Made by a program: the position numbers and the translations under genes. From a virus (lineage: Duplodnaviria; Caudoviricetes): a DNA stretch of 64,000 nucleotides. Below are positions 1-64,000 of this stretch, one piece after another; the stretch's first letter is position 1; every line of letters starts with the position of its first letter. Location: positions 64,001-128,000 of IMG/VR virus record IMGVR_UViG_3300012983_000001; one strand, given 5' to 3'. Under the pieces are notes generated by a model that saw nothing but the letters and a program-made list of their open reading frames with translations, had not been told where the DNA came from and made no database searches.

Positions 1-151
1 TTTCTTCTGCAACAGATACTGCATACAGTGCAGCCTTATACAGAAGACCTTCCTTGTTGTTGATGATTGCAAACACTAAGCCTGCAACAGCAACAATGAC
101 AATCAAAATTGTGACTGAGTTTTCGAGTAACCAATTCAATACTTCGTTCAT
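1..151 (-). CDS. Holin, LL-H-like (runs off the window edge)
   Basis: Not in the ORF track. RBS AAGGAG then ATG at 151 gives MNEVLNWLLENSVTILIVIVAVAGLVFAIINNKEGLLYKAALYAVSVAEE: an N-terminal TM helix then an AV..AE motif; directly downstream of the endolysin. Confidence 0.7.
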   Translation of the reverse strand, partial: MNEVLNWLLENSVTILIVIVAVAGLVFAIINNKEGLLYKAALYAVSVAEE

Positions 152-171
152 AACTCTGTTCTCCTTTCTTA

Positions 172-1248
172 TTATGAATTAAACATTGCATAGAATGTAG
201 CTGGGCCACATTTACTATCATGTCTAAGACCTCTGGTATCTTGCTGGTATTTCAATACCGTAGCTTTGGTGCCGCTGCCATATGACTTATCTAAATCATT
301 ATTCTTAAGACTATGCTTCATGTCGTATCCCTTACAGTACAGCATTGCTTGACAGATGTATGTAAGCTCTCGTGCTGAGGAAGCTGATTTACAAGCTTTC
401 TTCGTTAACGCACCGAATGAGCCGTCTTCTACCAGGCCTGCCTTATACTTAACATTTAAACAATGCTGTAAAGCTTTACACAAAGCCTTCTTGGTTTCTG
501 GACCGAACTTACCATCTACTGCAATCTTAGTGTTGGCATAACTGTTACACCATTTCTGGATGTTAACAATAACAGCATCTTTTGAAGTAATAGGATAAAC
601 TACATTGCCTTTGCTATCAAAAACATAATATCCTGTCTTACAAGCCTTCTTAGCGTAATCCAGATTCTTGTATGCTCCAATCTGTGACTTAGCGTCCTGC
701 CAGGACTTACGCACACGATACATTTCTGTGCTAGGCTGACTTGGTGTTACTGGCGCAGGCTTGGATGGAGTTACTGGTGCTTTGATATCAGTTTCCAGCC
801 AGGATGGAATACCAAAATACTTCCATCTTGATTTCTTAAAGTTTTGCTTTACGCAATTACTTGTACTGCTGGCCATCTCAATAGTGGTGCCATTACCAAG
901 ATATGCACCTACATGGGTCCAGCCATCATTGAATACGAGACAAGCAGTGTCTTTTGGTAAGTCATCAATATCGCCCTGTATTGGACATGCATTGTAATAT
1001 TGTTTAGCTGTCTTGTCGCCTTTAGACAATGGGAAGATACTACCAGAACAGTCAGCACCTATCTTACCCTTGCCTTCCTTGAGTTTCTTATCGTAATATG
1101 CCTTGTTGTATTTTGTTGAGCCAAATATTCTGTAGAGTCTATCAGTGAGTTCTTTAGTAATAATTTCACAGTTGCCGCCCCATACATAAATGGCTCCATT
1201 CTTGTACAGGTCTTCATAGTGTTTCTTGAATTCTGCTTGTGTTACCAT
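172..1248 (-). CDS. Endolysin: NlpC/P60 peptidase, Pro-rich linker, SPOR-like and peptidoglycan-binding domains
   Basis: YVWGG...GADCSG...THVGAYLGNG (Cys/His dyad); APVTPSKPAPVTPSQP linker; YRVRKSW..SQIGAY module; VDGKFGPETK, EDGSFGALTK and DSKCGPAT PG-binding repeats. Confidence 0.9.
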   Translation of the reverse strand: MVTQAEFKKHYEDLYKNGAIYVWGGNCEIITKELTDRLYRIFGSTKYNKAYYDKKLKEGKGKIGADCSGSIFPLSKGDKTAKQYYNACPIQGDIDDLPKDTACLVFNDGWTHVGAYLGNGTTIEMASSTSNCVKQNFKKSRWKYFGIPSWLETDIKAPVTPSKPAPVTPSQPSTEMYRVRKSWQDAKSQIGAYKNLDYAKKACKTGYYVFDSKGNVVYPITSKDAVIVNIQKWCNSYANTKIAVDGKFGPETKKALCKALQHCLNVKYKAGLVEDGSFGALTKKACKSASSARELTYICQAMLYCKGYDMKHSLKNNDLDKSYGSGTKATVLKYQQDTRGLRHDSKCGPATFYAMFNS

Positions 1249-1253
1249 TCAAA

Positions 1254-2243
1254 TCACTCCTCACTTAATATTTTTAAATCAATAGCTTTTGCTTTGATTT
1301 TATTTATCGCCTTCTTCTTGTGGTCGTTGATAGTTGAGCGATGACATCCATAAATATTACCAATTTCAATATCGGTCTTATGTTTTACGAAACTGAGAAG
1401 TACAATCTCTCTTTCGTATGGAGTAAGAGTTGTGAACAATTCACTACAGGTAACACCATTAGTCCAGTTAAAATTCAAAGAGTCTATATCATAGGAACTA
1501 ATAGGTTCCTGCTCTTTCAAGGTTAATGTATTTGCATTTTTGATATTATCTTGTCTACTAATTGTATCAATAGCTTTTTCGAGTTTAAACGTTGCTTGCT
1601 CATCTTCCACAAACACTTCTGGATAGTTCTCTTCGGTATTCATGTCATCGAACTGGTCACATAAGTGAATGACGGAGCTATGTGTTAATGGGTCTGTGAT
1701 TAAACGATTCAGATATCGGTATGCTTCCCAGTGAAAGCATTTGCTTATGTACATATGGAAGGTTCCGTTTGCTTTGTGATATTTATCACCATCAGTTGTA
1801 ATCTTGTATTTATTAGCCATGTTGAGTAAAGCTAGTACGAGCTCATTATAGATATCTCCATATTCATATTTAGAGAATAACGTTTTAATTTTATAGCATG
1901 TAGATGAGAACAGTTTCTTTTTGTCTGTTTCATCAGTTTTCTTCTCTATGAATAACGACACGAATTTGGATATTGTAGCACTTACTTTACGTCTTTCTAC
2001 TCCCTTGAAATCCTTGAAAACAAAGTACGGCAAGTCTCCCTTAACGATAAAGCGTGCGTACTTTGATATAAACGGATGAAAGATTCGAATGATATAAGTA
2101 ACTGCTTCTTGGTTGCCTTCTTTATACAGAATCAGATTACGTTGTAGTTCCTGATAATCTGATTCTGTAAAATACCCTTCATCTGTTGGGTCATGATTTG
2201 GTCTAAAGGTTTCATCTAATTGATTGACATAAAAGTTATCCAT
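1254..2243 (-). CDS. Phage sigma-70-family sigma factor
   Basis: Region-2-like DIYNELVLALLNMANKY...FHMYISKCFHWEAYRYL and region-4 HTH LTPYEREIVLLSFVKHKTDIEIGNIYGCHRSTINDHKKKAINKIK. Confidence 0.8.
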   Translation of the reverse strand: MDNFYVNQLDETFRPNHDPTDEGYFTESDYQELQRNLILYKEGNQEAVTYIIRIFHPFISKYARFIVKGDLPYFVFKDFKGVERRKVSATISKFVSLFIEKKTDETDKKKLFSSTCYKIKTLFSKYEYGDIYNELVLALLNMANKYKITTDGDKYHKANGTFHMYISKCFHWEAYRYLNRLITDPLTHSSVIHLCDQFDDMNTEENYPEVFVEDEQATFKLEKAIDTISRQDNIKNANTLTLKEQEPISSYDIDSLNFNWTNGVTCSELFTTLTPYEREIVLLSFVKHKTDIEIGNIYGCHRSTINDHKKKAINKIKAKAIDLKILSEE

Positions 2244-2790
2244 CTGTACCCCCGTGACTTAAGGATTTAGAAAAGGCAACACCGATAGATATCGCGTCGT
2301 AGATATCACTCGTTTTATCTTTGTTTTGTTTGTCGCTGTATGGTCCGATAAGTTCAAGCTTTTTATTGTTTGGATACATAGCTTGTATAACCTCAGCAAC
2401 TTGGTCTTTCTTAGCATTTCCCCCGCAGCCTAACTCTTTGCGTATTTGAGAAGGTAGCATGTGATATACAAGATATTTGTTAAAACTGAAGACTCCTATA
2501 ATCGCACCCCTAAGTGTTGCTAATTGAAGAGCGGTTCTGGTATTGGCACCCATGAATCCGTCTTCCAGGACTATGTATTTAATAGGATACTGACTTGCAA
2601 CGTAAAACAACCTCGCTACAATTTCATTGATTCGAAAATCATCTGAATTTTTAGACGAGGTTGTAAACTTGTTGATGTACGCCAATTCTAACGTATGCAA
2701 GTTAATCACAGCGTAACCTGTTGTAGACAATGCAGGGTCAATAGCAAGAACATATTCAGTATCTCTTTGTTCCAGCGTATTGATATACAT
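2236..2790 (-). CDS. ruvC: RuvC-like Holliday junction resolvase
   Basis: LAIDPALSTTGYAVI, IVLEDGF, GNAKKDQV and DIYDAISIG motifs; start placed at ATG 2790 (RBS GAGGTG). Confidence 0.9.
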   Translation of the reverse strand: MYINTLEQRDTEYVLAIDPALSTTGYAVINLHTLELAYINKFTTSSKNSDDFRINEIVARLFYVASQYPIKYIVLEDGFMGANTRTALQLATLRGAIIGVFSFNKYLVYHMLPSQIRKELGCGGNAKKDQVAEVIQAMYPNNKKLELIGPYSDKQNKDKTSDIYDAISIGVAFSKSLSHGGTDG

Positions 2791-2809
2791 TTTAATCACC
2801 TCTACAACA

Positions 2810-2838
2810 ATTATAACATCAATATTCAATTATAGCAA
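2810..2838 (-). promoter_or_regulatory. Sigma-A-type promoter upstream of ruvC-sigma factor-endolysin
   Basis: TTGCTA-17 bp-TATAAT with an extended -10 (TGtTATAAT), in an intergenic gap. Confidence 0.6.
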
Positions 2839-2997
2839 TCAATCTTTTACAGTTAAGTCTGGCTTTTGCCAATCTTTTTTATCGTCAGGCTTTTCACAGT
2901 TATCTTCGATTTCCTGTGCGATATTAGCAGAAACTATAGTCTTATTGTCGTCGGTAATCTCCATGTTGCCACCAGCAATTCCTAACTTCATGCTCAT
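2839..2997 (-). CDS. Small acidic hypothetical protein (52 aa)
   Basis: Not in the ORF track. GGAGGT RBS; MSMKLGIAGGNMEITDDNKTIVSANIAQEIEDNCEKPDDKKDWQKPDLTVKD; fills the gap between its neighbours. Confidence 0.7.
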   Translation of the reverse strand: MSMKLGIAGGNMEITDDNKTIVSANIAQEIEDNCEKPDDKKDWQKPDLTVKD

Positions 2998-2998
2998 G

Positions 2999-3256
2999 TT
3001 ATCTACCTCCTATCTGGTACTGAAGTCTGTACCCCTCCAGTTCCCAAAGTTTATCCTTAATTCTTTGGATACAAATGTTCATTCCTTTGATTTCGTCATA
3101 GTTCATTGGGTCAACGCAAGCACTTGATTCTACCACTACGAATCCGTTTGGTAATTGTACCGCAACGATAGTACACTTACCAAATACGCTCTTAACAGTA
3201 ATCTGTGAACGTGAAATCAAATTATCAATCTCTGCTTGTGTAACTGTGTTCTGCAT
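2999..3256 (-). CDS. N4 Gp49/Sf6 gp66 family protein
   Basis: LPNGFVVVESSACVDPMNYD...G...C...IKDKLWELEGY signature; start at ATG 3256 (RBS AAGGAG). Confidence 0.85.
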   Translation of the reverse strand: MQNTVTQAEIDNLISRSQITVKSVFGKCTIVAVQLPNGFVVVESSACVDPMNYDEIKGMNICIQRIKDKLWELEGYRLQYQIGGR

Positions 3257-3258
3257 AT

Positions 3259-4077
3259 CTATTCTCCTTCCAATGATGATGTACATACATCTCTGTATTC
3301 ACAATGATAGCATTTCTTATCAGGTGATACACATCGAATATTTCCTCTTATGCATCTTGCAACGCTTATCACTGTTTTCTTTAATAGGTCAAAATCTTTT
3401 TGTGTTCGATATGATGATATCATCTTTTTCTTGTAAATGTCAACATATACTAGCTGAACATCATTTGCACTAAACATTTGACTAAATGCTAATGCCGCTG
3501 CGGTCAGTTCTAAATCATGGTTCATTTGTCCAAGAACCTGGAACCGATTGTTCTCTGTTCTGAATTTCATTAACTGTATAACTTTCTTTCCGTTGACTTC
3601 TATTTCTCTAACATATTCCCATACACCTGTAAGAGTGATATTGTTGGCTATCTTAATGGAATATTTTTTATTAACCAAGATAGGAAACTGTGGTGTATTC
3701 ATTAGCTTGTCGAAAGTAATGATTGCATCTATACCAGCTCTACGCTTGGCGTCATAGGTATCTCTCTTTAAAGCAGATGGTGTACAGATAATTTCAGCAT
3801 TGGTTTTCTGTTTAACCCATTCTTTGCCCCACTTATATTTCAAAGTTTTCAGGCTATCTGTTAAAGTATCGTTTTGTAATGCTGTCAGATATGAATAAAA
3901 ACAACGGTGCAAGGCCATGTCATAGGCTTCTTTTAAGTTACGCTCATTGGGATTGTCGTTCTTTAAATCATAGTATTTAGGACACCAGCTAAAGTCTAAA
4001 ACGTCTTTAATGTCAAGAACGATTGCCGCCGCGTGGTCCGCCGAGATACATTGCTGGTCTGCCAACGGAAATACCAT
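3259..4077 (-). CDS. PD-(D/E)XK (Cas4/AddB-like) nuclease-fold protein, catalytic motifs degenerate
   Basis: N-terminal WCPKYY and C-terminal CYHCEYRDVC (1+3 Cys Fe-S pattern); LTGVWEY...LMKFRT where G.xD...DxK is expected; start uncertain (ATG 4077 or TTG 4065). Confidence 0.7.
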   Translation of the reverse strand: MVFPLADQQCISADHAAAIVLDIKDVLDFSWCPKYYDLKNDNPNERNLKEAYDMALHRCFYSYLTALQNDTLTDSLKTLKYKWGKEWVKQKTNAEIICTPSALKRDTYDAKRRAGIDAIITFDKLMNTPQFPILVNKKYSIKIANNITLTGVWEYVREIEVNGKKVIQLMKFRTENNRFQVLGQMNHDLELTAAALAFSQMFSANDVQLVYVDIYKKKMISSYRTQKDFDLLKKTVISVARCIRGNIRCVSPDKKCYHCEYRDVCTSSLEGE

Positions 4078-4360
4078 CCTTACGTTCTGCCATTAAGCCT
4101 GGTGTTTGTCTATCTACTAAATCCCATATTTGTTGTTCACAAGCATAGTGGATATGCCACTTAAACTCATGTTTACGTATCTTAGGGTCTTTATGAAAAT
4201 CCTGTGGATACATTGGTTTGCCGCACTGCTGACATATCATAACTTCGCCTGGCTTTGGTGGTGGCGGGACTAAGTATCCCGCCCCTTTTTGCTTTTCTTC
4301 TGCAACCATGGCATTCGTATTGGCGGCAACGTATTGAGCTAATTCTTCTGAACTAGGCAT
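4013..4360 (-). CDS. Hypothetical protein with a putative Zn site
   Basis: CQQC...HYAC; RBS GGAGGT. Confidence 0.6.
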   Translation of the reverse strand: MPSSEELAQYVAANTNAMVAEEKQKGAGYLVPPPPKPGEVMICQQCGKPMYPQDFHKDPKIRKHEFKWHIHYACEQQIWDLVDRQTPGLMAERKDGISVGRPAMYLGGPRGGNRS

Positions 4361-4751
4361 TGTTGTTTACCTCCTTGTCAATCTCGCGAATCATGTTCAT
4401 GGTTTCTTCTGTTACTGGAATCTCGAAGTTCTTACGTTTAATCATACGCTCTCTGTCCTGATAAGTATGACTACAGATAGGAATCTTACAGGTTTGACAA
4501 GCTACATAAAGATGACTAGCTTTCGCACGGCACTTGTCACAAATAGGGCATGGGTCATAGCGCGGACATGTTTTGAACTTTGTTTCCCCTGCTTCGTAGT
4601 TATCACGATTGCGTCGACCTAACTTAGAATTCTGGTCCAAAGCTCTTCTAAGTTTCTGTTCGTCCATTTTAGGTATTCCAGTCAACGGGTCAACCTGTGA
4701 ATCAGATTTTGCCATATCATAGAGACCCTGGATAAAGTTATTTCCTGCCAT
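4353..4751 (-). CDS. Hypothetical Cys-rich (Zn-finger-like) protein
   Basis: CPRYDPCPICDKC...CQTC...CSH. Confidence 0.65.
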   Translation of the reverse strand: MAGNNFIQGLYDMAKSDSQVDPLTGIPKMDEQKLRRALDQNSKLGRRNRDNYEAGETKFKTCPRYDPCPICDKCRAKASHLYVACQTCKIPICSHTYQDRERMIKRKNFEIPVTEETMNMIREIDKEVNNNA

Positions 4752-4752
4752 A

Positions 4753-5241
4753 CTAGTTCACCTCTTTGTTAATGATTTCGTAGATGTAAATGTTACGATA
4801 CTTACCATGTCTGTCTTTAAAGACATCTGTAAGTTCCATTACTCTACCGTTGTATTTGTGACAGAATCTGTCGTAGCTTCTAATAGCTGGATTGCCTTCT
4901 ACGGCTCTCCATTCAATTCTATGAATCTTGTATTCAGTCAGTAACTTATTGAGTTCTTCAAATAAGCTTCGACCAATAGTTACATTTCCCTTGTCAAAAG
5001 AGAATAGCGTAAAACTATATGCTGATGAGGAATACCAGTCTATTGTATATGATAAGTATCCAATCAGTTGATTGTTACTATCAAGAATGGCATATTGATA
5101 TTCATTGCCATCTGTACTGTCATTGATTTCTGGAGCATTAGACCCAAGGTATCCCTGCTCATACATCATGTCATCAGTATAGAATTGTTGCTGAAATCGC
5201 ATCTCAATTTCTTGCTTATAAAGTATTGCTGGTACTAACAT
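4753..5241 (-). CDS. GNAT-family acetyltransferase (RimJ/L-like)
   Basis: LIGYLSY strand, IHRIEWRAVEGNPAIRSYDRF and C-terminal DRHGKYRNIYIYEI. Confidence 0.7.
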   Translation of the reverse strand: MLVPAILYKQEIEMRFQQQFYTDDMMYEQGYLGSNAPEINDSTDGNEYQYAILDSNNQLIGYLSYTIDWYSSSAYSFTLFSFDKGNVTIGRSLFEELNKLLTEYKIHRIEWRAVEGNPAIRSYDRFCHKYNGRVMELTDVFKDRHGKYRNIYIYEIINKEVN

Positions 5242-5250
5242 AGCTCCTCC

Positions 5251-5724
5251 TTAAGAAATCTTTTCTGCATACTGGTTACTACTTGCTAGTTCAACCTGCA
5301 ATACCTCATCGAAATGAGATTGCTGTCCTGGAATAAATCGCCCGTACTTGATGATTATATTACTAAACTGTTTCAAGGTCTCTATTTTATCTAAGATTTC
5401 GTCTTTGTTATATCCTGTATAGATTACAACATCGTCTTGACAATGTTCTCTTAGACAAGAGATAAGCTCAAGCAAATCATCATATGAATCTAACGGCTCC
5501 AGGCCGCCACAGCAAATAGATTTTGTTATTGGGTTACCAAGATAACGCTTAACAATATTTTCAACGTTTACGCTGATGTCAGGAGCGTATGCGAGCGTGC
5601 CGTTATGACACACTCGCTCTCCACATTCTCGCTCACATTTCCATGAGCAATACGGGAATATAATAAACATTGCGGCGTTCTTATATTGACAAAAGTCTTC
5701 GTCTCTAAGTCCTTTAATTATCAT
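5251..5724 (-). CDS. nrdG: Anaerobic RNR activating enzyme (radical SAM)
   Basis: CSWKC...CHN cluster, GGLEP, IYTGY, KYGRF and LASSNQ motifs; adjacent to nrdD. Confidence 0.9.
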   Translation of the reverse strand: MIIKGLRDEDFCQYKNAAMFIIFPYCSWKCERECGERVCHNGTLAYAPDISVNVENIVKRYLGNPITKSICCGGLEPLDSYDDLLELISCLREHCQDDVVIYTGYNKDEILDKIETLKQFSNIIIKYGRFIPGQQSHFDEVLQVELASSNQYAEKIS

Positions 5725-5727
5725 GTT

Positions 5728-7659
5728 CTACCTCATTATCTGGTCGTTATTAAGAACATTGTACCAACGTCGATGTGTAAACTCATTTTTACGAATCTTC
5801 TGGTAGCTACTTACTGGAGTGTAGAAACCTACTACTCTAGCATATTGGTCCACTTCTGGCTTACCACAAATAGGACATTGTGATACACCGATGAAAGCGT
5901 GCTTATCTTCGCATACAGAAATCTTAGTAGTGAATGCGAAATAGATAACACCCTGCTCAGCGATGTAGTTCAACATATCCCATGCTGCTTCTCTGGTAGT
6001 AAAGCGATTCTCGATATTGATGTGTGCAATACAGCCACCGCCACACTTCGCATCAAATAAGCTACCCAGTCTACATTTCTCCTGAATGGTACATTGTTCC
6101 ATTAACGGAATCCATTGGTTGGAATAAATAAAATACTTGTCTTGTTCATACAGTAAGTTATCTGCCTGACAGATAACACCTGCGCAGTTTTCTGCTGGAA
6201 TCATCTCAAGGTTAAAGGTGAAATCACAATCAAAATTGTCTTTCACGTTATTGATTACATCAAGGATTTCTAATGTAAAGTCCACACCTGCATCAGAGTA
6301 AGACTTATTACCGAATTCATCGGTATTGATGTATCCGAACATATCCATAACTTCGTACATGCCAATACCGCCGATAGTACAGAACTGCTTATCTAACTCT
6401 ACCGCACCATCCTGGTAGTTTGGAAGCAGACCTTTCTCGATATTTCTTTTCAAGATGTGTCTCATGGAATATAAAGCTTTGCAGTCTAATTCTACTCTTT
6501 CTCTTAAGATTTCCAGGTACTTACGTCTGTTCATCTTGGATTCGTAAGCGATTCTTACTAAGTTAATGGTGCTTACTCTACAAGAACCTACAGATAAAGC
6601 AGTACCGCCAATAGAGTTGATGAAAGCATCCAATTTTGTTGTTTCGCTTAACAGACGGCAGCAATTTGACAGCACGCCTACATTGTCACTGATAAAGAAA
6701 TTCGAATCAGACCATTTCATATTATGGTCAGAACACCAGCGAGCAAAGCCTTCATCAATGAAATGCTTGTCTTTGTATAACAGAGAATACGTTAACACTG
6801 GGAATGTAAACATGTTTACTGTTCTGATTTCGCTTACCACTTCCATGAATGTTTTCTGACAATCAATCAGTTCTTCGATGTGGTCAATAGCAAATGTACC
6901 GTCTGGGAATTCCATGCCGCCGAACAATGCTTCCAGATACGGTCTATCAAAGATTGAAATATTAGTAAAAGCACACTGGTCAATTCTTAAGAACGGCTGA
7001 TTCAATCTGTAAATGAACTTCTGGAAGTTCTGTCTTAAGTAATAATCGGGGTCTTTCATTACATGTCCCTGCTCTACGTCCTTGTGCCAAAAGTACCATG
7101 CCCAAATTAACACATTTGGCATACCAACAGCACCAGACTGTCTATTAGACAAGAAGCTTACGAATTCGATAACATCATCGAAATATGTAGTTAAATGCTT
7201 AGGCGGCTCGTTATTGTAGTTATTTAAGAAGAACAAGCCCTCTGTTGCTAATCTTGTAAAGTCATTAGCCCAGCAGTACGGGAAATAACTTGCTGTTGCG
7301 GAATCGTTGAGATAAAAGCCCTTACTAAATTCCTGCTCCAGCCACTGTTTTGCAGTACGCAATCCCCATTTCTTCTTGATTTCTAAGAATATCTTATTCA
7401 GGCCGAACAGCTTATCTTCACTCTTACCCTTTTCGGTCATAAAGCTTCTAATGTCTTTATGCCATGCATTTGCATTCGGGTCGATTGTGGCATCCGCCAT
7501 GGTATCCTGCTGTACGAACTTGTTTAAGAACTCGGAATAATCTAATTGACTTGGATGCAGACCATTGATAAATTCAAAGTCTTCACCGTATTTCTTCTTC
7601 AAATCTTCAAGACAACGCTCAAAGTCTTTTGTTAATCGAATACTGATTTCCATTGACAC
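5728..7659 (-). CDS. nrdD: Class III anaerobic ribonucleoside-triphosphate reductase (no ATP cone)
   Basis: PYC, QSGA, TFPV, SNCCRL finger loop, TINL, PAE, CEDKH..CPICG Zn site and RVVGF glycyl-radical loop; start may be ATG 7653. Confidence 0.95.
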   Translation of the reverse strand: MSMEISIRLTKDFERCLEDLKKKYGEDFEFINGLHPSQLDYSEFLNKFVQQDTMADATIDPNANAWHKDIRSFMTEKGKSEDKLFGLNKIFLEIKKKWGLRTAKQWLEQEFSKGFYLNDSATASYFPYCWANDFTRLATEGLFFLNNYNNEPPKHLTTYFDDVIEFVSFLSNRQSGAVGMPNVLIWAWYFWHKDVEQGHVMKDPDYYLRQNFQKFIYRLNQPFLRIDQCAFTNISIFDRPYLEALFGGMEFPDGTFAIDHIEELIDCQKTFMEVVSEIRTVNMFTFPVLTYSLLYKDKHFIDEGFARWCSDHNMKWSDSNFFISDNVGVLSNCCRLLSETTKLDAFINSIGGTALSVGSCRVSTINLVRIAYESKMNRRKYLEILRERVELDCKALYSMRHILKRNIEKGLLPNYQDGAVELDKQFCTIGGIGMYEVMDMFGYINTDEFGNKSYSDAGVDFTLEILDVINNVKDNFDCDFTFNLEMIPAENCAGVICQADNLLYEQDKYFIYSNQWIPLMEQCTIQEKCRLGSLFDAKCGGGCIAHINIENRFTTREAAWDMLNYIAEQGVIYFAFTTKISVCEDKHAFIGVSQCPICGKPEVDQYARVVGFYTPVSSYQKIRKNEFTHRRWYNVLNNDQIMR

Positions 7660-7665
7660 ATCCTC

Positions 7666-7869
7666 CTACTGTTTGTTAGCCCAATCATTGGCCTCTGTAA
7701 AATTCATAGCCTTACCATCAACTTCTAACATTGGTGCTGCCATGAATCCCTTCTCCATCATCACTTCCATGTCAGTTACTTCTTCGAATTTGATGTCCTT
7801 CTGGGTTAATTTTTTCTTTAAAACCTCACACTTTGGACAATGTGTTGTATACAGTATAACGTTAGCCAT
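7666..7869 (-). CDS. NrdH-like glutaredoxin/redoxin
   Basis: LYTTHCPKC...APMLEVDG thioredoxin-fold motifs; immediately upstream of nrdD. Confidence 0.85.
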   Translation of the reverse strand: MANVILYTTHCPKCEVLKKKLTQKDIKFEEVTDMEVMMEKGFMAAPMLEVDGKAMNFTEANDWANKQ

Positions 7870-7892
7870 ATTAAAATCCTCCTAATTTTGTA

Positions 7893-8216
7893 TTAGCCTC
7901 GTTTTGCGGCCTGTTCGACTGCTTCTCTTTCGATTTCCATTACCGTCAATAAACAGTAGTTAGCTAAGTCAAGCAAGGTATCAGTAATGGCTTCATCGCC
8001 AGTATTAATGTTATTGTTCTTATCTTTGGCGAGTGTTTTGAGTCTGCTGTACTTGTGGGTAATCTGTGTTACTGCGGAGATAATTCCAAGGTCCTTATAT
8101 AACTCATGGAACGAATCTCCATATGCAGTATTCTTCTGTACATAGGTTTCGTGTATTTCATCGCAAAGCTCTTGATGTCTCTTGTAACCTTTCTCTTGAA
8201 TGGTTAACTCACTCAT
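7893..8216 (-). CDS. DUF1599 / nucleotide-modification-associated domain protein (MazG-like all-alpha)
   Basis: KNTAYGDSF...KYSRL...EAITDTLLDLANYCLL signature. Confidence 0.8.
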   Translation of the reverse strand: MSELTIQEKGYKRHQELCDEIHETYVQKNTAYGDSFHELYKDLGIISAVTQITHKYSRLKTLAKDKNNNINTGDEAITDTLLDLANYCLLTVMEIEREAVEQAAKRG

Positions 8217-8231
8217 GGGTCTGTCCTCCTT

Positions 8232-8627
8232 TTAGTATATCCAGTTGATTTTGTCGCCTGTACTTAATCCTGCTTCTCCAAACTTCTTGAGCATTTGTGT
8301 AACTTTGGTATTAACATCAATCTCTATGCTCTTGTTTTCGCATTTCTGCAAGAAGTCTGCTAATGGCCAGCTCACTCCAATAGTGGCTTGTCGTTCAGCA
8401 TTATACAAGTACAAAGTATAACATTGCGCCATCAACTCGGTTTTGATAAAATAAATATCAGGGTCTGCCTGGTTGCATACGATGTCTTCGACAAATTTCT
8501 TGATGTAATTATCAATTTGCGCAAGACCTGCGAACATCTTGGCGTATCGTGGATTGGTCTTTGCAAGAGCCGATAACTGATTTAGATTGATTGTATCAGC
8601 TTTCTTACTGATTCTGCCCATCGTCAT
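8232..8627 (-). CDS. Hypothetical protein
   Basis: ORF with RBS, co-oriented; likely start ATG 8621. Confidence 0.6.
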   Translation of the reverse strand: MTMGRISKKADTINLNQLSALAKTNPRYAKMFAGLAQIDNYIKKFVEDIVCNQADPDIYFIKTELMAQCYTLYLYNAERQATIGVSWPLADFLQKCENKSIEIDVNTKVTQMLKKFGEAGLSTGDKINWIY

Positions 8628-9006
8628 CCTTCCTTTCTAATATCTTCTCAACTGGCAGTTCTTTGTTCATACGATAGATGATTGTACTACGTGGAATACC
8701 AGTTTCCTTTGACCAATCACTGATATTCATTGTCTTGTTGTCATATGTGAGATATACGGCAGTTGCTGTTGAGTTTCTATTCTTCTCTATGGCTTCCGCC
8801 GCTTTCTCTCGTCTATAATGTCCGCAGCTTTTAATGAGTCCATGCGTTACTCCGTACAATGGAACATCAATTTCATTACCGCAACTACATTCACAGTGTA
8901 CCCAAATGCTGGTGTTCCATGATTTGTATTTATCGGTATCTTCTGGCTTATCAATGTATTTCTTAATTGTAAGCTCATTGTATTGCGTTTCTAATATCGG
9001 TTCCAT
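8605..9006 (-). CDS. Homing-endonuclease-derived DNA-binding protein lacking the HNH core
   Basis: WVHCECSCGN...L.KSCGH N-terminal Zn module joined directly to the C-terminal LTYDNKTMNISDWSKETGIPRSTIIYRM HTH. Confidence 0.6.
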   Translation of the reverse strand: MEPILETQYNELTIKKYIDKPEDTDKYKSWNTSIWVHCECSCGNEIDVPLYGVTHGLIKSCGHYRREKAAEAIEKNRNSTATAVYLTYDNKTMNISDWSKETGIPRSTIIYRMNKELPVEKILERKDDDGQNQ

Positions 9007-9015
9007 CTTGTTCTC

Positions 9016-10152
9016 CTAACCAAATATAATCTGTGAATAAGTTTTTTGTGCTGCTGGGTCACATTCTTTCATATATGCCATTTCTGGATAAAACTCAAAG
9101 AATGCTCGACCTTTGTATGTACCGAATTTGTTCTTAGCAAAGTGTACTTCGAATACAGGTTGCTTGTATGGATTACCTTGTTTCATGTAAAAGATATCAG
9201 CACCGTCGCCTTTATAGTGGACTTCGTTATAGACAAGCAATACAGCTTTGGCTTCATACTTAATCTTAACGGCTTCTCTGATATCATCAAGGATAGGTCT
9301 ACGGTTACCGTTCAATTTCTTCAATTCGGCTGAACAAACAACCACGATATTATGCTTAATCGCTAAATCGGAACACCACTGCGCTAAGTAATCGAATTTC
9401 GCCTTGTCCTGTAAACTAGGCTGTGATGCGATATTCAAATCGTGGAAGTTGTCAATACATACAACTAGCTTCTTGTTCATACCGTTTGCATCGAAGTATA
9501 TCAGTTTTTCTTCGATTTCTTTTTCAATGTCCTCTATAAAAGTACTGAATGTTGCATCGTATGCACGGTATCTATCTACTTTGGCTCTTAAATTTAAAAT
9601 CGCATTCTTTCTGCGGATGAGCATCAGTGGATAGTTCATGTAATTCAACGGTGTCTTAACAGCATTGATAATGAGTTTACCAGAACATGCCGCTACTCTG
9701 GCAAGCTTATCTGGCATCGCATCATCAAGAGAGAAGTCCATTACGTATACGTCTGGATTATTTTCAACAACACCCCATGCAAGCTGGGTGATAAATGCTG
9801 ATTTACCAAGGTTGGAATCTCCTGCTATGATAATAAATCCTGGAAACAACCCGCCTTCGAATCCTTTATCTATGCTGTCAAAGCCAGTTTTAATGCCTAT
9901 ATTCTTTGCTTGCCATGCGTTAGTCTCGAATGTATCAAGCGTATTCCACATGGCAAGCTCATAATCTTCAGAAGGTTTCTGAGGATAATTAAATGTGACA
10001 TTGTTAGGATTAGTATTGCCTATTTGTACGGAACAACTGGAATCAGTATAAGCGTTATCTTGAGCAGGAATTGCAGGTCCGTAAAAGTTAGGTGCGTTAA
10101 TGGTAATGACTTGATTGGTTTCCTGGTCAGTTACTTGTATCTGATTACTCAT
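9016..10152 (-). CDS. DnaB-like (SF4) replicative helicase, ATPase domain only
   Basis: IKTGFDSID, Walker A AGDSNLGKS, CIDNFH, RPILDDIRE and AKNKFG motifs. Confidence 0.85.
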   Translation of the reverse strand: MSNQIQVTDQETNQVITINAPNFYGPAIPAQDNAYTDSSCSVQIGNTNPNNVTFNYPQKPSEDYELAMWNTLDTFETNAWQAKNIGIKTGFDSIDKGFEGGLFPGFIIIAGDSNLGKSAFITQLAWGVVENNPDVYVMDFSLDDAMPDKLARVAACSGKLIINAVKTPLNYMNYPLMLIRRKNAILNLRAKVDRYRAYDATFSTFIEDIEKEIEEKLIYFDANGMNKKLVVCIDNFHDLNIASQPSLQDKAKFDYLAQWCSDLAIKHNIVVVCSAELKKLNGNRRPILDDIREAVKIKYEAKAVLLVYNEVHYKGDGADIFYMKQGNPYKQPVFEVHFAKNKFGTYKGRAFFEFYPEMAYMKECDPAAQKTYSQIIFG

Positions 10153-10171
10153 GTTGTTTTCTCCTTGTTAG

Positions 10172-10426
10172 TTACTTTGTAGGGTCAACAGGCTTGTTTG
10201 TAATCATGTTTATAAATGTTACGTCAACATAAATGTGGTCTTTGATTTGGTCAAATTGCAAAACCGCATGTATATGATGTCCATTCAATATCTGATTAGC
10301 TTCATTTACAGCCTGTTGACAACATCCTCTGAACCGATGAATGTTTTCTGATGTCATAAACTCATAAAGGAATTGATTCTTAAGTTTGTCTAAGCGTGTA
10401 AATAATTTTTGCACTGTCTCTTTCAT
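10172..10426 (-). CDS. Hypothetical protein
   Basis: ORF with AGGAG RBS between dut and the helicase. Confidence 0.6.
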   Translation of the reverse strand: MKETVQKLFTRLDKLKNQFLYEFMTSENIHRFRGCCQQAVNEANQILNGHHIHAVLQFDQIKDHIYVDVTFINMITNKPVDPTK

Positions 10427-10435
10427 AATATTCTC

Positions 10436-10951
10436 CTACTCTGTAGTACTGCCCATGCCTCCGTTGCGGATGCCATCAGCATCGTCGTCGATTGTCAGAC
10501 CGAATGGTAAGAAAATACCTTGCGCAAAACCATTGCCAGCCTGTACATTAAGAATCTTACCTTCATTGGAATCATTGGTTACCTTAATGAAGATGTGGCC
10601 TTCGTTGTCAGAATTTACGTAATCACTGTCAATAATGCCAACGGTGTTGTTTAACTGTAAGCGGAACTTAAATCCAAGACCGCTACGCGGGAAAAGCATC
10701 AATACCCAGCTGATGTCCATTGTACATCTGATACCTGTAGGAATCTTAATGGTCTTGCCTGGAGATAATTCAAAGGTCATTGGAGCAAAGAAATCATATC
10801 CTGCGGAACCCGTGGTTGCTCTCTTTGGCAACTTGATATTGTCGTAAATTACTTCTGCTTCGTCTTTGGTGCAACCGAATGTGTCAATCCAGTCAGCTAC
10901 GAACTGTTCCTTGCTTACTTTGTTGAATTGTGCTATGCTTCTGTTGTACAT
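10436..10951 (-). CDS. dut: Trimeric dUTPase
   Basis: SAGYDF, PRSGLG, GIIDSDY, AQGIF and RNGGMGST motifs; start placed at ATG 10951. Confidence 0.95.
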   Translation of the reverse strand: MYNRSIAQFNKVSKEQFVADWIDTFGCTKDEAEVIYDNIKLPKRATTGSAGYDFFAPMTFELSPGKTIKIPTGIRCTMDISWVLMLFPRSGLGFKFRLQLNNTVGIIDSDYVNSDNEGHIFIKVTNDSNEGKILNVQAGNGFAQGIFLPFGLTIDDDADGIRNGGMGSTTE

Positions 10952-11978
10952 TATCTTGTCCTTCTTTCTTTTTTGATAGTTTACATCTGCTTTCATCACA
11001 AACAGATATAGTCTTCAGAGTACTACAACCATATATCTTTTCGCCCATAAAGATACTTTTGATTGTTTTCTTCATCTCTTGAGCCCCAGTAGGTTTCACA
11101 TTCTTATCGTTCCATTCTGAGATAAAGTCTATAGTTTCATTCAAAGACTTTCCAGAGTTCTTACAGAACCCTGTCAGACATGCAATTGTAATATTACGTT
11201 GTCCCTCTGGTGCTCCATTTTCCAATATGTATTGAATACATGGCGGTGTAAAATCGTATTTTCTCTTAAACTTACGGTCTTTCTTCGCTTCTTTGTCTAA
11301 GATATAATACTCTTCAACGGCTCGTTGGAATTGCTTTTGTGCAATATTGTTCGTTGCAAATAATGTACTAAAGTGCAGGTCCCTTGGTTGTTGAGCCATT
11401 GTCTTAATTTGGTCTTCTGTCAGGTTTCGTAATTCATCAGAAGTGATTGGTATCTTGTACAGCTTACTTTTCTCATGGATAGTATTAGCTATACGAAATA
11501 AACGTTTGTTGTCGTAGATTTGCGTATCAATAGTCTTGTGTGGCGTAAAAGACTTAATAGATAACGCAATGGTTTTAAATACCCCATTCAGTAATGGCAT
11601 CGGCTCAATCCCAAGTATCTTAGCAGGAACAATAATGTGAATGCCTTTGTTCCCACTAAAATATATCTGCACTTGGTTTTCTTCGATGTGGTATACAATC
11701 TTTAAATAACTGAGTGCCGTTAATGCGTCCGCTCTTACATGAGAGAAATCATTAACATCATCGAAGTCTAAATATAAATCTCCGAATAAGTCTGACTTAG
11801 CGATATCTGTAGTGCTATAACGGTACGCACTACAAAACACACTGTATCTATTACGGTTTGCAATAAAATTAGAAATTGTCCGATACGGTATATAATTCCC
11901 ACGACTAAAACCTCTCTCTCCATTAGATTCGAATCCGAAGCCTACTTCACACAGGTAACACTCTTGTTCTGTACACAT
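10893..11978 (-). CDS. Archaeo-eukaryotic primase (prim-pol) with PriCT-like C-terminal domain
   Basis: LYLDFDD (motif I), SGNKGIH (motif II), IDTQIYD..RLFRIANT (motif III), PPC...EGQRN...YGC...C...C; start ATG 11978 with GGAGG RBS. Confidence 0.9.
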   Translation of the reverse strand: MCTEQECYLCEVGFGFESNGERGFSRGNYIPYRTISNFIANRNRYSVFCSAYRYSTTDIAKSDLFGDLYLDFDDVNDFSHVRADALTALSYLKIVYHIEENQVQIYFSGNKGIHIIVPAKILGIEPMPLLNGVFKTIALSIKSFTPHKTIDTQIYDNKRLFRIANTIHEKSKLYKIPITSDELRNLTEDQIKTMAQQPRDLHFSTLFATNNIAQKQFQRAVEEYYILDKEAKKDRKFKRKYDFTPPCIQYILENGAPEGQRNITIACLTGFCKNSGKSLNETIDFISEWNDKNVKPTGAQEMKKTIKSIFMGEKIYGCSTLKTISVCDESRCKLSKKKEGQDNVQQKHSTIQQSKQGTVRS

Positions 11979-12585
11979 ATTTATTGCCTCCAGAATATAC
12001 ACAGTTATTCTTAATCTCTTCAAGATACTGTGAAGCTGTTGAACTATAGGAATCGAAATCAGTTAATGTAAATACTTTGTGCTCTGCCTCATACATACGT
12101 GCTGCTCCTTCAATCATGAAGAGCAATTTGTCCAGACCATATTTTTCTATCATATGTCTGAACATCCCTGCCATACGTTTAGGATTGTATTCCTGCACGT
12201 CTGCCATGTCTTTGGAGTAGAAGTATGTAAGTAAATCATTCATAGTATAGCTGGCTACTGGCTCTAAATAGTACTCTATCTTTTCGCTAGTCATGGTGCC
12301 GCTGTCTATATCATGATGAATAACAGGAAGCGAATTCATAAGCTTTAATTGTTTATGATAATACATCACTCCCTGCTTTAAAAGATTACCTTCCTGCTTG
12401 CAAGGTTTTGCGAACTTATAGGCTGGGAATGGCTTCTTTTTGTGTAAGTCATCCAGCATCGCGTTACGAATCTCTTCGTAAGTATAACCATTATCAAGAA
12501 ACATGCACAGCTGTGCAATGATTTCCTTCTTGCGTTGCTCGGTTGGGCTACACTTTTCAATCAACACGATATATGTAGCCGCCAA
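11947..12585 (-). CDS. Hypothetical replication-cluster protein (possibly also made as a -1 frameshift fusion with the upstream SSAP)
   Basis: 212-aa ORF with a weak TTG start; the frame is open back to 12633, across a G GGA AAA heptamer. Confidence 0.65.
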   Translation of the reverse strand: MAATYIVLIEKCSPTEQRKKEIIAQLCMFLDNGYTYEEIRNAMLDDLHKKKPFPAYKFAKPCKQEGNLLKQGVMYYHKQLKLMNSLPVIHHDIDSGTMTSEKIEYYLEPVASYTMNDLLTYFYSKDMADVQEYNPKRMAGMFRHMIEKYGLDKLLFMIEGAARMYEAEHKVFTLTDFDSYSSTASQYLEEIKNNCVYSGGNKYVYRTRVLPV

Positions 12586-12608
12586 ATCAAAAACGGAACC
12601 TTTCTTGA

Positions 12609-13379
12609 CTAGCAGTCCATTTTTCCCAGGCCTTCAACCCAGTCTAAGAACGCATTTGCATTTGCAGGTGTAATCTGTGATTTACTTGTGAGGGTTTTGT
12701 CCCATGTATTGACATAGTTACCAAACATTGCATCATTCGTGATATCGAAATCCTGCTTGAACTTGTTCAGTCTGTCAATCTGTCTCTGAGAAAAGCCTTT
12801 GTATTTCTCTAATGGAGCATCATAATCGGATGGCACATTAGACTCTGGTGCAGGTGTGCTTGTAACTTCCTGCTGAAGTTCTCTATGGCAATTCTCTGTC
12901 ATTGCATCCATAGGAACACCCTGTAACGGAATACCGTTGTTGTCTTTGTAATTATAGAACTGTGCCGCTGTGTTTACTTGCTCTGGCGCTGGCTGACCCA
13001 AAGCACTCATAATCTGGTCTGCTGTCATTTGCTGACTGCCAGGATTAGCCTGAGGCGTAGACTGTGGAGCAGCTGTCTTCTTGTCAATAAATGTTTGACA
13101 AGCATCTAAAATAGCGAACAAATGATTCACATGATAATCCTTGACCTTACATAAAGAACGTCCTGTGTATACTCTTCCTGGAGTATAAACCGTTACTGTT
13201 GTACAGACCATTGAATTATCCATAGCAAATCTTTCGTCCGCTAACTCCCATGTCCATAATTCACCGAAGAACTTATCCAGTGCTGGAATGATATCTGTAT
13301 AAGCTACTTCTGGCATTTTTGTGCCTTTCTTTTCTGGTACTAATCCCATGTAAAACTTGCATAACTCTGTGTTGCTCAT
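12609..13379 (-). CDS. Rad52/Sak-like single-strand annealing protein
   Basis: VAYTDIIPALDKFFGELWTWE...VCTTVTVYT...YTGRS N-terminal pattern followed by a Q/P-rich linker; start ATG 13379 with AAAGGAG RBS. Confidence 0.6.
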   Translation of the reverse strand: MSNTELCKFYMGLVPEKKGTKMPEVAYTDIIPALDKFFGELWTWELADERFAMDNSMVCTTVTVYTPGRVYTGRSLCKVKDYHVNHLFAILDACQTFIDKKTAAPQSTPQANPGSQQMTADQIMSALGQPAPEQVNTAAQFYNYKDNNGIPLQGVPMDAMTENCHRELQQEVTSTPAPESNVPSDYDAPLEKYKGFSQRQIDRLNKFKQDFDITNDAMFGNYVNTWDKTLTSKSQITPANANAFLDWVEGLGKMDC

Positions 13380-13410
13380 TTTGTTTACTCCTTTCACTTG
13401 ATGTATTTTA

Positions 13411-13439
13411 ATAATACAACTTAAAATCCTAGATGTCAA
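13411..13439 (-). promoter_or_regulatory. Sigma-A-type promoter of the replication operon
   Basis: TTGACA-17 bp-TATTAT, 31 bp upstream of the SSAP start. Confidence 0.8.
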
Positions 13440-13447
13440 TACCATAA

Positions 13448-13483
13448 ATAGAAAAAGACCAGAATATTTCATCTAGTCTTTTC
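13448..13483 (-). terminator. Intrinsic terminator
   Basis: GAAAAGACTAGA-tgaaatat-TCTGGTCTTTTT hairpin with a U-rich 3' end, between the structural and replication blocks. Confidence 0.75.
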
Positions 13484-13533
13484 CTGTTTCGTCTTACGGA
13501 TATAAAACAAAACAGCAAGTTATGAGTTTTACT
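13448..13533 (-). ncRNA. Candidate ~85-nt small RNA
   Basis: Has its own consensus promoter, no ORF, a 13-bp hairpin CTGTTTTGTTTTA-tatccg-TAAGACGAAACAG, then the terminator. Confidence 0.45.
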
Positions 13534-13539
13534 GATTTG

Positions 13540-13568
13540 ATTATATCCTATTCTGACGAAATATTCAA
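13540..13568 (-). promoter_or_regulatory. Sigma-A-type promoter of the candidate sRNA
   Basis: TTGAAT-17 bp-TATAAT. Confidence 0.65.
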
Positions 13569-13576
13569 TACATAAT

Positions 13577-14848
13577 TTACGCTAATTTGTATTTTACATT
13601 ACACTTATAAATGTTCGGCGTCACCTGGTTACCTTCAATGGTATAACGGACCATCATTTTATGTCCCTGTAATACAAATGGACATGTCGACGGAATCTTA
13701 TGAGTATTACCATTGGAATCAAAATAGAAATACTCTTTAGATACACCGAAGTTTCCGTCGTCGGTCATATGCGCATTGTTAAAAAAGACTTCGCTGTCAT
13801 AAACCTTGATGTTCTTATCGGTCTCTGGGAAGTCATATACCATTTCGAATACGCTATGGTCTCTTGTATATACGTTATATAAAACGTTAACATCTCTGAG
13901 ACCAAAGTACCAGATACGTCTATTGTTTTCCGCATCATATTCGTAGTTACGCTGACGTAACTTAATCTTCAGCTGACTAGTCTGTAATCCCTGAAAATTG
14001 AATTTGATATTCGACGAATTATTGATTGCATGATATTGATATGCATTTCCAAAAGCATCGTTCGCAGAATACTCCATACAACCATGATGTTCAGTAAACC
14101 CTGGGATTCTTTGCCATGCGCCGTTAGATTTATATTGCACGTCCATAATGTCTACAAATCCAACAGGGAAGGCTTTAACAATTATTTGGTTCATTAAACG
14201 TGTAGTAATGATATCCTCAGGGAGACCAACTATAACTTCGTTTTCAATAAATTCTACCTCTGGACTGGTAGTAACCTTACGAAACCAAACATTGTTATCA
14301 TTGCCATCGAATGCGTGCGTAATATCGCTATCTTCGATTGCATAGATGAGTCCGCCAACTTTGAAACTATCTGGTCCAATATAAGCTTGTAAGCTAGGTG
14401 ATACCAGCGTTTCATCATACGTAGAATCATACAAACGTGTTTTACTGATACTGCTGGCGATATGCGCTACGATATCATTTGTATTTTGGTCAATGGTTGC
14501 AGCGTACTCGTCATCAGTAGTAGTTGCCTCGAATGCATAACGACTAACAGTTCGGAATTCATCGTCCTTACTAGTTAAGTTATTGTATGCTTCTTGCAGT
14601 CTATCCAAATTGGTGACCGCAGCTTCCAAACGTTTCGCATAACACACTGATTCAATGTTGTTGGACAGATTCATTTCGTAGATAGTCTTTTGTAATTGAT
14701 TTGCTTTGTTAAACAAATCCAGGATATCATGAAAAGCTTCCTGTTGCATTGCATTCAGATTTTCACTGCTCATTGGGGCTCTGTATCTAAAGTCCCGTTC
14801 TTTAATGCTTGGTATGTTTCTTACAAACAGATTACTGCTATTACTCAT
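13577..14848 (-). CDS. Virion structural protein (helical N-terminus plus jelly-roll-like domain)
   Basis: APMSSENLN N-terminal motif and HAFDGNDNNVW motif shared with neighbouring paralogs; start ATG 14848 with AGGAGG RBS. Confidence 0.6.
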   Translation of the reverse strand: MSNSSNLFVRNIPSIKERDFRYRAPMSSENLNAMQQEAFHDILDLFNKANQLQKTIYEMNLSNNIESVCYAKRLEAAVTNLDRLQEAYNNLTSKDDEFRTVSRYAFEATTTDDEYAATIDQNTNDIVAHIASSISKTRLYDSTYDETLVSPSLQAYIGPDSFKVGGLIYAIEDSDITHAFDGNDNNVWFRKVTTSPEVEFIENEVIVGLPEDIITTRLMNQIIVKAFPVGFVDIMDVQYKSNGAWQRIPGFTEHHGCMEYSANDAFGNAYQYHAINNSSNIKFNFQGLQTSQLKIKLRQRNYEYDAENNRRIWYFGLRDVNVLYNVYTRDHSVFEMVYDFPETDKNIKVYDSEVFFNNAHMTDDGNFGVSKEYFYFDSNGNTHKIPSTCPFVLQGHKMMVRYTIEGNQVTPNIYKCNVKYKLA

Positions 14849-16571
14849 GACTTTCCTCCTTTTCTGATTGATACTTACCAGTAGTAAATCTGCTATCGGT
14901 AATACGTGCTGAGCTTTCACTTTCGATTTGATAAATCACATTCATGGTTTTTGTTCTGATGTTTCCATTACCGTGCGTTGCATCAACCAAATCATTAAAA
15001 TCTTGCTCAATCTTTGCATATAACTCGTACAGAGTTTTAATGTTCTCCCATAACATAAAACTTATACTATTATGTTTATAAGCTTCTGCTGGGCCTCTGT
15101 ATCTGTTATTGATACGTGTTGCTTCAGGGTAATGATTCTGTAATGTAATTGGTGCATAGCCTGTCGTTTCTGTTGGGTCAATCTCAAGTCCTGTAACGAT
15201 TAACGTGGTCGTGGCAATAACATCTTTGTCTTTATATGTAACAAGGAACTCGTTAACACCTACATACTGAATAACATTACTGTTGAGCGCAAAGTCTTTG
15301 ACAATAACAATGGCACCATTGGTATAATGTGCTTTACATATTACCCGTTCAACACTGAAAGATTTACCTTTAGTAACTGGAGCCCCAGTATACTGTGCTT
15401 CGATAAAACTTAAGACAGCTTCTGGCTTGATACCAGTAACTATCATGGTTGTTGAAACAATGCCAGTTTTACCTTGATATTGTACTACGACATGATTAAC
15501 ACCTTCATGTTCTACGGTCTTATTTGAAAACGTACATCTATCAGGACTAATATCTTCATAATAGGCATTGACATTATCATTAGCCTGGTAATAGATTTTG
15601 ATTTTACAATAACTCGTATCGAAATTATTGCCAACCTCAACATTAGGTCCATCATAGTATGCAATCAATCTGGATGAGGATACCTCATACGTTGGTATAA
15701 CAACGTTTGCATAGAACCCTTTATAATAAATAGTGATAACTCCAGCATTGTTTGCACTCACCACGTTCCCGCTAGGGAACGAAAAATCTGTAACTGTTGC
15801 TGTTGATTCATCTGAATATTGCGCAACAACGTAAAAGTATTTACGTAATGCTTCTTGGCCATAAGCAATACTTGGACCATCATAGAATGCCTCAATGCCA
15901 ATCAAGCTTTTAGTACCTTCAATGATTGCTGTTGTAATAAACGTTGTTCCAGTTGGAGACGTATAAGTAATCTTAATTGTATTACTTGCCAGTTGTGTAA
16001 TAACCTTATCATCTGGTTCAACATTATAGCCTTCCTTAATTTGTACTCTATTACCATCCGCATAAACAGCCCATACTTCCAGATATTTATCTTCGAATGC
16101 AGTACCGACAGGAACAGCTGCTCCAGTATACTTTGCAACAATAGTTACTATATCAGGAGTGGCATACTGGTCCACATACACAATAGCATAATGGTCAAAG
16201 CGTTTCTTGGTTGAATCTGCATGGAAGATAACACTACTTTCGGTAACTACAAATGGCTCATAATAGTATTGCGCACTATTTTCTGAATCATCTTCTACAT
16301 CAACTGTCTTATCATATTCATTGATTTTCTTGGTAATGTCATTGTAATTATCGTCTATATCAAGAATAGATGTATATCCAAATTCTGAAATAGGCACAAC
16401 CTTATACACACAACCGTTAACGACATTTGTTGGATTGTCAATTTGAATTTCTGGAGTACCATAGAATACTTTTGTATCAACAGGAAGTTGAGTAAATGTT
16501 CCGTATTCTTTACCAAGGTCTGGAATTAAGTTACCTTCTACTCTACACCATTCATATCTAAATACAGCCAT
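14841..16571 (-). CDS. Virion protein with four bacterial Ig-like repeats
   Basis: Repeated A.Y.G..V..G..F...V.A.Y..G units. Confidence 0.7.
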   Translation of the reverse strand: MAVFRYEWCRVEGNLIPDLGKEYGTFTQLPVDTKVFYGTPEIQIDNPTNVVNGCVYKVVPISEFGYTSILDIDDNYNDITKKINEYDKTVDVEDDSENSAQYYYEPFVVTESSVIFHADSTKKRFDHYAIVYVDQYATPDIVTIVAKYTGAAVPVGTAFEDKYLEVWAVYADGNRVQIKEGYNVEPDDKVITQLASNTIKITYTSPTGTTFITTAIIEGTKSLIGIEAFYDGPSIAYGQEALRKYFYVVAQYSDESTATVTDFSFPSGNVVSANNAGVITIYYKGFYANVVIPTYEVSSSRLIAYYDGPNVEVGNNFDTSYCKIKIYYQANDNVNAYYEDISPDRCTFSNKTVEHEGVNHVVVQYQGKTGIVSTTMIVTGIKPEAVLSFIEAQYTGAPVTKGKSFSVERVICKAHYTNGAIVIVKDFALNSNVIQYVGVNEFLVTYKDKDVIATTTLIVTGLEIDPTETTGYAPITLQNHYPEATRINNRYRGPAEAYKHNSISFMLWENIKTLYELYAKIEQDFNDLVDATHGNGNIRTKTMNVIYQIESESSARITDSRFTTGKYQSEKEESHE

Positions 16572-16580
16572 TTAACTCAC

Positions 16581-18614
16581 CTACCTTCCTGTGATTCTAA
16601 AGTTTACGAGCTCTGGAGATACATTACGGTCCGTACTGGAAAGCACAGCCATGATTCTAAACGAAAGGCTATTGTTTTCAAAGTAGCCTATCATATCTTC
16701 ATTCAGTGCGTAATAACTGATAAAGTATCCCATATCATTCAGGTCTGACTGAATCATGTCATCTGGATTACACTTAACATAAACGTAACCATCTTTAATG
16801 GTGTAATACTGATAGGTATCGCCTATTAGTTTGTCTAATACGCCATTACTGGTATATTTCATTGGTACGAAACCAAATACATCGTTCGTAAGTGCCTTAA
16901 AGTTTAAGTTATGATACAGATGCTTAATAGTTGCATTATTACTTGGACAGTAAATGGCTATCTGAATCTTATTGATGCCTTTACGTAATGCAAATGAATA
17001 CTGTTTATTCTCAGTTGTAGTTACTTCGTATCCATTGACAAAGATACGGATTTCGGCATTAGCATCTGTTTTGTAATCATCTTCAACGACCTTTACGAAC
17101 TTGTTAAATAAATTCATTGACCGTTCTAATGAAACAAACTGAGTCATTACGTATAAGACATTGGTCTGGATACCAAATTTATCATAATTCTCACAATCCA
17201 TAAATAACTGAGACATGTTACAGTGACTAACATGAGTACTAAAGTCACCTGTTGCCAAATTAAATCCGTCTTCGTTGGAATCGCCTGCTTTGCGGTTATA
17301 TCGCTTAACAGACCACATGTTATAAGCAGGAGTAAGCTTAATACTGTTTTGATTGATGTTCTCTGGAAGCTTAAAAAGCTTATACAGGTTCAACAGTTCG
17401 CCTTCTTCTGCAAATCCGTTAACGTGATAGTTTAAAATCTTGTGTCGCTTACTAAACATCGTTAACGGGTAATCTTTGTGGTTTTCAATCGCATCCCAGC
17501 CTATCTTATCGACGCCATTATCAAAACCGATAAAGTAATCTATTCTTGTACTGCTGAATACCATATCGGTAGCATCTAACTTTATCGTACTGGTCAAATC
17601 ATTGAAGACAATCGGTTTGGATACAAATATTGACTTTGACTCAAACTCTTCTTTGGCAATCGAAATATTCTTTAAGATGAAATAATATTCGTGCGCACTG
17701 CCGTCTGTGCTTAATCCATCTGGCTCAGTCTTATGGCAAATAATCTTTAAATATCTTGCTGTCTTTACATTGAAATTCCATTCTGCATAATCTCTATTAT
17801 TGACATCATATACAGGGATAAAGTTTTCATTGTCTTCGGATAAGTATAATTCACACGGCATTACTCGTGTAGATGTAAAAGAAAACGATACTGTATTAAA
17901 TGTCAGCATAGACCCAAGGTCTACATGGATTTCAATCGTCTTTTCGTTTGTACCCGTGCTTTGAGCTACTAGAATGTACATGTTAGTTGCGACGTCGTCT
18001 AAGACATGTTGCAGGGTACCTTTTGCTGTGTATCCACTGAAACCATTCAGGCCTTTGATTGCAATTGTGGCATTCTGTAATGCAATCTTATTCATCTTTG
18101 CACTCATACGGTCCGTGTACAGTTTCTTTTGTAGTAAGTCCACAAAGGATGTGGTATATGGAATATTACGCTTGGCATCTCCGTAAAACTCTACGCCATA
18201 CAGGTCATCAAATACTTGTACATATTGTTTGACATGACTAGTAGTTCTTAACGCATCAGTAACGTTTTCAACACGTAATGCTAATTTTGTTAATGCGTTA
18301 CGCACGCGATGCTGTTCTAAGTCATAATATTCCTGCATGGCAACAGCCTTGTTATTTGCCTCGATATTAGCCTGATAAATAGTTTCCATATCTTCGCCAA
18401 GAGTTCTAAAGTTATGATTATAATCGTCCTTACTGGACTCTTCGTAAGGCTTTTGTTTAATCGGTTTATAACAAGGCATTCCCATAATATGATTATCAAA
18501 GTACTCTGCCAGCAGTCTATTGAGTTCGAAGTTATTTGGTTCGACACCTTTACGTAAAAGCTGCTGTGTGAATTCTTCAGTTTTTCTTTTTCTTTGAATC
18601 GAACTAATACTCAA
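16581..18614 (-). CDS. Virion structural protein with a discoidin/F5-8C-like domain
   Basis: IHVDLG...F....LYLSEDNENF...W.F...ARYLKI pattern; TTG start at 18614 after GGAGGTG. Confidence 0.6.
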   Translation of the reverse strand: MSISSIQRKRKTEEFTQQLLRKGVEPNNFELNRLLAEYFDNHIMGMPCYKPIKQKPYEESSKDDYNHNFRTLGEDMETIYQANIEANNKAVAMQEYYDLEQHRVRNALTKLALRVENVTDALRTTSHVKQYVQVFDDLYGVEFYGDAKRNIPYTTSFVDLLQKKLYTDRMSAKMNKIALQNATIAIKGLNGFSGYTAKGTLQHVLDDVATNMYILVAQSTGTNEKTIEIHVDLGSMLTFNTVSFSFTSTRVMPCELYLSEDNENFIPVYDVNNRDYAEWNFNVKTARYLKIICHKTEPDGLSTDGSAHEYYFILKNISIAKEEFESKSIFVSKPIVFNDLTSTIKLDATDMVFSSTRIDYFIGFDNGVDKIGWDAIENHKDYPLTMFSKRHKILNYHVNGFAEEGELLNLYKLFKLPENINQNSIKLTPAYNMWSVKRYNRKAGDSNEDGFNLATGDFSTHVSHCNMSQLFMDCENYDKFGIQTNVLYVMTQFVSLERSMNLFNKFVKVVEDDYKTDANAEIRIFVNGYEVTTTENKQYSFALRKGINKIQIAIYCPSNNATIKHLYHNLNFKALTNDVFGFVPMKYTSNGVLDKLIGDTYQYYTIKDGYVYVKCNPDDMIQSDLNDMGYFISYYALNEDMIGYFENNSLSFRIMAVLSSTDRNVSPELVNFRITGR

Positions 18615-20379
18615 TAGTCTCACCTCCAGTGGTTATCTTAAGTTTGTACTGGTAAACGATTGGCGTGCAGTACTCTAAGTTCTCTACGCCTACTGGTCTG
18701 TTCATCTCGATTTTCAGCTGTACAGACTTTGGTTCTCCTACGATACTTAAGTTTCTACTCTTCTTCTGTGTGCTGTCGTCTGCCAAGAGGTTTTCGATGG
18801 AATCATTATTAACGTAATACTTATAAACACCTTGATATGCTCTATGCATTGGATATATCTGATGCCATGTAACGCCGCCGTTTAAGCTTACGTAATATCT
18901 TAAGATGTCTGGGTCATCACCAGGAATATATTCGACGGAGTCCAATGTAATACTTGTGATAATATCATCTGTCGTAAACTGTTTGCTTACGTATTCTCCA
19001 GTTTCTTTAAAGGTGCATGAAGATATTCTGATGTCACGGATACCTATCATGTATCTGTAAGCATCAATGATTTCTTGTCCTGACTTACAGGTAATCGTGC
19101 TTTCTGGTAATGTGAATAGTTTATCCTGTGTATAGGTTGCATCTGGTAACGGAGATAATGTATCTGGATATGTAATCCACTTTGTTGTTGGGTCATATTT
19201 GGCCCCTAGCAGGCCCACAGATGCTTTTTGTCCATCCACCCTAGCAAACATATCAGAATAATCGTAATCTTGAAATATGGACATGTTAGACGTGTTTGCC
19301 GACGTATAATAAAAATGTCCTATTTTGGTTAGGTATTTTGCAGGCTGTTTGAACGTAAATTCAATACGGCTTACTTCTTGTGGCGGGAATGGGAACACCA
19401 ATGTATCATTAAAGATTTGGTTAAGTGCCACTTCATATACATTATTAGAGGCCGTAATCACTTCGCACTTTTCTAAGTATCCGCTCTTTACGCCTTTGAT
19501 TTCTGATAAATACGGATTAATAGATACCCATGAACATGTAGTATCTGCCGCCAAATGAACGATTAACTTCAAACGCAAGATATCGTCGTTATTAACCCAA
19601 CTTACGCCTTCGTCATATTCAAATCCATATGAATTACATTGCTTTCTTACTTCGTCGGTAATAGCAAATAATTCGAACTCAAACCAAGTATCTGGTCTGC
19701 CATCTACCATGGAACTAGGGTCGTTATGCAAACCATCCTGTCCAATGAAATGCAGTTCGTTATTTAATGTATCGACACAGTGAGTATTACCTGGGAAACC
19801 ATTGCTTATTTCGCTGTCTATTTCTAATTTAGCTACGGTTGCATGGGCTCTTGTAGTTTGCTTTAAAGTCAGCACGCCATCCGTGGTATTTAGATAACAA
19901 CTATTGTCGGCATTGGTATTGCCCATCATTTCCTGGTCATTAAATAATTCTGTAAATACGACGGTCCCCATTGGCTGGTTCTTAGTAATACTCTCGCCTA
20001 TTGCAGCAATCTTCTTAGAGATATACGCTAACTCGTTCAACAACATTGTTCTACTGAGCTCTGCATCAGTAAAGGACTGCGAAATTAGTTTGCTTAATAT
20101 TTCGCAGTCCTTAATGATATACTCCATGTCACTATATGATTCTACAATCATTTTGTTATACTCATCAGACATTGGAGTACTAACTGCTGGTCTGTATTGA
20201 AACGTTGGTTTTGTTAACGATTCATAGAACTGTGTTAGCATTTCTTTGATTCTGTAATAGTACTCTGTTTCTGTTCTGATATTACCGTTCTTGTAATCAT
20301 AATTGATTTGAGACAAAAGGGTATTGAGCTTGTTATCTATCGCCGTGCTTTTATTAGTATATTGTAACAAGTTACCCAT
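18604..20379 (-). CDS. Virion structural protein
   Basis: TPMSDEYN and MVDGRPDTWFEFE motifs, C-terminal IRYY-like VSLNGG.TW..TP...YKLK; paralog of neighbours. Confidence 0.6.
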   Translation of the reverse strand: MGNLLQYTNKSTAIDNKLNTLLSQINYDYKNGNIRTETEYYYRIKEMLTQFYESLTKPTFQYRPAVSTPMSDEYNKMIVESYSDMEYIIKDCEILSKLISQSFTDAELSRTMLLNELAYISKKIAAIGESITKNQPMGTVVFTELFNDQEMMGNTNADNSCYLNTTDGVLTLKQTTRAHATVAKLEIDSEISNGFPGNTHCVDTLNNELHFIGQDGLHNDPSSMVDGRPDTWFEFELFAITDEVRKQCNSYGFEYDEGVSWVNNDDILRLKLIVHLAADTTCSWVSINPYLSEIKGVKSGYLEKCEVITASNNVYEVALNQIFNDTLVFPFPPQEVSRIEFTFKQPAKYLTKIGHFYYTSANTSNMSIFQDYDYSDMFARVDGQKASVGLLGAKYDPTTKWITYPDTLSPLPDATYTQDKLFTLPESTITCKSGQEIIDAYRYMIGIRDIRISSCTFKETGEYVSKQFTTDDIITSITLDSVEYIPGDDPDILRYYVSLNGGVTWHQIYPMHRAYQGVYKYYVNNDSIENLLADDSTQKKSRNLSIVGEPKSVQLKIEMNRPVGVENLEYCTPIVYQYKLKITTGGETIEY

Positions 20380-20391
20380 AATGATTCTCCT

Positions 20392-20670
20392 TTATTTCAG
20401 TGTTTTAACAATCTCATGTCTGATTAACAATAAGATACTGCGAGGACAAATCTGTTGGCAAGCAGCTGCCATGTATGCGTTACCAGAAAAATCAGCACTC
20501 ATGCAATCGAAAACAGCATCTGCAACTTCAATTGCAGATGCTCCTTCGTCCATTTTCTTCATGCCCGCATCCTTAATTGTAGCGCGTACAAAATTATCCA
20601 ATGTGTCGGCAGTATACTTATCAATAACCCCTTGAACAGCTTTTTTCATTGTATCTGTATAAGAAGTCAT
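20392..20670 (-). CDS. Small alpha-helical hypothetical protein
   Basis: GGAGGT RBS; similar to 20684-20998. Confidence 0.7.
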   Translation of the reverse strand: MTSYTDTMKKAVQGVIDKYTADTLDNFVRATIKDAGMKKMDEGASAIEVADAVFDCMSADFSGNAYMAAACQQICPRSILLLIRHEIVKTLK

Positions 20671-20683
20671 GATAGCTTACCTC

Positions 20684-20998
20684 CTACTCTTCTGTGGTTT
20701 CGACAGTTGCCGCATCTAATGCTTCGATACGTCTCTGTACTTCGCCCTGCATGTAAAGTGCAACGTTGTGCATTGAATCGCCCATACCAACAAGACCAAA
20801 GCCTGTCTGGTGAAGGTCTAATTTAGCTACTGCATCATATGCATTACATGCGATTTCTTCTGCGGACAGACCTGCTTCCATGCCCTGACGGATTACTGTT
20901 GACGGGAACATGCAGTTCTGTACGTTTGTAAAGTGACCCATGATTTCATAACCTGCGTCACATACGGATTGAATTTGTTCTTCTGTGTACTTAGCCAT
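20684..20998 (-). CDS. Small alpha-helical hypothetical protein
   Basis: GGAGGT RBS; EAGLSAEEIACNAYDAV resembles DEGASAIEVADAVFDCM of the next gene. Confidence 0.7.
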   Translation of the reverse strand: MAKYTEEQIQSVCDAGYEIMGHFTNVQNCMFPSTVIRQGMEAGLSAEEIACNAYDAVAKLDLHQTGFGLVGMGDSMHNVALYMQGEVQRRIEALDAATVETTEE

Positions 20999-21291
20999 TA
21001 GTTATTACCTCCTTCTGCGATAATCTTTCTGATTTCGGACATTGCAAATCTTACATTATTTGCTGTCAGTCCCTGGTTCAAGCAGGTTGGCATCAAGTAG
21101 GATTGTCCTGCTCCACAACCGTGTCTTACGGTATCAAAGGAGTCAAGGTATGTAGTCATTTCTAAGATAGTATCTTCCGTAGGATTCTTGATGATTTCGT
21201 TTGCTGCATGAGTAATCTCTTGTGTCTGTAAGAATTCATGACAGTACTGATATAATACATCATGAATCTGTTGCTGTTGTTGTGTTGTCAT
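20998..21291 (-). CDS. Small hypothetical protein
   Basis: AGGAGG RBS; TAATG coupling to the next gene. Confidence 0.7.
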   Translation of the reverse strand: MTTQQQQQIHDVLYQYCHEFLQTQEITHAANEIIKNPTEDTILEMTTYLDSFDTVRHGCGAGQSYLMPTCLNQGLTANNVRFAMSEIRKIIAEGGNN

Positions 21292-21307
21292 GGTTTAATC
21301 CTCCTTT

Positions 21308-23575
21308 TTAGATTGTTGTGAACTCCAACTTGTATTTATTGAGCACTGGTGTTATCCAGCTGTCTCTCTTAGTATTACGACGCAGTATGGCTTTTACTCT
21401 AATCTTGCAATCGAAACTCGGATAATTGACTTCAATCTTCTGAGTTTTAAGAATTGGCCGATTAAAATAAATATACCTCCCATTAGTATAATACTGTATT
21501 TTGTTCGTATTTGCAATAAAGTTCTTATAACTCTCAGCAGGATTTTCTTTATTTGTTACACATTGAATTGGACTATCCTCTGAATTTGTCTGATTCATCA
21601 CCTTGTTAGTGGTAATATCAATGATTTTTACATAGCTGGAAGTAAGTCCTGGCTGTGTACGACTATAATACGGATAGTTCTGAAGCTGGTATGCACCTGT
21701 GCCGTCTCCCATGATTTCTTCGTATGTATTGGATGGGATTGGGTCTTCTTCACTAATCAGGTTTAATTCTTTCGAAGAATCTGTTGGCTGATAGGATACA
21801 GTATACATTGCAAAGTGGTCGATATTGGATATCTCTACTGCAATAACATTACCTTCTTCGTCGTATCTTAAGATATAGTCTGCATCTTCTGTCATTACAA
21901 TATCGTTCATGTAAACAATAGGACGAATCATTTCCATTTGCTGATTGCCATCTTTATCACTAGTAAGAACGTTACCACATACCGCTTTATGTCTTAAGTA
22001 ACAATAAGCATAATCCAGCTGTAACAATTCTTTATAGACGTAGTTTTTGTTTACTGGACATATAGGTTTCCAGTCTTGGTAAGTCGGATTTTGCTTTGTC
22101 GTAACATAAAACTCAATATCAGTTGCAATATAACCATCAGTGGTTCTGTAATGTTCTTCTTCAGATTCTAATCTGATAGTATCTATTGCACCATCTACTT
22201 CGATTTCCTGGGACACATACACGCTGGCTTTCTGGAATTCTACAAAGTTAGGAGCTATATTGTAAAAGCCGTATGTATACTGATACTTGGTAACAGGTAA
22301 CATTTTATTATTGTTGTTAATCAATAAATCGTTTACATCAAGTACTTTGTTAGTAACGATTTTGTTATTGATATAACGCCACACTGGGTCTTCTGCTGCA
22401 CGGTCCAGATATAATGGAGCAAACACACTTGTGCTTTCCATTACTGCATTCTCTGCTTCGTTGTACGTTGCCTTAAACCAAAGTTCGTTTTTAAACATTT
22501 GGTTACAAGAAATCATATAGGTATCTTTAATACAATGTAACTGATTGATTAAGATATAAAGCTTTTTGCATGTTACCTCTGGAAAATGAAATGCATATTC
22601 TTGACCAATCGTCTGGCTATCTAACCATTCATGTACTGGATTATTCGGACAGACAATATCATAAGTATCGTCATCTTCATCATCTGACAGTGCATATCTG
22701 ATAGCTACGATATCTATCGGGAAGCTACCAAATGGTCTTAAGACAATCTCATTCACTTTGGTCAATGCTTCGAATGTCAGGCAGAGCTCACACAAAGCGC
22801 CTCGTGGTAAATCATAAAACGAACGATTTGTTTCTCCCAGCCCTGTAGCATCAGAAAATCCTGCACCACTTACTTTCATTTCAGCATCTGACAAAATAGT
22901 TTCCGCCCAATAGCTACTCATTGATGTGTCAATCGCATTCTCTAAGCGTGCTTCAGAATTGCGTGCTTTAATGAATCCAGAACCATATTGCTTTGTAATA
23001 CTGATTTCGCCAAGCTGTACACCAGATTTGTACACCATAACATTCTGTTGTCTGGAATAATTTAATGTAATGTTTTCCTGTTCAGGATTAAAGCGTACAT
23101 AAGTCGCTAATGGCATTACTTCACCGTATCGTTCGGTGTAAAACTTTTGGTCAGTTTCTTGATAGTTCTGAGTTCTAAATCCTTCGATAAAGCAATCAGG
23201 AGACCCTGCGGTACCAATAACAGCCGCATATTCATCTAATTTATCGTTTAAAGCTGCAATCGTAGAGTACAAAGTATTTACAATACTTTCGTTTAGCATT
23301 TGATGCGCACTAATGGTATTGTAAAGCTCATTGACATAACCGAATGTGGTAACGATATCTAAGTACAGTTCATACGCTGTTTGATTGTAATCCTCTGCAT
23401 TGGTTAATCCGTCCTGCGTTCTTAATGTAGTGGTAAGTAGCTTTTCCTGTACTTTAGCAATTAAGCTAGACTTATACAGGTCTCGTTCCGTATCCGTCAT
23501 GTATCTCATGTCTGATAACTGGGTAATAACTTTTGAAATCATATCTTCCTTGATTTTATCTAATGAAGTTACCAC
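21308..23575 (-). CDS. Virion structural protein
   Basis: AEDYNQ and NAIDTSMSSYWAE motifs, C-terminal TPVLNKYKL; paralog of neighbours. Confidence 0.6.
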   Translation of the reverse strand: MVTSLDKIKEDMISKVITQLSDMRYMTDTERDLYKSSLIAKVQEKLLTTTLRTQDGLTNAEDYNQTAYELYLDIVTTFGYVNELYNTISAHQMLNESIVNTLYSTIAALNDKLDEYAAVIGTAGSPDCFIEGFRTQNYQETDQKFYTERYGEVMPLATYVRFNPEQENITLNYSRQQNVMVYKSGVQLGEISITKQYGSGFIKARNSEARLENAIDTSMSSYWAETILSDAEMKVSGAGFSDATGLGETNRSFYDLPRGALCELCLTFEALTKVNEIVLRPFGSFPIDIVAIRYALSDDEDDDTYDIVCPNNPVHEWLDSQTIGQEYAFHFPEVTCKKLYILINQLHCIKDTYMISCNQMFKNELWFKATYNEAENAVMESTSVFAPLYLDRAAEDPVWRYINNKIVTNKVLDVNDLLINNNNKMLPVTKYQYTYGFYNIAPNFVEFQKASVYVSQEIEVDGAIDTIRLESEEEHYRTTDGYIATDIEFYVTTKQNPTYQDWKPICPVNKNYVYKELLQLDYAYCYLRHKAVCGNVLTSDKDGNQQMEMIRPIVYMNDIVMTEDADYILRYDEEGNVIAVEISNIDHFAMYTVSYQPTDSSKELNLISEEDPIPSNTYEEIMGDGTGAYQLQNYPYYSRTQPGLTSSYVKIIDITTNKVMNQTNSEDSPIQCVTNKENPAESYKNFIANTNKIQYYTNGRYIYFNRPILKTQKIEVNYPSFDCKIRVKAILRRNTKRDSWITPVLNKYKLEFTTI

Positions 23576-25140
23576 TATACCACCTCCTCTGTTCCTAATA
23601 CTTCATAATAGATTCTTGGGTTGTCAAATTCTTTTGTAAGCTTGTGTATCTTATATTCAGCTACAAAAGCAAATGGCTCAGAGCCATCTACTGATTGCCA
23701 TTTACCGTTTACAGTAGCAATGTTGCTGTGAATATCATCTTCAATAGGATGCTCACTGTCCCAGTTTAAATATTGTATAACATTACCTTCGCTGTCATAA
23801 TACTTGCCGTCGATATATGAACGTTGACCATCTATTAAATAACTTGTATCTTGCTTTAGCAATTTAGATACAAAAGTATTTTTTGTGGTAGAGTCTATTT
23901 TACAGAGTTTAAAATCTTCTTGATTAGCTCGATACTGTAAAGCATAAAATGCATCAATATTTACGCTGTCAGCTGCGATAATGGTATTAGCATCATATTT
24001 ATTGTCTTCAGTGGCATATACAGAGAACTTGCTAAGCAGGTTACAAGTAATAATAATTTTACCATCGTCATCTTGCGTGTCTTGAACAATAACATCAAAG
24101 GCATCGGTTTTAAAATGAAACGGAAGCGGAGTGGTGATAGTTTCGTTATCTTTATCGTATTTGAAATACAACTTGACTCTGCCATTCTTATACTTGTTTA
24201 ACGATATATTGTAACTTGCTTTTGACGTTTCGTTAATGTTTGTATACCCATCTGATTCATCGCCAATAGAAACCAAAGAAACAATGCCACTCTGGAAAGT
24301 AAATTCTCCACTATCAAGTAACATGTATCCATTCTTTAAGGCTTCAATAACGTTTTGTGCTCGTGATTGTGTAACCAAGCTAAGAATACGCTTTAACATT
24401 TCGTTTTTCCATGTCGATACGTTAGCGTCTGTATATGCTTGTGCATCTGACAACCATGTAATTGCATTCTCAGTAAACTCTTTTGCATTCACTACAATCT
24501 TAGAAATGTTTGCAATGTATTCTTGCAGATAAGCTAATCCATTTCTTTTAATAACAACAAGCTCTTGATTGTATGTAGAGAATTTATTGCAGTGGTCTAT
24601 CACTGCTTTTTCTAATTGCTCAAGGGCAATTAAATCAATCTGAGCTTGTCTTCCAGTGTATACTAATGCATCCAGTATTTCCTGGTTTGCATGGGAGTGC
24701 GCAAATCCTGAAGTCGGCCAAACAATTTTGGTTAATTCTTCTCGTAATCCCTTAATATCGTCAATGGTTTGTACGTGTTCTAAAGGAATTCTTGCATCAT
24801 ACAATCTAGGGTCATTGCCCTCACAGACAGTGTCAGCGATATCTCCAAAGTCTTTATTAAAAGCAGTCTGTTTATCTATCATTGGCTCTCCGCCGAAATC
24901 TTGGATTGTCAGTGTAATATCGCCAGTCAGTCCATTCAATGCAAATATATATCCTGTCTGTGATGCAATATGTTGCTTGAATCGCTTAAGGGCTTCAAGT
25001 ATAATTGCTTCAGTGGATTCTTTCGTAAAGTTCTTTTCGATATCAAAGTATCGTTGAATAATACGTAACAGGTATCGTTCGACGGCGTCTTTTTCTTTGG
25101 TATATTGATTATCGTTATGTCCTTTTATACTCATGGTCAC
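23575..25140 (-). CDS. Tail-fibre-like protein with a C-terminal C-type-lectin-like domain
   Basis: CEGNDPRLYDARIPLEH..I.DIKGL and HSHANQEILD fibre motifs; LCKIDS..N.FV...YLNWDSEHP...NGKWQSV...FVAEY. Confidence 0.65.
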   Translation of the reverse strand: MTMSIKGHNDNQYTKEKDAVERYLLRIIQRYFDIEKNFTKESTEAIILEALKRFKQHIASQTGYIFALNGLTGDITLTIQDFGGEPMIDKQTAFNKDFGDIADTVCEGNDPRLYDARIPLEHVQTIDDIKGLREELTKIVWPTSGFAHSHANQEILDALVYTGRQAQIDLIALEQLEKAVIDHCNKFSTYNQELVVIKRNGLAYLQEYIANISKIVVNAKEFTENAITWLSDAQAYTDANVSTWKNEMLKRILSLVTQSRAQNVIEALKNGYMLLDSGEFTFQSGIVSLVSIGDESDGYTNINETSKASYNISLNKYKNGRVKLYFKYDKDNETITTPLPFHFKTDAFDVIVQDTQDDDGKIIITCNLLSKFSVYATEDNKYDANTIIAADSVNIDAFYALQYRANQEDFKLCKIDSTTKNTFVSKLLKQDTSYLIDGQRSYIDGKYYDSEGNVIQYLNWDSEHPIEDDIHSNIATVNGKWQSVDGSEPFAFVAEYKIHKLTKEFDNPRIYYEVLGTEEVV

Positions 25141-25148
25141 ACCTGCCT

Positions 25149-26354
25149 TTATAACGTTACGTTTTGTTTAGCGTAGACATTGTATACTATACTTGCATCT
25201 TTGATTTCATCTGGAATCACATAAGATGTGGAATCAAACATGAGAACAATCTGATTCAGTCCGTATTTGGTACTTAACTGAATCGAACCATCTATTGCAT
25301 TGTCATGAAACAAAACATATGGTAATGCCGTTCGTACCGTTTTATAGTTCTCATCTTGATATTCAAGAAAGGCTTCGATTTGACAATCTCTTAAGGACTG
25401 TACACGAGCACTTAACTCAGCCATGATTGTAGGGTCAATTGCTATTGTTACTTCTTCAGAGGTTGTGAAGTTTAAATACTGTTTAAGATTAAACCGCATG
25501 GTGCCTGCTAATGTCATAATATTATTTGCCATCGCCAATGCTTTTATTAAGTCTTCTTTGGTGAAGTACTTTGCAAATTCTGTATTGAATGCCTGCTGTG
25601 CTTCTGTAATTTTATCGTCTGTATATTTCTTTGACAAATCATAATGTTCTTGATTGGTCTCTAGGATATACTGTTTAATGGTATCAATTTCTTTAACTAC
25701 TCTTTCGATTTCGGTATTAACCTCATCGACTTTGTCTTCGACCTCTTGACGATAGTCAATAATGTGTTGGTGGACTTCTTCAATGAGCTTTACCATTTTA
25801 CCTTCTAAGGTTTCCAACAATCTCAAGTCAATTGTTTCTTGGGCTCCTGTATATACAAGAATGTCCAGTACTTTTTGATTATCGTGTGAATGAGTTAAAT
25901 CATGTACACGCTCAATCTTACCAGTAAGAGTGCTGAGAATTCCTTCAAGACCAATAACATCGGATATCTCATGCTGATGGTCCAGTGGCTCTCTCTTATC
26001 GGATAATCTAGGGTCATTACCTTCGCAGGCCGTGTTTTCTTGATTACCAAAGTTTACATTGAATGCTGCGTTCTTTGGACTAATCAATGGCTCACCATAT
26101 AAATCTGCAAGAGAAATATTCACTGCGCCTGTACGCATCTTTCCATCAGGTAAGGTAATACTGAGTACACCGATGCCTTCATAAGAGATTTCTTCCTTCA
26201 TGCGTTCAACAGCACGCTTAATAATGAATTCTCTGGATGTAGTAGAAGCAATATTGGCATTCTTAAAGTATTCTTGCACTAAATTTAATAAATAGCGCTC
26301 AACGGTATCCGTGCCTTTTATATATCGGCTATCGGACAGTTCTTCCATTCTCAT
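25149..26354 (-). CDS. Tail-fibre-like protein, paralog of 23575-25140
   Basis: Shared VERYLL...YF, CEGNDPRL, H.H.I.DV.GL and HSHDNQKVLD.LVYTG segments. Confidence 0.65.
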   Translation of the reverse strand: MRMEELSDSRYIKGTDTVERYLLNLVQEYFKNANIASTTSREFIIKRAVERMKEEISYEGIGVLSITLPDGKMRTGAVNISLADLYGEPLISPKNAAFNVNFGNQENTACEGNDPRLSDKREPLDHQHEISDVIGLEGILSTLTGKIERVHDLTHSHDNQKVLDILVYTGAQETIDLRLLETLEGKMVKLIEEVHQHIIDYRQEVEDKVDEVNTEIERVVKEIDTIKQYILETNQEHYDLSKKYTDDKITEAQQAFNTEFAKYFTKEDLIKALAMANNIMTLAGTMRFNLKQYLNFTTSEEVTIAIDPTIMAELSARVQSLRDCQIEAFLEYQDENYKTVRTALPYVLFHDNAIDGSIQLSTKYGLNQIVLMFDSTSYVIPDEIKDASIVYNVYAKQNVTL

Positions 26355-26680
26355 GGTGTATTACCTCCCTGCTGTGTCATCATATCTTCCATTTCGTCTT
26401 CTAAATTATCATATACTGGACATTGTCTACAGGTTCGAACAATCTCAACATTATCCAGTACTTTCTCACCGAAGTCAGTGGACTGTCTAACTTTTTGTAA
26501 TACATTTTCTGTTTCGCCTAAGCTATTAAGGTAATCGCCATAGTATAACTTATGCATCTGATTGATTTCCATGCCGTTATAGTTAGGCCAATTGGTTTTT
26601 ACGAAAGCCAGACGTCCGTCATTATTCTCGAAATCATAGACCAGATGAACTGTGTCCATTGGTTCTATAATTCGTACCAC
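26351..26680 (-). CDS. Hypothetical protein, probably the +1 frameshift extension of 26745-27401
   Basis: GTG start without a clear RBS; the frame stays open upstream to the CCC TAG end of the previous gene. Confidence 0.6.
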   Translation of the reverse strand: MVRIIEPMDTVHLVYDFENNDGRLAFVKTNWPNYNGMEINQMHKLYYGDYLNSLGETENVLQKVRQSTDFGEKVLDNVEIVRTCRQCPVYDNLEDEMEDMMTQQGGNTP

Positions 26681-26744
26681 TTTATCATCTTGGGCTCTAT
26701 CTCTGACAATTATGGTTAGCCCATCATCAGAGCCTATTTCGACA

Positions 26745-27401
26745 CTAGGGAAACCTCATTAAGTCTGGGTTTGTCATGCCGTAGTTCTTTTCAACTTGAG
26801 CATCCCAGTACAGAATTGCATATCCGTTTAATACAGGACGTTCGCCTAATGCATTGGCTCTTATTTCAGTAATAATCTTAAAGCCAAATCTGAGGTTTTC
26901 TGTGAGGTGCAGAGGCAACTTTAATGCATTCGGTATAATCGGCCACCGCTCACCTGTGTATGTTTCTAAGTAATATTTTACTTCTGCGCCAACTGGTACT
27001 TCTTCGTTAACAATCAAGAAGAAATCATTTAACTCAATGTCAATACCATGCACGCTATGTACTAGTGTACTAACTGCCGTACCAGAAATAACCTGGTCTT
27101 CCAAAGTCAGCTGGCTCTTATTAAAGTCAATCTTAATATCAGAAGAAGCATTCATGTTAATGTATTCGCCAGTATTGAATCGGTCTAAGAACATGGCATT
27201 GGTATATAAGTTATTTTCAAAGATAGTATAGACACGTTCTTCAAATGCCGTATCTTTTACGGTATTTGTTTCTTGCTGCTGGACGTTTATATCCTGTTGA
27301 ATTTTATTGACGTCTTTGGCATCAATTCTTTCGTTGGACTCATTAACATGTCTTTTGTATTTCGTATACTGTCTTGTCTTATCATAATCGTTTAATGCCA
27401 T
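26745..27401 (-). CDS. Putative virion structural protein ending in TTT CCC TAG
   Basis: AGGAG RBS; IDAKDVNKIQ N-terminal motif typical of phage structural proteins. Confidence 0.65.
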   Translation of the reverse strand: MALNDYDKTRQYTKYKRHVNESNERIDAKDVNKIQQDINVQQQETNTVKDTAFEERVYTIFENNLYTNAMFLDRFNTGEYINMNASSDIKIDFNKSQLTLEDQVISGTAVSTLVHSVHGIDIELNDFFLIVNEEVPVGAEVKYYLETYTGERWPIIPNALKLPLHLTENLRFGFKIITEIRANALGERPVLNGYAILYWDAQVEKNYGMTNPDLMRFP

Positions 27402-27412
27402 GGTCTCATCTC

Positions 27413-27679
27413 CTATTCTATATTTATCATATCCATCTCTTTCTGATTGCCGTTCGTCATCATGTATTTTACTTTGCCATCTGTAACGAAGAAGTGTTCA
27501 CCTGTGGATTTATTTAACATAGAAGGCCAGAACGTTGGCTTTTCCATGTCTCCGTTAAAATCCCAGTAGACTGTTTCGCCTGACTCTTTTGTATAAAAAC
27601 AATATGTATCGCCCGTCATTGGAGACTCCATAACGTATGCGATTACAACGTTATCTCTTACGATTGGTTTAACTTTCAT
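27413..27679 (-). CDS. DUF6527-like small protein
   Basis: WDFNGD..KPTFWPSML...HFFVTDGKV signature. Confidence 0.55.
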   Translation of the reverse strand: MKVKPIVRDNVVIAYVMESPMTGDTYCFYTKESGETVYWDFNGDMEKPTFWPSMLNKSTGEHFFVTDGKVKYMMTNGNQKEMDMINIE

Positions 27680-27690
27680 CTCTTTCTCCT

Positions 27691-28185
27691 TTATATTATC
27701 ACATTATGATATCCATAGGAATAACTTTCTGTAAAAACTGGCTTAATGGATATTTGACAATCTTTCTCTAACATATAATCTTTTGTAATAATATCCTGGT
27801 AGTATTCCATTTCCATTTTATCATTAACCGTATAATTTTGCATTACGGTATCCAGAGTTATTAACTTGCTGAGACGATTATAATTATAACATAAGGAATT
27901 CAAGATAAAGCCATTCAAATATAATCTAAACTGGTGGTCCCTATCAAGATATGCGTCATATGGTAACTCCCATGTGGCATTGTCATTATAGGACAAATCA
28001 ATGCGCTTGATAATTGGATTTGGAACATTAGGGTTCTGGATAGTATCCATGAGTTCAGTTCTGACACCAGAAGAATAGGTATCATCTTTGTACGTTGCAT
28101 ATACTTCGTAAGATAATACGTTCTTAGATGCTAATCGTCTGAACGTAATGGTCTTCTTGAGTAATGCTGGAATTATATATTCCAT
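27691..28185 (-). CDS. Hypothetical virion-cluster protein
   Basis: GGAGGTG RBS; beta-rich LYLNG...Y module. Confidence 0.6.
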   Translation of the reverse strand: MEYIIPALLKKTITFRRLASKNVLSYEVYATYKDDTYSSGVRTELMDTIQNPNVPNPIIKRIDLSYNDNATWELPYDAYLDRDHQFRLYLNGFILNSLCYNYNRLSKLITLDTVMQNYTVNDKMEMEYYQDIITKDYMLEKDCQISIKPVFTESYSYGYHNVII

Positions 28186-28195
28186 AAGACACCTC

Positions 28196-29341
28196 CTATG
28201 TTCTTGCTACGAATTGAACTGGTTCTGAAACATTACCGTATACATCGAATAAGTAAATGGTAAAAGCATAGATGTGATTAGGTAGGGCTTCCATTTGGAT
28301 TTTAATCTCATCTTGAGTTGAGGCTTCAGAGAAGATACCTGTTCGTTCTTCTAATGGAATACTATATTTGTTAAGGCTGAGTTTTCTATGGTCTTTGGCA
28401 TTATAGTAAATACCATCGCGACGAATGATTTGATACGTATCCGCATCTAAATCTGTTACAGGAATAATTGCTGTTTCATCCGCAGGGTCTGTTTTTCTTA
28501 AGATAAGCATCTTCTCGATGCTGACTGGAAGCAAACTTTGATATGTAGGCTCACTGAAATCACTATACTGTTCGTCGCATACGTTTTGAAGCTTGTAGGA
28601 TTTCATCTCTCTGTAATTATACTGCTTATTGTTACGTTGCCATGGATTAGGTACTTCTAAGAACATGAAGTTATTGACTGGCACGCTTCTGGTCTGGCAG
28701 AAGACATCGTCACTTGTAAAGATAGGAACGGTTTCAATCATTGGGATACCAAAACGTTGCATTGCTGCTGCGTCTGTAATATCACCAATCTTAATTTCTT
28801 CGTTCCAGTCAACGGATGTAACATATGTCCATTTATCTGTTGACTCTCCTGTGTAATCGTCGCAGGAATATAAATGACGTTTGCCTTCAGATTGGAAGTC
28901 AGAGTCAATCATGACACCGTTTACTTTAGATAAGTGCGTAATCAAGTTATTTGCTTCATCTACACCCAGTACAGAATAATAAAGCATAGTGCCATTGTAT
29001 TTAATTGGCAGTTCTTCAAGGACTACTTGATTTACGTATGTGTAGTTATTTACAGGAACTACGTTAACACTTGACTGATATTCAGATGTAGGAACTAAAT
29101 TCCATGGCGGAGCAATTCTTGTAACGCCCGCTTGTGGGGTAGCCTTGTCTGTATCGTACACAATATAGCAAGGTTTACCATCAACATCCTGCGCTACCGC
29201 AACCGCCTCATCAATGATAACTGCTGGCATAAGTACACGTATTTTTTCAATGGTATTGATGCTATCTGGGTTTTTGGAACTATACACATATAATTTGTAT
29301 GAGTCTGACATTTTAGGTATTGTTAATTTGGCACAGTACAT
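28196..29341 (-). CDS. Hypothetical virion protein (FN3-like C-terminus)
   Basis: C-terminal YAFTIYLFDVYGNVSEP. Confidence 0.55.
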   Translation of the reverse strand: MYCAKLTIPKMSDSYKLYVYSSKNPDSINTIEKIRVLMPAVIIDEAVAVAQDVDGKPCYIVYDTDKATPQAGVTRIAPPWNLVPTSEYQSSVNVVPVNNYTYVNQVVLEELPIKYNGTMLYYSVLGVDEANNLITHLSKVNGVMIDSDFQSEGKRHLYSCDDYTGESTDKWTYVTSVDWNEEIKIGDITDAAAMQRFGIPMIETVPIFTSDDVFCQTRSVPVNNFMFLEVPNPWQRNNKQYNYREMKSYKLQNVCDEQYSDFSEPTYQSLLPVSIEKMLILRKTDPADETAIIPVTDLDADTYQIIRRDGIYYNAKDHRKLSLNKYSIPLEERTGIFSEASTQDEIKIQMEALPNHIYAFTIYLFDVYGNVSEPVQFVART

Positions 29342-29363
29342 AGATATCCACCTTTCTAATATA

Positions 29364-29388
29364 ATAGGCTGGATTACCTCCAGCCTAT
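29364..29388 (-). terminator. Perfect 10-bp hairpin (terminator or processing/stability element)
   Basis: ATAGGCTGGA-5 nt loop-TCCAGCCTAT in the only sizeable intergenic gap of the structural block; U-tail is weak. Confidence 0.5.
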
Positions 29389-29411
29389 CGTGTAATCCTT
29401 ATTAAATTATA

Positions 29412-32400
29412 TTATGAAATCTCAATACATTCAAGCAATATTTCTGGAGTTTCGTTAGTTACATTCGTATAAGAGTCTTCAACTACTAAATTATACTGTG
29501 GCATATCTCTCTTCGAATAGCTATCGACGTACTCTATAATCGGATATACGCCAAATCCTAACCATCTCTTTACTTTGGTTTCGATATCACCATGAGTAAA
29601 TCGTCCACCAAATTCTTTAAGCAGACAATTATCTAGTCGTATAATGATTACACCATTTTCTTGATATGGCTCACCATCGTAATAACCGATATCTAAATAA
29701 TAATCTGACTCAGGTTCTAATTGCTTGCGCAGGGAGTCTTTCATTGTTTCGAGCACGCCACCGCCTCGTGTTCTGGAGTCCACCAGGATTGTAGAGTGCA
29801 ACGAAGTATTTTGTCTGATATACACTGAACCGATATAGATATCATGGTCAGCGTCTGGCTGATTGTCATCTATCTTATGATACAGCGTTTCTTTGTTATG
29901 TAGAACAACAGTACCGATATCCTCGTCGTTCTCTAAATCGTAAATCAAACTATCGTTGCTGGCATCTACTTCATATGCAACAGTAGGCTTCATGAAGAAA
30001 TATATAACCTTGTTAAACAGGTTCTTACTTGCTTTTGTTTCAGCAGGAGTATAAGTAGGGTCTGAATAAGTATGATACTGATTTGGGTTCAAGTCTATTC
30101 TAACAAAGTCATTTTTGTTACGCCAATAACCTCTGTAAACATAGCTTTCTTCGATATAAGTATAATTACAGATGATGTTGTCATTTTCGCTTACCGTTTC
30201 TTCTGTGATGATAATACCGTCAGAATATGAAATATCTTTAATGTGTATCTCAAACAACTCATTATCCAGTTTTTTAAACAGGCTTATTGTCGTTTTTGTT
30301 TCGTGGATAAATAACGGAAAGCATTGAGTCTTAACCATGTGTGAGTTCAATATCAATACTTTTTCTTCGGTAACATCAACATATGGCTTGCCATACTCTT
30401 GAGAATAGTGTTGCATGTCGTACTCTGGCATTGTATAACACACTTTGAGATGAGAGCCATACTGGTCAAGTATCTGACTGTAATGTCCGAACTGAATACG
30501 CGGATACCATGATTGTAACAACCCATCTTCTCGTGGAGACTGTACTTTGATATATCTGGAGTCTACACACTTAACCTTAAATCCTGGGTAGATATATCCA
30601 TTCTCAATGTAATATGGATTTTGCATGTAAAGTTTTTTCGTATATGAGCCTTGACGTTCATCCCAGAAGCCAGTGTCAATTGTTGTTTCAGCAGTAATAG
30701 TACCGCTTCCGTCTGCGTTACATCTGATATTGACCGCTCCCCTATTTTCATTTGCAATCTCTGTAATGGTTGCATAGAAGATAAATCCTGTATCTTTGGA
30801 TGTAATTACGGTTTCTGCACGGTTAGCTGCTTGGTCATGCAACACCAAATCAAATGGTGACAAATACACTCCATTAAGCATTGGAGAGATAATCATTGCC
30901 CTGCCATCGAATTGTTTGTATTCCATTGGAACTACATAGTCACGATTTAAGATACTCACCATTCGTGGTGTGGTGGTAAATATCTTACCGTCTTCTTTGC
31001 GTTCCGCTGTAATCGTATAGGAGAAGGTTACGTAGTGACGTGTATCTTCAATACGTCTTGGTTCTGGTAATTTAATTTTGTTTATTCTGGCACGGGTATC
31101 AACAGACTCTAACATGAAATCTCTATCCTTGAGCATAAATGGATAGTTGTAAATTTCTTCAGTTACACCGTTATCCAATGCAACGTTATCTGTTTCAGAA
31201 TCGTTATATGCATTATAGATAACTTTATAGGTATCAGAAGAGCTGGACACATATGATGTAAATAACTCAGCGATATATCTTTTTGGCACTTTCTTGGATG
31301 TCAGCTGGAAGTCATTTGTGATATCCATTATATCTTCGTATTCTGCTACCTTAAGTCTCATGTTATGTTTATAACCTGTCGGGACATCTTTAAATCCAGA
31401 GGTTACAATCTTAACCGTATCGCCTTCGTAAAATCCATTGTCATCTGGACCTCTGTAATCATAAATCGGAAGCTTTAACGGATATTTATAGAAACATGCG
31501 ACGCCGTCTTTAAAGACGTCTGTTAAATAAATATAGTCTGCTTCGACTCGATAGAAGTTCTTAATGGATGTTTCTCCATTCTCGTCAGTAACTTCTGTTG
31601 GTCGTCTTAAGTATCCTTCGTCGTCAGAGAACATAAGGATTTCGTTATTGCCATCTGGATTAACATTGCCAACGCTATTGCCCTTAGTGACAGCGCCTCG
31701 ATAATAAGCAACTCCGTCGTAATCATACCAGACTTTGCGAACGATACCTGTATAATTACAGGTTGCTCTGTATTCAGCAGGAGTTTCTTTAATCGTAGTC
31801 ACAGTCTTTTTTAAGGTACCAGTATACGTAACAGTGATGTTGTATTGATAATTACTATTTACAGCGGCTGCACTTGAAGTAGTATATTTATACTTTACTT
31901 CGAACCATGCATTAGCATTTGCCTCTGAACTTTCTGGAACGATATTTAACTTATCCATAACGATTGCAATATCCTGGTTTTCTTCCATTGCTGCCTTAAG
32001 AACACCAAAGAATGTTGCACTTTGATTTTCACAGTACTTTTCTGCCATAGCTAAGAACTCTTCGATTTCAGTATAGTCGTAAGTATCGTCGGTTGTACTG
32101 CGGTGTGCTTCGTATACTGTGCCGAAGATTTCAAAAGCTTTTTCTTGAGTCATCTCGGACAACGGACCCTTTTCGGCTTTATTAGTGAAGATACTGGAAA
32201 TCGTATAGTCATTGATTTCACCACTGGAAGTAGTACTTTGGAATACTGGTTCGTATCTGATATCTTTGAATTGCAGGACACCAATGGCTTCGTCATATGG
32301 ATTTCTCATAGAGCTAACAAATTGTTGTATATTACGACTACCGCCAGACGCTTCCAGAGTTGCATCGACTAATATATGTTTAGGCCAGAAGCTATCGTCG

Positions 32401-32996
32401 TCTGCCGTTGGAGCCATCATCCAATCGTCAATCATGTTAGGTTGTACATAACGACCAAAGATTTCATAGTAATTTAATTCGTGCTCTAGTACTTCACGGT
32501 CCAGTACTTCGATTGTGCTTTCATCTTTGGTTTTAGTTACTACGTAATCTACTGCGTCTAAGTACAGGTTACCAACATATCCTGTGCCGTCTGTGTATTC
32601 AATCATCTTTGGAACTTCTGCTTTGTCGATAACCAAAACGTCTTTAGTGTCTTGAACATTTTTTATTTCGACATGCGCTTCTGGATACCAGTTAACGTAC
32701 ATACGACCTAACTGTCCCTTGTATCCTTCTTCGTCTTCGTATAAAACAGACCCAGGAAACAAGTCATCGTCGTTGATTGCTTGATTGAACAAATATCTGT
32801 ATGTTTCTTCTACACGATGGTCAATCGTGTTTCTTGGAGCTTCGGACGTTAAAACTTTCTCTGCGTCTGTTGCGGTTGGATTATAATAATACGCCAAATT
32901 AACGGCGTTCTTCGGAACGCACTTGCCTATCCGAAGGGTTGGTTCCTTCGGATGGCCTGTAACGTTATTTCTAAAAGCTCTTGTTGCTTTAAACAT
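29412..32996 (-). CDS. Large virion (baseplate-associated) protein
   Basis: 1194 aa, beta-rich and acidic; C-terminal DSRTRGGG...YLDIGYYDGEPY...VIIIRL; structural cluster. Confidence 0.6.
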   Translation of the reverse strand: MFKATRAFRNNVTGHPKEPTLRIGKCVPKNAVNLAYYYNPTATDAEKVLTSEAPRNTIDHRVEETYRYLFNQAINDDDLFPGSVLYEDEEGYKGQLGRMYVNWYPEAHVEIKNVQDTKDVLVIDKAEVPKMIEYTDGTGYVGNLYLDAVDYVVTKTKDESTIEVLDREVLEHELNYYEIFGRYVQPNMIDDWMMAPTADDDSFWPKHILVDATLEASGGSRNIQQFVSSMRNPYDEAIGVLQFKDIRYEPVFQSTTSSGEINDYTISSIFTNKAEKGPLSEMTQEKAFEIFGTVYEAHRSTTDDTYDYTEIEEFLAMAEKYCENQSATFFGVLKAAMEENQDIAIVMDKLNIVPESSEANANAWFEVKYKYTTSSAAAVNSNYQYNITVTYTGTLKKTVTTIKETPAEYRATCNYTGIVRKVWYDYDGVAYYRGAVTKGNSVGNVNPDGNNEILMFSDDEGYLRRPTEVTDENGETSIKNFYRVEADYIYLTDVFKDGVACFYKYPLKLPIYDYRGPDDNGFYEGDTVKIVTSGFKDVPTGYKHNMRLKVAEYEDIMDITNDFQLTSKKVPKRYIAELFTSYVSSSSDTYKVIYNAYNDSETDNVALDNGVTEEIYNYPFMLKDRDFMLESVDTRARINKIKLPEPRRIEDTRHYVTFSYTITAERKEDGKIFTTTPRMVSILNRDYVVPMEYKQFDGRAMIISPMLNGVYLSPFDLVLHDQAANRAETVITSKDTGFIFYATITEIANENRGAVNIRCNADGSGTITAETTIDTGFWDERQGSYTKKLYMQNPYYIENGYIYPGFKVKCVDSRYIKVQSPREDGLLQSWYPRIQFGHYSQILDQYGSHLKVCYTMPEYDMQHYSQEYGKPYVDVTEEKVLILNSHMVKTQCFPLFIHETKTTISLFKKLDNELFEIHIKDISYSDGIIITEETVSENDNIICNYTYIEESYVYRGYWRNKNDFVRIDLNPNQYHTYSDPTYTPAETKASKNLFNKVIYFFMKPTVAYEVDASNDSLIYDLENDEDIGTVVLHNKETLYHKIDDNQPDADHDIYIGSVYIRQNTSLHSTILVDSRTRGGGVLETMKDSLRKQLEPESDYYLDIGYYDGEPYQENGVIIIRLDNCLLKEFGGRFTHGDIETKVKRWLGFGVYPIIEYVDSYSKRDMPQYNLVVEDSYTNVTNETPEILLECIEIS

Positions 32997-33007
32997 GTTT
33001 ACACCAC

Positions 33008-36000
33008 CTATTCATTAATAATAGAAATGGACTGTTCGATAACTTTCTTGTCATCAGTCAATACTCGTGCTGTTAATTTATCGGTACACTTAATATATGC
33101 AGACTCATATACCAAATGTACAACGCCATTGATATCCGTTTCATAACTGTCACAAGTAAGTATACCATATTCACAGTCTATAGCAACATCTTTTGATACA
33201 ACAGGATTACCGTGTACATCAAGTACTTCGATTGCCACGTCAGTACTGTCATATCCTCCAGCTCGCAATCTTAATGGATTACAATGGATAATAATCTCGT
33301 ATGGTTCTGTGTGTTCGTCAGTCAGGTAAATGAAGCCTTTATAATCCGTTCTGTAAATCGGATTGAGGCTTAAATCTTGTGCAATAAACTTGTTGTTCAT
33401 TGTACTGGTCTCAAAGAATACCTTACATTTCTCTGGCACAGGAATGCCTTCACCTGGATGCAGGTAAATCGTTGTAGTATTATTTGGTCTGTCTATTACT
33501 GCAATAAAGCTGCGTACCAGACAGTATTCTACTTTAACGATATGACCTGGTTCGATGAAATCATTGAAGATAACTAAGTGATTAACTACTCTGTAGTAGT
33601 CTGTGTCTAATTCTTCGTCGTCAATGTATACCTTAAAGCGTGTATCATAACGATTGGTTTTTAATTCAAGATACTTAGTTAATTCTTCAATCGGATAACT
33701 ATCTTCCTGCACAAATGAAGTAGTATCGTGTAATTCAATATAAGAGTTACCCTCGGTATCTTCGACTGTGATTGGGCAGAATTGCTGAGGAGTACCGATG
33801 ATATTGATAACATCAAACTCACCAGTTATATCTGGCTCAACAAAGATATAAGGCGTATTCTTAATTACAATACTTACATCAACACTGGATTTTGCATTTA
33901 CAGGAGTAGATAAGTACGATACAGGATAACGTCCATTAAGACCAGCATTATAATCAATAGTAATGTCATCACTAGTACAGCGTATCTTTACGTATTCGAT
34001 TTCCTGTTCAGTGTATCCTTTATCCAGTACATCGGAACCGATTACATCAATAACTCTTTCGAATATTGTATGTGGGTTACCGTCTCGCGGAATAGTAAAT
34101 GCTTCTGTATTGATGAAGTTTGTTACTACATCGTAAGCCTTGAATTCACCTGTCATAGAAATGCCAGTTATATAAGGTAATAACTCTTTGGTTTGTAATG
34201 TCTGTGTCTTTTTGTGTAACCAGTATACCTTTTCACCATAAGGAATAACTATCTTATATCTGAAATATCTACCAGTAAATTCTTTACTTGGAGTTTCTGT
34301 AATGTCTGTCCATTTGATATTCTCAAGCAACAGATTATCGGCAGTATTCGAAGAATATCCGATATACAGACGAGCTCCTTGAGTATACTTTGTATCAAAC
34401 AAGTCAAGCGCTAATGTAGTTTCACAACCATAATCTATAACTTTAGACACATAGATGCCGTCACCTTTTTCTGGCCCTGCTATCATGTGGTCTGTAATGG
34501 TAACGATATTGATTGTGTTGGACTCATCCATATCGTCTTTCCAGTCCAGGTAACAACACATATAATCCTCTAAGAACATTTCATTCTGTTGTACCGACGC
34601 CTGTAAGATAAATTTTACTTGATAAGCACAACTTAATGGGACGTCTGGAATGGTATTGTTACTAAATGGAGTCCAATCGGACCACTTACCTTCTGCGGTA
34701 ACATAACTACGTACTTCCATTACCAATGAAGACACTCCATCTTCGAAGTAATAATCAACGTTCAATCGTCCTGCATCTGTTAATGTATTCGGGAACAGGA
34801 TAATTGGTGAGTAATATGTATGAGCTAAATATTCACGATAATATACGCCTTCGATGTGTGGTCGAATTGTTAATCCCTTATCGTCTATCCATTGGAATTT
34901 GGTTTCGTCTTGCAGTAATTCAGAGCGAGTATCTTTTGTAATAGAATAGGACTCTTCTTTGGCGGCCTTATGTCGCAGCTGCACATCAAAAGTTACATAA
35001 CCGTTAATGGTTTTGTAATTAGACTCTTCGTAAGTATCGAAGTTTGCTTGAACATCGAATTCACTATAAGCAAAATATTCGTGCTGGTTAAGATAGTAAT
35101 AACCGTTGTGAATACGTGGAGCCCATTGAGATGTTGCATTAACCACGCCCTTGAATGCTACACCAACTGTGGCAACGCCATCTTCGTTAAAAGTAATTTC
35201 TGTAGGATATCGCATCGCTAATACGTCTGCATTATCGGTGCTAACTTTGAGATAATAATTCTTATAGCGATTAACAGTAGACGGCATTGGTAATTCGTAT
35301 ATTTTTTCTGTGGTCTTATTATCTATTACTTCTTGATGCTCTACGTTAATGGTAGAAATCATGTCATGATACTCAACATCTTTATAGGTTAAGCTATCTG
35401 AGCTAAAGGTTACGTAATCTCCGTTAACCTGTGTAATACCGTCCTTATTGTTCCAAGGATTTTCCCACTTATAAGACACCAGTGCTGTATCTGGATAGAA
35501 TTCTGTAATCATGATGTAAATCTTAATGGTATCTTTATGGATTGTTGTTGGTATATTAAATTGTGGAGTATCTACGACAAGGTCATATCTGCCATCCTGA
35601 TTATCAGAACGATATCTGCCATTTACCATGCCATAAAATGTATTCATACCACGACCAGGTAATTCGTCATAGTATTCTTGACGCTTTTTCATAGGTTTTG
35701 CCATGAACCAAAGATAATCGTCAATATACCAACAGTTATCTGAACCGTGTTTCCATTGCATTTGAGTCCACTGATACAGGTTCTCTGTTAATGGCATATG
35801 CGCAGAACTTGTGGTTGCTAATGGGTCATCACCAAATATTTCAACATAGTTGTTCTTGTTAGTGATATAAACGTTCTTTGCATAGTACACACGCAGGAAC
35901 ACGATATTCGGATAATTACTGTTTGGATTGCATGTTGGCAATATCTCTTTGATAGGCGTTTTGGCATCAGGGTCTTCTAAGTTAAATCTGTAATTTAACA

Positions 36001-38680
36001 CAGGAGACTGATAATGTTCATCAATTGTAGCAATTAAGTCTTGTGTAATACCTTGTAAAATAACTTCATCGCCTTCTTTTGCTAAGCCAGAGTATCCCAC
36101 AAGCTCAATATCTTCGCCTTTTTCAATGAGCTTAATCATAGATGTTACTTTATCGGCTCTTCCTGTATATCTGCTATTTCGGTTTTTACGATTGCGCATT
36201 ACATCTCTGTATCCGCCAGATGCGCTTAATAAGATAACTGATGGTTGATTATATGCATTAAGTTCAGTTGTAACAAAATCCGTACCATCATATATAATAC
36301 CATCGGTATAACCGTCGATATAAACATAATTATCTCGTGAAACAAGATAGCAGTCGTCACCATAAGGATTGGTACCAACAGTATCAAGGTCTGTATAAAC
36401 ATTGACAGAACCATTTAAACCGTCTTCAAGGTCAGACTCATCAAAGTATCTACTAGTCATTACGTCTTCATCAGCATAATGATATGTATCTTTGATGTGC
36501 AGGTTTTGAATCAGATAATCACCATCTTCTGTAGTAATCGGTTGATTGTATCCTGCTTGCCACTCTGGACTATTCTGAGCAGCTTCCAAGAGTAAATCAT
36601 ATACACTAACATCAGACATAAGTTGTGTATGTGCTGGAATAATATCTTGTTTGTTTATAACGGCACGTTTTTCTTTTTGACTGAAGTATACGTCTGTAAC
36701 ATTTTCGCTAAATGTGAATGGACCAATAAGGTCTGTTTCAATTAAAACTGCCTTAACCGAATCCAGACTATAAGGCTGTTCTATGGTAACGACCTCAGAT
36801 TCGTGACCAGTCATGACATCTTCACCAGGGACCGTTCTAGTGAATTGTTTGATGTAATCTAAGAAAACCTTTTCAATTTCTTCTTTATCATTCCAGGTTA
36901 ATATTCCACCTTCAGATGCTACAGCTTCTTGACACGCAGCAATGTATTCTGCGTGATAACCAGATGGACCACCACTAGTGGAACGGTCTAAATAGTCTCC
37001 GCCACCATAATTAGAAATCAAACACGCAACTTTTTCACATATAGCAGGGTCTTTTAATGCGTTAGCATAGATTTTTAAGTCCTCTAAAAGACCTTGTTCA
37101 TTCCAGTACCAATTTGCCCCAGGGATTGGGTCTGTACCAGGCCATGGTTGGTTCCATCCGTTGTTGTTAATACCATCAAATTTATGATTAGGAAAACCGT
37201 CTGAGAAAAAGTATGTAACAAATTTACCTTCTTCATCGGAATTAACAATCGCTTGCTTTGCAGCATGTAATGCTCTACTCCAGTTTGTACTACCGCCATT
37301 AATATTCATTGCCTCTACAAGCGCTTTGGCTTTTTCTGCTGTGACAAACGATTGGCCATGTTCCCGAAAACAAAGGTCTGTTGCTTCTGCTGCAAATTCG
37401 ATAATACAATATTTTACTTGAGTGTCTCCTCTGTGTTCTTCTATTCTATCTATACAAGCATACACTGCATCTTTCATTACTTGTCTACCATCACCAAATG
37501 GCAGAGTGCGTAAAGAATTTGTTTTATCAAGCACAAAAACAACATTCAATGGATTACCATAGAATTCTTCAATGTCTTCACCCTTTTCCCATACTTCTTT
37601 CTGAGTGGTAATCTCAATAGTTTCTGTTTCTTCGATTTCTTTACGAAGGAAGATAGTAGCATACAACTTAGCATATACATCTACTGGTTGGGTACCATAC
37701 ATGTATTGACTAACTGTAATTTCTTCTCGCGGATACGCATCTACGCTAAAAGTAACTTCGCCTTCTTGGTCTTCTACTGTTTCTTCTGCTTCCAGACAGA
37801 TTTTATAGTTAAAGCCGACTTGGTCATAACGTTTTTCTCTTTCAACACGTCGGCCTGTGATTTCAAAATAGGTTTTAAACTTCTGATAGAAGTTAGCATC
37901 CATTTGCTTATAAACCTTCAGGTCGTTGCCGTCACCAATGCCAGAATGGAATGCTGGCAGGTTCTCTTCAATGATTTCTCTTTCAGTATCATCTGTAGTG
38001 AAATCATAGTTCTTTGGAGTATTATATTCTTCAAGAGAAACAGATGTGTTGACAGTTTCAGTCATGACTGTGACGCTTGCAGAAGGAGTGGATGTCTGTT
38101 CATCTGTATAGTTAATCAACCGTCTGGTATAAGGCGTGTTTGGCTCCAGCCCTGTTTCTGTATATGAAGTAGCACCGATAGGAAGCTGAGCAATGATTTT
38201 GCTCTGGTCCGCTTCGTTATATGGGTCGATAGCTTCTTCAATCAAATAATGAGCGTACTGCTCGTCCTCAGGCCATGACCAGATAATAGTTGTACTATCA
38301 TAGGCAACGCCAACTAAAGTAGGAGACTGTAACGCATCATGTTTTGGGTATACATAACATTTGATAATAGGCTTTAATGAGAAAGAATTATCGTCACCTT
38401 CGGATTCAAAGAACACATCGGTTCTATCTGTTAGTGAGACAATTTCAAACTCATCTACTTCGACAGAAGACTTATCAATGCCTAATGCAGTACAATAGGC
38501 ATTGACTTCATCTTCGAACATGTCAAGAATGTACACGCCTTTAGACAGAACATGATAATTATTATACAGTAAAGCATCAGTTGCTGGTGACACTTCTGCT
38601 TCAAATGTTTTATTGAATTTACTTGTGCTATCATCTGTTAAGTTAACGATAGTAACAACGATGTTATACTGAATTATCAT
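33008..38680 (-). CDS. Large virion protein with FN3, von Willebrand A and C-terminal Ig-like domains
   Basis: FN3 IIWSW...TSYTETGLEPNTPY; vWA VVFVLDKTNS...GGSTNWSRAL...FFSDGFPN; Big-1-like VLDVHGNPV...TDINGVV. Confidence 0.75.
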   Translation of the reverse strand: MIIQYNIVVTIVNLTDDSTSKFNKTFEAEVSPATDALLYNNYHVLSKGVYILDMFEDEVNAYCTALGIDKSSVEVDEFEIVSLTDRTDVFFESEGDDNSFSLKPIIKCYVYPKHDALQSPTLVGVAYDSTTIIWSWPEDEQYAHYLIEEAIDPYNEADQSKIIAQLPIGATSYTETGLEPNTPYTRRLINYTDEQTSTPSASVTVMTETVNTSVSLEEYNTPKNYDFTTDDTEREIIEENLPAFHSGIGDGNDLKVYKQMDANFYQKFKTYFEITGRRVEREKRYDQVGFNYKICLEAEETVEDQEGEVTFSVDAYPREEITVSQYMYGTQPVDVYAKLYATIFLRKEIEETETIEITTQKEVWEKGEDIEEFYGNPLNVVFVLDKTNSLRTLPFGDGRQVMKDAVYACIDRIEEHRGDTQVKYCIIEFAAEATDLCFREHGQSFVTAEKAKALVEAMNINGGSTNWSRALHAAKQAIVNSDEEGKFVTYFFSDGFPNHKFDGINNNGWNQPWPGTDPIPGANWYWNEQGLLEDLKIYANALKDPAICEKVACLISNYGGGDYLDRSTSGGPSGYHAEYIAACQEAVASEGGILTWNDKEEIEKVFLDYIKQFTRTVPGEDVMTGHESEVVTIEQPYSLDSVKAVLIETDLIGPFTFSENVTDVYFSQKEKRAVINKQDIIPAHTQLMSDVSVYDLLLEAAQNSPEWQAGYNQPITTEDGDYLIQNLHIKDTYHYADEDVMTSRYFDESDLEDGLNGSVNVYTDLDTVGTNPYGDDCYLVSRDNYVYIDGYTDGIIYDGTDFVTTELNAYNQPSVILLSASGGYRDVMRNRKNRNSRYTGRADKVTSMIKLIEKGEDIELVGYSGLAKEGDEVILQGITQDLIATIDEHYQSPVLNYRFNLEDPDAKTPIKEILPTCNPNSNYPNIVFLRVYYAKNVYITNKNNYVEIFGDDPLATTSSAHMPLTENLYQWTQMQWKHGSDNCWYIDDYLWFMAKPMKKRQEYYDELPGRGMNTFYGMVNGRYRSDNQDGRYDLVVDTPQFNIPTTIHKDTIKIYIMITEFYPDTALVSYKWENPWNNKDGITQVNGDYVTFSSDSLTYKDVEYHDMISTINVEHQEVIDNKTTEKIYELPMPSTVNRYKNYYLKVSTDNADVLAMRYPTEITFNEDGVATVGVAFKGVVNATSQWAPRIHNGYYYLNQHEYFAYSEFDVQANFDTYEESNYKTINGYVTFDVQLRHKAAKEESYSITKDTRSELLQDETKFQWIDDKGLTIRPHIEGVYYREYLAHTYYSPIILFPNTLTDAGRLNVDYYFEDGVSSLVMEVRSYVTAEGKWSDWTPFSNNTIPDVPLSCAYQVKFILQASVQQNEMFLEDYMCCYLDWKDDMDESNTINIVTITDHMIAGPEKGDGIYVSKVIDYGCETTLALDLFDTKYTQGARLYIGYSSNTADNLLLENIKWTDITETPSKEFTGRYFRYKIVIPYGEKVYWLHKKTQTLQTKELLPYITGISMTGEFKAYDVVTNFINTEAFTIPRDGNPHTIFERVIDVIGSDVLDKGYTEQEIEYVKIRCTSDDITIDYNAGLNGRYPVSYLSTPVNAKSSVDVSIVIKNTPYIFVEPDITGEFDVINIIGTPQQFCPITVEDTEGNSYIELHDTTSFVQEDSYPIEELTKYLELKTNRYDTRFKVYIDDEELDTDYYRVVNHLVIFNDFIEPGHIVKVEYCLVRSFIAVIDRPNNTTTIYLHPGEGIPVPEKCKVFFETSTMNNKFIAQDLSLNPIYRTDYKGFIYLTDEHTEPYEIIIHCNPLRLRAGGYDSTDVAIEVLDVHGNPVVSKDVAIDCEYGILTCDSYETDINGVVHLVYESAYIKCTDKLTARVLTDDKKVIEQSISIINE

Positions 38681-38694
38681 TTTCTATCCCACCT

Positions 38695-39012
38695 TTAATT
38701 TACTGCGTAATTGCCATTTGTAGTAATGTAGTAACCGTTAGACAACTTATAGAACTTGCCAAATATAACGGTGTCGATTTCCTGTACGATTTCATAAGCA
38801 ACGCCGATAGGCATCTTGCCAACGATATACTTGGTTTCCATAGTCGGCATACTTCTAAAGGATGCGGCGCTTTTTGCAATAACAGTACGACGCTTAATTG
38901 GTTCTGGTTTTGCCTCGGTAACTTTTACTAGTTCAGGAGTTACGCCCTCTACCTTTACAGGAGCTACCACTTCCTCAAGATTAGTTGTTGTGGATGTTTG
39001 TTTCTTCGCCAT
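38695..39012 (-). CDS. Small protein with an SH3b-like C-terminal domain
   Basis: SFRSMPT...IVGKMP.G..YEIV...FYKLSNGYYIT; start ATG 39012 after GAGGAGG. Confidence 0.5.
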   Translation of the reverse strand: MAKKQTSTTTNLEEVVAPVKVEGVTPELVKVTEAKPEPIKRRTVIAKSAASFRSMPTMETKYIVGKMPIGVAYEIVQEIDTVIFGKFYKLSNGYYITTNGNYAVN

Positions 39013-40375
39013 TGTCTTCTTCCTCCTCATTATAGATTTTTGAGATATGAGCTTTCAACGTTGTTTCATTTATACATAACACTGTCCACTCAGTATCGTA
39101 TTGATTAGATAATCCTGATAACTTAGGGACAGTTACAATGTACGTTCCGTACTTTTGAAGCGCATTTACGGCTGTCAAAAAGTGGCTCCAATCTACAACC
39201 ATAACGTCTTCAAACTTCATGTAGTCTTCAAATACTTCGGTCAGGTCTTCTGTCTGATTATTGTATCTATTACTAATATACAATACTTTGAAGTCTAAGT
39301 CTACATAGTTTTTATATATTATTCCTTTTACGGGAAACTGTTGCTTGATTTTCTTAAACTCTATTGTATATGTAATAGTAAACCAGTTCCAGCCTTCTTT
39401 AGTTACATCATAAGAGTTAATTACACAATCTCGCCAGTTAAGCTTTATCCTATGACCACTAGGATATACTAGAAACACTACAACGTTGTTAGGGTCATAC
39501 GCATTGCCAACTTCGATTGGTAAACCTTCGTACCAAGCATTCAGCCATATTGTTTCATGTACCGTATAAGGTACTATCATAATGGCTTCCAACAATCTAT
39601 ATCCTATTCGGATATTACCTTCATTACCTTCAGTAACGACAGGTAAGTCTATAAAAAACCATTCATCTGACGTTAAGACTCTAGTTTCTGTAGTATCAAT
39701 CGCTATTAAAAACACACCTTCGGCTCTGACTTCTTCTGCAAAGATGCGGTCACCAAGAGTTTTAATTTCACCAATATAATTTGCTTCCAGTGAAAGCAGT
39801 TTAGGAATGCCGATAACAATAAACTCTAACGGCCACGAGGTTTTTGTCGCAGGGTCAATATAAACACCTGTTTTAAGATTTTCTCCAGTCTGTGTGATTT
39901 GACAGTATTCGAAAATACAATCCTGCGGGGATATATTTAATGTTGTACCATTACTCATTTCTGCCGTAATAAGCAAATCCTTTGGATTATATTCGTCTGT
40001 AATTTCAATATCCAGACCAGTATATATCGTTGTAATGCTAACGATAGAAGGCTGAAATGTAATTTCGTAATTGATACAGATTTCTTGAGTAACAACACCC
40101 TGAGTTGGGTCATTGATATCACGAGCATATGAGCCATATAGACTAATGACGCAAGGTCTTGAAATTGTCATAGCAATTATTCCACTTGCGTCACTATACT
40201 CTGTAATCAATGTTGTTAAGTCAGGCATCGTGCCATCGTATGTTATACCATATTGGATAGATAAGTTTTCGCCTTTACATTGTTCACCATTGTCATCATA
40301 GCCTCGGATAACAATAGTGAATACTTCTGTTTGGGTTAGCCATTTATCTACTGCTGGTGATATTACTAATGCCAT
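38981..40375 (-). CDS. Virion protein with bacterial Ig-like repeats (paralog of 14841-16571)
   Basis: Three repeats of the A.Y.G..I..G..Y.P..V.V...Y..G type. Confidence 0.65.
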   Translation of the reverse strand: MALVISPAVDKWLTQTEVFTIVIRGYDDNGEQCKGENLSIQYGITYDGTMPDLTTLITEYSDASGIIAMTISRPCVISLYGSYARDINDPTQGVVTQEICINYEITFQPSIVSITTIYTGLDIEITDEYNPKDLLITAEMSNGTTLNISPQDCIFEYCQITQTGENLKTGVYIDPATKTSWPLEFIVIGIPKLLSLEANYIGEIKTLGDRIFAEEVRAEGVFLIAIDTTETRVLTSDEWFFIDLPVVTEGNEGNIRIGYRLLEAIMIVPYTVHETIWLNAWYEGLPIEVGNAYDPNNVVVFLVYPSGHRIKLNWRDCVINSYDVTKEGWNWFTITYTIEFKKIKQQFPVKGIIYKNYVDLDFKVLYISNRYNNQTEDLTEVFEDYMKFEDVMVVDWSHFLTAVNALQKYGTYIVTVPKLSGLSNQYDTEWTVLCINETTLKAHISKIYNEEEEDNGEETNIHNN

Positions 40376-40379
40376 TTAA

Positions 40380-41489
40380 TCACCCCTTGTAATTCTTGAA
40401 TCCCTTAATAGAACCATCATAGAGATGAGGAATAAAACCTACACCTGAAACATTGGATTCATTCTGGTCCCAGTAATGTTCGTTCCAATGAAAGTGGTCC
40501 CAAAAGATAGGGGATTCAGAATTCAGAATATCAATGTATTGCTTTAATTTGCTCTTTGGTTTTCCTTCAACCGTAAAGAGTTCGTTATAAAGTTTGATGT
40601 CATCACGGTTATGAAGCTGATGCATTTCTAATCCGTATACATAGCTTATTTTACAGTTTTTACGGATTTTCTTATCGGTAAAACCTTTCAGCAATACTGT
40701 GCCAGCTGCTGTCAGGAATACTCTGGATTGGTCAATGTATTCACCGTCAACTGTAATAGAATTCAATACAATCATTGCATCTTCTAGTTCTAAATCTCTG
40801 TCTGGATTGGTCCAGATAATATTACGTCTGGTTGCCAGCTCACGTCCGATACCGTTAATAAGACCATCTCTGCTAGAGTTTGCTTTATTAGTGAATACAT
40901 CCATAATACGTTTCTTATATTCAATGTTAGGTTCTTCTGGTAATCGTGGACATGATACCAAAGCTCCAAGCTCATCGAAGAAATTCCATACTTGATGAGG
41001 AACAAGAGGACGAACATGTTCTGTTCCGTCTTTAAAGATAAGCTTGATTTTTCCATTATCGTTAATAGCATCGGCGTTAAATTTCTGTCTTACATAGATA
41101 ATATTACGCTTTTCGTCGGCATAGTAAAGCTCAAACGAATGCATATTAACATCACGAATACCATTCTGGTCAATACCAAAGAATTGTTTTAACGAATCAG
41201 CTTTGATAAGCGCAGTGTTATTTGCAAAGACAGATTGAAGTTCCGATACCTTCAGCGGCATCGGAACTATTGTCTTATAACAGAAATCGACTTGACTTAT
41301 GTCAGCTGTATTAATATAGCATTGACGGTAAGCATAGTCTATAACATATCTGGCATCATCTAATTCGAGACCACATATGTTTAAGAATCTTGCCCCGATA
41401 CTGTCCTCAGATTCTTTACGAATCTTGAACCAATGAGGCAATGCATTCAATATAGCATTTGTATGTCTAGCGAATGTTAAATCAGCCAT
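40380..41489 (-). CDS. Baseplate wedge-associated protein (P2 gpI-like motif)
   Basis: NALPHWF and FDELGALVSCPRLPEEPNIEYKKRI motifs; position downstream of baseplate J. Confidence 0.55.
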   Translation of the reverse strand: MADLTFARHTNAILNALPHWFKIRKESEDSIGARFLNICGLELDDARYVIDYAYRQCYINTADISQVDFCYKTIVPMPLKVSELQSVFANNTALIKADSLKQFFGIDQNGIRDVNMHSFELYYADEKRNIIYVRQKFNADAINDNGKIKLIFKDGTEHVRPLVPHQVWNFFDELGALVSCPRLPEEPNIEYKKRIMDVFTNKANSSRDGLINGIGRELATRRNIIWTNPDRDLELEDAMIVLNSITVDGEYIDQSRVFLTAAGTVLLKGFTDKKIRKNCKISYVYGLEMHQLHNRDDIKLYNELFTVEGKPKSKLKQYIDILNSESPIFWDHFHWNEHYWDQNESNVSGVGFIPHLYDGSIKGFKNYKG

Positions 41490-41492
41490 ATA

Positions 41493-42044
41493 TTACGCCT
41501 CGCTTTCTTCTCCTGTTGTGATATCTGGAAGAACATTACCTAATGTGCTGGCAAGCAGCTTCTGATATTTTGCTATTAACTCAGTTATTGCAGTTTCTTT
41601 GGATGTAATAGTTGCCAAATGTGCGGCAATAGTTTCATTTTTCTTAGCGATTGTCGCCAGATGTTCTGTAATAGTAGCTTCTTTTTCAACAAGTGTTGTT
41701 CTAATAGAAGCAATCAATTGTTCTTTCTGAGCCAGCACTATTTCCATATGGCGAAGTCTTTCAATTTGATAATTTTCTTCATTGCCGATGAGAATAATTT
41801 TATATTGTTCTCCATCATCAACTGGTGGAGTTTTATAAGAGAAACCATCCCAAGATTCAGTCGATTCGTCATCAAGAACTTTTGTAATTACACTAGTATT
41901 ATTCATAAAGAGACTCTTAAGAGACACAAAATCTATTGCATCATAAGGAACCAAGATAACTGCTGTAAGAACATTAGTAGTTTCATCTCTTTCTGTGTAA
42001 GCATTATTTACTGCTAATTCAATTTCGTTTACGATTAAATACAT
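41493..42044 (-). CDS. Coiled-coil protein downstream of the tail fibre (possible fibre chaperone)
   Basis: 14-aa repeats ATITEHLATIAKKN/ETIAAHLATITSKE; start ATG 42044 with AAAGGTG RBS. Confidence 0.5.
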   Translation of the reverse strand: MYLIVNEIELAVNNAYTERDETTNVLTAVILVPYDAIDFVSLKSLFMNNTSVITKVLDDESTESWDGFSYKTPPVDDGEQYKIILIGNEENYQIERLRHMEIVLAQKEQLIASIRTTLVEKEATITEHLATIAKKNETIAAHLATITSKETAITELIAKYQKLLASTLGNVLPDITTGEESEA

Positions 42045-42061
42045 AAATTCACCTTTCCTTT

Positions 42062-43840
42062 CTATGCCAATGCTGTCCATGCACCGTCTTTGTAGATTTT
42101 AATTACCTTGTTTGCTGTGTCTACCCATACTGCTGTAGTATCTGTTGGAGCAGAGGTTGCTTGTACCACTTTTGCGGAGTTGCCGTCATGGTGGAGTGAG
42201 TAAGACGTTACTAAATCATTTTTTGTAAATACTGGATTATTAACACCTGTCATGCCCAAAAAACCAAGGTCAGTATCATCTCGAAAACCAATCCATGCTT
42301 TTCTACTACCGTTGTTACCCTTGACTACAAGTGGGTAATGGTCTTTACCATCTCCAATTACTCCACCGTTCTTTACCAAAGCATACTCGCCTACGTTGCC
42401 CTCATGGAGTAAATATCTTAAAGCGGAAGTAGCACCGTCTATATAAACTGGTTTATCCCAATAAAAGCCCAAATAGCCGAGTAAACCAGTTTTACTGTTA
42501 AAATTCACATAGCAACTTTCATCGGTAAGTGAATTTTTTATTCCGAAAGGGTGCGGTGTCTGTGCTTCTACAATTCCTCCACCACTCAAAGACAGATAAT
42601 GTAACGGATTGTTGTCTACCCATTCGGTATACATATTGGTGTTATATACTACGCAAGAATAAGAATGGTTACAGTGTGTCATTGATTTAACAGTTAAAAT
42701 ACCATATATTGCACTATATGTTGGATTAAATACCCGTTCCCATTCAATCATTACTCCAACCGCATCTTCAAAAGGCATGATGATATTATCGTTTTCAAAT
42801 GACGCAAACGTGTAAGTACCACTCGGATAATTAGATATTATCACTCTAATATCAGTAGGTGTGGTAATTGCACTGGTATCTAGTACTCTTCTATCGTTCT
42901 TGTTCTGATAATTCGCAAGTGCGGCAACAAGGTCATCTTGTGACACTAACACGTTCCAGCCACTCCATGTAACTCCAGAATAAGAATTAATTGCAACCCA
43001 ACCTTTAACTTCATGAAGTAATATAACCTCTATTGAAGTTTGATTACGCTTGGTAATAATTACAGAAGAGTAATACCATTCATTTCCAGAAGGTAAATCT
43101 TCACCAGCATAATTTTGGCCACTAAGCATGTAATAATACATACCTGTACCTAGTTCAATAGCTTTCTCTAAAATAGAGGTACTAATTGTATCGGTTGCCA
43201 TTGATTTTGCTTGTCCATTTTTAGGTAAGTAATTTTCTAAAGCACTTGCTTCTGCTTTGGAGTTTACACTAGTTTGTAAAGTATCTATTAAAGCTTTCAA
43301 AGCAACACCTTGAGCTGCGGACAAAGGCTTATCACTTACATTAGTAGTTAAATCATTAATAATGTCTGCTACATTGACCTTTGAAGTAGTAACAGACTCG
43401 ATAAGAGTCTTGTTGGCTTTAATATAAGCAACGATTTCACTTAATTGGTCCAATGTAGTGTCATCACTATCAGCTAAAGCATTCAGTCTATCACTAATAC
43501 CTGTAATTAAAGTTCTAATATCATTATGGGATGCTGTAGAGATGTTATGAGATGTAATCTGATTTGCCGCGGTACCACTTACGTCTGCTCCTATGTCAGC
43601 AGCGGATAATGTAATATCTGATGATAAAGCTTTATTGTTTACAGTTCTTGTGGTTGGCACTTTATCATTAAGAGCAATGTTCACTTCATCAATAGTGCTT
43701 GATAAATCTGATATAGCTTTAGCAACTTCTGCAAAAGTATCCATGCCCTCAGGAGCTTGTTCTTTTAAGCATAGAACTTCGTTCTCAATCGCCTTATGAT
43801 GCTCACGAAGTTTCTTACCGAGTTCTTTATAGTCAGTCAC
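42062..43840 (-). CDS. Tail fibre protein
   Basis: MDTFAEVAKA, KVPTTRTVNNKALSSDITLSAADIGA, TLDQLSEIVAYIK and KPLSAAQGVALK fibre motifs; two knob-like segments ending W..W; duplicated GG...LG.LG...P...H.GN units. Confidence 0.85.
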   Translation of the reverse strand: MTDYKELGKKLREHHKAIENEVLCLKEQAPEGMDTFAEVAKAISDLSSTIDEVNIALNDKVPTTRTVNNKALSSDITLSAADIGADVSGTAANQITSHNISTASHNDIRTLITGISDRLNALADSDDTTLDQLSEIVAYIKANKTLIESVTTSKVNVADIINDLTTNVSDKPLSAAQGVALKALIDTLQTSVNSKAEASALENYLPKNGQAKSMATDTISTSILEKAIELGTGMYYYMLSGQNYAGEDLPSGNEWYYSSVIITKRNQTSIEVILLHEVKGWVAINSYSGVTWSGWNVLVSQDDLVAALANYQNKNDRRVLDTSAITTPTDIRVIISNYPSGTYTFASFENDNIIMPFEDAVGVMIEWERVFNPTYSAIYGILTVKSMTHCNHSYSCVVYNTNMYTEWVDNNPLHYLSLSGGGIVEAQTPHPFGIKNSLTDESCYVNFNSKTGLLGYLGFYWDKPVYIDGATSALRYLLHEGNVGEYALVKNGGVIGDGKDHYPLVVKGNNGSRKAWIGFRDDTDLGFLGMTGVNNPVFTKNDLVTSYSLHHDGNSAKVVQATSAPTDTTAVWVDTANKVIKIYKDGAWTALA

Positions 43841-43843
43841 TTT

Positions 43844-44605
43844 TTATTCCTCCTCTACTTCGTATTTCACACAATGCTGTTGAAACAATTCGTTGTTGTC
43901 AAAAATCTTTTTAACTTCTTTCCGTATTCTTTCTGAGATTAAAGAAATAGCATTTGCGCCACCATATACGCCAGCTGTTGTTTTAGCGATATTAACTGGC
44001 ATATATGTTGATTGGTTAATATCGTCTTTAATACAATTAGTAATAGTGCTGGAATTAGTCACGATAGAAAATGCATTAGTATTATATAAGCAATTACGAA
44101 ATGTGCCTCTACCTGAACCTACACATCCTGTGATGCCTTTAGCGTTAAATGTACAGTTAATAAATGTCTTGTTCGAGATAAAATCATTTTGCGAATTATG
44201 TAAAAAGAAAAATACGTAATTTGGTTTTAGTCCATCTTTAGATACATTGAATATGCAGTTTTCAAAAGTGACTTTAGTTGCATCTGTCCAGTATGCCATA
44301 ACATATCTTGTAGTTGCATAAACTGGCATATCGTTTGCGCATTCAAATTTAATCTTAAGAAAATGTACTGGACCTTTAAAATTTAACATGTTACCTGGCT
44401 TGTGCAAATAAATAGTCGTATAAATACCTTTACCAACCCAGGTAATAGTTGTATTTGCTTTTGACATTAAATACATTGCTTCAATGTCATATTCTCCGTC
44501 TGATATGTAGATTACTGGATTAGTTGTATTAACTAATGCCAGAGCTTTTTCTATGGTGTCAACATCTGTATTCTTAGCTATGGTAATTGTTTGTGTGTAA
44601 CTCAT
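43844..44605 (-). CDS. Pectin-lyase-like beta-helix protein (possible receptor-binding protein or depolymerase)
   Basis: TIEKALA...VIYISDGEYD...GKG..T start; repeated TFENCIF/TFINCTF/TFRNCLY/TITNC rungs. Confidence 0.6.
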   Translation of the reverse strand: MSYTQTITIAKNTDVDTIEKALALVNTTNPVIYISDGEYDIEAMYLMSKANTTITWVGKGIYTTIYLHKPGNMLNFKGPVHFLKIKFECANDMPVYATTRYVMAYWTDATKVTFENCIFNVSKDGLKPNYVFFFLHNSQNDFISNKTFINCTFNAKGITGCVGSGRGTFRNCLYNTNAFSIVTNSSTITNCIKDDINQSTYMPVNIAKTTAGVYGGANAISLISERIRKEVKKIFDNNELFQQHCVKYEVEEE

Positions 44606-44616
44606 AATATCACCTC

Positions 44617-45435
44617 TTATACAATTACGACATTATCAACGTCTTTGGATACAATAAATCTTTCAAACCATCTACAAGACTGATTTACATATAATGCTCG
44701 TTCACCGTTTATCTTAAATTGCACATTGGATTCCTGAATAATGTCAGGAGATACGTCCATAATAACTTGTGTAAGCTTATCAATAATAATATCTTCACCG
44801 ATGCTAAGATTAGATAAGTACTTACTTAATGCAAGCTGAACGTTATATCTAATCTCCTGTTTTTCAATGTCAGACAAAGTATCGTTTAAATGTAATCTTT
44901 GTTTAATAGACACGTATGTCAGTGTCGGACTAACTACATTATAGCGAATACCATATCCGTGAACATCCAATAGTTTCTTTCGTACTGTTTCTAAGATACC
45001 AGTAGAAGTAACATCTTCATCAGATAATATGATAACAGTAAAAGAACCTGCCCCCATAGAGTATGGCTTAAGGATAACATCCTTGACACCATCTACAGTT
45101 AACGCCGTTAAGCGAATAGCAGTTTCATTTGAAGTAGCCAACGTAAGACATTGATTCGTAATTCTGTATCGGTAATTATCATCTGTTTCCTCTTTAAGCC
45201 TTGTGCATTGTAACAGTACACCGATAGCATCTAATGCTGCGCCATCTGCTGTTGTTACGAAAGCTCTAATATGATTGACTGTAAGAGTATTATAGAGATT
45301 GGCAATATTTTTGTTGACAATGTTCATGAATAATTTTGCTATTGCACCAGGAGCAGTAGAAAATCCAATGGCTTGTAAATCACTGGTTGCTTCTGTTTTA
45401 AGTTCTTCAAAAGTCTTAGTATTTAATACTATCAA
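44617..45435 (-). CDS. Baseplate J-like wedge protein
   Basis: TADGAALDAIG...ETDDNYRYRI...VDGVKDV...GAGSFTVII motifs. Confidence 0.9.
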   Translation of the reverse strand: MIVLNTKTFEELKTEATSDLQAIGFSTAPGAIAKLFMNIVNKNIANLYNTLTVNHIRAFVTTADGAALDAIGVLLQCTRLKEETDDNYRYRITNQCLTLATSNETAIRLTALTVDGVKDVILKPYSMGAGSFTVIILSDEDVTSTGILETVRKKLLDVHGYGIRYNVVSPTLTYVSIKQRLHLNDTLSDIEKQEIRYNVQLALSKYLSNLSIGEDIIIDKLTQVIMDVSPDIIQESNVQFKINGERALYVNQSCRWFERFIVSKDVDNVVIV

Positions 45436-45441
45436 CTAAAC

Positions 45442-45876
45442 TCACCTCCTTGGTTGCCATCCGAATCGTATAAAGACACCTTTCACTAAATCAAGTTCAG
45501 CAACAATCTCATAAGAGTATGTGTCTTCTGTTTCGGACTGATATAATTTGAGATATATAGAGTAAGTGATATTTGTATTGTTCTTGATTTCTGACTTAAT
45601 AAAGATATCGTTATCATCCCATAAGCCATCAAATACCAGAACATCAATAATTTTTAATTTGCCATATTCAGCAACTTCCTGCGTACACGGTCTGCCGATA
45701 ATCTCTTCTAAGTCTGCGCCGACTTCATCTACAAACCAGTTGTTTGCAATAGACTTAATACGATTATAGGCTAACTGAATACGGAAGTCATCATCTTGAG
45801 TGGCTTGTATGTCATGTGTGAATTTATCTACGATGATTTCACCATCTGTTGTTAATCTAAAATCAAATCCTGTCAT
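45442..45876 (-). CDS. Baseplate gp25/gpW-like sheath initiator
   Basis: D..LT.DGEI...RIKS...W....GADLEEIIG pattern; immediately upstream of baseplate J. Confidence 0.7.
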   Translation of the reverse strand: MTGFDFRLTTDGEIIVDKFTHDIQATQDDDFRIQLAYNRIKSIANNWFVDEVGADLEEIIGRPCTQEVAEYGKLKIIDVLVFDGLWDDNDIFIKSEIKNNTNITYSIYLKLYQSETEDTYSYEIVAELDLVKGVFIRFGWQPRR

Positions 45877-45887
45877 TATTAAGCCCC

Positions 45888-47594
45888 CTATTTTTCTTTG
45901 TTATATAAATCTATATCAAATGCATATTCGATATCCCAGCTAATAGTAGAGTTTTCACTAATACAATGGTCATGACCAGGTGTGACTGCATAGAATTGAA
46001 TCTGTCTTACATCATCAGATACAGTGAAGTTCTTAGTAATCTTATTCTCACTGGAACCAAAGTTGCCACTGAAAGCAGTAATCACTTTATTATTTCCATT
46101 GGAGTCATATAGTGTAAAATCTACTCTATCTGAGCTGTTACTATGTCCACTACCAACTTTCACTTTCAGTGTTACTTTTGAGATATAACAGCCTTTGATT
46201 TTATCGCTAATGTCACTTGTGAATGCACCATCTTCACCGACGATTTCAAATGTACCAGTACCTGCAAATGCTCCATCAGAACCATAGATAATACTGGTTC
46301 CTGCACATGAATTACTCAAGCCTTTTTCATCAGTAGTGGTAGCCATAAATACATAAATACTAGGTTGCTTATATATTACATTATATACCGTTTCAGAAAG
46401 TTTTGTCAATTCAACATCGGATGCATTTTCAGATACACATTGTAATGTTGTTGTTACCATACCAGCCTCTGGGTCTACACCTGGAGTGATGGTAATATTG
46501 CCAGTTTCTGTACCTGTAGATGTAACAATGCGACCATTATTGTTATAAGTAAATGTCATCGTAGGAGCAGTAGGTATTTGGTTTTCATGCCATACCGCAT
46601 ACAAGATAGCAACCTTGCCTTTGCCAGCAAGATTAGTATTAACTGCTTCACCAGGTTTATATGTGGCGGTAGTAGCGGTGTGACTTGCGCTCCAGCCCAT
46701 AAAATCCATAACTGCATTTGGATGAGACGGAATGGTATTGATAATGTTAAATGCTTCATCATATTTGATTTCTTGTTTATAAGCAATATGCTTTTCTAAG
46801 TTAACAACATAGACAATATTGTAAAAATCGCTCTCGGCTTTTAAGCTACCAGCAACGCCGAAAATAGTTACTCCCTCTCGAATATTAGACGATATCAAAT
46901 CTTCATCGCCTTCAATTGTCACCTTGCTTAAAAGATAATCCTGGTCTGGTTCAACTATTATTTGTCGTGCTGAAGGTGTAACTGTTTTTTCTTGTGTGTC
47001 AGCTTCAAGGTCACCTGTTACACCAAAGATAGTAACTCCTTTCTTAATGTTCTCTGGAATCAAGTCTTCATCACCTTCGATAAATACTCTACTTAACAGG
47101 TAATCGTCATTATCGGGTGTAACTACTACCATTTTAGCAGAAGGCGTTCCAGTCTTCTCCTGTATTTTAGGGTCCTTTAATTCACCAGTAACGCCAAAGA
47201 TAGTCACACCTTCTTTGATGTTACCTGGTGTTAAGTTTGCATCGCCTTCAATAAAAACCCTACTCAATACATGATTATCGTCTGGTTCTATAATAGTTAG
47301 ATGCTGAGCAGGAAAACCTGTTTTTTCTTGAGTCTGGATTCTAACATTACCTTTATTGTGCCAGCCTTCTGTAACGTCAATTGTTGCACATTCTTCGCAA
47401 AGAATAGCGTCTACACTTATGGCCTCGTCGGTAGTGTTAACAACCTTGATTTTATCAATGAAGTCTGGTAATTGACTAACGGTCATGCTAGATTGTTCTG
47501 GTAATCCAATCGCTTTGTATTTACTGTTAATGGATTTTAGGGCCTTATCTAAATAGCCCTTTACTAATCTTAATTCACTAGACAGTGTTCCCAT
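45888..47594 (-). CDS. Tail fibre/accessory protein with three tandem repeats and an InlB B-repeat-like domain
   Basis: 3x QEKT..P.....PD....LS.V.IEGD..L...NI..GVTIFGV.G.L; FMGWS......Y.PG...LYAVW. Confidence 0.7.
   Translation of the reverse strand: MGTLSSELRLVKGYLDKALKSINSKYKAIGLPEQSSMTVSQLPDFIDKIKVVNTTDEAISVDAILCEECATIDVTEGWHNKGNVRIQTQEKTGFPAQHLTIIEPDDNHVLSRVFIEGDANLTPGNIKEGVTIFGVTGELKDPKIQEKTGTPSAKMVVVTPDNDDYLLSRVFIEGDEDLIPENIKKGVTIFGVTGDLEADTQEKTVTPSARQIIVEPDQDYLLSKVTIEGDEDLISSNIREGVTIFGVAGSLKAESDFYNIVYVVNLEKHIAYKQEIKYDEAFNIINTIPSHPNAVMDFMGWSASHTATTATYKPGEAVNTNLAGKGKVAILYAVWHENQIPTAPTMTFTYNNNGRIVTSTGTETGNITITPGVDPEAGMVTTTLQCVSENASDVELTKLSETVYNVIYKQPSIYVFMATTTDEKGLSNSCAGTSIIYGSDGAFAGTGTFEIVGEDGAFTSDISDKIKGCYISKVTLKVKVGSGHSNSSDRVDFTLYDSNGNNKVITAFSGNFGSSENKITKNFTVSDDVRQIQFYAVTPGHDHCISENSTISWDIEYAFDIDLYNKEK
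46842..47330 (-). repeat. Three imperfect ~53-codon intragenic tandem repeats
   Basis: Visible at both protein and DNA level. Confidence 0.85.
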
Positions 47595-48607
47595 TACTCT
47601 ACCTCCAATATTCCTCTTGCTTCGAATAATTCCTTATCGAAATCTTCACTGATACTTACTAATGTATTATATACATTGTTTAAGTCTTCTGGTGTCAATG
47701 TATTTTGGTTAACATCATCATAATAGTCTTGCTTGAATGTAAGATATCCCTTAATCTTTGATTGTAAAGCTAAAAATCTTATATCATCTCCAGTGGTTTT
47801 CGATGTATATTCAATACAAAGCTTAAGTTCTTCTACCTGGTCATCTATCTTTTTAAACAAATCAATAATGGAGTTAATTTTCATGATATCGCCAATATTG
47901 ATATTATCTTTCTCAGGCTCTTTAATCATGAAGTCTTTTAAGGACACTCCATTGAACCAAAAGTCTAATCCATAGAATTCAATCGTCTTGTTACAAGGAC
48001 AGATACGGATACCAATATTATTTGATACAAATATGTCGATATCGCCGTTTTCCTTAAGTTTAACTGTTGATTTTGTATCAAGATTGGTCATACCCTGTTC
48101 CGATGGTTTGTATTTGTTCAGAGCGTTTAAAAGCTCATGAACATACTTAGTAACATCAATATTTGTATAATCACCAAGGTCATTCTTATATTTTGCTGGG
48201 TTATTGTTCGTGCTATCAATCCAGCTTTCTATCATAGGAATAATAACAGGTTTATCTTGATGTAAAATACTTGTGTCGATTAAATACGCTCCTTGGTCTC
48301 CATTGGTCTTGTTACTATAATTACTACCTATCATACCAGTAATAAGTGGTGAATAAATATTATTATTGATAAAAGTGATACTACAGGACTGGCCTGGATG
48401 AAAGCCAGCCCCTGTAAGACCACCCAATGTATTGGCAATCGGTACGTTATCTCGATATAATATTCCTTCACCATTAGGATTTAAGTAACGAATTTTAGCA
48501 GTATTACTTGTGTAATGATATTCAATGATAGTTGCTGTGGCATCATTGAACTGCTGTGCATTATTTTCTTGTATTTGTTTATTCAGCGTATCTTTAATAA
48601 TACCCAT
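47594..48607 (-). CDS. Baseplate central spike (gpV/gp5 OB-fold-like)
   Basis: TAKIRY...NVPI...G.....PGQSCSITFINN..SPLI.G OB pattern and STVKLKENGDIDI beta repeat; lies between hub and wedge genes. Confidence 0.65.
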   Translation of the reverse strand: MGIIKDTLNKQIQENNAQQFNDATATIIEYHYTSNTAKIRYLNPNGEGILYRDNVPIANTLGGLTGAGFHPGQSCSITFINNNIYSPLITGMIGSNYSNKTNGDQGAYLIDTSILHQDKPVIIPMIESWIDSTNNNPAKYKNDLGDYTNIDVTKYVHELLNALNKYKPSEQGMTNLDTKSTVKLKENGDIDIFVSNNIGIRICPCNKTIEFYGLDFWFNGVSLKDFMIKEPEKDNINIGDIMKINSIIDLFKKIDDQVEELKLCIEYTSKTTGDDIRFLALQSKIKGYLTFKQDYYDDVNQNTLTPEDLNNVYNTLVSISEDFDKELFEARGILEVE

Positions 48608-48618
48608 AACTTCACTCC

Positions 48619-51600
48619 TTAATCATTGAAATCTGGTTGTTCTCCACCTGTATTCTGAGAGGTTGGCATTTGTTTGATAAGCAAGATATTTTCACCATTT
48701 TTAGTACCAGATACAAATGGATATCCATCCCACCATAATGGCAACAGAACGCATACGTTTCGGTTATCGAACCAGTCAAATACATCTTCTAATAATGCAT
48801 CAATTACACAGGTAACAGCAAACCATGCAAGGGTACCAAGACCAGCACTGGATAAACCAAGTACAGCACCGCCTGTCTTAATAGCTTTCCATGTCTTTGT
48901 AATGCCCTTTGCACTTTTATATACTGTCTTTGCAGTCTTAAATGCATCTGCGGCTGTACTAACAAATTTCTTTGCTTTGACCAAATTTTTAAGGTTCTTA
49001 GCAAATTTAAAACTTGTGTATGCAAGCACGCCTGCTTGAGCAAGTTCTACAACAGAAAACGCACCGTTAACTATGTTGGCTGTCGAGTCACGTTTTTGAT
49101 TGTTATTGATAGCGCTTGTTAACTTGTCTCGCATAATTTCAAATTCTGAGAACAAGTTAAGATATTGCTCATAATTATTACGTAGCGTTCTACGTGTCTC
49201 TATATAACTAGAGAAACAATTTAGTATTCCCAGTAAGCTTTGGCATACCTGAATCATGCCACTACGGTCTTCGGTATGGAAGCCTATCATACCCAATGTC
49301 AGTGATGTTGTAAAACCTGTATTGAGACTAAAACTATGTGTAACTTCGCGCACTATTGCAAGACCATATACATCAGCAAAACTATCGTGAATCATTACAT
49401 AGTCGTGTGCTTTAATGCCTGGACATCCTGTTAAAATTAACTGTCCTTGATATTGCTGTTGCCATCCATACAGTAAATTGCTAACACCAACACGTCTTGC
49501 TGCATCTTCACCTAAACTATAAAATGTTACTTCATAGATTAAATCTGGACCCAAAGCATCTTGTACAAGTGGACTGTCAATGATTTGTGTTTTTTGATAT
49601 GCAAAATCAATCGTATCATCACTATGAATAGTTGGTGTAGAAACAACCTTGCCACCTCTGGTATACATTACCTTGGTATTTGTATTACTGAATTTCGAAG
49701 TAACTTTAACTTGATTGTCAATAATATTTGTACAATCCAATAAATGCACCTGTGCTGCGGACTTGCATTCTTCATATACTATTCCGTTTAGGTAATTATA
49801 TCTGTATTTCTCCATCCAAAATGGTAAGCCGAAATACAAACGTGAATCAAACTGATGATAAGATGGTTTTACAATAAACTCTGGTATCTGCTGTGTACTA
49901 ACCTGAAATACATCCCATGGCGTCATATTGTATTTGTTGAAGACAAAGTTCTGCTCATGGTCGTAACCAAAGTCACTGCTATATATATAGTGTTCTCCGT
50001 TATAAGATGCTTTATAAATATTCTTCATGATATCGTATTGTTCTTGTACGCCATTCCAGAAATCTGCTAAAGATACATTTCCATCAATAAGCACTCCTGT
50101 TAATGCACCAATACCAGCACCTAATAAACCACCTAAAACAACACCAATACCTGTACCAAGTGCTGTACCAACTACAGGTACAACACTTCCGATTGCAGCA
50201 CCAATAGCGCCGCCCCACTTCATACCAATAGTTGCACCACCAACGATACCACCAGCTGCGGCAATACAAATTACTAATAATCCCTTCTGATTAAAGTACA
50301 ATCCAAAATGCTCGATACCATAAGCCGAACCTTCAAATGTATCTTCCGCAAGATAATGACACCACGATTCTCGTTTAGCCATGACTTCAGCAATGATATT
50401 ACTTGCTTCCTGGTCTTCTCCTAAGCCAAACAGTCCAAGTAAGCCATTATTTGTGTCTTTTTCTTTTGCAGAGGTAACATGTTGAATAAGCTCATGCCCA
50501 TCAGATGTAACGACAATAGTAATTTGGTCACCTAATGCAACATCACTAACATGACCATTCATGACTGGGGCCAGTCCAAGAGGGTCAGAGCCATAACCAA
50601 TTCTAAGATGCACACGAGCTCCTTCACGTAATTTTGCATGACTGTAAATTACTTGTTGTAACTTAATGAGCTTATCAGTTAGTTTTGGACCAAGACCAAG
50701 CAATAAACCAGTTGCTTTGTAAAACTTACGTACCCATTCTGCATAACCTTCGTCGTTTGCAATACTATAATCGTTTAAACCTCCTTGGGTTCTGTCAAGA
50801 TTATGATATGAATTAGTTACTGTTAATGTTGCTGTTTCTGTTGGCATATCGTTTGTACCATGTACAGCAATATCGACAACAGAGCGATGTACATAATAAT
50901 TCGTCCATAATTTTCTACCGTCATACCATTGTGCATTATCATCAAGAATACAGAATAGATATGTCGGAAAAGCACGCACTAGCCTACCGCGTGCAGAATA
51001 CTGATATTCGTCACAAAACATTGTGTTACAAATGTTTAAGCCGTCATTTAGATATTCCATGGCATTTGTTTTGTTCGTTTCATTATTCCATGGAGCCCAA
51101 TTGTCGTCATAAATCATTGCCTCTGTTTTTGCCAATACAGGTTCTGCAAAACGTTTGATATCTTTAATAGTTTTTGCATTATGTAATAAAGTATATGCTT
51201 CTTTCAGTTCATTACTAGATGCCGTTCCTATATTTGGGTCACTAATAATACTATACTTAATATTTGAACCTGCTGATTCTGCTCCCCAGAATACATGAAT
51301 GCCAGCTTCACCAATTCTATCATATACCTCGTCTCGTTGAGCAATAGTAATAGCTGCATTATTAGCATCTGGCGTTAGGAAATACCAGATTTGTGCATCA
51401 TTCCAGTGCTTCTTTCCTTTAGTAAATACCTCTCTAACAATGTCTGCAACGGAATGCTCAACTACACCTTGGTAATTGGTTTTAAATTGTCCTTCGCCGT
51501 TTAAGATATTGGACAGACCGCCAAATTTCTTTTCTGGGTGAGTAAGTCTATCATAAATTACCTGCGCAACAGCTCGTTGCGCATCTTCATCTTCACCAAG

Positions 51601-54396
51601 AGTTTCTGCTGCAACAACCTTACAAATAGCTTCGAACTCTGATGTAGTTAATGTGTACTGTGACACTACCGATGAAGAATCTGAGAAGAACAATGTTTTT
51701 TCTTTGTTTCGTCTATTTATAAGTCCCTGCTTAGCATAACTTGCAGTTCCCCAATACAATGGTAAATTGTTACCGATATCTTCAATCGTTTTACTAACAA
51801 CCAAAAGAGAGTCTGCGTTTTTATTGTGGAACCCTCTATTATAGAAATACGATGTTAATGCTAATACTTGATTATTAGTGAAATCACTAGTGTTCCAACC
51901 GTATTGCTCTAATTTAGATAACGTCTTTGGAATCATTGACTCTAATTCCAATGTCAAATAATGTTCTGCATCTTCTTTAGACATTGTCATGCCAGATGTA
52001 ATTTTAACATCTTGAGTTCCATCAAAATAGGTATTATGGAAGCCATATCCAATATCTATACCACCATCTCTTGGTTCCGCTGTGCCTAAAAATCCCTCCC
52101 AGTCCTTCACCATGTCAACAAAATCTTGTGTAACATGGAAACCTGTAGTATTGGTAGCGGATGACGCTTTTGATGTTTTAATGAATGCTTTTGGTCTAAA
52201 ACATCGTCCGTTCTTAAAATACTGTGTATCTTTCTTAACGCCACCAATAGGATATGGACTACTGTTTGCTGCATGAACAATAGAATTATTTCCTTCATAC
52301 ACAACAGTATGTGTTAAATCACTATTGCAAAGGACGTCGCCACGTTGCATTTGGTTCCATGGGACTTCAATGAAGTGTTGCGAACTAGGAATTGTATCTA
52401 CTGTCAATCTGCCTTCATCTTTTGGCATTGCGCCTATTTTCTGTAACAGATAAGTTACAAAACCAGAGCAATCAAAACATAAGCCTTTTGCATCAGATAC
52501 TTCACCTTCTGCACCCCACTTATAGGTATGTCCAATAAAACTATTGGCGCAAGTAATAAATGCTTCAATTAAGTCTGTTGCGTAAGTTTCTCCATTATAA
52601 TTAGGAGTATGAATGACTTCTCGTGTTTTACTGTATGACTTCATGTGTTTTGGTTGGTAACCATAATATGTGTCATTACCTTCTTCAAGTTCACTTAAAT
52701 AGAATGATAAGTAAGAACAAGAATAGAATACATAGAAATCAGGGTCAACATAAATATCATACTCCAACTTACTTGTGTCAATGTCATCTGTATATGCTAT
52801 ACCGTGGCTAACATTCTTTACAGAGATATTATTACCTGGATGGCTTCCATGTAACATACCCATTGGATTTTTTGGATACTTTGTATAAGGTAATTTAGTT
52901 AAGTTATTTTTCTTTCTAAAGTCAATACAATTACGAATAAATGCATCAACTTCATTGTATGTAGGCAAATGTAAGTCAGGATAAACTTCCATAGAAGTTC
53001 TAATCTTCCATTCTGCATAGTTGTCTTGTTTAATTTTAATCTCCAATCCCTGTATGCTTTGTTCGATAGTTTGATTTGAATATCTTTCGTCATCACCGCC
53101 ATGCACATGGTCAGGATTAAAATCATTGTCGTCACAATCTTCACAGTCGAACGGTCTGAACCCATGCAGTTGTTCTCGTGAAGACTGTGCAATATCATAC
53201 GCGATACAGTTCATTTGTACGTTATATAATCCAGGAAAACCTGGAACCGTATTTGTAACTACGGAATCAATTAACACGAACAATGAACCAGTAAAAGAAA
53301 CTAATTCAGATTCCAATTTAACAAAACCTACGGAATGTACTTTGGCATTATTTCTTATCAACAAATCATTTGATATTTGACATTGTTCTAATGCTTGTAC
53401 GACGCTATAGTCAGTTGTTTCCATAGTAATGCTGTAGATAGTATCCATGCCACCAATGTATTGGATAGTTGGACTGGAAATATCAGATAGCTGAATATTG
53501 GTTAAAATGTTGGAATAACCGCACTGAAATGCTGTAATAACTACATCTGATTCAGCACTATCTAACCATGTGATGTAATTGGAGTCTTCTTCTGTCACTT
53601 TGTATTCATCACAGATAATAGAGAGCATATTAGATTCTGTTGCTTTTTCTGAGTTAAAAACAGCATCACTCAAAACACTAATCTTGAATCTATTATGTTC
53701 GCTATTAGCAGGTAAGCTTTGTAACTTTTTGTAAACATGTGTTTCTGTTAAAAATCTTTGATAATAAAATCTAAATAAATCCCAGTCAATCATGTATTTA
53801 AAACATACATCTGGCATTTCCAGATATGGATACATATTGACTTCCTGCAATGTAATTTGAGCTGTCATTGCGTTCGGAAAGCCTTGCATAGTAGACATGG
53901 TAATAGACTGTAAAGCGACAGTAAAAATACCGTACATACCATTAACTAGTTCGTTCGAAATTGGTAAAAACGGTGTACATTTAAACTGCGCCAATAATTG
54001 TCTTAAGCCGTCTACATAATAAGTCCCTTCTGGACCAGGTACTGCATAACCATTCAGTTGTTCTAATCCATTAAATACAAGGTCTATCAGAATAGTACGT
54101 TTGTGATGACCTGCTTTCATTTTCTGGGTATTCTCCTGTCTCAGAGTAACAAGACTCTGAGACGTTGATTCGGAGCTTACCATTATAAATTCAGGAGGTA
54201 TCATGAAATACGTATCACCTATCTGAAGATTGTATTCATCATACATATATCTGTGAGGATATAATACATTGTCCAGCGCATCCAATGGTTCAATGCGTCG
54301 CTCGTCTTTAATTCTGGAAAACTTATCAATCATTTGTAATCCAGTGACGGTATCTTCAATACTTATCAAGTCTGCATTGTTATACTTGATTCCCAT
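48619..54396 (-). CDS. Baseplate hub / tail-associated lysin with NlpC/P60, GH24-like lysozyme and SleB-like hydrolase domains plus a glycine zipper
   Basis: YKWGA..FDCSGF..HTVVY..VHA; WEGF..IGYG..ALTSYFYNRG..GLINRRNKE; VAAET.GE...AVAQVIYDR..GQF..HVF; hub-like GARVHLRIGYGS and G.PGIK.HD...V.EVTHSFS..GFTT. Confidence 0.85.
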   Translation of the reverse strand: MGIKYNNADLISIEDTVTGLQMIDKFSRIKDERRIEPLDALDNVLYPHRYMYDEYNLQIGDTYFMIPPEFIMVSSESTSQSLVTLRQENTQKMKAGHHKRTILIDLVFNGLEQLNGYAVPGPEGTYYVDGLRQLLAQFKCTPFLPISNELVNGMYGIFTVALQSITMSTMQGFPNAMTAQITLQEVNMYPYLEMPDVCFKYMIDWDLFRFYYQRFLTETHVYKKLQSLPANSEHNRFKISVLSDAVFNSEKATESNMLSIICDEYKVTEEDSNYITWLDSAESDVVITAFQCGYSNILTNIQLSDISSPTIQYIGGMDTIYSITMETTDYSVVQALEQCQISNDLLIRNNAKVHSVGFVKLESELVSFTGSLFVLIDSVVTNTVPGFPGLYNVQMNCIAYDIAQSSREQLHGFRPFDCEDCDDNDFNPDHVHGGDDERYSNQTIEQSIQGLEIKIKQDNYAEWKIRTSMEVYPDLHLPTYNEVDAFIRNCIDFRKKNNLTKLPYTKYPKNPMGMLHGSHPGNNISVKNVSHGIAYTDDIDTSKLEYDIYVDPDFYVFYSCSYLSFYLSELEEGNDTYYGYQPKHMKSYSKTREVIHTPNYNGETYATDLIEAFITCANSFIGHTYKWGAEGEVSDAKGLCFDCSGFVTYLLQKIGAMPKDEGRLTVDTIPSSQHFIEVPWNQMQRGDVLCNSDLTHTVVYEGNNSIVHAANSSPYPIGGVKKDTQYFKNGRCFRPKAFIKTSKASSATNTTGFHVTQDFVDMVKDWEGFLGTAEPRDGGIDIGYGFHNTYFDGTQDVKITSGMTMSKEDAEHYLTLELESMIPKTLSKLEQYGWNTSDFTNNQVLALTSYFYNRGFHNKNADSLLVVSKTIEDIGNNLPLYWGTASYAKQGLINRRNKEKTLFFSDSSSVVSQYTLTTSEFEAICKVVAAETLGEDEDAQRAVAQVIYDRLTHPEKKFGGLSNILNGEGQFKTNYQGVVEHSVADIVREVFTKGKKHWNDAQIWYFLTPDANNAAITIAQRDEVYDRIGEAGIHVFWGAESAGSNIKYSIISDPNIGTASSNELKEAYTLLHNAKTIKDIKRFAEPVLAKTEAMIYDDNWAPWNNETNKTNAMEYLNDGLNICNTMFCDEYQYSARGRLVRAFPTYLFCILDDNAQWYDGRKLWTNYYVHRSVVDIAVHGTNDMPTETATLTVTNSYHNLDRTQGGLNDYSIANDEGYAEWVRKFYKATGLLLGLGPKLTDKLIKLQQVIYSHAKLREGARVHLRIGYGSDPLGLAPVMNGHVSDVALGDQITIVVTSDGHELIQHVTSAKEKDTNNGLLGLFGLGEDQEASNIIAEVMAKRESWCHYLAEDTFEGSAYGIEHFGLYFNQKGLLVICIAAAGGIVGGATIGMKWGGAIGAAIGSVVPVVGTALGTGIGVVLGGLLGAGIGALTGVLIDGNVSLADFWNGVQEQYDIMKNIYKASYNGEHYIYSSDFGYDHEQNFVFNKYNMTPWDVFQVSTQQIPEFIVKPSYHQFDSRLYFGLPFWMEKYRYNYLNGIVYEECKSAAQVHLLDCTNIIDNQVKVTSKFSNTNTKVMYTRGGKVVSTPTIHSDDTIDFAYQKTQIIDSPLVQDALGPDLIYEVTFYSLGEDAARRVGVSNLLYGWQQQYQGQLILTGCPGIKAHDYVMIHDSFADVYGLAIVREVTHSFSLNTGFTTSLTLGMIGFHTEDRSGMIQVCQSLLGILNCFSSYIETRRTLRNNYEQYLNLFSEFEIMRDKLTSAINNNQKRDSTANIVNGAFSVVELAQAGVLAYTSFKFAKNLKNLVKAKKFVSTAADAFKTAKTVYKSAKGITKTWKAIKTGGAVLGLSSAGLGTLAWFAVTCVIDALLEDVFDWFDNRNVCVLLPLWWDGYPFVSGTKNGENILLIKQMPTSQNTGGEQPDFND

Positions 54397-54410
54397 AATA
54401 CCTCCTATTT

Positions 54411-57400
54411 CTACATAAGTTCTGCAAACTTATTAGCAAGCCAGTTATCTGTTACACCACTAGTGTCAGCCTGACTATATACTGATGTATTGCCACCACC
54501 AGACATACCGATAAGCTTTGCATTATTCATGTCGTTAATATAATTTTGTGTTTTAGCTGAAACGTTGAAGTTAAAACCAGATGCTCTATCATGATACACT
54601 GTCGCTTTTTTAGACATCGGAGCCTGTTGTGGTCTAGGGCTTCGTGTTTCTGGCTGATTGTTATTATTGTTTCTTGCTGGTGTTAATGGTGATTGAGCTT
54701 TGTCATTATGTAATAAATTATTTGCAACGCCTAACGCAGCCATAGAAGCAACAGCAATACCAATAGTTTTCTTTGGCATTTTACCGAAAGCATCTTTGGT
54801 ACTTTGCCAGAACTGTCCAGAAACAGTTTTCTTTTTAACGTGTCTTTCTGCGGCACGTTTAACTGCTTCTTGTACTTGTTCTGGAGTGCGGGTTTCTAAT
54901 GCGTCATGTACTGCACCAATAGCTTTTTTGTGTTCCGCAATTAAGTCATTGACTAATGGTGTGTTTTTCAATCCGCTATGAGCTGATGTTTGTGCAACAG
55001 GACGATAATTTGATAACGCATTTAACGTATTTGTTAATGCATATGCTTCGGTATGGCTCATTGTCTTAATAGATTTTTGAGCTTCTATACCAGCCTGCTG
55101 TATCTCTTGAATATCAGTCATTACCAGAGAATCGAAACGTTTACCAATGAAATCACCAAAGCCTACAATAGAATCATCAGAAGGTTGTTTCCATCCAAAG
55201 AATGCATCCATCTGCGCTTCTGATTGAAATAATGCATAAATGTCTTGTTGTGTTTTTTTGATAACTGGCTGGTTCTCTGCCTTTAACTTTGTAATAATCT
55301 CATCAGCTCGTTGCATGGAATTATCAACAATGTCTTGTAATGACTTAAGTTCATCATCAGAAACGCCTTGATGACGTAAGCCATCTAATTCCACTTGTAC
55401 GTTAGCAAAACTGCCTTCAATGTTTCTTCGCTCTTCTATTATATCATAGGTGTTCTTCTTTAAAAAGTCTAAAGTTTCTTGATATGTTTTTTTATCGAAA
55501 AAATCCATTAACTGTGCTTCGGATGCATAACGTTCAAGGTTTTCTTCACTACCGAAACGTTGAATTAATTCCTTACGAAGAATTGTATCATATTCTTCGT
55601 CAAAGATAAATCCCCTTTCTTCGTCTCTACTTCTCGGATTGTCTGCAATCTGTTTATTGATTGATTTAATCAATTCTCCAGCGGACGATGGGTCTTTTCT
55701 GGTATCAAAGAAACCTTTGCTTACAGCATAATCATATGTCTGAGCTAATCTGTTAATGTTTGCATAGATAACTGGAGTGGTACGGCCCGCAGTTTTACTA
55801 CCAATAAGAAGCTGATTTACTCCCTGCCATGCAGAACCATATTTAGCTAAACCATTTCTTGTTTCTCCAATTTTCTTAAACGACTGAGGTAATTCAGTAA
55901 GCACCTTGCCTTCATCATCTAATAAGACACTATTAAGTGTTTTTTCGAATTTACGTTTTGTTAATCCACTTGATGTTCTTTCCTGTAATGATATAGACTC
56001 CATGTAGTCTTGAATATTAACACCATGGGATAATACGCTTTCAAACGTTCTTTTGGTACTAAAAGGCTTACCGATTTCTTTACCTGTTGATAAATCTATT
56101 TCGACGAAACGGTTATTGCCTTTATAGATATAGCTTTTATCTTGCCATCTATCAAGAGTGCCAATATCAAAATAAATATCGTTAACGGTATATGGGTCTT
56201 TTGGAGCACTGAAGGAATTAGCAAAGATATCAAGTACATTGTAAAAACCTGTACCAACATATCGTTCGGATAACTTATCAAGACCTTGTTTATTCAGTTC
56301 TTCAATAGTATGGTAAATAGATTCATCCAGAGACCCATGAAGCAACCTGTCGGCGTAATATTTATGGAAATCTGGAATTTCTTTTTGTACATCCAACAGT
56401 CTACGCAATGTTCTTAAATTCTCCAGGTTTGCTGTTTTCTGACCTGCATCTTTTGCTGACTGTATTGCACGATTGAAATCTTCCAGAGTACTATTGACAA
56501 CTAAACGTGCCATGTCATCTAACTCTCTATCAGATGCTTTAAACAATCCAGAATTGACCGCTTCAAGTATATTACGAATACCCTTCATATTGCTTTCTGG
56601 AGAATGCTTACTGTTACCAAATAACAGCGACATACCTGTAGAATAACGTGTTGTTTTTGCAATTCTTAAACCGTCATCTGCGTGCTTTACGTCGATACTC
56701 TTCTGCTCTGTTTCACTAAAGAAACCACCAGCTTTAGAAAGCATATTACTCAAACTTACATAAGTATCATTAAGTAATTGTTTTTGAGATAACGCTAATT
56801 TTGGGTCGGTCATTGCAGTAAGCAATGCATTTCTCATAGTGTAGTTTGGAGTAGAAATACTACCAATGTTCTTTTTACGGAAACGAGATGCAATAGAAGC
56901 AATAATCGAGTCTTCATCTGTCATGGTATTAAACTTCATGTGTACAAATGTATCATGCATTTGCTTTGATGTTTCCGCAGCAAAGATTTGAGCATCGCTA
57001 AGATTATCAATAGAGGATACACGAATGCTGTTATCTTTAGCCCATGCCATAATAGCACTTTCATACTCTTTAGGTTTCATTTTTTTAAGCATTGCTGCAT
57101 ATTGTCTGGTACTTGCATTTGGGTCATCTGAACCAAAAAGACCAATATCATTAACAAGCTCTGCTAATAAAGAACGAGACTCTCGTGCCGCAAAACGATT
57201 ATAAATTTCAGTAGCAGTATCAAAAACTTGCGTTCCATTAATCTTTGTATCTGTTCTGATGATACTCATACCGTCTGTCAGTATAGACAAGAATTGTTTA
57301 TCGCCATCGAAGTCAACATTATTTAAGGACGAGAATACAGCACTAGAACCACGTACTTGTGTACCAGTTAAAGTAGTATCAAGAATTACTCTTGTCATAG

Positions 57401-60400
57401 CTTGGCTTCGGAATGTTGGATAACGAGTAATTTCACCGAAAGTACCAACTTCAGAAAGATACATTGTGCCGATTTCTTCATCGAACACTTTAAGAATACT
57501 ACCTTGTTCGCTATTAATAATAGCTTGATTCAATGCTTTAATGTCTAATCCGCCAGGTGTTTGGCCATATCGTCTAGCTACAAAATCATTTAACTGACCT
57601 GTAATGGATTTCTTGGAATCAATGTGCAATCCTTCAATGTTCAGTGCATTTAATTTTCTAGCTATTGTTGTTTTACGACCAGCAAATTTGTGATGATATT
57701 CTTTGATACGTTCAAACTTATAGTTCCCAGTTTCCCAGTCGCTGTACGCTTGTAATCCTACGGCACCAACACTAATGCCTTGACGCTCAAAGGCTTCTTT
57801 ACTTATGGCAACAGCTAAACCATATTGCTTTTTGCCATCTATCATGACTTCAGCGGCCTTACGAAGATTGTCGTTACTACTTAAGGACATCAGTTCTGAA
57901 TAATAACTATCATCTTCTAGTATACGTTTTGAAATCTTTGACAGCTCTTTTTTAAGTGGCGCATATACTTCATCTTCTAATTCTTTAATGACTGCTTTAT
58001 TGTCAGGATTGATTTTAAGAATGCGTTCTAATCTATCTTTACGCTTCTTTAAAGCCTTAAGCTCAGGTGTCATCATTGCTTTAACTAAAGGAGATGCTTC
58101 ATCCTGTGCAAGTAATTCTTGAGACGTTGGCATGATATATTGCTGGAATGCTTTATAAACGTCTCCTTGCTTATCCAAGAAACCGAGTTGCTTAGATAAA
58201 CTAGTCATTGTGGAAGAATATGCTGCACTTAAAGCTTGTTTTATACCACCCTGTTTTGTGTATCTACTAGGGTTTGTTGTAATGTCAATTAATTGATTTA
58301 CGAAGTGTGAAACTGTACTTTGTTGACTCTGGAAGTATGTCTTGTCGGTTGCGCCAGTAAATACAGTCTGAATCGGAATCATTACGCCTTTAAAGTCACG
58401 ATATCCGAATTTATCTTTAACGGAAAACGAAACGTCGTTTAGGTCAATAAAGATACTATATGATTTATTATCAAGGTTTACACCAGACTTACGAGCGGCT
58501 TTCTTTAAGAAATCACTAGGCTTGCCATCTACGAAGAAAATAGAATTACGTAATTCCTTAGTAGTCATACCGCCTTTTAAACGGCTCGATTCATCAATTA
58601 AGTCGTTAATGTTAATATTAACAATATTCTTACCTTCAGCGCCGTATTTTTCTGGATTGTAATAATACATCAGTGATTCAACAATGCCTTTAGCGCTACG
58701 CTGAATTTCTGATTTACCATTTAATAAATGTATTCTATTTGCATTTTTCTGTTGACCGTATACATTGATGTATTGCTGTAAGTCTGTCTGGTCATTTTGA
58801 GCCAATCCAGTTCCTTGTGCATTATAATGTTCAGAGTAATATCTTAAGGTATCTGCCCATTCATTGTCGATTGGGTCTATGCCATCACCGCCCATTTGCA
58901 TACCACGAGTACGAATACCTTGTTCAATTCTTTGGTCATATACCATTCTGGTACCCATGTGTTCATTCATACTTTGTCTTTGAATACGAGCATTATACGT
59001 GCCAGTGGCATACATTTCTTCAATTTCTTCTACGATTGATTCGTTGATACTTGTGGATAAGATGGTATTATTCTTAATCTGGTCATATAACGTCTCAATA
59101 GCATAGCTAAAATTGTGAGCGTCGCTACTTGATGAAATAATATGTCCATCAATAAACTGAAACTTGTTTATGCCACGGAATGCTGGATTAGCTTCAGTAA
59201 TCATTCTATTCAAATGATTAACTAATGCTTGTCCCTGACCACGTTCTGTATACTGAGAAGTAATAGTATTCCATAAGGAATGGGTAGAAACAATATTACC
59301 ATGCTTCTCAAGGCCAAGATTTGCCATTACCACAGCGCCATCAGATACTTTTGCAAATAAGCTATTAGCAACACGTAATGCTTTTTGGCTGTCTGTAATG
59401 CCAGTGTACTCCATAAACTTTGTCATGTTTATACTGTGTACAGTACCTTTTTCTGCACCGTTAATCATGATTTTTGTATCAGCAATATCGCCATGTAATG
59501 GAATTACACTACTAGAACCCCAATCAAAGAATTCATCAATGTTTTCGCGTGTAAATACTGTATCAGGACCGTCATAGTAAATAAGCGTGTCATCTGGCGT
59601 TATTGCAATAGGAGTATCTCGTGTTACTACAGTTCCGTCGTGCGCTAAACGAGCAAGCATACTTTTACTACGCGCTTCGTCGACAATATCTTTGTCGAAC
59701 ATAATCTTTTTACCATCTTTAGCTTGGAATAATTCTTGTTCATTTAAACCAGGCGCAATGAATATCTTACCCTCATGTAAAGACATGAATTCTTGTTCAA
59801 AATATTCAACAGCTTTACCGTAACGAGATTCTGAAATGCCCAACTGTTTTGCCATTGCGACGTCTTCTTCAAGTTCTTGATAACGCATGATTAAATCGTA
59901 ATCATTGATTTGCTTTACTCTTGCAATCATTGAACGTTCTCTTAATGCGTAATCTTCTCCATCTATTGGCTGATATCCAGATGCCGCTAATGCCATTTTA
60001 TCTTTGTATTCTTTTTCTGTAATAACGTTAGTACCAACACGTAATGCATGTTCTTCAAAGCCGATGAATTTTTTCATATCGAATCTGCTTGGTGAGAACC
60101 ACATGCTATTATTTTGCTGATGATAAGTAGGTCTTAATGTACTGTATAAACTTGCCGCATCGTTGTAGTCGCCAGGACGTACATATGAAACAATGCCTTT
60201 TTCACTTGCAGATTCTGATAATACTTGGTTAATACCTTTGGTTTGAATTTTCTTTAATGCCTCACCTACGGACTGGTGGAAGGTATGAGTCGTATCTCGT
60301 TCTACGGTTTCAGTAATAATATCAAAAATGTTCTTATCAAATTCTGGTCCAGAGATAATGCCCTGTAAAGAAATATCACTAGCGACAGTACCAGTAAACA

Positions 60401-63400
60401 ATCGTTTCATGAAGAATTCTTTAAACTCAGTATTATTAGCAACTCGCATTAAGTATTCGGTTGCATGGCGTCCTTCTGTAATCGCTAAACCAGATGCTTT
60501 ACCGAATGCTTCAACAACTTTTTGTGCGGTATTCAGGTTATCTGCTGAATCAATAGCTACAGCGGCCTTGAAGATAGAATACAATCCTTCACTCACTTTT
60601 GCTTCATACGCCTGAATAAAATCACTTGGCGTGAATTCTGCAATACGACGTACAACTTTTTTGCCATCTACTTCAGTAATGTAGCCTCTATAAGATGCGG
60701 AGGCAGATAAATCATCCAAATATCTATTTTGAGCACGACGTACAGCATCTGTTGCTGCTCTGTATTCTCCATGTAACGTATGTTCAATAGCATGGCCATT
60801 TGCCATTCTAATGGTAGATAAGAATCCATACTCACCACTATTATAGTATGCCGCAAGTGTTCCATCACTAAAATCACGAACTTGTAATTCTGGAATGATA
60901 ATCTTTTCCATTGAACCAGTGTGTCCTTGTGTGATGGTACGTAATGTACCTTCGCTTAACTGGTATTCGTTAATTTTAGGTATCTCAATAAATGATGCAT
61001 AATCACTGATAGATTCTGCACCAACAACTGCACTATGATACTGTTCTGGGTCCAATAAAGTATAACGATTAGTAAAGTCAAATTTACCATCCATAAGAGC
61101 AGTATAAAATCTATTCATGTCCTGTTCTCTGGTCATAAACAGATATGCATTACCGTCTTCTGGTTGCGCAATAAATGCACGCAAACCCTGGTCAAGATAG
61201 TTGTTAATGGCATAACTAGTTGGCTCGCCATTGCTTGTTGTCTTATTGAATAATTCTATAAGTAACTTAGCTTCATCACTATTTGGAGCAATGTTAAGTT
61301 TAGAAGCAATGGTGTTCATGTGATTTTCAAATGCTTCTCGATTTGCATAACGACTGCTAACATAGAAAGTTTCTGGTCTCTCAGCGATTGCATCACGAAT
61401 AATGTCTTGCATATCGGTTTTTGATGCCTCATAGACTTCACTTAGTTTCAGCGTCTTTTTACCTCTTGGTTTCTTGTATTGAATAATTGCGTCACTTTCA
61501 AGGTCCACACCTAACAAATGCATGTTTTTACGTTTGCCACTTGCTGCAAAAACATTATCAATACTTTGAGTTGCACTTGTATATTTGTCCATATATCCAG
61601 ATATTGCATAACCGAGGTCTTGCGAAATGCTATACAATTCATCCGCAGGCAAAGAGGTCATTTGTTGATAAGCTCGTTGGAATGCCTCTTCGTCAAGTAT
61701 GCCGCGTTTATTAAGGTCTGTTAAAATAGTCTGCGCTTCGCTAATATCAAGACCTTGAAAGATTCTATTGATATCATATGTTATTGTATTTGCACTGTAA
61801 CCATTGATTCTGCGAATACTACCATCTGGCATTTCCACATCAATACCAAGAGCGTCAGACATTACTGCATATGATTCTTTAGCTGAATATCTTTCGTATT
61901 TGTTATCAAGATAAGCCATTGCTTGTGTGTATGCTCTCTGTACATCAATAGTTTTATCCATGTTGTTTGCATTACCATGCGTGGCTTGTACTGTTTCAAC
62001 GATTTGACGAAGTAATGGTCTTTCATTTTGAAGCTTATCATACATACCCACGAAAGCCTGGGCCTGATAATGACTTCTAATTGGTACAGGACTAGGGTTT
62101 TCTGCATTGTAATGTGTTTCAACATATCGCATTAACTCTCTAGCGGATTCACTAGTTGGCTTAATATCAAAACGTTCTTCAGCAGGTAGACTATCTAAAT
62201 CATCCATGAATTTTAAGTATTGTTGTAACGTTTCAAAACCATAGATATTGTCTTTACCATCTAAACCAACATTAACTGGGTCAATTAACTTACTAAATTC
62301 TCTACGACCAAAATCTCTATAATGAAATGCTTGTTGTTTTATCGCATCACCAGAAGTTACTTGTGCGCTAGTAAAAATACTTGAGTTATGCACTAATGTT
62401 TCTAATGCTTCTGTTTCAGAACCATACACTAAAGAGACCTTAGTAGTTCCATCGTCTACAAGGTTATCAAGCGTTAAAACATATTTGGTTTCGCCATCCA
62501 GCTCTACATAATGAGAATGTTCTTTATCAATGGTCCAATATTCATTTGTAAAAGAATAATTAGGCACAGGACTACCGTCAATAATGGCCATGTCTTGCGC
62601 ATGTTTGTGCTGTAAAGAGCCTCTATGAATTAAAAATATACTATCGTCAATGGTACTTTGAGATTTATATGAATCTGCAAAATCTTGTAATTGCTTAGTA
62701 CCATCCAGGACTTCTTGCATACGAATATCCAATAAGCGTCCTTCATTATCAACATCGGCATCACCTCGATGTATCTGTGACGCATTAATGCGTGTTACTC
62801 GTAATTGTTCATCTACAGAAGCACCTGCTCTAGTACCATATGTATTTTCAAAATATGAATTCACTGACTGCGAATTACTAGCTGCCAATGCTCTTGCTGA
62901 ATAGATAACGTCTAATATACTACCTCTAACAGAAGCGATTTCACTTGCATCAACACCTAATACTTTTGCTGTATTTACGAGTGCGTCTATATCAAATTGA
63001 CTATTTGCACCAAAAAGTACAGCGTTATCGTCATGAATAGCATCAGTAATTTCACCAATCAACATCGGTAATAGTTCATTTGGCTTTGCAACTTGATATG
63101 CATTATGTAAATTTTTGATACCTGCCCTAAATGCTGTGGCTGTACGAGTTTCTGCTGATAATTCACCAGCTACTTTAAAAGTTCTGCCATCAACTACTTC
63201 ATTACGGATAGCATCGCGACCACTATACATGCTTATACGTTTTAACGTAGTTTGCTCTGCATTATCACGCTCATTAAGACCATCCCAGCCAACTTTTTCA
63301 AACTTGTCAACTAAGCTTAATAAATAATCTCTTTGGGCATCATTAATACCAAAAATATACGAACGACCTGTGCGTGTTACATTACCACTATTATCATAAA

Positions 63401-63815
63401 TACGTGTACCAATCGCAAGCTCAGTTATACCAAACTGAGCTGCGTCTGTACCAGGTTTAGTAATATTACCAAATGTTTCTAAGTCGAAACCTAATGCACG
63501 TCCGCCATTTTGACGAATCTGTGCAAATTTTTGCCATTCATCCATTGCATCAAGGGTTTGCAAAACAGCCTTGTTGTCCCTGGAATCAAGCATTCTAAAT
63601 AAACCATCTAGTGGGAAAGAAGAAGGTTGTTTAGAATGGTTCCATATTTGATTAAAGTTTGCTTCAAGACGTTCAGTACGGGCATTCCAGAAATCATCGT
63701 ATGTACCATTACCTTGTTCTACCCATTCGTTCGAAGTAAGACCATTAATTTTAAATACATTGTTTTGTCTTGCCCATATATCATGTAATCTAAAATTAAA
63801 TCCATAGACGTCCAT
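54411..63815 (-). CDS. Giant single-chain two-barrel RNA polymerase with an N-terminal DEDDh exonuclease domain (putative virion RNAP)
   Basis: D111-x-E113, N271..D275, H349-x4-D354; K1448-x7-K1456-G; R2131-Y-P; N-V-D2168-F-D2170-G-D2172; C-terminal hydrophobic helix. Confidence 0.8.
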   Translation of the reverse strand: MDVYGFNFRLHDIWARQNNVFKINGLTSNEWVEQGNGTYDDFWNARTERLEANFNQIWNHSKQPSSFPLDGLFRMLDSRDNKAVLQTLDAMDEWQKFAQIRQNGGRALGFDLETFGNITKPGTDAAQFGITELAIGTRIYDNSGNVTRTGRSYIFGINDAQRDYLLSLVDKFEKVGWDGLNERDNAEQTTLKRISMYSGRDAIRNEVVDGRTFKVAGELSAETRTATAFRAGIKNLHNAYQVAKPNELLPMLIGEITDAIHDDNAVLFGANSQFDIDALVNTAKVLGVDASEIASVRGSILDVIYSARALAASNSQSVNSYFENTYGTRAGASVDEQLRVTRINASQIHRGDADVDNEGRLLDIRMQEVLDGTKQLQDFADSYKSQSTIDDSIFLIHRGSLQHKHAQDMAIIDGSPVPNYSFTNEYWTIDKEHSHYVELDGETKYVLTLDNLVDDGTTKVSLVYGSETEALETLVHNSSIFTSAQVTSGDAIKQQAFHYRDFGRREFSKLIDPVNVGLDGKDNIYGFETLQQYLKFMDDLDSLPAEERFDIKPTSESARELMRYVETHYNAENPSPVPIRSHYQAQAFVGMYDKLQNERPLLRQIVETVQATHGNANNMDKTIDVQRAYTQAMAYLDNKYERYSAKESYAVMSDALGIDVEMPDGSIRRINGYSANTITYDINRIFQGLDISEAQTILTDLNKRGILDEEAFQRAYQQMTSLPADELYSISQDLGYAISGYMDKYTSATQSIDNVFAASGKRKNMHLLGVDLESDAIIQYKKPRGKKTLKLSEVYEASKTDMQDIIRDAIAERPETFYVSSRYANREAFENHMNTIASKLNIAPNSDEAKLLIELFNKTTSNGEPTSYAINNYLDQGLRAFIAQPEDGNAYLFMTREQDMNRFYTALMDGKFDFTNRYTLLDPEQYHSAVVGAESISDYASFIEIPKINEYQLSEGTLRTITQGHTGSMEKIIIPELQVRDFSDGTLAAYYNSGEYGFLSTIRMANGHAIEHTLHGEYRAATDAVRRAQNRYLDDLSASASYRGYITEVDGKKVVRRIAEFTPSDFIQAYEAKVSEGLYSIFKAAVAIDSADNLNTAQKVVEAFGKASGLAITEGRHATEYLMRVANNTEFKEFFMKRLFTGTVASDISLQGIISGPEFDKNIFDIITETVERDTTHTFHQSVGEALKKIQTKGINQVLSESASEKGIVSYVRPGDYNDAASLYSTLRPTYHQQNNSMWFSPSRFDMKKFIGFEEHALRVGTNVITEKEYKDKMALAASGYQPIDGEDYALRERSMIARVKQINDYDLIMRYQELEEDVAMAKQLGISESRYGKAVEYFEQEFMSLHEGKIFIAPGLNEQELFQAKDGKKIMFDKDIVDEARSKSMLARLAHDGTVVTRDTPIAITPDDTLIYYDGPDTVFTRENIDEFFDWGSSSVIPLHGDIADTKIMINGAEKGTVHSINMTKFMEYTGITDSQKALRVANSLFAKVSDGAVVMANLGLEKHGNIVSTHSLWNTITSQYTERGQGQALVNHLNRMITEANPAFRGINKFQFIDGHIISSSSDAHNFSYAIETLYDQIKNNTILSTSINESIVEEIEEMYATGTYNARIQRQSMNEHMGTRMVYDQRIEQGIRTRGMQMGGDGIDPIDNEWADTLRYYSEHYNAQGTGLAQNDQTDLQQYINVYGQQKNANRIHLLNGKSEIQRSAKGIVESLMYYYNPEKYGAEGKNIVNININDLIDESSRLKGGMTTKELRNSIFFVDGKPSDFLKKAARKSGVNLDNKSYSIFIDLNDVSFSVKDKFGYRDFKGVMIPIQTVFTGATDKTYFQSQQSTVSHFVNQLIDITTNPSRYTKQGGIKQALSAAYSSTMTSLSKQLGFLDKQGDVYKAFQQYIMPTSQELLAQDEASPLVKAMMTPELKALKKRKDRLERILKINPDNKAVIKELEDEVYAPLKKELSKISKRILEDDSYYSELMSLSSNDNLRKAAEVMIDGKKQYGLAVAISKEAFERQGISVGAVGLQAYSDWETGNYKFERIKEYHHKFAGRKTTIARKLNALNIEGLHIDSKKSITGQLNDFVARRYGQTPGGLDIKALNQAIINSEQGSILKVFDEEIGTMYLSEVGTFGEITRYPTFRSQAMTRVILDTTLTGTQVRGSSAVFSSLNNVDFDGDKQFLSILTDGMSIIRTDTKINGTQVFDTATEIYNRFAARESRSLLAELVNDIGLFGSDDPNASTRQYAAMLKKMKPKEYESAIMAWAKDNSIRVSSIDNLSDAQIFAAETSKQMHDTFVHMKFNTMTDEDSIIASIASRFRKKNIGSISTPNYTMRNALLTAMTDPKLALSQKQLLNDTYVSLSNMLSKAGGFFSETEQKSIDVKHADDGLRIAKTTRYSTGMSLLFGNSKHSPESNMKGIRNILEAVNSGLFKASDRELDDMARLVVNSTLEDFNRAIQSAKDAGQKTANLENLRTLRRLLDVQKEIPDFHKYYADRLLHGSLDESIYHTIEELNKQGLDKLSERYVGTGFYNVLDIFANSFSAPKDPYTVNDIYFDIGTLDRWQDKSYIYKGNNRFVEIDLSTGKEIGKPFSTKRTFESVLSHGVNIQDYMESISLQERTSSGLTKRKFEKTLNSVLLDDEGKVLTELPQSFKKIGETRNGLAKYGSAWQGVNQLLIGSKTAGRTTPVIYANINRLAQTYDYAVSKGFFDTRKDPSSAGELIKSINKQIADNPRSRDEERGFIFDEEYDTILRKELIQRFGSEENLERYASEAQLMDFFDKKTYQETLDFLKKNTYDIIEERRNIEGSFANVQVELDGLRHQGVSDDELKSLQDIVDNSMQRADEIITKLKAENQPVIKKTQQDIYALFQSEAQMDAFFGWKQPSDDSIVGFGDFIGKRFDSLVMTDIQEIQQAGIEAQKSIKTMSHTEAYALTNTLNALSNYRPVAQTSAHSGLKNTPLVNDLIAEHKKAIGAVHDALETRTPEQVQEAVKRAAERHVKKKTVSGQFWQSTKDAFGKMPKKTIGIAVASMAALGVANNLLHNDKAQSPLTPARNNNNNQPETRSPRPQQAPMSKKATVYHDRASGFNFNVSAKTQNYINDMNNAKLIGMSGGGNTSVYSQADTSGVTDNWLANKFAELM

Positions 63816-63833
63816 TCTAAATTCCCTCCTGTT

Positions 63834-64000
63834 TTATATATCTAATCCTGCTATCTGCTGTGATACATCATTACGAGCATCTCTTTGAATATACAAGGAT
63901 GTTTTAGTGCCATATGAAGACTGCATAAAACTTGTTTGTATATCGTTATAACCAGCCCTACCAAGAATCTGATTGAGTCTAATCTGTACTTGTCGAGGAT
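63834..64000 (-). CDS. C-terminal end of an upstream gene (partial)
   Basis: Open frame PRQVQIRLNQILGRAGYNDIQTSFMQSSYGTKTSLYIQRDARNDVSQQIAGLDI* ending just before the AGGAGGG RBS of the giant gene. Confidence 0.7.
   Translation of the reverse strand, partial: PRQVQIRLNQILGRAGYNDIQTSFMQSSYGTKTSLYIQRDARNDVSQQIAGLDI

Follow-up and report, generated by a model that had tools for sequence, protein, structure and literature searches.

What does a DEDDh exonuclease domain do on the same polypeptide as a putative RNA polymerase (RNAP), and what kind of phage protein combines the two? The question is raised by P0001, a giant reading frame in the 64,000-nucleotide stretch of viral DNA analysed here (the window), which an earlier note had described as a putative polymerase with such an exonuclease fused to its N-terminus.

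The giant protein and its phage

P0001 follows a 1990-aa open reading frame whose stop lies 18 nt before the P0001 ATG. The putative RNAP lies about 1,300 residues further along the chain than the N-terminal exonuclease domain, and the overall features are these:

54411..63815, minus strand: giant open reading frame P0001 (3134 aa), with the predicted exonuclease N-terminal, the putative two-barrel RNAP core central and a tape-measure-like module C-terminal
63825..63830, minus strand: Shine-Dalgarno sequence AGGAGG, 7 nt upstream of the ATG at 63815
54411..54848, minus strand: C-terminal module of P0001, with a hydrophobic segment and a conserved ...NWLxxKF end, collinear with the C-terminus of 0305phi8-36 gp146

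The carrier is a 208-kb gut phage whose contig has a 123-bp assembly overlap only; a survey of sequencing runs placed the P0001 stretch in two animal-gut metagenome DNA runs from one study, with no RNA runs listed. It is a myophage relative of Bacillus phage 0305phi8-36; an initial assignment to the crAss-like phages was dropped because the neighbours of P0001 include a tail sheath and the gene order is that of the 0305phi8-36 tail. This order (sheath, tube, tube paralogue, chaperonin pair, the 1990-aa protein, the 3134-aa P0001 and a 1925-aa hub/endolysin) matches gp139-gp147 of 0305phi8-36, and the synteny is kept in three distant homologue contigs and in the cultured Bacillus phage vB_BauM_KLEB27-3. 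The 1990-aa giant bears a Cas4/RecE-like PD-(D/E)XK nuclease domain. In 0305phi8-36 the same slot, between the chaperonin (two genes) plus a virion protein of ~1900 aa on one side and the hub/endolysin on the other, is occupied by gp146 (2537 aa), detected in virions by mass spectrometry as the tape measure. The C-terminal ~140 residues of P0001 and gp146 align (domain E 1.1e-5, 9.5 bits, in a two-sequence search) and are probably homologous, and the rest is unaligned; gp146 has no DEDDh motifs, no DxDGD and no RNAP match, whereas P0001 carries both enzyme domains. Taken together, the synteny, the detection of gp146 in this distant relative and the unverified 'structural protein' label of KLEB27-3 gp034 indicate that P0001 is probably a tape-measure-like virion protein.

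The predicted DEDDh domain

The predicted fold and the motifs of the N-terminal domain are:

62682..63542, minus strand: predicted DEDDh (DnaQ/RNase T-like) fold, aa ~92-378
63468..63497, minus strand: Exo I, ALGFDLETFG, aa 107-116; D111, E113, T114 and G116 invariant
63408..63431, minus strand: strand-2 motif GITELAIG, aa 129-136; E132 invariant
62988..63017, minus strand: Exo II, LFGANSQFDI, aa 267-276; N271 and D275 invariant
62910..62912, minus strand: D302 in LDVIYSAR; invariant
62751..62774, minus strand: Exo III, IHRGDADV, aa 348-355; H349-x4-D354 invariant

E. coli epsilon and RNase T have these five conserved blocks in the same order; relative to them P0001 has an insertion of ~70-100 aa between Exo I and Exo II. 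Exo I corresponds to DTETTG in epsilon and DVETAG in RNase T, the strand-2 motif to IIEIG (epsilon) and LLEIA (RNase T), Exo II to HNAAFD and HNANFD, and Exo III to HGALLD and HSALYD, with D302 collinear with the xD(T/S) motif of strand 5 (TDSL in epsilon, FDTA in RNase T). D111-L-E113 (45/45 invariant) falls on the first strand, predicted at 105-116; N271-S-Q-F-D275 comes after a predicted strand (265-269), where helix 272-286 begins; and H349-RGDA-D354, which has H181-x4-D186 as its counterpart in RNase T, lies at the start of a predicted helix (351-371). From this predicted topology we infer that D111, E113, D275, H349 and D354 cluster in space. These residues lie exactly where the earlier note had put them; its span for the domain, 62740-63510 (aa ~102-359), takes in the motifs and is slightly smaller than the folded domain, which covers about 62682-63542.

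D111, E113, T114, E132, N271, D275, D302, H349 and D354 are identical in 45/45 sequences of the full-length alignment and in 37/37 of another. Conservation reaches at least 90% at only 88 of 3134 positions in the full-length alignment of 45 giants, so that invariance of the motif residues in every sequence exceeds what chance would give. The aligned homologues share a mere 20-30% identity, with metal ligands and general-base histidine unchanged. The earlier note had staked its reading on the acidic residues being conserved among homologues and on an RNase H-like DEDD fold across aa 100-370; all five catalytic residues of the DEDDh signature proved invariant in the 45 giants, and such a fold is predicted for aa ~92-378.

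The profile search against PF00929 that the same note had proposed stayed below significance, the family being touched by 2 of 37 members (best E 0.042), with Rv2179c-like touched by 4 of 37 (best E 0.024). P0001 itself has no Pfam match, and PF00929 has none across the whole phage genome; Pfam and PHROGs searches with P0001 and with aa 1-450 and 60-400 returned nothing meaningful, an HMM profile of the exonuclease region found nothing relevant among PDB sequences, and the family profile had zero matches on the E. coli K-12 chromosome. Aligned by hhalign with E. coli RNase T and DnaQ as lone sequences, the family nonetheless brought the correct motifs together, at an E of only 0.04, pairing ANSQFD with HNANFD and QxHxxxxD with QAHSALYD of RNase T. 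The missing PF00929 match reflects sequence divergence rather than a failed catalytic feature. Set beside the known DEDDh exonucleases nearest to it (Pol III epsilon/DnaQ, the PolC-type exonuclease domain, Cas2-DnaQ and RNase T; PF00929), the P0001 domain differs in scoring below the Pfam threshold, in its Exo I-Exo II insertion and in its setting within a 3134-aa virion-type protein.

An AF2 model has pLDDT 85-95 across aa 90-380 and an RNase H-like alpha/beta fold of DnaQ type for aa ~92-378. Foldseek returned six matches at E <= 0.001, all of them RNase T (best E 1.6e-4, prob 1.0), followed by lower matches from across the DEDD superfamily (DnaQ domain, TREX1/2, Exo I, Orn, PARN, ERI3 and family-B polymerase exo domains). 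The best structural matches include epsilon and the exonuclease domain of a polymerase; Cap18, TREX and Orn also count among the structural relatives, and DNA-acting DnaQ-type chains rank ahead by only 1-2.5 Z units. An ESM Atlas feature search produced PF00929-named clusters at a score of 0.88, treated as leads only. We conclude that aa ~92-378 almost certainly form a real DEDDh fold and that the domain is likely to be catalytically active, as a predicted Mg-dependent 3'-5' exonuclease.

The polymerase core and its co-inherited partner

The central part of P0001 carries the following features:

59448..59474, minus strand: putative lysines of the beta-like barrel, K1448...E1455-K1456 (K-x7-K); invariant in 45/45
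57417..57425, minus strand: R2131-Y-P2133, counterpart of beta' NRxP, 37 residues upstream of DFDGD
57300..57314, minus strand: metal-binding DFDGD (D2168, D2170, D2172); invariant in 45/45, as is G2171
56556..59676, minus strand: modelled RNAP core, aa 1380-2420; pLDDT 86.5, pTM 0.82

Within the RxP motif, P2133 is conserved in 45/45 and R2131 in 44/45 giants. Compared with 48,161 chains, the core model found QDE-1 and RDR2 as its two best matches, and the best 50 Foldseek rows were all RNAP large-subunit chains (cellular beta' and phiKZ counterparts). The structural alignment with QDE-1 (model residues 63..1022) takes in K1448 and K1456. An HMM profile of the RNAP region found nothing relevant among PDB sequences. 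Residues ~1440-2380 are very probably a two-barrel RNAP of the single-chain type of QDE-1 and crAss gp66. The invariant motifs, together with structural similarity to QDE-1, RDR2, gp66 and cellular RNAPs, support the fusion to a putative two-barrel RNAP that the earlier note had described; the label RNAP is nevertheless too narrow for a protein that occupies the tape-measure slot of a myophage related to 0305phi8-36. The phage has a second, YonO/RdRP-like RNAP gene (genome 193154-197011), to which no sequence relation of the P0001 core is detectable.

Nearest to the P0001 polymerase among known systems are the virion RNAP gp66 of the crAss-like phage phi14:2 (PDB 6VR4) and Neurospora QDE-1. 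For the protein as a whole the closest precedent is gp96 of the Thermus phage P23-45, a tape-measure-fused virion RNAP (PMC10770324 / 10.1101/2022.12.01.518664), which has no exonuclease. Both are giant proteins in the tape-measure position with a single-chain two-barrel RNAP, DFDGD and a hydrophobic segment, and both phages encode a second, non-virion two-barrel RNAP. The two differ in layout: in gp96, from a siphophage, the RNAP is N-terminal (DFDGD 779-783) and accompanied by a metallopeptidase domain, whereas in P0001, from a contractile-tailed jumbo phage, it is central (DFDGD at 2168) and preceded by the DEDDh domain. Sequence similarity between them was not detected.

Whether homologous giants keep the exonuclease was a question posed by the earlier note, and every RNAP-bearing homologue examined does: the two domains occur together in 22/22 matches to the RNAP core and in 45/45 aligned giants. 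They also occur together in gp034 of KLEB27-3, a homologue that surfaced only by profile search; on this phage nothing was found in the literature. No shorter RNAP-only relatives were found, and an exhaustive representative search with the exonuclease domain recovered nothing beyond giants and short sequences, the latter mostly resembling N-terminal giant fragments, and showed no stand-alone form. Searches by tblastn with the exonuclease and RNAP regions had zero matches in 50,697 phage records, and pattern scans of the genome-contig and viral-contig collections found no relatives. Literature searches, too, yielded no virion or tape-measure RNAP described as carrying a DEDDh domain. Together the homologues make up a family, not described before, of some 50 exonuclease-RNAP giants in the tape-measure slot of 0305phi8-36-like jumbo phages.

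Possible roles of the exonuclease

The earlier note had suggested transcript proofreading, resection of the DNA end and degradation of defence oligonucleotides, each of which stays a candidate here. The reading we tentatively favour is that the exonuclease processes the 3' end of entering phage DNA to provide the RNAP with a single-stranded template. P0001 would be loaded in the tail through its C-terminal tape-measure module and would, in the manner of P23-45 gp96, be ejected into the host before the DNA; there its polymerase would act as a virion RNAP making the first transcripts and the YonO-like RNAP may serve later. The N-terminal end, head-proximal in tape measures, would put the exonuclease beside the leading DNA terminus, and the 3' end of that DNA would be its most likely substrate; strand trimming or resection could then create a single-stranded template, or a defined start site, for the RNAP, perhaps with the participation of the Cas4/RecE-like PD-(D/E)XK nuclease of the preceding giant. 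The sequence is only as secure as its least certain step, DNA-end processing, and we hold it as a whole with the same reserve. Both gp66 and QDE-1 prefer single-stranded DNA (10.1101/2020.03.07.982082), and since they work well only on it, injected double-stranded DNA poses a template problem. With more than 1,000 residues between exonuclease and RNAP core, the architecture does not by itself imply direct cooperation.

A somewhat less probable role is that of a counter-defence or host-takeover nuclease, which would degrade host nucleic acids or defence molecules (candidate targets being host DNA attacked at nicks or ends, the 3' ends of RNA, cDNA made by retrons or DRT systems, and linear signalling oligonucleotides) independently of the RNAP, with which it would share only a delivery vehicle. 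Products of this slot enter the cell first, ejected giant phage proteins often join unrelated conflict enzymes (PMC5512222), the neighbouring giant has another nuclease domain, and Cap18, TREX and Orn are among the structural relatives. However, strict co-inheritance of exonuclease and RNAP in all ~50 homologues, together with the absence of both from the 0305phi8-36 tape measure, fits a shared task better, and specific similarity to a known anti-defence nuclease is absent. The same co-occurrence would suit a nuclease that trims transcripts or clears RNA 3' ends left by misincorporation or backtracking; the DEDDh family holds many RNA 3' exonucleases (RNase T, 3'hExo, Orn, ERI), and no Gre/TFIIS-like factor has so far come to notice. 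Polymerases paired with a dedicated exonuclease exist: nidoviruses combine an RdRp with the DEDDh 3'-5' exonuclease nsp14 ExoN, and archaeal PolD joins the Mre11-like exonuclease DP1 to the two-barrel catalytic subunit DP2. Both are functional analogies only, with different templates and products and no implied homology beyond the superfamily level. Against a transcript nuclease, the active site of two-barrel RNAPs already cleaves backtracked RNA, fidelity matters little in a short pre-early burst of transcription, the domain lies far from the RNAP core, and DNA-acting DnaQ-type domains are favoured among the best structural matches. We regard this role as unlikely, and its narrower form, a dedicated RNA 3'-end editing nuclease of the same-chain RNAP, as slightly more doubtful still; if true, it would be the first DNA-dependent RNAP known to have a DnaQ-type module for proofreading or backtrack rescue fused to it, and the equivalent in a DNA phage of coronavirus nsp14-nsp12.

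Two further roles are weaker. By general tape-measure topology the N-terminus may lie near the DNA end, where a non-catalytic domain could bind the DNA 3' end and so tether the genome's leading end to the tape measure, or could serve in tail assembly; this is very unlikely, as metal ligands and a general-base histidine held invariant at such low identity point to selection for catalysis, not binding. Most improbable of all is that the domain, perhaps cleaved free, is an epsilon-like proofreading partner of the phage DnaE-type DNA polymerase. The genome does encode a Pol III alpha of DnaE-like type and has no second exonuclease detectable as PF00929-type, and epsilon and a polymerase exonuclease domain rank high structurally; yet the domain always sits within a tail-cluster giant, co-inherited with the RNAP. 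A check against the Pol III genes of both phages found no support: there is no complementary distribution, because 0305phi8-36 has a Pol III-type polymerase with neither a PF00929 match nor the domain seen in P0001.

How virion two-barrel RNAPs such as the recently discovered crAss gp66 and P23-45 gp96 gain access to their template on injected double-stranded DNA is an open question. DNA-end processing bears on it directly: a co-inherited exonuclease on the same polypeptide, beside a giant with a Cas4/RecE-like nuclease, suggests a self-contained machine that would open the DNA end and transcribe from it, an idea that is now testable, with KLEB27-3 gp034, the family member in a cultured Bacillus phage, as an experimental handle.

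The N-terminal exonuclease domain

The start codon of P0001 lies 18 nt past the stop of the ORF before it (1990 aa), with a canonical AGGAGG ribosome-binding site 7 nt ahead of the ATG. The exonuclease motifs of this giant protein are confirmed, exactly where the earlier note had placed them:

54411-63815, minus strand: P0001, 3134 aa
aa 107-116 of P0001: ALGFDLETFG (Exo I; D111, E113)
aa 129-136 of P0001: GITELAIG
aa 267-276 of P0001: LFGANSQFDI (Exo II; D275)
aa 348-355 of P0001: IHRGDADV (Exo III; H349, D354)

Word-indexed and exhaustive phmmer searches of 1.84 billion representative proteins with aa 60-420 returned about 50 relatives, nearly all of them 3100-4200 aa long and matching at the same N-terminal place. 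Alignment of the domain from 37 sequences (mean column identity 26%) leaves D111, E113, T114, G116, E132, N271, D275, D302, H349 and D354 as the sole invariant columns. Full-length alignment of 45 sequences gives conservation of at least 90% at just 88 of 3134 positions; D111, E113, T114, E132, N271, D275, D302, H349 and D354 each occur in 45/45. The earlier note had made its claim depend on the catalytic acidic residues being conserved among homologs, and D111, E113, D275 and D354 are indeed in this set. The invariant residues form five collinear blocks that match conserved blocks of E. coli DNA polymerase III epsilon and RNase T, whose sequences were taken directly from the E. coli K-12 genome.

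Conserved blocks of the exonuclease domain and their E. coli counterparts (family; epsilon; RNase T)
DxETxG; DTETTG; DVETAG
I-x-E-h-a; IIEIG; LLEIA
NxxFD; HNAAFD; HNANFD
xD(T/S); TDSL; FDTA
Hx4D; HGALLD; HSALYD

The claim also depended on a predicted DEDD fold, which was obtained. An AlphaFold2 model of aa 1-460 (10-sequence alignment; pLDDT 85-95 across aa 90-380) places D111 and E113 on the first strand, D275 at the opening of the helix after strand 265-269, and H349 and D354 at the start of helix 351-371; as modelled this is the DEDDh topology, and would cluster the five catalytic residues in space. All six Foldseek matches in the PDB at E <= 0.001 are RNase T (best E 1.6e-4, prob 1.0), followed by further exonuclease domains of the DEDD superfamily: TREX1/2, a DnaQ domain, Exo I, Orn, PARN, ERI3 and family-B polymerase exonuclease domains. 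In a separate structural ranking, DNA-acting DnaQ-type domains come out only slightly ahead. Compared with epsilon, the P0001 domain has an insertion of ~70-100 aa between Exo I and Exo II.

The proposed PF00929 profile check was, taken alone, negative: P0001 has no Pfam match, and matches in the family are limited to 2 of 37 members for PF00929 (best E 0.042) and 4 of 37 for Rv2179c-like. In hhalign of the family against the single E. coli sequences the right motifs were paired, but only at E 0.04. Sequence profiles by themselves do not link the domain to known exonuclease families. Judged on motifs and model together, it appears to have every testable catalytic and fold feature of the DEDDh family and to fall short only of the Pfam score threshold; its identity as a DEDDh exonuclease fused to an RNAP is supported.

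The probable polymerase carrier and its family

K1448, E1455 and K1456 are invariant (45/45), with the K-x7-K spacing of the RNAP beta-subunit lysines, as are P2133 and D2168-F-D-G-D2172; R2131 is kept in 44/45. A confident model of aa 1380-2420 (40 sequences; pLDDT 86.5, pTM 0.82) gave weak Foldseek E values (8e-3 at best), and all 50 of the top 50 rows were RNAP large-subunit chains, both cellular beta' and phiKZ counterparts. P0001 is thus very likely a single-chain two-barrel RNAP. Its nearest characterised relatives are gp66 and QDE-1, and the carrier is probably an RNAP of this class within a tape-measure-position protein.

The earlier note had asked whether homologous giant RNAPs keep the exonuclease, and those examined do: the motifs occur in 45/45, a search with the RNAP core gave 22 matches, every one of them to these giants, and the seven new ones among them show most or all motifs by pattern match. 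Searching with the RNAP core found no shorter, RNAP-only relative. The exonuclease profile also recovered a cultured-phage relative that BLAST had missed:

OM634661.1 35003-42307: gp034 of Bacillus phage vB_BauM_KLEB27-3, 2434 aa, in the tape-measure slot and annotated only 'structural protein'

This protein matches the family HMM over the exonuclease and following region (E 3.4e-36), and has its own DxE, NxxFD and Hx4D, RYP...DYDGD at aa 1933 (domain E 6e-9) and the C-terminal module. Its aa 24-830 align with aa ~380-1000 of P0001 (60800-62680, minus strand), a region between exonuclease and RNAP core with conserved D501, R504, R505, G526, T622 and D654. In Moorella phage MTATph1 (OR602862.1 30512-37868) the tape-measure-slot region is apparently interrupted by a transposase gene, and CDS0027 (1309 aa) has a weak exonuclease-profile match (E 0.0019) at ~aa 850-950, not N-terminal.

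In the open-access literature covered (crAss gp66, P23-45 with supplements, jumbo-phage and polyvalent-protein surveys, 0305phi8-36-related papers), the one earlier example found of a two-barrel RNAP in a tape-measure-position protein is P23-45 gp96, and none of these papers describes the P0001 family or an exonuclease attached to an RNAP of the virion or tape-measure kind. The domains and the delivery principle are already known; what is new is their strictly conserved combination, exonuclease plus RNAP, within a previously undescribed family.

The tail gene cluster

The virus record is complete at 208,433 bp, and the window covers its bases 64001-128000. The record opens and closes with the same 123 bases, which makes its 'direct terminal repeat' an assembly overlap. 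Genes run on the plus strand from ~185 kb through the origin to ~65 kb and on the minus strand from ~65 to 185 kb. Two animal-gut metagenome runs, both from one study, contain the stretch.

Genes around P0001 match families of Bacillus phage 0305phi8-36, and their order (tail sheath, tube, tube paralogue, two small genes, chaperonin pair, 1990 aa, 3134 aa, 1925 aa) reproduces gp139-gp147 of that phage. There the chaperonin is split between gp143 and gp144, gp145 is a virion protein of 1930 aa, and gp147 is the hub/endolysin; gp146, at 2537 aa, is the tape measure protein, which mass spectrometry has detected in virions (PMC2147016). The chaperonin pair here (183 and 242 aa) has cross-matching families.

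48619-54396, minus strand: 1925-aa protein following P0001 in gene order, with NlpC/P60, phage lysozyme and Hydrolase_2
54411-54848, minus strand: conserved C-terminal module of P0001 (aa ~2990-3134), a hydrophobic segment, then G3080...D3117 and W3125-L3126
63834-64000 onward (genome 127834-133806), minus strand: 1990-aa giant just upstream of P0001, with a PD-(D/E)XK domain

The 1925-aa protein is the orthologue of gp147 (phrog_20474, E 1.7e-252). In the 1990-aa giant a Cas4/RecE-like nuclease domain of the PD-(D/E)XK type occupies aa 1202-1348 (phrog_1706, E 3e-10); it recurs in the equivalent protein (2073 aa) on a distant homologue contig (E 4e-14) and was not detected in gp145. The giant also has a weak DUF3854/Toprim-like match at aa 1447-1530. 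The synteny of chaperonin pair, ~2000-aa protein, exonuclease-RNAP giant and ~2000-aa hub is kept in three homologue contigs, to ~20% identity.

Over the final ~140 residues of gp146 the family profile aligns collinearly (domain E 1.1e-5), taking in a hydrophobic segment and, at the end, an NWLxxKF-like motif; this echoes the published remark that gp146 aligns with its prophage counterparts over its last 60 residues alone (PMC2147016). This module, common to P0001, gp146 and KLEB27-3 gp034, is possibly a hub-docking or membrane-insertion end. No DxE/Hx4D exonuclease motifs or DxDGD were found in gp146, and the exonuclease and RNAP family profiles match nothing in the whole of 0305phi8-36. In one syntenic lineage, then, the tape-measure-slot protein carries the two enzymes together or, in 0305phi8-36, lacks both, a single contrast that fits a shared task.

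Possible roles of the exonuclease

The N-terminus of a tape measure is its head-proximal end, so the DEDDh domain would sit beside the leading end of the DNA and be the last part to leave the tail. We infer that P0001 is assembled into the tail through its C-terminal module and expelled ahead of the DNA, and that it would supply the first transcription, as has been demonstrated for P23-45 gp96 (PMC10770324 / 10.1101/2022.12.01.518664). Both gp66 and QDE-1 are efficient on single-stranded or denatured DNA and poor on native dsDNA (10.1101/2020.03.07.982082). The model we tentatively prefer is that the domain takes hold of the 3' end of the phage DNA as it enters and, by resecting or trimming it, would provide a single-stranded template or defined start for the RNAP; the PD-(D/E)XK domain of the preceding giant could supply the opposite polarity.

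An independent counter-defence or host-takeover nuclease seems a rather doubtful alternative, and editing of RNA 3' ends for the RNAP is unlikely. That the domain merely anchors the DNA end, without catalysis, is quite improbable given its invariant catalytic residues. We give very little credence to an epsilon-like replication proofreader: the genome does encode a DnaE-type polymerase, with no other PF00929-type exonuclease detectable genome-wide besides the divergent domain of P0001, but the same holds for 0305phi8-36, which lacks that domain.

Genome 37786-41250, plus strand, outside the window: DnaE-type DNA polymerase III alpha (PF07733, E 1.5e-72)
Genome 193154-197011, plus strand, outside the window: YonO/RdRP-like RNAP, 1285 aa (PF05183, E 7e-20; DHDGD at aa 704)

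The YonO/RdRP-like protein, counterpart of 0305phi8-36 gp99, has no detectable sequence relation to the RNAP core of P0001 and is a candidate non-virion two-barrel RNAP. One RNAP within a virion-type protein plus a second outside such a protein would parallel the arrangement in P23-45 and phiKZ-like phages.
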